A stretch of 44,917 nt of DNA from NCBI GenBank assembly GCA_049999805.1, contig JBNGIO010005642.1:1-44917 (forward strand), written 5' to 3'. Under the pieces are notes generated by a model. The model did no database searches. It worked only from the letters and a program-made list of their open reading frames with translations, and was not told the origin of the DNA. A program made the translations under genes and the position numbers. This stretch comes from Folioceros fuciformis. Taxonomy: Eukaryota. Below are positions 1-44,917 of the stretch, in pieces (the stretch's first letter is position 1; each line of letters opens with the position of its first letter).

Positions 1-10124: not shown

Positions 10125-12291
10125 GATCTTGATCAGTACCGGCATAGAAAATATTTATATAGGGTTTTTGTGCATTATGAGCGAAATATAAGTAACAAGA
10201 AGCCACGGACACATTGGGCAAGTTACTCTCGCGGGGTGATATTCCCTGCAAGAGATACGAGATACGAGATACGCCATGCTGAATCGGACAGATAGGGCAC
10301 GTGTGCTCGACAAACGCAACATCAGCGCTGGAGCCTGGAGACTACAGATGGTACGGCCAACTCAGCTGTCCGATTTGGCCTCCTTGGCTCAGATTTTCCC
10401 TGCTGTAAATAAAGATTCGATCCTATCTCTACTTCCCTTCCTTGAATGCGCCGGAAAAGCTAGCTCTCCGCCAACACATTTCTGATTCCATGACTCTGTA
10501 TCAGCAGCAAGGCAAGGACGTCTCGAAGGCAAGGTATCGCACTCCCCCCGCGTTGGAGCTTGGGTCGCTCATTCGAGCTTCACGACATCCTGGAATTCCA
10601 CAGACCACACGCATTCGAGTAGGGCAGGACCATACCCCCTGACAGCACGAAAGAAGGTAACATCGGAAGCGTTTCACGGTGTGACTTGAGCCAATCTCAT
10701 ACTCATCCCTTCTGAATCAGCTCAATCAAAGTGTTACAGGGGCCCGAAAAGCGTGGAGTTCCACGAACCTAGATGCCGAGGAGGCAGAATTGCAGACACG
10801 GTAAGCGCTTGACGCTACGACTTGAGCCAGTGTCGATCACCACTCTTCGCATCCCGTCGGAATCTTATAGGGCCTCACAAAGCCATGGAGTTCCACAAAC
10901 CTAGATCCCGACGCGGCAAAAAGTTAGAACATCCAAATGTTGCAGATGCTGTTTCTTGAGCGTAACATGTACCTTGGTGACACTTTCCAGGGCACGGGCA
11001 TTTGACTACTGGTCCGAGCTCCTTTCCAAAATCTTCTTGACTCCAGCCTGTAACGGATAATCTCGATGATCTTCAGCGAGCTCTCGGTAAAGACTTGAAA
11101 AAAAAACCAGTCAAGGCCCTGGCAGGATGAGAGGAGACATGCCGGGGGCTGCGCCGCAGCTGCTACTAGCCGCCCTGCGCCTCTGCACCATCTCTCCCAC
11201 CGACCTACGTATCCTGCGTGTCACCACCTCGATCTGCGGGTGAGGAACGACGAACATGTCATGCCAGCAGCCAGCCCTGTCAGGGTGTCCAACGGCTGTC
11301 ACGGGAAGCCCGGGCAAGGTATACCGTGAGAAAATTACCCAGGCGGTCGGCGACCGCCGGTCGGGGCCCGGGTTAGGGCAGGCGAGACGGTTACTTAAAG
11401 TCGCCGACCACAATGCTGGTCAGTGCGGTGAGAAGGGGAGGCCGACCATCTGCTACTGGTGCGTGGCTCTCCCCTTCCATGCGCCTTCTCTGCTGTCGCC
11501 ACCTCTGTGGCCTTCCTGCTCCGGCGCCCGCTGCTTCTGCTTCTCCTCTCCGCTCCAGGTACTGTGCACCTGGTCCTCTGCCCATCAGCCTGACCTGTCG
11601 TCCATGAATAATTCCGCGCTCTCTGGGTGGAGAGTTGGAGAATAGCCACGTGAAACACGGCACTGGCTGCTCTGTGTGTGGCCCAATTTGTTGCGTCTGC
11701 AGGGAAAGACAATTGCCAAGGTCTTGCAGCTCCGCTGATAGCCGCAGGCAGGTAGTGTCGCTACTGGTTCTGGAACTCGGCGGCTGCTTCTTGCTTTGTA
11801 GCTGTGAGCGGGAAGGGAATTCTTGCCTTGCTAATCGTTGTAGCAGGTGTGAGGGTCGGGGAGCTTTGATCGATCACGAGGGTGTTGTACGCTTGCGCAA
11901 GGAAGAAAGCATACACACGAGAATTGCGTCATGATTTGAAGGACAGTCGGATGCCCGATTGTTGAGTTTGTTGGAGCTCCTTGTTGCATTGCCTTGCTAG
12001 CGTGTGAGGACTCACTGGCTCTGCGTCTGAAACTCGTGCGCCGTGCACGGGATTTTTTGTCTGTGCTGATAGTCGCATCCTCTGTTGTGACCGCTGGTCC
12101 GGTTCGGGTGCTTGCTGACGCTGCGATGGGACCTGACATTCGTGATCATGATATTTGTTTAATGTTTTCGGATGTCACTTGCTGTCGGATTTGTTGCCGC
12201 CGTGGTGGTTTATTTGCACAGGGCGGGAACTGAATCGCGTTCTGCTGTGCAGGAGATCTCTACTTGGTGTTTGGTAGCGGAATTGTGAGAG

Positions 12292-13641
12292 ATGGAGGCC
12301 GCACAAGCGTATGTCAAGCGGTCTCGCTTTGAGGATTATCAGGAAGACGGGGATGCGAATGCTCCACTGTCGAAGCGCAGTCGTGTTCGAGGATTGCATG
12401 TTGATCCGCTCGAAGACCTCGCGCTTTTACGGCATGAGTTCGGGGAGCATGGAGGGGTGAATATGTCTATTGAGGCTTCCGCAACTTTCACGGTCATGGA
12501 GCCTGAGACCATGGGGAAGTTGTTTTCTGGGGAGCTGGGACCCGAACGGGATTTTTACATCTACAGCCGCCATTTCAATCCTACGGTGCTCAATCTCAGC
12601 AGGCAGATGGCAGCCATGGAGGGTACCCAGTCCGCCTATTGCACAGCGAGTGGTATGTCAGCTATCTCCGCAGCTCTTCTCCAGCTGTGCAGCACCGGAG
12701 ATCACATTGTCGCATCCAGCCGGCTGTATGGAGGAACATACGCTCTTCTTGCTGAGTTCCTGCCTCGTGTTTCTGGGATTACCACCACTTTCGTAGACAT
12801 TGAGCACCCGGAGAAGGTGCGAGCGGCATTTCAGTCATCAACCAAGGTGCTTTACTTTGAGTCTGTGTCCAATCCGACTCTTGTGGTGGCAGATATTGCT
12901 AAGCTTGCATCTATCGGGCATGAGAAAGGTGTAAAGGTAGTGGTTGATAACACCTTTGCCCCTCTGCTCATCTCTCCAGCCCGCTTAGGGGCAGACATTG
13001 TTGTCCACAGCATCTCCAAGTACATCAGCGGTGGCAGTGACATCATTGCTGGGGCGGTGTGCGGCTCCCAGGAATTTGTGAATTCCATGATGGGTCTGCA
13101 GCAAGGCACGCTCATGCTTCTTGGGCCTACAATGTATCCTGTTGTGGCCTTCCACATATCCAGTCGGCTGCCTCATCTTGGTCTTCGTATGAAGGAGCAC
13201 TGTGCGAGAGCATTGTCATTCGCAAGGAGGCTGAGAAAGCTTGGCTTGAAGATTATCTACCCCGGACTTGAAGATCATCCCCAGCACGAGCTTTTCAAGA
13301 GTATGCTAAATGAGGGGTATGGCTTCGGAGGAATGCTATGCGTAGATTTGGAGACAACTGAGCGTGCCAACAACTTCATGCGCCGTTTGCAGAATGATTC
13401 CAAATTTGGCCTTATGGCTGTGAGTTTGGGTTACTACGAGACTTTGATGTCTTGCTCAGGCTCGAGCACTGCCAGTGAGATGCCGAAGACGGAGCAGGAG
13501 AAGACGGGAATCTCTCCCGGTCTTGTGCGGATGTCCGTTGGATTCACTGGTTCCCTGGAGCAGAGATGGGAGCAGCTTCTGGATGCTTTGGTTGCCTTGA
13601 AGCTTGTGAGGGAAGGGGCAAAGCTCCAGTCCTTGATGTAG
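12292..13641 (+). CDS. MGL: Methionine gamma-lyase (PLP-dependent Cys/Met metabolism family), intronless CDS
   Basis: HEFGEHGGVNMSIEASATFTVME, YIYSRHFNPT, TASGMSAIS, VVDNTF, PLP lysine motif HSISKYISG and GLVRMSVG are characteristic of plant MGL. Confidence 0.93.
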   Translation: MEAAQAYVKRSRFEDYQEDGDANAPLSKRSRVRGLHVDPLEDLALLRHEFGEHGGVNMSIEASATFTVMEPETMGKLFSGELGPERDFYIYSRHFNPTVLNLSRQMAAMEGTQSAYCTASGMSAISAALLQLCSTGDHIVASSRLYGGTYALLAEFLPRVSGITTTFVDIEHPEKVRAAFQSSTKVLYFESVSNPTLVVADIAKLASIGHEKGVKVVVDNTFAPLLISPARLGADIVVHSISKYISGGSDIIAGAVCGSQEFVNSMMGLQQGTLMLLGPTMYPVVAFHISSRLPHLGLRMKEHCARALSFARRLRKLGLKIIYPGLEDHPQHELFKSMLNEGYGFGGMLCVDLETTERANNFMRRLQNDSKFGLMAVSLGYYETLMSCSGSSTASEMPKTEQEKTGISPGLVRMSVGFTGSLEQRWEQLLDALVALKLVREGAKLQSLM

Positions 13642-13940
13642 CCATCGTGACTTCACACCCAAGTGTGGGATCACATCTCTGAGTCGCTCTGCTGTTACAC
13701 ATTCAAGCAGCTCGTTGTAATGTTCATAGCTTGAATACTTTGACAAACTTAAAGTCTCGTTACTTTTGTACATAGTATTTTCTATGACCGTATGTCACTG
13801 CAAGGTTAAGCATGAAGCTTTTGAATTTTTACATACTTAAAACAAAGTATTAGGTGTTAGGCCTTCATCCCAAATCTCAATAACAAGGTTCAAACTAGCA
13901 CTCCTCTCCCTCTTCCTTGGAGGTGGGGTAAGCCACTAAG

Positions 13941-14810
13941 CTAAAAGAAAACAATAGATAAATTACACAACTAAAAGCAAACACCAAACATATCACACAA
14001 CTGAAAGCAAACAATAGACAAACCACACAGCTAAAAACAAACACCGGACAAACCACTTGGATAAAAACAAATAGTAGACAAATCACACAACTAAAAGCAA
14101 ACACCAAACAAACGACATAGCTAAAAGCAAACAGCAAACACCAGACAAACCACTCAGCTAAAAGCAAACACCAAGCAAACACCAGACAAACCACTCAGCT
14201 AAAAGCAAACACCAAGCAAACACCAGACAAACCACTCAGCNNNNNNNNNNNNNNNNNNNNNNNNNNNNNNNNNNNNNNNNNNNNNNNNNNNNNNNNNNNN
14301 NNNNNNNNNNNNNNNNNNNNNNNNNNNNNNNNNNNNNNNNNNNNNNNNNNNNNNNNNNNNNNNNNNNNNNNNNNNNNNNNNNNNNNNNNNNNNNNNNNNN
14401 NNNNNNNNNNNNNNNNNNNNNNNNNNNNNNNNNNNNNNNNNNNNNNNNNNNNNNNNNNNNNNNNNNNNNNNNNNNNNNNNNNNNNNNNNNNNNNNNNNNN
14501 NNNNNNNNNNNNNNNNNNNNNNNNNNNNNNNNNNNNNNNNNNNNNNNNNNNNNNNNNNNNNNNNNNNNNNNNNNNNNNNNNNNNNNNNNNNNNNNNNNNN
14601 NNNNNNNNNNNNNNNNNNNNNNNNNNNNNNNNNNNNNNNNCAAACACCAAGCAAACACCAGACAAACCACTCAGCTAAAAGCAAACACCAAGCAAACACC
14701 AGACAAACCACTCAGCTAAAAGCAAACACCAAGCAAACACCAGACAAACCACTCAGCTAAAAGCAAACACCAAGCAAACACCAGACAAACCACTCAGCTA
14801 AAAGCAAACA
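13941..14810. repeat. Tandem array: ~6 diverged 30-bp units grading into homogeneous 41-bp units; spans the 400-N assembly gap (14241-14640)
   Basis: CTAAAAGCAAACACCAAACA...-type 30-mers from 13941. CAGCTAAAAGCAAACACCAAGCAAACACCAGACAAACCACT 41-mers on both sides of the gap. Confidence 0.95.
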
Positions 14811-14854
14811 TAGGAAACCAATAGTAGGGCTAAAAGGACTCGCAATCAACACCA

Positions 14855-14995
14855 AGTCAACAAGGATTAGAAAGAATCCCCCATCTCCCTATTAGCAAGA
14901 CCGAGTCAACAAGGATTAGAAAGAATCCCCCATCTCCCGATTAGCAAGACCGAGTCAACAAGGATTAGACCGATCCCCCATCTCCCTATGAGCAA
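14855..14995. repeat. 49-bp tandem repeat x~3
   Basis: AGTCAACAAGGATTAGAAAGAATCCCCCATCTCCCTATTAGCAAGACCG-type unit at 14855, 14904 and 14953. Confidence 0.92.
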
Positions 14996-15139
14996 AAATA
15001 TATAACACAAGAGGAGGGTTAGAGAGAACTCACATCAACAAGAATATACAACATACTCCCCATCAACTCAACACGAAGGTCAGGGAGAGTTCCATATCTT
15101 CTACTAAGCTTTCTAAGAGCTTAACTCTCTCCCCCCACT

Positions 15140-15470
15140 TCACCTCCTCCACAAGAGTTCTCTAAGAGGGAACACACACTTCGGGTGCTTAGGCTCCTCT
15201 ACAAGAGTTCCCTCAAAGAGAGAGAACACAACTTAGACTCCTTCACAAGAACCCTTTCAAAAGGGAGAGAGCATAACTTAGGCTCCTTCACAAGAGCTCT
15301 TTCAAGAGAGAGAGAGAAAGAGCGAGCCCACCTTAAAGTACTCTTACACAAGAGCTCATAGACAAAGAGCACACCTAGAGTGCTTAGGCTCCTCCACAAG
15401 AGTTGTCTTAGAAAGAAAAAGAGAACACATTTTGGGTGCTTAGGCTTCGAGCTCACACCTTGGGTGCTAA
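15140..15470. repeat. Diverged ~45-50-bp repeats (CTTAGGCTCCTYCACAAGAG core); likely transposon-derived
   Basis: Core motif recurs about 6-7 times with variable spacing. Confidence 0.65.
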
Positions 15471-16279
15471 AATCGTCTAAGCACTAAAATGCTCTCCAAG
15501 AGGGAATATTTGCATGTTTCCTAGTCTAGACCCCTTTTTGCATTAAAACTCTACTTATTTTCTAAGTTAAACTTCAAGATTTAGAGCACTTTCAGCCTTC
15601 TTTTTGATTTGTATGATATTGGTGGTATACTAATACGAAAAATGTTTTCATATGAACCTGACTTTCAGATTGTAGACTCGTATCATAGCTATGTGTGACA
15701 TCTTTTATCACGGGAACATTATTTTGTGATACCGACGTGGACAGGAGTCGGGATGATAATAAATGGTGGTGGTTGAAATCAAAGCATTGCGATCGTCTCA
15801 GTAGGTTGTCTTCTCGTAATGCCCGTGTCGAGGCGTGTTACGCGCCCGCTGCTGGTAGAGTACAGAGTGCGAGGGGCCAAAGTGACTTGGCCTCAAGATT
15901 TACATAAAGAGACTATCGGCGTTGCGTTCCTGGGGACCCTGGCGTACGTCCAGATGTGGAGACCATTCACAGCAAACGAAGATCTGTTCATTAACTTTTT
16001 GAGTACATCCAAAAACTCCTCGCAATCACAAATCTCTTCTCATAGTCAATGTTCCCTTCGCGGCGAGAGTTCAAGTTTAACAGAGAATATACAAGCCCAA
16101 AAATTATTCAGCCCAAACATCATTCCTTTGTGGATGATCTTTCTTTTGTGGATGAACACGCGTCAAATCCGTGAACACAAGAAACCAGTACAAGAAGCAA
16201 CCGATTCCATTCCACACAAAAGTGATGCTGGCATGGACCAACCGAGCGTGAGCAGCGCAGTGAAGGTCACAACGAAGAA

Positions 16280-19219
16280 TCAGAGATGCAACCGCCACAC
16301 CCCTGCAGCTTCACGATTTGCCTTGAGTGCTGCCCTTGAGACATGTTCGAAACCCCACACCTGCGAGGGTCACATGCAGGTTACACCACCGCAACCACTT
16401 CCAAACACAACACGTCAAACAAAACACCAGTCCAGGTGTCCAGAAGAAAAGTACCTCCACATCTTTTGCCACGAATTCCTGAGAGTGTGCTAGACAGTAG
16501 CTCCCAAAAGTTTCGGATGGGCCACTAGTTCCGTTCAACCTTCAAAAGCGAAAAAAACAGAAAAAAAGAAAAGAATCAGAAGACCACATTACTATCAAAA
16601 TACCGTGAATTAACAAAAAAGATGATTTCATGATGCACTATCCAGCTTACAGCTCAGCATCAAGGGTCAATGCGAAATGCTTTGTGCCTCCTCCGAACGC
16701 CAAGGTCTGTCGCCCACAGAGGACATAATACGAGTTCACTCCTGCCGGGCACGGGCACAAAAATATAGGCTGTAAGTACATGGACACCTCATACCCACAA
16801 GTGTACACAACTAAGGGAATTTCAGGGGAGGAGAGACGAACCTGTGGGCCGAAAGATCTTCAGTTTACCAGATACATTTGTGAAAACGAACGAGCTGTTG
16901 GTGCCCTGCAGTACAAAACATAACTGCCATGACTAAGCACAACAAATATTAAACCAAACAACAAATCAAGCCGCTTCAGTCGGATGCGAACCTGATACTT
17001 GTCTTGTGAGACTTGAAAAGATGACGTGTGTAAACCTCCGAATACGGCACCTTCTCTATCACCTGTCACCTGGGAACAGAAGCCCGACCATGACTACAGC
17101 AATAACGCCCCATTGAAGACCAGAAGAACTCCAAACACAGACTCCAAACACAGACTCCAAACACAGACTCCAAACACAGACTCCAAACACAGCAAACGAT
17201 CTCGTACCAGTAAGCACGGACCATTGGAGCGTGCAGTTTTCCTGTATAGTGCTTGAAGAGACATGCCATCCCTTTGCGTGCTGGCAACACCACAAGTGAT
17301 AACCAAGTAAACAAAAATGTGCACAACACCAACAAACATGTCACTAGTGGATAAAGCCGAGATTGCACCATCCTGATAAACCAAATCCCGAGACTGACCT
17401 GTAGAGCAACACCCATTGGCGGCCTTGAGATACAAGAGGAAGAGCTTGGTGGATGAGGGACCGAAAGTCAGGAGCGAGGAGACATGAGGGTTCAGACATG
17501 GAAGGCAGCGGCTCCAACTGCGACAGCGCTGCATTCTTATTCTGGTCTGGACCTACAGTCATCGTCATGTCCTGTTCGGACACCAGTTGCCACTCACTTT
17601 CATCAATATCCTCAGCCACAATTCTACCTCTACTACCAGAATTTTCCACCACCTCCTTATTGGTCACATCCCCAGCCTTAGGGTTCTTAACCTTTGGTTT
17701 GGCTTTGGAGGTGGTAGCTTCAGGCGGTCCATCCCTTGCTTCATGGTAATCATCATGTAAAGCGGTGTCGTCTGAGGAGGTTACACCTGCCTGAGAGCAC
17801 GAGAGTAAGGACAATAGGAAGGCTGTCAATGAAGATGTATCAGGTCCATCACATCGCTGTTTTGAATCGGTCTCCTTTGCCGTACCATCCGCTGGCTTCT
17901 CCTGAACATTGCAGGGAATACATGACACCATTCTGTCAGGTTTCGCTATATTTCCTGAGTCATTCGTGCCCTTCCTCCGTCCATACGATATGGAGAAACA
18001 CATGAGGCGACCACAAGCCAAATGCATCATACTAAGAACTTCTCCACAAAAGAACATCAACAGACCAATACTCGCATATTTGTCCAGGCCTCCATAACAT
18101 CTGCACGCATCACTATCATTGTTCCAGAACACCCTCGAATTGCATAGGCTGCAAATGCGAAAATGTATTGTACCATAGCACAGAACAAATCCCCGTGGTT
18201 CACAAGATATTCAACAATCAAATACCAGCATACACGCACAGAACTAGATGGCCGAGGTACGGCTCCCACCATGCTCCACTCTAGTTCGACTCGCTAAACT
18301 CACTGACGAGACCAGATCCTCTGCATGGACCGTGCAATGAACCAAGCAGCAACTGGTGAAGGCACACGGTGCCCTAATTCACAGTCAAATGTTCCGAAGA
18401 CTGATTCAGGGTTACCCAAATTCGGAATCACTACTGGAAGTCAGGCCGGGAATATGCGGCTCAGACCACAACCGTAGCTTCCATGATACATCCAGTCAAG
18501 AGAGAACAGCGACCGTTGACACCCGAATCACGCCATACAGACACGAGACCTTTAACGCCCCTTCCAAAGACACGCACACGACATGGGAGCAAGAACGCCA
18601 CAGACACATCCACGGCCAAACCCTAGACAATAATTGGCTAACTACACCTCCCAGCTGGCTCGAGTTGCGAGGCTCCACCTTATCTAACTGAAAGAAAAAC
18701 CACTCCGATACTGGCACTCCCTGGACCGGACAACAATCCGCCCAATCCACCTCCTCAGCTACAATGCCAAAGGGTTGGACAGCTATCCCAGCTTCGTTAC
18801 AACACTCGGAAGAGAATGAAACTCACCCGCAGTGGCTCCTGCAGCGACACACGCCGTGTGCAACAGGTGACAACAACGAAGAACCAGCGCGCAAACATCG
18901 CCATGCGGATAACTTCGACGAATTACTTCCAACGCCCAACCCCCGAACACTACACAGCGCATTACCATGCAAGCGGAACAAAGGGCGAAACACCCAGCAG
19001 AAACAACGTACGCCAACCGGCCCCCAATACGACCAGGCAGCAGGCAGGCAGGCAACAAGGCAGACAGACGGATGGCAAATGTGCAAGATAGAAATTAACC
19101 TGAGCTTCTGAGTTATCCCGACTGGAGCGAGAAACGGACTTAGGGGACGGATCCAACAACAGGCGTTCCACGGTATCGACCCACCCCAGCCCACTCTTGA
19201 GCAGTCCCACCCTCATCAT
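16280..19219 (-). CDS. TLDc-domain oxidation-resistance (OXR) protein, ~8 exons
   Basis: Spliced exons give GPDTSSLTAFLLSLLS...SEPSCLL...LPLVSQGRQWVLLYS|TQRDGMSLQALYRK...|GDREGAVFGG...KYQ|GTNSSFVFT...|LAFGGG..FALTLDAEL|LNGTSGPSETFGS..L...|VWGF. First exon 19219-19100 is tentative, but its phase is consistent with the exon starting at 17901. Confidence 0.88.
17128..17192. repeat. 13-bp minisatellite x5 in a TLDc intron
   Basis: ACTCCAAACACAG repeated five times. Confidence 0.9.
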
Positions 19220-20711
19220 GCTCAAACAGTCGTTCCGGCAGTGGAAGACGTCAGTCAACCCAATCCTGTTAAAATCCTGCGCTTCCTGTCCTCCGGTACA
19301 CAACTCCTCATGAGATCGGTGTTTCCCCGAGACCCGGTGGATCAAGGTCCAAGAGCCTCTCACGCTTGCAATTCCAATTATCCACACATACCGTCCGTCC
19401 GTACGCAATTTGTAAATATAACTCTATCAATATCACGGCAGCCCGGGAAGAGCCCCGTATCAAATGCCGGCCTGCCCTGGCCCTCTCCAAAGGCCAAACC
19501 CCAATCCAGGATCACGTCCTCACTGTTGGCGGCGTCTTCATGCATCTACACACCGCATCGGCATCTGTATCTGCATCCGCTTCTCCCTCTGCTTGCTTGC
19601 TTGCTTTGATTTCTGGTTTGCTTGAGGCGCTGCAAATTCCTCCTTGCCCCGCGCCTGCTTCTGCGCTATGCTGTTGGCCAATCTGAACAGGAGATATGGC
19701 ACATGCAGCAGGAGGAGCCTCCCTGTCTTCCCGCCTGCCCTGCCCGTAAGGTAAAGTCGCGCTGCGGCCCCCGCTCCACCCCGACCCTCGCCTCCTCGAG
19801 CCTCTGTGTGGCGAGCCCACGCCTATCACCTCCCTAACCGGGGCCGCGGTCAAGCTAACCCAACGGCCAACCTGCATGACAGGTTCGAACTCGGTACGTG
19901 TCAGGAAGTGGCTGAGTGAAGCACTTTCACTGGCCAAGACTATCCCAGATCCTGGCTTCATCGACAGAGAAGGGGCAGGACAAACGGAATGTGGATGTCA
20001 CACAGGCTGACCCACACGGTTTTGTTCCAGAATCTATGTGACCAGGCAGAGAAGGTCCCACGCGGCAGTTCCGTAGACGGCCATGCGGGGAACGGAACCT
20101 ACGCAGACAGGACAGAGGCCTACAGGAGACAGCTGCAGGAAGTGATGTCTCTTACCATATTCGGCACCAACCTTGGCCGGAAGTCCCAGCTGTATAACAG
20201 GACAAGGAAGATCAAGCGAGAGGGACTGAGAACTGTGCGAGAGAGGCGGCTACGGTGGCACCATCGGCAACAGCAACAGCAACAGTCATGACACAGTAAA
20301 CGGAGACGGCGCACAGGACGAGTCATAGGACACTTGCCAGAGAAGCAAGCTGGTGGGTGCACAAACAGGATCGAGTGAGAAGAGAAGGACGGAAAGGCGA
20401 AGAAAGAAGACTACATTGAATACAACGAGGCTTTTCCACCGGTTACCACTCCCACCCACTCCCAGGTGTGACAGATATGCAGATAGATATGTACAAATGC
20501 CCTCCTCTGGCTAAACTGCATTCATTCTGCGCGCAAGGCTGCACATTCCAATCTGGGCCCATGTCCCTTTCATCGAGCTCCTCACAAGCTCTCGAGGGAC
20601 TTCCTACACCGAACAGAACGGAGACACCCGGTCGCCGATCTTCACTGCCTATAATTACGTAGCTGCTTTTGGATAACGTTACACCCGCTTCTTAAATACG
20701 ACAGCCCGGCA

Positions 20712-23700
20712 CTATCCCGCAGGACCACGGTGCGCTGTTGTGTCACCAGGGTCGCCAGCTTCGCCCACATCTTTGGAGCTTTCAGCGTCTCTGGACATTT
20801 CCCAGCCATGGCTACGGCCGTAGTCGTAAATCTCCGCGAGCTTGGTTCATCCACACAACACGAGTATTAGCGTGACCACAGTAGAGCCGGAGAACGAATT
20901 GTGACCCTTGTTCTTGCAGTTACTTAACCCTTGGACTGTGTGTACCTTGGCGGGAAACTGTCCCAAAGCCACCAGTTCTTTGTACTTGGCATACAACCTC
21001 AGGGCCTGCAGAGATGCGGTCGAGTACAATCAGGTCTCGTGCATCATAGTTTGCATCAAGGTGCATCTGAATCAGATTTGTGTCGCAAGCAAGCCAGACA
21101 ACAGACAAGCCGACAAACAAACGGACTGACCGTGCACGCGTCCTCGATACTATCGTGCGTCTCATTTTGGATGTTTGCCTGCACACGAGAAACGGGCTCA
21201 CATTCTACCCCGAGATGAAATCAGAGGACAGATGAACATGCCGTAATCGAGCTGCATTACGTTAAGCAGATACGATGCCAGGAATCGTAGAGACAGCTTG
21301 CGCGACTTCTTCAGATGGAATAGTTCCACAGTGTCAATGATCTGCACATGCACGCGCGTTGAGAACCCTAGCCACTGTTTCCAACTGTTGCAAACAGTCC
21401 AATGCTTATGCAAAAGGACAAAACCTGCTCCTGAGGAACAACAATGTTGATCATTCGAAAGTCCTTCTTCAATCCGTGGCCCACAAACAGGCAACCGCTG
21501 TCGACCTACATCATTACAGGGCAGCTGTCAGACAGCTCATACACCTACGGCAGGTTGCTGCCGAGACAGTGACGAGATTCAGGAGAGAGGTCATGACTAC
21601 CAGGAAACGCAGCTTCAAGTACGCTTTCTTCAACGTAGTTACAGGATGCTTTGACGTGGTAGGGTCCTACAAACAGAAATGACATTGATGTCAGCAAATA
21701 TGCCCCCCCCTCGCCACACGGTACCGCTTTCTGATTGATGAAAGGGGACGGCCAGAAGAGAGCACCATACACTGAACCCAAAGACTCACCAAGTCCCCTG
21801 GGGACACTCCTGAATATCTCGTCAAGTAGTCATGGACTGGTTCAACCTGAAGCAATCCGAAACAAGCCTCTGGTAAGAAGCAAGCTTTTGAAACCCAGTA
21901 CGTGTTCCCTCCAAACTAGATCAGACCAGAAGCAGCCAATCCAGTACTCACTGTACAAATGTAGTCGTCTATGCAGCAAACACCGGCCTTCTCTCCTGCT
22001 CCTCGGACCTTGAATTTCAGGAATTGGCAACCTTTAGACAGCTGCTTGAAAGGATCGCTACAAGAAAGTTCAGAGTCCCAACTGACAACAACCTTTGTAC
22101 TGAAGTGTCCCGTGGACACTTCAATAACGTGGACCATTGCAAACAGGAATTCCGTGAAGCATACATACCACACTCACACGAGCCAGTCCCAGGCGAGGAG
22201 GCCTTATGATGTACTCTGAACCATCAGCTCGAGAGCCCTGGTAAAGATGGATCCAGTCAGAAAGCACTAGCAATTTAGCTTAGCGACTTCAAACACAGAA
22301 AAATCAGTTCCTTCACAAGGTCATCATTGGTACCTTATCAGCAGCGGAGAGTGCGACAAATTCTGCATCAATCCCCAAAAGCATTCCCTGTGACCAAAGG
22401 CAGCATGATCAGATTCAACAGAGGGCCTAAAAAGAAAAGATCATCAGATGCAGGGCTGATGCAATACCGGTCTCGGAGATTCTGTAGCCATATCCAATGC
22501 AACAAAGGTAGAAGCGGCTGCGTCAGCGGCATCTCTTGACGGTTCAGAGATAAGACGGCGAAATAACTCATGGCTAATTGGTGAAGACACCTTCTGTGAC
22601 AACAGGAATGCGAGATAGAACACACTAACACACAAAAACAAAAGCTTGCCATCGGTTCTTCCGAAACAGATTGCATCTCTAATACGATTACCCGTGAGAA
22701 AACTGATGACATCAATTGATCCCCATCAGAAGTCTTCGGAGTATGCTCATGAACGCCTTCCGTTCCCTCCCAATCAGAGTCCTCAACGCGGGTGTAGTAA
22801 AGCAGACAGGGAACCTTTTGCTTCCCATACATGGTCACCTACTCCATGAAAGGCCATGTCAGAGCACTCACAGTCACAACAACCTGAAGGAACAAACAAG
22901 CCACAATGCAGGCTATTGCATAAACAAAACTCTGATCACATTACCACTTCAACAGCCGAACTTGGAGATATGCAAAAATCGTTGAATAGAACCCATTCAA
23001 ATGAATAGGGAACTCCTCGAGATAATGTTGATTGCTTAGAAGGGCCTGCAAGAACCAAGAAAGAATGAGTACAGAGCTCCACTCCCACGAGAAAAACAAG
23101 CGATGGCTGAGATGGCGTTTCTCGAAAGGGTTTCAAAATCATCCTCAACGCATTGCATTACCAGGGGGAGTGCCTACAGTTGGTGACGATGACGGTGGTG
23201 AATGTTTTTCAAAATAACGGGGGGGAATCTGTCAGAAGTCACAAACACAGAGATACAAAATGAGACGTTCTCATAAAAAAGACAAACAGCGGTTGTAAAT
23301 TGCAGGGATGTGTCTACAACGCACCTTTACGTGTGCGATCAGATGACCCTCACTTTCGTCTTCCAACCTTCCACCATTTTCATAATCGTCGTGAATGTGA
23401 GCTATCATGGCTGTCAACTCATAGATACCATGCATGGTAGCACTAACGCCGGCAATGGAAGTTTTCGCATTCAATTGCTCATTGCTGCCACGTTGTGAGC
23501 GATCCTGCATCAAGATGGTAAACCACCACATGTAAATTTGTCCTCGAAATTTAAGCCTCAAGGAATAGGGAAGTGGTTGCGACCTCAAGCACCCTGACTC
23601 TCGAATACTGAGGATCTAATGTGATCCCCAGACGGAATGGAAGCCATGGATCTGCCCCATTTTGATACGTTGATTTGGAGATGGAGGATCTTCCGCCCTC

Positions 23701-26700
23701 GGAAATGCTGGATTTGCTGTCTGGGCGGGCCTCCTGTGCCTCTCTGAACCAGAAAGATAGCTCAGCATCCCCCTTGACACAACAGTTGACAATGAGAACC
23801 CGTGGCAGGCTACAGGGCGCGCGAATCTGGAACACATTACAGCATAAGTACCATCTAGCTGCCGTGATCAATAGATAGAAGGGCAACAGTGAAGCCTGTC
23901 GACCTGGTGTACTTGAAGATAGCTTCGACATTCTGAACACCAGGCACGAACTTCTTCCTGTTTGCAAAGGCTCCTCTCCAGGAGCTCTGCAAAGGTTTGC
24001 AGCACTCCAGCCTTTCCTGTGGTATACTGTAAATCACAAGAACAAGCTTTCACACTCATTAAACCTTTTCAACTATCACAGCCAGGGTGTTAATCAACCA
24101 AGGTGTACATAGACTACCTGCAGGTCTACTTGGAATGAACGCCTCTCTTGAACAAGATCTTCATGTGAGGCTCTGAAACACTGACAGGTGCACAAATAAC
24201 TATAAGCTAGCTGTTTCAAGCCTGCAAGCGTACTCAGATCCAACTGCTAGTAACTGGAGACCTCGTGTCACCTTTGTGCGCAATCGGTATGTCATTCCAA
24301 AGAGGTAGTCACTCAGAGATGTGCCTTGAGAGGTAGGTTCGGAAGGGGTACTCCCACTTTGTGCCTCTTTGTGCAGCTGTGAAACAGATGATCTGTATAT
24401 TCAGAAACCATATTGAAAATCACAGAAAGGAACACGAAACAAAGATGACTTTCAGTTCACTTCATTCATGCCTACAGATTTGTTCTTTTCCTAAACAGTT
24501 TATGGATGCTAGCATGACTATGGGGGAAGGGAGAATCTCATGTGAAAGCACCTGATCAAGAAGGAATCTATTAAATGTCTGAATTTTCTTTGCGAGTGAC
24601 TTCTCCTTAGTACTTTCCCACTCATCAGGTCCTTCCACAAGGCCAAGAGCTGATGCCTCAGGGATTTGTCTCAATGCCCGCAACAAATTGGTGGGCTGCA
24701 AATCCAGATGGAATGAGAGGCCAAGGCAACGGCAAGGGTACATGCGACAGCATATGGCTGCACTAACACAGCTGCCAAATCGAAGGTTTCGATAGAAAGC
24801 AAGGGGAGGTACCTGACAGGTGTCACCTCTGGCAAGATCAAGCATATGTAGGACAAACCCAAGTTCACATGTGAGGCAAAACTCACGTTCGCAGATGTGA
24901 CGAGTGACACTAGACTGCAGGTGGGGAATAAAATAGAGCACCTGCCGAGACAGTGCGATGTGATAAAATGCCAGAGTACCAGAAGGACAAAACCAACATC
25001 AGGCAGGAGGGCAGCAACTCATGATAGCAAAGTCACATCTAAACTGACAGTACCTGCAAGAGCGAATTGCAGTAACTGTTGATGGTATCATTCTCCAAAC
25101 CTGCAAAGCGTGTCTTGTTGTAATAGCTGAAGTCAAACTCCTCATATTTGAGCTTAGACTGAGACTGCTTTGCTTCAACTCGCCGATAGCCCTTTGGAAG
25201 CCACTTGTATTTCAAGAGACCCCTCACACCTGAGAGCCCTAAAGACCTCCGATCAGTGATCGGTATACTTTCGATATCTGTCTGCAGCCCATAGGAACTC
25301 AGTATCACAAACAGCAGCGCATATAACAGCAAAAACAAAGATAAAGATCATAGGTCGACTGTCAGACAGAACGACTGATTCAGTATGGTCAGCAAGCGAA
25401 GACTGCCAGACATGTGTCACGTAGGTGAACATCCTGCCTACCTTGCCTTTTCGACGGGTATTGCGTAGACCCACAGAAGCTCGAGTGGCATCACCATAAG
25501 GACTCCCTAGTTGCCAGTGAGGATTCTGGACTACTTTAACAAAATCAACCGACTGTGTCTGCTCTAGCAATGATGGGTCGACTGTTCGTGGTGGCAAACC
25601 CACATGGATGGGCAATGCTGAATCCACTGTCGAAAACAATGTGCTGGAGAACGGCTGATATATATAGCTGAACGAATCCTTCTCACTAATGTGAACTTGT
25701 GGCCCTGTTGATACATCTGGGAGCTGTGCACAGGCGGCCATCACAACTCAAAAGGGCTAATATTTGTGAGATAAGAAGCAATCTTACATCCAGCGTCAAC
25801 CACCAAGTTCATGGAGCAAAAGGGGGAGTTGACACCACAAAAATGGTTCAACTCACGCTTTCATCAGTTGCAGCATTTCAGGGCCTGAAGCGGGAAACGG
25901 AAAGACAAGGCTCCCTGGACAGGAGGTAGTTTGTCTAGGTGACACACGAAAGGACCTAGAAACGGATGCGCACATGGTCCCACTTACAGCAAAGCTAAGC
26001 AAGTCCATCACATTTCAACCAGGTGAATCACAAGATAGTACCTCAGTAGGTTGAGAGAAGAGATTGACGCGAGCTCGATCAAAAGTACCCCATAAATGTA
26101 TAAAGCCCCCGGAATCGCCAAATGCTAGAAGCTCGCCAGAATTTGAGACATCTGAAGTGAGCAGAAAATCTTCCCCACAGTCCACCTGGAGAATGGTTCA
26201 GTAGCAAAGGTCAAAAGCTGTTCACTGGAGTAGATGTCCGTAAAATGTCACAACCAAGCTCACAGAGTTCTCTAAAACGTGCAGCAGAGACAACCTGATA
26301 TGTTTGACAATCTGTGCCTCCACCTTGTACGTCAGTCACGAGGATAGCCCCTGTTCCCGCAGTGGCTACAACGATACTCGAAAATTTGGGTTGGAAGTGC
26401 AGAGTTGTGGGACCAGCAACGAAAGGGATGTGTGTCAAAGGACGCACGGCCTGCCTAATATCAAAAACCTGCCATAGGGAACTCTAAAGTGTGAACGAGG
26501 TTGAGCGAATATGCGTTCATATTGATGTGGGATAAATGCCAGAAACCATCCACAAGCCAATAATGTACAAGTTGGATAATAGTCTGAATAACTGAGGGAG
26601 CAAGGACCTTTATGACTGGCTCAGAATACAGTCGACCCATATGCTGTGTGAGCCCACACGACACAAGCAAGTCGCCCTTAAGCTCCAGCGAAGTAATTTT

Positions 26701-28512
26701 TCCTGGAATGAGCCATCAAACCAAGAGCCTGCGTACTTGGATCATAAGGAACCCCACCTTGAATGCAACACTGAGAAAGAACTACTTATTGTCAAGGTCT
26801 TTATCCTATGGAGTCGAAGACATACATAGGAACATCAATACAGGTGAACCAAGCACAGGCGTGGATACGTAAGGCCCCCACCATGATGCATAGGCAATAC
26901 TCCGGAGACTCAAAACCGTGATCTATACCAAAGGTTGACACACACCTGGATGAGCGTCTACAGAGTGCTCAGTTTTCAATGTCCTAAGATCCTTCAAGCT
27001 GAGCTCTCCTGCGGTGCCCCCACATGCTACAAGACGACCATTGCTTCTCATCACAGAGATACCCTGGCTCGTGTGGACCTGCACCAGAGCAAACGTACAA
27101 AAGGGTAGTAACTCATCTTGCTCTGTAGTAGGGGTGGCACACAGGAACTACCACCAGAGATAGCAGCAATCCTTCAAAACTCTGTTATGTATCCAAACAG
27201 CAGGATAAAGCAGGTACCGATGAGGAAATAGAAGATGTAGCCATATCGAACACAGAGATTCTGTTCCCAGCGTGACCCAGCAACACACGAGCTGCTGCAG
27301 GACGCTCCCATTCACAGCATAGCATATCTGAAACACCCTTATCCCTGCAAAGAAACTCTTGTCAGAAGAACGCTGGAAAGGCACGACTCAAACAAAATGC
27401 GTCAGATCTCTCACGTGACAAATTGGAAGGTGATGACTCTAGATCGTTTTGAATTAACTTGCCTGAAGCTTAAGACAGGGAGACCACCTCGTGTGTGCAT
27501 CCGTAGAGCATCGGCACTCACGGAAATCACACCTTCTGTTGTGAGCAGCAATCCGACCACCATGCCATTATGTGCTCCAAAGACCGAGTACTTCTGCATT
27601 GTCGGGCAAATGTGAGAGTGTACTGTCCCCTGCACGCAATCACATGTCGATGTCTTACTGCTATGCCGAAGGGCAAGCTACCTCTCTCTAAAGCACCACA
27701 GTAGCCAGCTCTGCCATGGAAAAACTACACAGATATCTATCGACACAATCAAATGCACCGATGCCTATGACATGGCGGATAGAAGTGTCCATGAAGAAGT
27801 CGGAGATTGGTGTCAAGGAACTGTAAGAATTGGATCATATGGCCATATTTCTAGAGGGCTGACCTAACATTGCAAGCTAGGAGCAATGTGCATCCTGACG
27901 CCCATCATCAGGATGAGATAAATTCGTTGCCACCACACCAATGTCTGACAGGCAATGCAGCTGAGGCATGCCTTATGGTGCGCAACCAGCTCACCAAGCT
28001 GAAGTTCCCCCGACCAAACCTCCGCACAAATCTCCCAGCAGAACGCGTGGAGACCCAAGAATTAGACACTGAAGCCCACATCGCCCCGACAACGAATCCA
28101 GGAAATCTTGAGCCCGCATCCCCATCTCCCATCCAGCCCCAGCACGAGGAGCCACACACGCATGCAGGGTGCCCCAGACGCAGCGCCACACACCCACAAT
28201 CCATACACAAACCCACCAAGCTTCCGCTACAAAATTCAGCCCGCTCCAATTCCCCTTCCCAGAGAGATTCCAACCACACACGCCGATGCACCAATTCCCG
28301 ACCCCTCACACGGCAGGCGGAGCACCAGCTGCCAGAGCAAGCACGCAACAAGCATAAGCACAAGCAGAGGCAGAAGCACAGCGCCCGGAACCTACAGACG
28401 CAGACGCGGTCCACAGCAGCTCCATGAGCGGATCGAAGATGGCCCTGCAGACGGGATCCCGCGCCCGCTGCTGCAGCACGCACACCAGCTCGCTGAGCTT
28501 CTCCCCAACCAT
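20712..28512 (-). CDS. PAN2: PAN2 poly(A)-specific ribonuclease catalytic subunit (WD40 + pseudo-UCH + DEDD exonuclease), >20 exons
   Basis: N-term [20 protein letters not shown]...YSVFGAH...[10 protein letters not shown]40 [25 protein letters not shown]. Linker/[77 protein letters not shown]. Nuclease [77 protein letters not shown]. Confidence 0.93.
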
Positions 28513-29982
28513 GTTGCTGCGTCATCCAGCGCTGGCCGTCACAGGAGCAGCCGCGGCCCCGCCTTGTCTCTGTCCCTGCAGCCCCTGCCCTTGTCGTCCG
28601 TCTCCATCTCCCGAGCCCCGCGCGCTCTGAGCAGCTCCCACGCGTGCACTGTCCCTGGACAGCAGATGCCCCGTGCCTCGATTCCAGCCTCCCCCGGCCG
28701 CCTGCTGCTCCAGGACGCCGCAATGCTACCAGGGAAATTAATGCGCAGAGCCCGAGGTAGGCAAGGAAGCAAGGCGATGCGATGCGATGCGATACGATGC
28801 CCGGAGCAGACGAGACGAGACGAGACGACTCGTGACGACTCGAGACGAGTCGAGCCGACCGGAGCCGAGCCTTCCTTGTGAGAACGTGCGTGTGTGTGCC
28901 GTGGTGACGGTGGTCTCTGCTGGGGTGACCGAGCTGCTCCGTGGCAATACGCGTTTCGCCACCTCGTTTCAACGTACAGTACATACTGCTAACCTCTGGT
29001 CATATGTACATACATACATAAATACCTAGGGAGTTCTAACCTCTGCTTATGCTAGGGGTTTCGCTAAGCTAGGGCGTTAGGCGAAGTGGGGGAGTTTTTC
29101 CTAACCTCTGTATTCTTCTTAACTAATGGTTGAGTGATGAAGAGCGGTAGGTCTCCCTCATTGGGGAAACGGATGGGATACTTGAGGCCCCTCGATGGCC
29201 TTGTGATGCAGGACCTTCCAGGAACTTGCACTCGTGCTGGTCATTTTCTCTATCTTGTGTCATGACTGACTGAACTTATGTTCCAATTCTGCTTGTCAAA
29301 AGAGATAGTCTACAAATCGGATTCAAGAGACATATCTGAACATGTCTCTTTAGGCAGGACAAGGACATGCAACAATCTCGTGAGATAGGGTGTATACATC
29401 AGAATCAAGCTTGGGAGAACGTTGGTGCAGCCAGGATGAGACTGAGATGCTTCTCCTGTTCCTTTTATGTGCACCTGTGTGGGAGGGGCTGCCTGGCGCA
29501 GAGCGATTAGAAAACAAGTCTCCTGGCCCCCTCTCTCCGCGCCCCCACCCCACCTGGCACCCTCCCCAGCAACGCCCTGTCACTCACCTTCGTGCGGAAA
29601 GCGGAAAGGGCTGTTGAAGAAAGGGACAAGGTGAGGGGAAGGAGACGGCAGAGAAAGAGAGGAACATATTTATATCTGCTGGAGAGCAGAGACAAAGGAG
29701 CAACTACGAAGGAGAAGGAAAACCAAGGGCAGGGATATGTATCATCTAGTTTGAGAAGAGACAAAGGAGACAGCAAGTCCGCAGAGAAGACAATGCAGGA
29801 ATGAAGGCAACCAGATGCGAGCTTAATTTATTATAAATTTAGTAGGGTGAAGCATCAATATACATACCCAGTTCCCATATAGAAAGAAGTCCTGTGAGAT
29901 CAAACGTGTTCATGATGGATAACATTTGAGCTGATCCCAACAAGGTGCGAAGACAAAAATGACTGACAAACGCTAGTGGAAG

Positions 29983-31526
29983 CTAGTCACTTGTTAGAGG
30001 ACGGGCCAAGCAGCCGCACCGAAACCTGGCCCTGCGGACAGTGGAGTATATCTCCACTTGTGCCTCTTCCAACATTGCTACGATATGAGAAAACACGGGT
30101 CTCACTTCAGGATTGCTATCCCAACACCGAGTCATGATGTCTTGCAGCGCCACAGGGCAGTCCTGCGGTATGGTCGGCCGCACCCCCTTGTTACACACTG
30201 CAAACGCTGCTTGGACTGCTGTCATGTTTTGGAAAGGAAGGAGGCCCGTAATGAGCTCCCATAGAACTATTCCGAAGCTGTACACATCCACCTTCTGCGT
30301 GTATGGTCTGTGCTGGATCATCTCCCTGCAACGCCAGCTCATGCGGTTTAGCTCATGCAGTGCACTGGAACGGGCGGGAAGCTGCCCCACAAGGTGTAAA
30401 AAGCTGCTGCTTGCTGCTCAAACCAAGTGGCAAAGCACCTCGGCCCACTCCCAAAAGGTTCTCTAGCTTCTAGAAGAAACACAAAAAATGCTACGAGACA
30501 TGACAGGACCCACAACCCACAGAGACAGCCCCAGCGCAGAGCAGAGCAGGACAGGACAGGATGAGTGTTGTGAAGGAGGAGGAGGAGGAGGAGCGGCGGG
30601 AGAAGCAGGAGCAGGAGCAGGAGGGAGGGAGCTTACGGCGCCATCCAGCGATATGTCCCAGTCTCAGGAGTCATGCCCTCGGCCTGCACCTCTATTCTAG
30701 CCACGCCGAAGTCAGCAATCTTGATAGACCTGTCGGTAGCGATGAGAAGGTTGTCAGATTTCAAGTCTCTGTGAATTATTTCCAAGCTATGCAGGTACTC
30801 CATGCCGCGAGCTATGTCAAGGGCCTGCTTGACAGCAACCTTCAATGGCACCGAGCGGGACTTCCTGCGGCTGAGGAATGACCTGACGGAGCCGCCTTTA
30901 GCGTACTCGGTCACAATGCACCACACCATGGGCTTCCTGCACGCTCCTATGAAGCGCACCACATTCTGGTGACTGACGTTAGCCAGCATGGTCACCTCCT
31001 TGGCAAACTGGTTCTCCATCCTCAGAGCCCGCGGCAGGTCGTTCTCCGGCCTCTCCAGAATCTTGACCGCCACATCCTCCCCATTGTAGGTGCCCTTGTA
31101 GAGCTTCCCGAACGCCCCCTGCGCAAAGGCCGGCCCCATCCGCAGCCTCCGCAGGTCAATTGTCCAGTCATCGTACCCCTCCAGCCCGTCCGTGGGCAAC
31201 CTGCCGTCCATGAGTGCCGCCGCCAGCACGTCCTCCCCTAGACTGTGCGGCACCGCCAGGTTGGGCATCACCACGCTGTGCGAAACGGAGGCGCTGGGCG
31301 TCCTCACCCGAGACCGCAGGTCCGGGTGCATCAACACCGCCCTCACCGAGTTGTTGGAGCCCACGCTCGAGTCCCCTGCTGTGGACATGGACACGGAGCC
31401 CCCTCCATTCATGGTCGTCCTCATGCTCCCGATGCTCTCCACCGACATGTCGGACCCCTCCGCCAGCCGCTGGTAATACTCATCCGGGAACACATAATAC
31501 TGCTCCTGGTACGTCGCCATCGCCAT
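29983..31526 (-). CDS. Raf-like group C Ser/Thr/Tyr kinase (STY13/Raf22-like), 2 exons (31526-30637, 30325-29983)
   Basis: [77 protein letters not shown]-terminus. GT-AG intron inside the MAPE motif. Confidence 0.93.
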
Positions 31527-33695
31527 CCCTCCGACCTCAGCAGACTCACATCCCCTCCTTCTCTTCTCTTGTCCTCTCCTCTCCTTTGCTTTGCTTTCCT
31601 TTCCTTCACACTCCAACCCACAAAACCCACCACCCACTACTCCTAATGCCCTAGCGAGCTGGGCACCCGAATTGGCCTGGCCTCAGTGTCCGCCTTCAGA
31701 CCTAAAGCTCCACCTCCGCGCCAGCACACGGCAATTGGGGCCCCCATAGCCAGTCCAGCGGGGGAGGACGAAGAAAGCCCGTCCACCTGAACAACAATGC
31801 CCGCACCTGTTGCTCACGTGCCGGGTGCAGCAGCAGAAGAAGCAGCAGCCGCAGCCGCAGCAGCAGCGGCAGCCGCCGCCGCCGCCATCCTGAAGCTGAA
31901 GCTCCTGTAGGGAGGGAGGTCCCAGATCGGACACGAGCTGCGAGAATGCGCAAATGAGAAGTAAGGAGGGCAGGAGGGTGAGGAGAGAGGGGAAGGATGG
32001 AGGCCGTGCCGGGCCGTGCGGTGCCGTGCCGTGGGCTGGCCTAGCGTGGCCGCGGCCGTACTCTACTAGCGGGGCCTGCAGCACGGAAGCAGGCAGAGGC
32101 AGCAGCGGGGCGTGCTTCGCGTCCGTCCACAGTAGCCTGGCCTGGCGTAGCGTAGCCTTGCCTTGCCTTGCCTAGTGAAGCTGCTGCTGCTGCTGCTGTG
32201 GACGAGGAGGAGAAGAGGAAGGGAGGAAGAAGGAGGCGGGACCGGGCACGGGCACGGGCTGGCCGGGTAGACAGACACTGGCACACACTCTGCACACTCC
32301 AGCCCAGAACCCAGGACCAGAGCCAGAGGCAGAGCCCAGTCGAGCCAGGCCAGGCCAGGCAAGGCGGGGGGTGAGGCGAGGCGAGTCGAGTCGAGTCGAG
32401 GCGATGAAGATAAAGAGAGATGAAGGGGACAGAGACAAACGGCTGGGGCTGCCGCACCTGCAGCCTTAATGCGATCCGCCCTTCCCGGCAAGTGTGTGTG
32501 TGAAGTGGCTCAACTAAAGGCATGAATGAAGACGGGCCAGCCTTCCCCCCCTCTCTTCTTCCCTTCCAGGGGTCCCCACCTTCGCAGCTCGCGCCGGCGA
32601 AATCGCAGCTTTCGCCGTGGGTGACATGTTGATAACCCGTCGACACCACCTTGGGCTTTGCCTTTGCCTTGGGCCTCTGCCTTGGGCCTCGCCTCGGCCT
32701 CTGCCTGGGCCTTCGCCGTCACCTTCGCCGTTTCCTCCGCCTTTCAAACCTCCCTATCACTCCCGCCTGCCTGCCTTCCCACGTCCCCACCCAACCCACA
32801 CACCCCGCCACAAATGGATTTGGGATCTGCATCTCAGAAATCTCAATCCCGTGGAACGCATCTATGCACTTTTCACACTCCTGCCACAATCAATGGATCC
32901 ATATCCTGGCTGCATTAGCACCGCAACCACGGTTGTTGGTCCTTCCCATTCACCTTCATCCATACTGACAAGAAGCGGAATGGAAGACGGTGCTACACAA
33001 TCTGGAGAGCAAGTTTAGTCCTTCAGCACCAATTAACTTAAGCAACTGCTGAATCCTGGGAGCCATCCTTTCTGTAAAAGTGAGTGACAAGACATGGATC
33101 GAGGAAGGAGGGCAGTGCCGTACCGGATGCATCTTCACAACACAACATAAAGCAACGTGCATCTGGCCCTACTGGGACAGAGACTACGACACATGATGGA
33201 GAAATTGTTCCAACATCATTTACCATCGCTAACGTTTCACGACTCACGATTCGGGCTCGGGGAACAGGCACGCCTAATTGGACTCGGTAAGTTCTGCAAC
33301 CAGCACGCGGGGCTGGGACCATCGGACAGGCAGGCCTTCAGGTGGCGATGCGCACAATCCCTGACTGCTGCCAGGCCAACGTTCGGAATTCGACATCGGA
33401 TCACATTAAATACTAAAATCTGCGGAATCACGTAGCAGCTGAGGCCGAGTCCAAGGGGGCCCTCGGACAGCCAGCCACTCAGGTACAACTCTACCCCACA
33501 AACGTTGTACTGCAACTTACTCGCAGCCGTGCCAGTGAGTGCGCGCCGACGGACAGTGGGCAGATTCTTGAAACTTCCTTCTCATTTGAGCCACAGCTTC
33601 GTCATACAAAGATTTTTCTCTTGGAGAGGAATAAGCTCTCATCAAAAATGCTGATGATAACAACAGGGGAATCCTATCGCAGACCTACCGTACTC

Positions 33696-34508
33696 TCATT
33701 CGGCTGGCATCGTCCTGATGATGTCAGAATCACCTGCACACGCAGGCGACATGAGTGAGAGTGCGCAGAGCAGGCGCTTCGTAGATTTCCCCAGCTAAGC
33801 AGAGGAAAGGGAAGCCGTGACAGCGGGTATATACCAGGATCTGTGATACTCAGACAGCTCACTCTGTAGTACTTCCCGCAGGCGGTACCCAGGTCGACGT
33901 TGTCTGTAAACGGATGCAAAACAACGAGATTTAGGCCTAAGAAGCTGGCGACGTGCTGGCTGCTGAGCGTTCTCGCAGTCCACTCGGAAGCAAGCCAGAG
34001 GGCACGGAGAAGGGGAAACCTGAAACCCTCAAGAAAAAACCGAAACCCTCAAGAAAAAACTGAAACCCTCAATCCTGAGTACTTACTGCCGCTGTAGTGG
34101 TGCACGCCGGTCTTCGACAACATGGCGTAGTACTCAATCTCTGATTTTCTTAGAGGCGGACAATTGTTGGAGATGATGACAAGCTTCCCTGTGAGCAAAA
34201 AAACGAGATCCCCCAAGTGAGCAAACCAGAACGACCCCCGACTACAGCCCTAATCCACGAAACGCAGAGGCGTCGAGTTCGGATTACCCTTTCCGCTACG
34301 CAGCGACTTCAAGCATGTTTTGTAGCCGAGCGTGAACTTGCCACTCTTCATCACCAGGGCAAGCCTGTTGTTGATGCTCTCCTGAGCCTTCTTCTGTTCC
34401 GGGTTCACAGGTATAATCCAACACACGTTAGCACTCAGCCAAAATCTACAAGCTAAGCACGCAATCGCAGAGCTGCCGAGAACGCACCGTCTTCTTCGTG
34501 GCCACCAT
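33696..34508 (-). CDS. RPL30: 60S ribosomal protein L30 (eL30), 5 exons
   Basis: [32 protein letters not shown]...|[69 protein letters not shown]. Confidence 0.97.
34021..34072. repeat. 20-bp tandem repeat in an RPL30 intron
   Basis: (T/C)GAAACCCTCAAGAAAAAAC x2.5. Confidence 0.8.
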
Positions 34509-35263
34509 TTTGACAAGGCGTGAGAATTCCGGCGCAGAGGTTGGGCGAGCGCGGGACTGACCTGAACGCCTTCCGCGTAGAAAGGCAGAGAGAGTCGCAC
34601 AAAAGCCCTAAATCGCCACAGAGAAATGGAGAGAAGGGATACAGAGAGCGGACATAAGTACTTTAACCAGGAAATTATATTAGGAACTACTATGTGTATG
34701 TAGTCCTAAGGCTAACTGGAATAGTTTGGAATGAACCTCAACGTACAGTACATCAACGTGGACGGGGGCACATTCATTCCACATGGAACTGAAGTTCGTG
34801 AAGGATCTTCTTTTTGTGGAAAACGGAGTCCTGCGTAACGTCCATTGCGGATTCCTGGTACACCATCTCTAGGTTCTGAAGGATTGTCTTTCACGACTGG
34901 ATGGTACCCCAGGGGAGCTCCAGAATTAGGTCAGTGGGGAGCCAAACGCTGCACCAACAGCTCGTCGGAATAACACGACCAGAAAGGGTGCACCGCGTCG
35001 GTCCCTCTCCCGCTGCCTGGTACGAAAACTTTTCGACCGAAACCTTCGTTTTTTTTTTTTTCTTCCTTCAGCACCGTTGTCTCCTGGCTTCAGTGCCTGG
35101 ATCTGCAGCGTTGTGGTCGTTGCCGGGCAATTGATTTGATTCTCAGACCAGACCAGAGGACTTGGCGAAGAACGTGGAAGTGGACATGGATTGGAGATTC
35201 GGGGCTGCCTTTCTGTGAAGTGGTTGATCGGGAACTCGGGACGATATTGTTTGTACCAGGGCC

Positions 35264-38200
35264 ATGGCTTCGTGGTTGCGCGCTGCAGAAGGTGAGCTTG
35301 TGGTTTCAGCAGCTGTGGCTGGCCATGGCTGCATATCGCTGGCAGTGGGTATCGGAGGGGATGGGGGAAGGGTGGTGGTTGTGGATTCGTCTCCGGGGGT
35401 TTGACATCTGAGAGTCCATCGTGGATGTTCTTTGTTGAGGTGCTTGCCGGGAGTTTGAGGGTTTTGATCGTTTGGATCGTCGTCGCACTTGCAGAGCTAT
35501 TTGAGGTTGTTGATCGCACAGCCAAGCAAGTGGTGGCCGATGCAATTACTGTTCCTGGAGGTTGGTGGCTTCCACGCCCTATGTTCCCCGTGGTCGGCTG
35601 AATCGGAATTGGTGGTTTGCATTGTGGGAGGTGCTTTGGAGAGCTGCTGAAGCTTTTTTCAGCATTTTTGGTAGCTTAGCTTAATCGCATCGTTTTGGCA
35701 TTGTAATTGGTGCCAGTTTGAGCTGTATTGCTGAGGTGGCCGCTTTTGTATAAACAGGGGCTGCTGAACCTGTTCCAGCACGGAGGCAGGCGCCAGGCCG
35801 AGAAAGGGTAGGAATGTTTGTCTTTACACAGCTAGAGGGAGACGCGAATGGAAACGGATTGTCCTGTTAATGTTTGTGTTCGTTTACTTGGTGCCGCGAT
35901 CAGATTGGAACACAAACGTCTCATTTTCGTGGGTCCGTTTCGCAAGTACCTGCCAGAGCTGTGCCTGCTGCAAGTGAAGTGACGAAGGACGCTTCTCAAA
36001 CCCAGCTACCGCATGTGATTTCCAGAAGCGGCCTTCAGACAGACGAACAGTCGAGTGTGGCATCCAAGGGCCCGAAATTTGGAGATCAAGGAGCAAGGCC
36101 TGCTCAAAGTGCACAGCCTGGGGATAGGGTAGAGGTTGTTCCTAGCAATGGCTTGTCGGTCACTTCTGTTGAAAAGGAGCTCCTGGCATCGCCAGACTTG
36201 GAGGAAAGACAGACACAAATTGAAAATGAAGAGGCCCCTACAGCTGAGTCTGGAGAGCCCAGTGATTTGATTGAGGTGGTGCCAGCGGATCCAACGTCTC
36301 ATGAGGACCCCACTATTCAAAGGGTCAGCACACCTCCCGGAGATTCGGATCTGTCGAGGGCATCGGACAACGAGGTGTGTGACGTGGCGAAACATGAGGT
36401 CCAGGTGGAGAACACCGCGGGTGCAGTTGAGGGGCCTGTGGACGGTAGCTCTACACCAGAGGGTTTTGGCGATGGCCAAGAGAAATCTGGAAGTGAAAAA
36501 GGACCGAGTTCCGACAGACACCTTCAATCCCATGGGGACCTGAAACAAGATGCTATTCCAAGAGTGGAGGATCAACTTGAGGAAGTGCGTGACTGAATAT
36601 TTTCCTGGTCTGCTGTGTTGGGGCTGTCATGCAGTGCAGTCCTATGTGGACCTGTTTCATCGTTTTCTTTTTACAGGCAAGAGGATTGCTTGCTTCTGGG
36701 GTGTCAACTAGCTCATCAAAGGAAGCACGCTTAGCAAAGGTATCCTGATTTTCCAGCTGGTGTCTGCAAATTCTGTATCTTTTATAGTGTGTGCCTGGTG
36801 AAAAGTGAGCTCTGTATTCCGTCACTCTTGAGAGTCTGAAGTGAAACTGTTCTTGATGTTCCTGAACGTGCTGGTTCGTTTTTTGTAGGTCTGCACTGGT
36901 CTTTCAGCTCGACTCCAGGAGTACAAAGCGGAAAACGCCCAATTGGAGGAGCTATTGCGGACTGAGGTGCTTTTCCCTCATTGCAGTTCTCAGGTCCTTG
37001 GTATCTGTGAGTTGCTTGTTACCGTAGGACAGAGTGCCTGAGAAGGCATGTACAGGTCAGTGGTGACAAGCTGACTTGGAACCATTGCAGCTCAGAGCCA
37101 GATGTATGTTGGCGTTTGGTTAAACAGAGGGAAGCAAAAGGATTGTACGATGCTGCTATCAAACAGCTTCAGCAGGATCTGCTCTCGGCCAATTCTGCAG
37201 CAGCTGGCATAGAGGCAGAGATGGCGGCAGCATTAGCGTCTAAGAATGCGGAGATTGACTCTCTTAGGACCTCATTTGATGCAGTCAAGCGCCAGGCCTC
37301 TTTAGCAGAAGGGAAACTTGCTACCCTGCAGGTATCATGGCGAGTTGTCAGTGTTTCGTATGCTGACGTTCATTTATTGCATACTAGTGATTAATGCAAT
37401 TTTTGGTGAACAGTGTAGTATTTATAGCGCTTCTTGAGATTTTCAGGCACTAGGTAGGACCTTGTCTAGTTCATGGTCGCAACGCAGATGCTCTGTTGTT
37501 ACGTGTATTGGGAACTCCTCCTGAAGCTTTTGTCATACATTTCACACTTCGGGTGCTGTAGGCAAACACTGATGCTGTTTCCAAACATCGCGACATGACA
37601 GAGAGTAGAATGATTCAGGTAAAGCCTCTTTCAGTTTAATTTGGCACAATTTGACACAGGTTTGGTGGATGGTTATTGATATCCATTGCTTTCGTTTCAC
37701 AGGCTCTTCGCGAGGAATTGATTCTAGCTGAACGTCGGGCAGAAGAGGAACATCTTGCCCATAATGCCACACGGAGGGTATCTACCAAAGCACCTTGATC
37801 AGCTTCCCTTGAGACTTCTCCTACAGCAGCCTTCAAGTTGTTGGATTTTTTAATTTGGAGTGGCTTTACCAGGCTGCTGTGGAAAGGGAAACAGAGCTAG
37901 AGCAGCACATGGCAGAGAACACCGTGGCCTTGATGAGGATGCAGGTACCTGAATTTGGTCTTAGGCTGTTCATTGGCTGTGTCTTGGATTCTCTCACGCA
38001 GTAGCTGACCTCTTTCAGGCTCTTCACAAATCGTTGCTGGTCCCTTGGGTTGACAGCCTTGTGTTGATGGACTCGTCTAATTGCCAGAGAACATTGGAAG
38101 AGCGTGGACAAAGAGTCGCTGACCTGGAGCAGCAAAAATCCATGCTTGAAGTGAGGGTTCTCTCTGGACTTTCTAATTTCGCGTATGATTGTTAAGGTTT

Positions 38201-39870
38201 TCAAAGTGGCTATCCTCTCTTTAACTGACCTGTTCATGATTTTTGTTTCTCGTGGTAGGTTGATTGTACCACATTGAATCAAGAACTACAGGAAATGGAA
38301 GCCAGATATCGAAGGGAACAGAAGCGTCCGTCTGAGGATGCTGCTTCAAACATACAAGTACGTTTCGGTTTCAGATATTTTGTGGCATCCATGTCAGTAG
38401 CTGTGGATTTACAGTGAGGTATCCGTGTCACAGGCCTGGAGAGAGGAGGTCGACCGGGCAAGGCAGGCTCAACGGGAAGCCGAGAGCAAACTTGTGGCTA
38501 TGGAGGTATTGGTCCTTCTGTGCAGCAGTTTTCAAGCATGCTTTTTTGGTGGTTGTTGTGTACCTTTCAATGGACCAGTGGCTCGCTAGCTTCAGAGTCT
38601 TGCCACAACATAGGTTACCAGGAGCCTTCGACCTTATGGTTACTTTTGAAACTCGTTCCTGACTACAGAGTTGATGTTTTGTGGATTGTAGGCAGAGACT
38701 CAAAAGCTTCGAGTTGACTTGGCGAGCACAAAGCAAGATATGGAACGCTCATCATCACAGGTGACTGGTGTGGCTACTTTTCTTATGATATGGCCTTGCA
38801 AGAGGAAGAAAGAAAGAGTAAGGAGCTGAAAGACAGGTGTTTCATGTTTCAGGCTAATGCAGAGTTGGAGAAAAGGTTTCGGGAGCTGACGGAACTGCTG
38901 GTCTGGAAATAAACCGTCTATTATGCCCAGCTATCAGGGGACTTCCAGTTTTTCAAGTCTGACAAATCATGGGAGGCAAAGAAGAAACTAATAGTTCTTG
39001 CCAAACACTGCAGTACCTGAAGCAGACTCAGTTGGAGCAAATGGCTACTGAGAAAGCAGCAGCAGTGCTTCAGTTGGAGAAAGAGTCGAGGCGTGTTAGG
39101 GAGGCCAAGGTAGAGCCCTTTGAGATTCTTAATCCTTTTCAGTCTGGCTACCGGTTACGTCTTCTCCCTGGGGCTGCCTTAACTCCTTTCCTGCAGGCGG
39201 AAGTAGAGAGGAGTAAGAGCCTGCGACAAGCTATGTCTTTCGGTGATGACGATGATCATGCCCTCAGGTCATTCGAGTAAGTTTTTTTGTCTGTGTGTCA
39301 GAATCGTGTGAATTTACAGCATGAGCTGATCTTGATCTCTTAATCGTTTGCAGTTTGTTCGGCCTACACCAGAGACGGCTTGGCCCCAGTATACAGGTCA
39401 AACATTTTCCTTGAGTTGGATCTTCTTTGAATTTTTTTAGGGGCTGGTGTTAACTTTCAAACCTTCCCCGATTACCTTGCACTAGACGGCGGCCAAGTTT
39501 ATAGACATCGGAGCCGTTAGCGCTGGACGGTTTCTTTGGAGGCGACCTTTTGCCCGGCTGGCTGTCGTGTTTTATGTGGTAAGAGGCAGCAGAATCTGGA
39601 ATAATTTGGGGCCATGTCGACCGTCTGCCTCTAACTTATGCTTGTTAACTGTTCACAGGTCTTCGTCCATCTCTTCCTCCTGTACTTGCTCCATCGTCTG
39701 CAGGTAAATATAGAGTGACATTCAGGGTCCGTGTGTGCATCATCCTACTCCTGTTTGCGCAACACTCACAAGAGTCCTGTGTCATCTCCTTGCAGGTCAG
39801 AGCAGACCGATCAGTTTCTCTGGGGGAATATGAAGCTGCGTTCTCAGCTGGCATAACCAGACATGGGTGA
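35264..39870 (+). CDS. GC1: Golgin-84-like Golgi coiled-coil protein (golgin candidate 1), multi-exon
   Basis: MASWLRAAE|ELFEVVDRTAK start, then SSKEARLAK|VCTGLSARLQEYKAENAQLEELL, ALREELILAERRAEEE, ELEKRFRELTELL|YLKQTQLEQMATEKAA. C-terminal TM region GRFLWRRPFARLAVVFYV|VFVHLFLLYLLHRLQ. Confidence 0.9.
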
Positions 39871-39998
39871 ACAACCGATTGTAGTAACCACTGCAAGTTT
39901 TCCGCTTGGGAATTGCTCGTACTATGCTTGTAGCACCGGACCAAGTGCGAGAATTAATTCCGGCTGATGGGTTGGCATAGTCGATTGACGCCAGATGG

Positions 39999-41621
39999 CT
40001 AGGCAATTCTGACCAACAATTTGTTCTTTTTGCCTGCTGACAAAAGGAAAAGTCTCCCGTCAACGATGTCCGGGAACTCGAGCACCTTGCCTTCATCCTC
40101 TACCTTTTCGTTGTTTAGATAAAGGCCACCCTGCTTGATGAGGCGACGAGCAGCACCTTTGCTAGGCACCAGACCGGAGTAGGCGCATACATCTACCAGG
40201 GGCTTGCCTAAGACGGAATCCCGTGACAAGGAGCAGAATGGTATGTCTTCCGATATGGCCTCCAGAGCGAGGGAATCCAATCTCGTGGCAGCTCCCGGAG
40301 CCAGGGCGTTTGTGGCCCTGACGGCTTCCTCCAGTCCACCATCTCCGTGCACAAATCGAGTCACCTCCTCTGCGAGTCTTCTCTGTGCCGTGTTTGGAAC
40401 ATAGTCAGGCCTGCCCATGCTCGATTCCAGCGCCCCGATTTCCTCCAAACTCAGGAACGTGAGCATCTTGAGAAACTTGATCACGTCCGAGTCCGGTGTA
40501 GCAAACAGATGCTGGTAGAATTTGTAGGGAGAGAGCAAGGCCGGGGCAAGCCAGACTGCGCCCCCCTCCGATTTCCCAAACTTGGTCCCGTCGCTCTTCA
40601 CCAGCAGAGGATGAGTAAGTCCGAACGCTCCCTCCTGTTGCAAAATCTTCCTGATGAGGTCTGTCCCGGCCGTGATGTTTCCCCACTGATCGCTGCCGCC
40701 GATCTGCACAGCCACTCCCTCCTCCCGGAACAGATGCACAAAGTCAAAGCCTTGAAGAAGCTGATACGAGAACTCGGTGAAGCTCATCCCGTCCTCGGAT
40801 TGCAGCCTCTTCTTCACACTCTCCTTCGCCATCATGGTGCCAACCCTGGCATACTTGCCGACATCCCGCATAAAGTCCAGCATACTGAAGTCCTTCCACC
40901 AGTCGTAATTGTTGAACATCAGAGGAGTGTGCAGCCTGGAGCCTCCCTCTTCCGGCGCAGGTCCATCTAGTCTCAAAATGCGGGCTATCACCTCCTGAAT
41001 GCCCTTGGAGTTCCGGTAAATGGCTTCTTCCGACAGGACGGGCCTCTCAGCACTCTTTCCCGACGGATCTCCCACCCGGCCAGTCGCGCCTCCCAGAACC
41101 GCCACGGGAACGTGGCCGCATCTCTGGAACCACGACAGCACAATGATCCCTAACAAGTTCCCTAGATGCAGGCTCTCCGCTGTCGGATCGAACCCGGCGT
41201 ACACCTTCAGCGGAGCCGTGTGCGGCGTGGAGCAAGCGTCCCTGAGCGCCTCCCCCGTGACAGCCTCGATGAGACCTCGCTGCTCCAGAATGTCAATCAC
41301 ATTCCCCGGCGCAACGGCGGCAGCTGGACCAGTCCCTTGCGCAACCAGCTCCCCGGAGACCGCAGCGGCTGTGCATCCTCTCACCTGATGCCGAAAGCAC
41401 GGACTCCTGGCAACTGGAACCCTGCTGGACAAGGATGTGCCCGAATGAAAGTAGCAATTCGTGCTGGTATGCGCTTCACTCGCACGCTGACGCAAGCGGC
41501 AGGGCAACAAAATGGCCCGATGCTTTGACGCCAGAACGGCAATGAGGTACCTGGATGAGAACAGCGGGGGAGGAAAGCAGCAAAGACGATGGCAGGCCAT
41601 AGGCCAGGCCTTGCTTCCCAT
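39999..41621 (-). CDS. Organellar (chloroplast/mitochondrial) bacterial-type tyrosyl-tRNA synthetase, intronless
   Basis: ~100-aa transit-peptide-like N-terminus, YAGFDPTAESLHLGN (HIGH), QIGGSDQWGNI, KFGKS (KMSKS) and a C-terminal S4-like domain (SKGAARRLIKQGGLYLN). Confidence 0.96.
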   Translation of the reverse strand: MGSKAWPMACHRLCCFPPPLFSSRYLIAVLASKHRAILLPCRLRQRASEAHTSTNCYFHSGTSLSSRVPVARSPCFRHQVRGCTAAAVSGELVAQGTGPAAAVAPGNVIDILEQRGLIEAVTGEALRDACSTPHTAPLKVYAGFDPTAESLHLGNLLGIIVLSWFQRCGHVPVAVLGGATGRVGDPSGKSAERPVLSEEAIYRNSKGIQEVIARILRLDGPAPEEGGSRLHTPLMFNNYDWWKDFSMLDFMRDVGKYARVGTMMAKESVKKRLQSEDGMSFTEFSYQLLQGFDFVHLFREEGVAVQIGGSDQWGNITAGTDLIRKILQQEGAFGLTHPLLVKSDGTKFGKSEGGAVWLAPALLSPYKFYQHLFATPDSDVIKFLKMLTFLSLEEIGALESSMGRPDYVPNTAQRRLAEEVTRFVHGDGGLEEAVRATNALAPGAATRLDSLALEAISEDIPFCSLSRDSVLGKPLVDVCAYSGLVPSKGAARRLIKQGGLYLNNEKVEDEGKVLEFPDIVDGRLFLLSAGKKNKLLVRIA

Positions 41622-41947
41622 GCAGCCTTCCCCGTTCCCACACCATCAATCACACGAAGAAGGAATTCTGTACGCTCCGTCTCCCGCAAAAAGCCTGACA
41701 CCTTCCTCGGATAATTTCGGATGAAGAATGATTGATCACGACGGGAGATTAGGGCTCGGAAGTAGGTACTGTATGGCGGAAATGCAGAGTTTTTCTACTT
41801 CTCATCCATGCAAGTCTGTGTACTTTTCATCCATGCAATTGTGTGGTGCCTATCCACATGGCGACAATGCAGGTGCCTTGCGGTATTTCAGCAAGTGGAT
41901 TGGACCTGGTCCTCTCCAATAGTCTCCCAGGAACCCTCTTCTCTTAT

Positions 41948-42170
41948 TCAACCTTCCTTGCCTTGCCTTTCCTTCCCTGGCCTTGCCTTGTTGGAGCAGG
42001 AAAGTTGGTGTTTCCATGACTGATTTGCCATTGCAAATGTGGTTTTGTTAGTCAACATCAACCTTCCTTGCCTTGCCTTTCCTTCCCTGGCCTTGCCTTG
42101 CTGGAGCAGGAACGTTGGTGTTTCCATGACTGATTTGCCATTGCAAATGTGGTTTTGTTAGTCAACATCA
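41948..42170. repeat. 110-bp near-perfect tandem duplication
   Basis: Unit TCAACCTTCCTTGCC...GTTAGTCAACA at 41948 and 42058, with ~2 mismatches. Confidence 0.92.
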
Positions 42171-42804
42171 TCTTCAATCCTTCCAAGCGGTGGCAGAGGG
42201 TTGCACCATGACAACTTGGTGTATCGGACAAGAACAACACAATTGTAGTAGACAGAACTTGTGTGTAGGGCAAGAACAAGATGGGGCGTAGATAGCATCT
42301 TCCGCAATTGCAATAGACAGGGCTTCCACATCTGGTCCCTACTTTGATATCCTTGATTGTGGTAGACCAACGAGGGAGCTTACTTCTTGGTGATCAAGTG
42401 CTCGGGAAAGCTGGTTCCCTCTGCCTTTGACGTAGATGGATTCGTTCGAATTATCTATATATAATAAAATTATATTCTCACGGGGTTCATGGAGTGGTAA
42501 AGTTGAAAGATGGATGAGATTTTTTTTATCTTTCCTGAATCGTAGAGAAAGGAAGTTACGGTGAATGGCCCGAGAATGGCGGGGAAATTGGGTTGGGTGC
42601 CGCGGGGTCCAAGGGGCGAGCGAGAGACGGAAAGAGGGGAAGAGGGGAAGAAGGGGAAGGAACGGAGAAATCACGATCGAGCCAGGAGAGGCCAGGAAGA
42701 CGGAGAGTGGAGAAACCGGAGCCGAAATAGCCGGGAGAAGGAAGGGGAGACGAGAAATGGCAGGCAACCAAGGTGGGAAATGAATATAAAAATGACGTCA
42801 GGGA

Positions 42805-42835
<31 letters not shown>

Positions 42836-43610
42836 GGTCAGGTCGGTCTGGTTTGGTCCGGTCTGGTCTGGTCTGGTCTGGTTTGCAGGGATGCGCATGT
42901 GCAGGATGATGCCATCTCACAGGTGCGCAGGCTGACCGTGGGATGGAGCATCCGAGCCTCGGGGCCGTCCGATGTGAAAAAACCCAGGCCCCGCCCCGAA
43001 CCTGAGGGAACCGAGCCACCCGGCCCGGTCCGGGTCGGAGCCTCCAGAGAGTCTCGCCGGACCCCCTTTTCTCTCTCTCTCTGGCTGGTGGCCTGGCTCG
43101 GCCTGGGCTCCCCGGCCTGGTCTGCTGTCCCCTGGTGCTACCCGCTCGCCCCAGCCCTCATTCCCTTCTCTTCCCTTCTTCTCTCCCGATGCCTCTCTCT
43201 TTTTCCTCCCCGGGCTTCCTTCCCTCCTTTCTTCTTCCTCCTCTCCTTTCGCAGCCCGCGCTGCGCCATCTCCCGCGGCGGCTGCCTGTCACCGCTCCGC
43301 CAGGCCCCCGCGCGTAGGCTTAGGCGGTAGATCTAGACGAGCGCAGCTGGGCCGTGGTAGGGCGGCGCGGCTGCGGCTCCCTGGGGCTCTATTGGGGTTT
43401 GATCCGCGTGACGTGATCGAGGCTGGGGTTTGGCTTCTTGGGGGAAGGAGGAGCAGGCAAGGCTGGGCGGATCGAGATCTTGCCGGCTTGCGGCAGAAAT
43501 GGGCGTGGAGTGAGTCGATCTGTGGCCTGGGTCCCGGGGTTGAGTGGAGTGCAGCTCGGGAGTCCGCAGCTCGGGGAGAGGCCCTTCTTGCAGGACTGGT
43601 CTGCAGGGGG

Positions 43611-44917
43611 ATGGATTCAGACCAGGGCAAGCTTTTCATCGGTGGTATCTCGTGGGAAACCACGGAAGAGAAGCTCCGGGACTACTTCAAGACGTATGGC
43701 GATGTGGCTGAGACTGTCATCATGAAGGATCGTGCTACCGGAAGAGCTCGCGGCTTCGGATTCGTCATCTTCGCCGACCCAACCGTCGCCGATCGCGTCG
43801 TCACCGAGAAGCACACCATCGACGGCCGTACGGTAGGCTCCCGGGTGCCCCTCGCCTCCCTTGTGTGTGTAGCGGGTCTGGTCCTGTCGTGTCCTGTCTG
43901 GTCCCGGTCCTGTCAGGTCGGGTCGGGTCGGGTCACGTTGCGGTAGAGTCCAGTACCGTTCCGTCGTTCTCTGTCCCGTGCTAGGTCGCGACTGATTATC
44001 CGAGGCGGTGGGAGGAAGGAAGCAAGCAAGCAAGGAAAGAAGGAAGAAAGGTAAGGTAGGGTGAGGTAAGGACGGCCAAGGTCATGGTCGGCTAGATGAG
44101 GTAAGCGACCGGTCTGGTGCGCTGCGCTGCGGTAGGAGCGAGGTGAGGGAGTGCGTCTTGAGTGGAGGTCGTCGGACCATCGGTCGGTCGTCGGAGTTTG
44201 GGCGTCCCATGTTATAACTAGTGTAGCTGTGTCTTAATTTATTTAGGTGGAAGCGAAAAAAGCCGTTCCGAGGGATGAGCAGCAGAATGTGCCTAGGAGC
44301 AACAGCGGTGGCCCTGGTCCAGCGAGTCTTACTAGGACAAAGAAGATTTTCGTGGGTGGCTTAGCTTCAACTGTCACAGAAGAGGATTTCAAAAAGTATT
44401 TCGAGCAGTTTGGAACAATAACCGATGTGGTTGTGATGTATGACCACACGACTCAAAGGCCCCGGGGCTTCGGCTTCATCACCTTCGATTCGGAGGATGC
44501 GGTGGAGAACGTGCTTCAGAAGTCCTTCCACGAGCTCAATGAGAAGATGGTGGAGGTAAAGCGGGCCATCCCCAAAGAGCAGTCTGCTGGGACTGGACGT
44601 AGCAGTGGAGGTTTCGGAGGAGGGGCTAGCGGGCGAGGAGGGAGCTATGGCAGTGGATACGGCCAGGGTTACAGCTCCAGTCCGGGAGGGTACGGTGCTC
44701 GGGCTGACAATAGGTATGGGCCCGCCCCTGGCGCCAGGGGCGGGTACGGGACGTATGGCGGAGGGAGCTACGGCACGGCTGGCTATGGCAGCAGTGCAGC
44801 GTATGGGGCTGGCATGAACGGAGGCTACGGGAGCAGTGCCGGGTATGGGAGTGCCGGGTATGGTAGTGCAGGCTACGGCAGTGGTGGGGGTGGCAGTTAC
44901 GGGAGTGCTCCTGGCGG
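43611..44917 (+). CDS. Two-RRM, Gly-rich hnRNP A/B (Musashi/RNP1-like) RNA-binding protein; exons 43611-43832 and 44247->window end
   Basis: MDSDQGKLFIGGISWETTEEKLRDYF...RARGFGFV...HTIDGRT|VEAKKAVPR...TKKIFVGGLASTV...RPRGFGFITF, followed by GY-rich low-complexity tail. Confidence 0.93.

What the first reader, a model, noticed from the sequence alone, without database searches (positions are those of the whole stretch)
20712..28512. Complete, catalytically intact PAN2 deadenylase in a land plant
Seen: spliced exons rebuild all three PAN2 modules. The DEDD residues are present ([22 protein letters not shown]). The UCH domain has the expected pseudo-enzyme Cys box (INSYCNS, Ser at the catalytic position). 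Splice phases were consistent where I checked them. Known: PAN2-PAN3 is the PABP-stimulated first-phase deadenylase of fungi and animals, and it is generally described as missing from Arabidopsis and flowering plants. Inference: this lineage keeps a PAN2-based mRNA deadenylation arm that is little studied in land plants. The intron-rich structure among plant housekeeping genes argues for vertical retention rather than contamination or recent HGT.
Basis: partly seen in the sequence, partly recalled or inferred. Interest (0 to 1): 0.75.

Follow-up and report, generated by a model that had tools for sequence, protein, structure and literature searches.

The report
Intact PAN2 deadenylase, probably hornwort
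This is an intact, spliced gene for PAN2, an enzyme that trims mRNA poly(A) tails, in what is most likely a hornwort; mosses are already known to keep this gene, so it is an ordinary new family member unless the genome proves to be a vascular plant.

Summary
Thirty exons on the minus strand (28512-20712) join to a stop-free 1198-aa PAN2 with WD40, linker, USP-like and DEDDh domains; catalytic D972, E974, D1081, H1128, D1133 are all present. Spliced contigs from two probable RNA runs match 15 of 15 listed joints. The protein is 58-60% identical to three moss PAN2s, is their sister in a tree (support 1.0) and shares intron positions with a moss-like locus, so it is vertically inherited. The novelty is small: moss PAN2/PAN3 is published, with loss placed in vascular plants (PMC13130582). 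A neighbouring gene's tree, 51% GC and short introns point to a hornwort (about 80%), by elimination only; a lycophyte placement is not rejected (AU p=0.12) and would contradict that paper. PAN3 in this genome and enzyme activity were not testable. Side notes: no liverwort PAN2 was among 120 listed hits (possible second loss); the USP domain keeps the triad His and Asn/Asp and lacks only the Cys; the PAN3-binding linker has two unusual substitutions.

The parts
20712..28512 (-). PAN2 gene, 30 coding exons, 1198 aa. Exons (first-last on minus strand): 28512-28396, 27629-27463, 27344-27218, 27078-26946, 26702-26608, 26468-26295, 26185-26042, 25723-25442, 25281-25054, 24941-24813, 24695-24552, 24376-24272, 24180-24118, 24026-23904, 23826-23584, 23504-23325, 23228-23162, 23045-22945, 22838-22692, 22593-22468, 22387-22334, 22237-22169, 22008-21952, 21846-21790, 21666-21601, 21505-21425, 21341-21261, 21178-21131, 21005-20946, 20840-20712
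   Evidence: Gene model; RNA-contig joints and lengths; full-length match to moss PAN2
26042..28512 (-). N-terminal WD40 propeller (PAN2_N), about aa 1-315, exons 1-7
   Evidence: PF20770 on the aligned moss protein P0001 aa 16-303, E 8e-37, and on window exon 7, E 2.9e-4; alignment
25442..25723 (-). WD40-USP linker, the PAN3-interacting region (aa 320-413, exon 8); conserved overall, but K382/V383 replace the usual G/Y
   Evidence: Alignments; counts (G 172 of 214, K 0 of 214; Y 161 of 215, V 11 of 215); role of the linker from PMC4158885 passages
22791..25107 (-). USP/UCH-like domain, about aa 472-890; Ser482 (25077-25075) at the Cys position, His812 (23345-23343) and Asn862/Asp863 (22983-22978) kept
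   Evidence: PF13423 on window 24552-24941, E 6.6e-24; alignments; register from human A526/S867 in PMC5876348
20994..22381 (-). DEDDh 3'-5' exonuclease domain, about aa 968-1140: D972 (22369-22367), E974 (22363-22361), D1081 (21463-21461), H1128 (21157-21155), D1133 (21142-21140)
   Evidence: Invariant among aligned homologues: 250/250, 250/250, 250/250, 244/244, 245/245 of 258 examined; line up with yeast D910/E912/D1020/H1066/D1071 by counting along the 6R5K alignment
28513..28859 (-). 5' leader of at least 347 nt, with a 22-codon uORF (ATG 28607, stop 28539) and an out-of-frame uATG at 28525
   Evidence: RNA contig X3 record 11 reaches 28859; uATG scan
20416..20711 (-). 3' UTR, at least 296 nt
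   Evidence: X3 record 9 reaches 20416 and X5 record 17 reaches 20437; contigs do not show a true end
27345..27462 (-). GC-AG intron 2 (donor AG|GCAAGT)
   Evidence: Required for frame and for a gap-free alignment to mosses; consistent with contig length; joint not displayed

Best explanation
This is the vertically inherited PAN2 gene of a bryophyte, most likely a hornwort. Shown: the gene is whole, spliced and orthologous to moss PAN2, and carries all five DEDDh residues. [quoted passage not shown] It belongs to the ancestral green-plant PAN2-PAN3 arm that mosses also keep and vascular plants lost. Rough odds by step: intact expressed orthologue 0.97; hornwort 0.8 (any bryophyte 0.9); active with a PAN3 partner 0.8.
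For: Gene model without stops. 15 of 15 displayed joints match, in runs of two organisms from two studies. 58-60% identity to Ceratodon, Sphagnum and Physcomitrium against 46-51% to charophyte algae (best stretches) and about 33-37% to animals and a fungus. Tree of 26 sequences: window + three mosses 1.000, mosses alone 0.999, inside streptophytes. In moss-like locus L014, 4 of 5 introns in the span have GT..AG at the same codon boundary; the fifth has a matching donor. The window differs at 4 of 137 highly conserved positions. Lineage: the neighbouring methionine gamma-lyase forms its own clade with two organism-unnamed proteins (99.6/100), between liverworts plus two unnamed sequences and vascular plants; AU tests reject liverwort (p=0.036), seed-plant (0.015) and the P0131/P0138 placement (0.016). 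Window GC is 51% against 49.6% for Anthoceros angustus; mean intron 145 nt against 173. Moss PAN2 and PAN3 are in Table 1 of PMC13130582. PAN2 needs PAN3 and binds it through the linker (PMC4158885 passages).
Against: No named hornwort sequence appeared in any call, so the lineage rests on elimination, one neighbouring gene and composition. AU does not reject grouping with the lycophyte Diphasiastrum (p=0.119) or with the unnamed pair P0129/P0132 (p=0.056); the branch that separates the window from vascular plants has only 68.8/77 support. PAN3 is unchecked in this genome (no genome held). The linker has K382/V383 where most homologues have G/Y. The RNA status of X3 and X5 is the tool's guess. 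A 297-nt X3 contig retains intron 4 at depth 19, against 44-103 for the spliced contigs. No activity was measured.
Confidence: 0.78

Rival explanations
1. The genome is a vascular plant, most plausibly a compact-genome lycophyte, that kept PAN2. The loss in vascular plants would then be multiple and later than published.
For: The AU test does not reject window + Diphasiastrum (p=0.119). The PAN2 tree cannot tell a hornwort from a vascular plant: both would be sister to mosses. The published claim rests on one lycophyte and one fern.
Against: The best tree puts the window apart from Diphasiastrum (deltaL 5.2; identity 75%, the same as to liverworts). No protein named Selaginella is among the 120 listed MGL hits. 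No named vascular-plant PAN2 is among the 120 listed of 263 hits. GC and intron size fit A. angustus. That Isoetes and Lycopodiaceae genomes are large and gene-sparse is recalled, not checked.
Confidence: 0.08
2. PAN2 here has lost or changed its PAN3 partner and works weakly alone, or mainly as a scaffold.
For: K382/V383 in a linker motif that is G (172 of 214) and Y (161 of 215) elsewhere; by offset this may be the PAN3-pairing hairpin of Chaetomium Pan2 (inferred, not tested). PAN3 not seen in the window.
Against: The rest of the linker aligns with mosses. Point changes in the linker did not break PAN3 binding in Chaetomium (PMC4158885). PAN2 and PAN3 occur together or are absent together in all 20 species of Table 1.
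Confidence: 0.1
3. The USP domain is a working hydrolase (Ser-His-Asn/Asp) or a ubiquitin-binding module, which would make the protein dual-function.
For: His812 and Asn862/Asp863 are kept where human PAN2 has Ser867. About a fifth of homologues (49 of 258 by BLAST, 50 of 258 by HMM; the named ones are green algae) carry Cys-His-Asn/Asp. Human USP52 was reported to have DUB activity without the triad (PMC5876348 passages).
Against: The nucleophile position is Ser. Ser there is common (94 of 245) and is also seen in Neurospora Pan2, whose structure was judged incompatible with catalysis (as cited in PMC5876348). That Cys-to-Ser kills USP activity is general knowledge, recalled.
Confidence: 0.05
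4. The gene is a contaminant, a horizontal transfer from a fungus or alga, or a pseudogene.
For: None found.
Against: Sister to mosses with support 1.0; shared intron positions; DNA contigs of run X1 cover the gene with 0 differences in records 1-4, and a second organism has the same gene and joints; the one neighbour searched has land-plant best hits; no stops.
Confidence: 0.01

Closest known systems
Moss PAN2 (Physcomitrium patens Pan2-like, Ceratodon purpureus M758_6G131500, Sphagnum magellanicum CY35_16G002500)
   Same: Same length (1188-1203 aa) and domain order, 58-60% identity, same DEDDh residues, same Ser/His/Asn-Asp state of the USP domain; intron positions shared with moss-like locus L014.
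   Different: Lies outside the moss clade; linker G-Y replaced by K-V; shorter introns and higher GC than L014 (47% intronic and 50% coding, against 39.5% overall).
Human PAN2/USP52 (PDB 9QTU), yeast Pan2 (6R5K, 4Q8H, 4XR7) and Neurospora Pan2 (4CZW, 4D0K)
   Same: WD40-linker-USP-DEDDh layout; exonuclease motifs align without gaps at the catalytic residues (through the moss protein P0001).
   Different: About 33-35% identity to vertebrate PAN2. Human has Ala526 and Ser867 at the triad Cys and His positions; this protein has Ser and His. Activity, PAN3 binding and PABP stimulation are shown for those proteins, not for this one.
Streptophyte and chlorophyte algal PAN2 (Chara, Chlat1, Mesvir1, Trebouxia, Chlorella)
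   Same: Orthologues; green-lineage clade in the tree.
   Different: Many have Cys at the USP nucleophile position; Chara and land plants have Ser.
Active ubiquitin-specific proteases (MEROPS C19; USP7, USP12)
   Same: Same domain family: weak profile hits to USP12 (E 1e-5) and USP7; His and Asn/Asp positions kept.
   Different: Catalytic Cys replaced by Ser482.

Membership tests
PAN2 deadenylase | N-terminal WD40 propeller (PAN2_N) | tested here: met
   Aligns end to end with P0001, which matches PF20770 at E 8e-37; window exon 7 alone E 2.9e-4
PAN2 deadenylase | PAN3-interacting linker between WD40 and USP | tested here: met
   Present and aligned, with two unusual substitutions K382/V383
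PAN2 deadenylase | USP/UCH-like domain lacking the catalytic Cys | tested here: met
   PF13423 E 6.6e-24 on a window stretch; Ser482
PAN2 deadenylase | C-terminal DEDDh exonuclease with D-E-D-H-D | tested here: met
   D972, E974, D1081, H1128, D1133; invariant in aligned homologues
PAN2 deadenylase | Orthology with named PAN2 proteins | tested here: met
   Best hits are moss PAN2; tree
PAN2-PAN3 complex | PAN3 gene in the same genome and binding to it | not testable with these tools
   No genome held; no earlier notes on this genome
PAN2-PAN3 complex | Poly(A)-specific, PABP-stimulated exonuclease activity | not testable with these tools
   Needs a bench assay
Active USP deubiquitinase (C19) | Catalytic Cys | tested here: not met
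   Ser482 at the position of human A526
Active USP deubiquitinase (C19) | Catalytic His and Asn/Asp | tested here: met
   His812 at the position of human S867; Asn862/Asp863 in W-x-L-F-N-D, whose role as third triad residue is recalled
Hornwort (Anthocerotophyta) genome | Nuclear genes group with named hornworts | tested here: inconclusive
   No named hornwort sequence was available; position by elimination; lycophyte not rejected
Hornwort (Anthocerotophyta) genome | About 50% GC, short introns, high gene density | tested here: met
   51% GC, mean intron 145 nt against 49.6% and 173 nt in A. angustus; high density stated in PMC8075897. Suggestive, not diagnostic

The most novel reading that the evidence does not exclude
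The genome is a vascular plant (lycophyte) that kept an intact, spliced PAN2. That would break the 2026 claim that PAN2-PAN3 was lost in all vascular plants and give a natural test of whether this loss caused their long poly(A) tails. A milder and likelier novelty (about 0.5) is that PAN2 survives in mosses and hornworts but was lost separately in liverworts and vascular plants, since no liverwort PAN2 was among the 120 listed hits although Calypogeia and Riccia proteins are in the database.
Probability: 0.08. Interest if true: 0.6.

Novelty: new member of a known kind. Interest (0 to 1): 0.22.

Why it matters
It adds a second, non-moss land-plant lineage to those that keep PAN2. This supports PAN2 in the last common ancestor of land plants and helps date its loss. 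PMC13130582 links the loss to longer poly(A) tails in vascular plants on the strength of one moss; a hornwort with PAN2, and possibly liverworts without it, would give independent contrasts for that idea. It does not reveal a new enzyme or mechanism.

Tried and rejected
Whole-genome search for PAN3: no genome is held; the scan's notes on this genome are empty. Exact look-up of three neighbour proteins: 0 of 3 in the collection. Names of cluster members for P0122 and the moss proteins could not be obtained, so P0122 stays without an organism. No run is on record as RNA; X3 and X5 are guesses, used only because they skip introns. Organism B's small word share (0.05) was laid and proved to be a relative's gene. 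The 50%-cluster search listed 150 of 4599 hits; none of the 138 new ones was closer to the window than the mosses (best 57% over 316 aa of the nuclease end). Short-exon searches of the PDB found nothing or chance hits only (E 0.36-1.3), so the USP register was taken from PMC5876348 instead. Papers: Pavlopoulou 2013 (PMC3859875) and the 2025 hornwort pan-genome paper are not held, so I saw nothing of them. PMC8075897 offered one supplementary file of 9,564 characters with no PAN2/PAN3 hit; its larger tables were not seen and may list PAN2. Fig. S6 of PMC13130582 was seen as a legend only. Searches 'PAN2 hornwort' (5 papers, none on this subject by title and abstract), 'PAN2 Marchantia deadenylation' (1), 'PAN2 PAN3 bryophytes deadenyl' (2) and 'PAN2 deadenylase Physcomitrella' (3) showed no report of hornwort PAN2; the library lacks most subscription papers. 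A search for Selaginella genome GC gave nothing usable in its listing. Rejected readings: contamination or transfer, pseudogene, angiosperm origin (AU p=0.015), and alternative exon boundaries that introduce stops (a 28-nt candidate exon at 25884-25857 and the acceptor at 22884; read). No structure or complex prediction was run: no PAN3 sequence was in hand and the fold is not in doubt.
Full report
Observation. Three-frame reading of the minus strand and a splice-site listing gave 30 exons from ATG 28512 to TAG 20712. They join to 3597 nt and 1198 aa without a stop; 28 introns are GT-AG and one is GC-AG. Contigs of two runs that the tool guesses to be RNA (X3, same organism label as the best DNA holder; X5, a second organism) skip introns. 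Of 41 joints, 15 were displayed; all 15 match model introns and none shows in DNA runs X1 or X4. Contig lengths fit the model as well: 3354 nt for 3'UTR plus exons 30-5, and 892 nt for exons 4-1 plus the leader. The exon 4/5 junction is not directly shown, and a minor contig retains intron 4.

What it is. A search with a two-exon stretch returned 5 proteins of 946 candidates: PAN2 of Ceratodon, Physcomitrium, Chara, Sphagnum and one EukProt alga. The spliced protein is 58-60% identical to the mosses over nearly its whole length, 46-51% to charophyte algae over their best stretches and about 33-37% to animals and the fungus Diversispora. In a tree of the window plus 25 hand-picked of 120 hits it is sister to the three mosses (1.000), within streptophytes. 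A moss-like genomic locus (L014, 76% to Ceratodon) has introns at the same codon boundaries in 4 of 5 cases, and the fifth donor also matches. Contamination, transfer and pseudogene readings therefore fail. D972, E974, D1081, H1128 and D1133 are invariant in the 244-250 of 258 homologues that align there and line up with yeast D910, E912, D1020, H1066 and D1071 (counted along; their catalytic role is recalled, and the Chaetomium E899A mutant is inactive in PMC4158885).

How it most likely works. Shown: an intact, spliced orthologue. Inferred from fungal and animal work (passages of PMC4158885; PMC10919355): the linker binds a PAN3 dimer, PAN3 supplies poly(A) RNA, and the DEDDh domain trims the distal tail before CCR4-CAF1-NOT. 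PAN3 could not be searched because no genome is held. One caution: the linker has K382/V383 where homologues have G (172 of 214; K in none) and Y (161 of 215). Point changes in this linker did not break binding in Chaetomium, so I give partner loss about 0.1.

The USP domain. PMC5876348 (passages) places the triad Cys and His at human A526 and S867. These map to Ser482 and His812 here, with Asn862/Asp863 also kept. The domain thus lacks only the Cys, as in mosses and Chara. 49 of 258 homologues by BLAST mapping and 50 of 258 by HMM mapping have Cys-His-Asn/Asp; the named ones are green algae. An earlier AI note on another genome saw the same algal state and read it as a relic. I read the land-plant domain as inactive.

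Which plant? This decides the novelty. PMC13130582 (section 5 read, passages of background and discussion, supplement hits) lists PAN2/PAN3 in Chlamydomonas (1/1) and Physcomitrium (1/2) and none in 18 vascular plants, among them one lycophyte and one fern, and concludes loss in all vascular plants; it does not mention hornworts or Marchantia. For lineage I used the intronless neighbour methionine gamma-lyase (120 listed of 2079). Leaving aside a 740-aa Escallonia model, the best hits are two proteins without organism names (82% and 77%), then liverworts and Diphasiastrum (76-77%), then seed plants (about 66-73%). Trees used 27 and 17 hand-picked hits. The window and the two unnamed proteins form a clade (99.6/100) lying between liverworts plus an unnamed pair, which I take to be mosses, and vascular plants. 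This is where a hornwort would fall. AU tests reject liverwort (p=0.036), seed-plant (0.015) and the P0131/P0138 placement, which I take to be ferns (0.016). They do not reject the lycophyte (0.119) or the moss-like pair (0.056). The PAN2 tree excludes the window from Sphagnum + Bryopsida (0.999). GC of 51% and mean intron of 145 nt agree with Anthoceros angustus (49.6%, 173 nt; PMC7027989 passages). No named hornwort sequence was seen, so this is elimination: hornwort about 0.8, other bryophyte about 0.1, vascular about 0.08.

Distribution. Among the 120 listed of 263 PAN2 hits (8000 candidates scored, lengths 657-2093 aa), the only named land plants are three mosses. Calypogeia, Riccia, Diphasiastrum, Ginkgo and many angiosperms are in the same database. 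This agrees with the published loss in vascular plants and hints at a separate loss in liverworts. Split or unlisted models could hide a liverwort gene, so it is a lead only.

Verdict. A real, intact PAN2 and a new member of a known family. Its presence in a land plant is already known from mosses. I found no report of hornwort PAN2 in four searches of the held library, which misses most subscription papers; Pavlopoulou 2013 could not be read. Other papers seen as passages only: PMC12259633, PMC8509313, PMC8075897, PMC7319358, PMC7910438. Interest 0.22; 0.6 if the genome is vascular (probability 0.08).

Noticed in passing
P0006, P0007, P0009, P0012, P0016, P0020 and others; window 25077-25075, 23345-23343, 22983-22978: Many green-algal PAN2 proteins keep Cys, His and Asn/Asp at all three USP triad positions (49-50 of 258 homologues); land plants and Chara have Ser for the Cys but keep the other two.
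   Followed up: partly
one search hit list: No liverwort PAN2 among the 120 listed hits although Calypogeia and Riccia proteins are in the database: a possible loss independent of vascular plants.
   Followed up: partly
window 28607-28539 and 28525 (minus strand): The PAN2 5' leader holds a 22-codon uORF in strong context ending 27 nt before the start codon, and a second out-of-frame uATG; translation may be dampened. Conservation not checked.
   Followed up: no
window 26703-26945: Intron 4 (243 nt, in frame, with an early stop) is retained in a 297-nt contig of run X3 at depth 19, against 44-103 for spliced contigs; pre-mRNA or a decay-targeted isoform.
   Followed up: no
window 25442-25723 (aa 382-383): K-V replaces the conserved G-Y in the PAN3-binding linker; X3 matches the window here without differences, so it is not an assembly error.
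   Followed up: partly
window 195-4736 (+): Uninterrupted 1513-codon Ty1/Copia gag-pol frame (gag, integrase, reverse transcriptase by Pfam); fragments of a second Copia-like element at about 5367-6066 (-).
   Followed up: no
window 12292-13641 (+) and 40002-41621 (-): Intronless methionine gamma-lyase and intronless tyrosyl-tRNA synthetase with an N-terminal extension, beside a 30-exon PAN2.
   Followed up: partly
window 10052-10124 (-): tRNA-Met (CAT) gene.
   Followed up: no
window 13939-14810: A 41-nt A/C-rich tandem repeat, with 30- and 60-nt relatives, flanks a 400-N assembly gap.
   Followed up: no
window 29983-31682 (-), 34250-34705 (-), 43614-43832 (+), 17344-18210 (-): Other housekeeping neighbours: a protein kinase (Pfam), an RRM protein (Pfam), and frames that look like ribosomal protein L30 and a TLDc-type protein (recalled resemblance, untested).
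   Followed up: no
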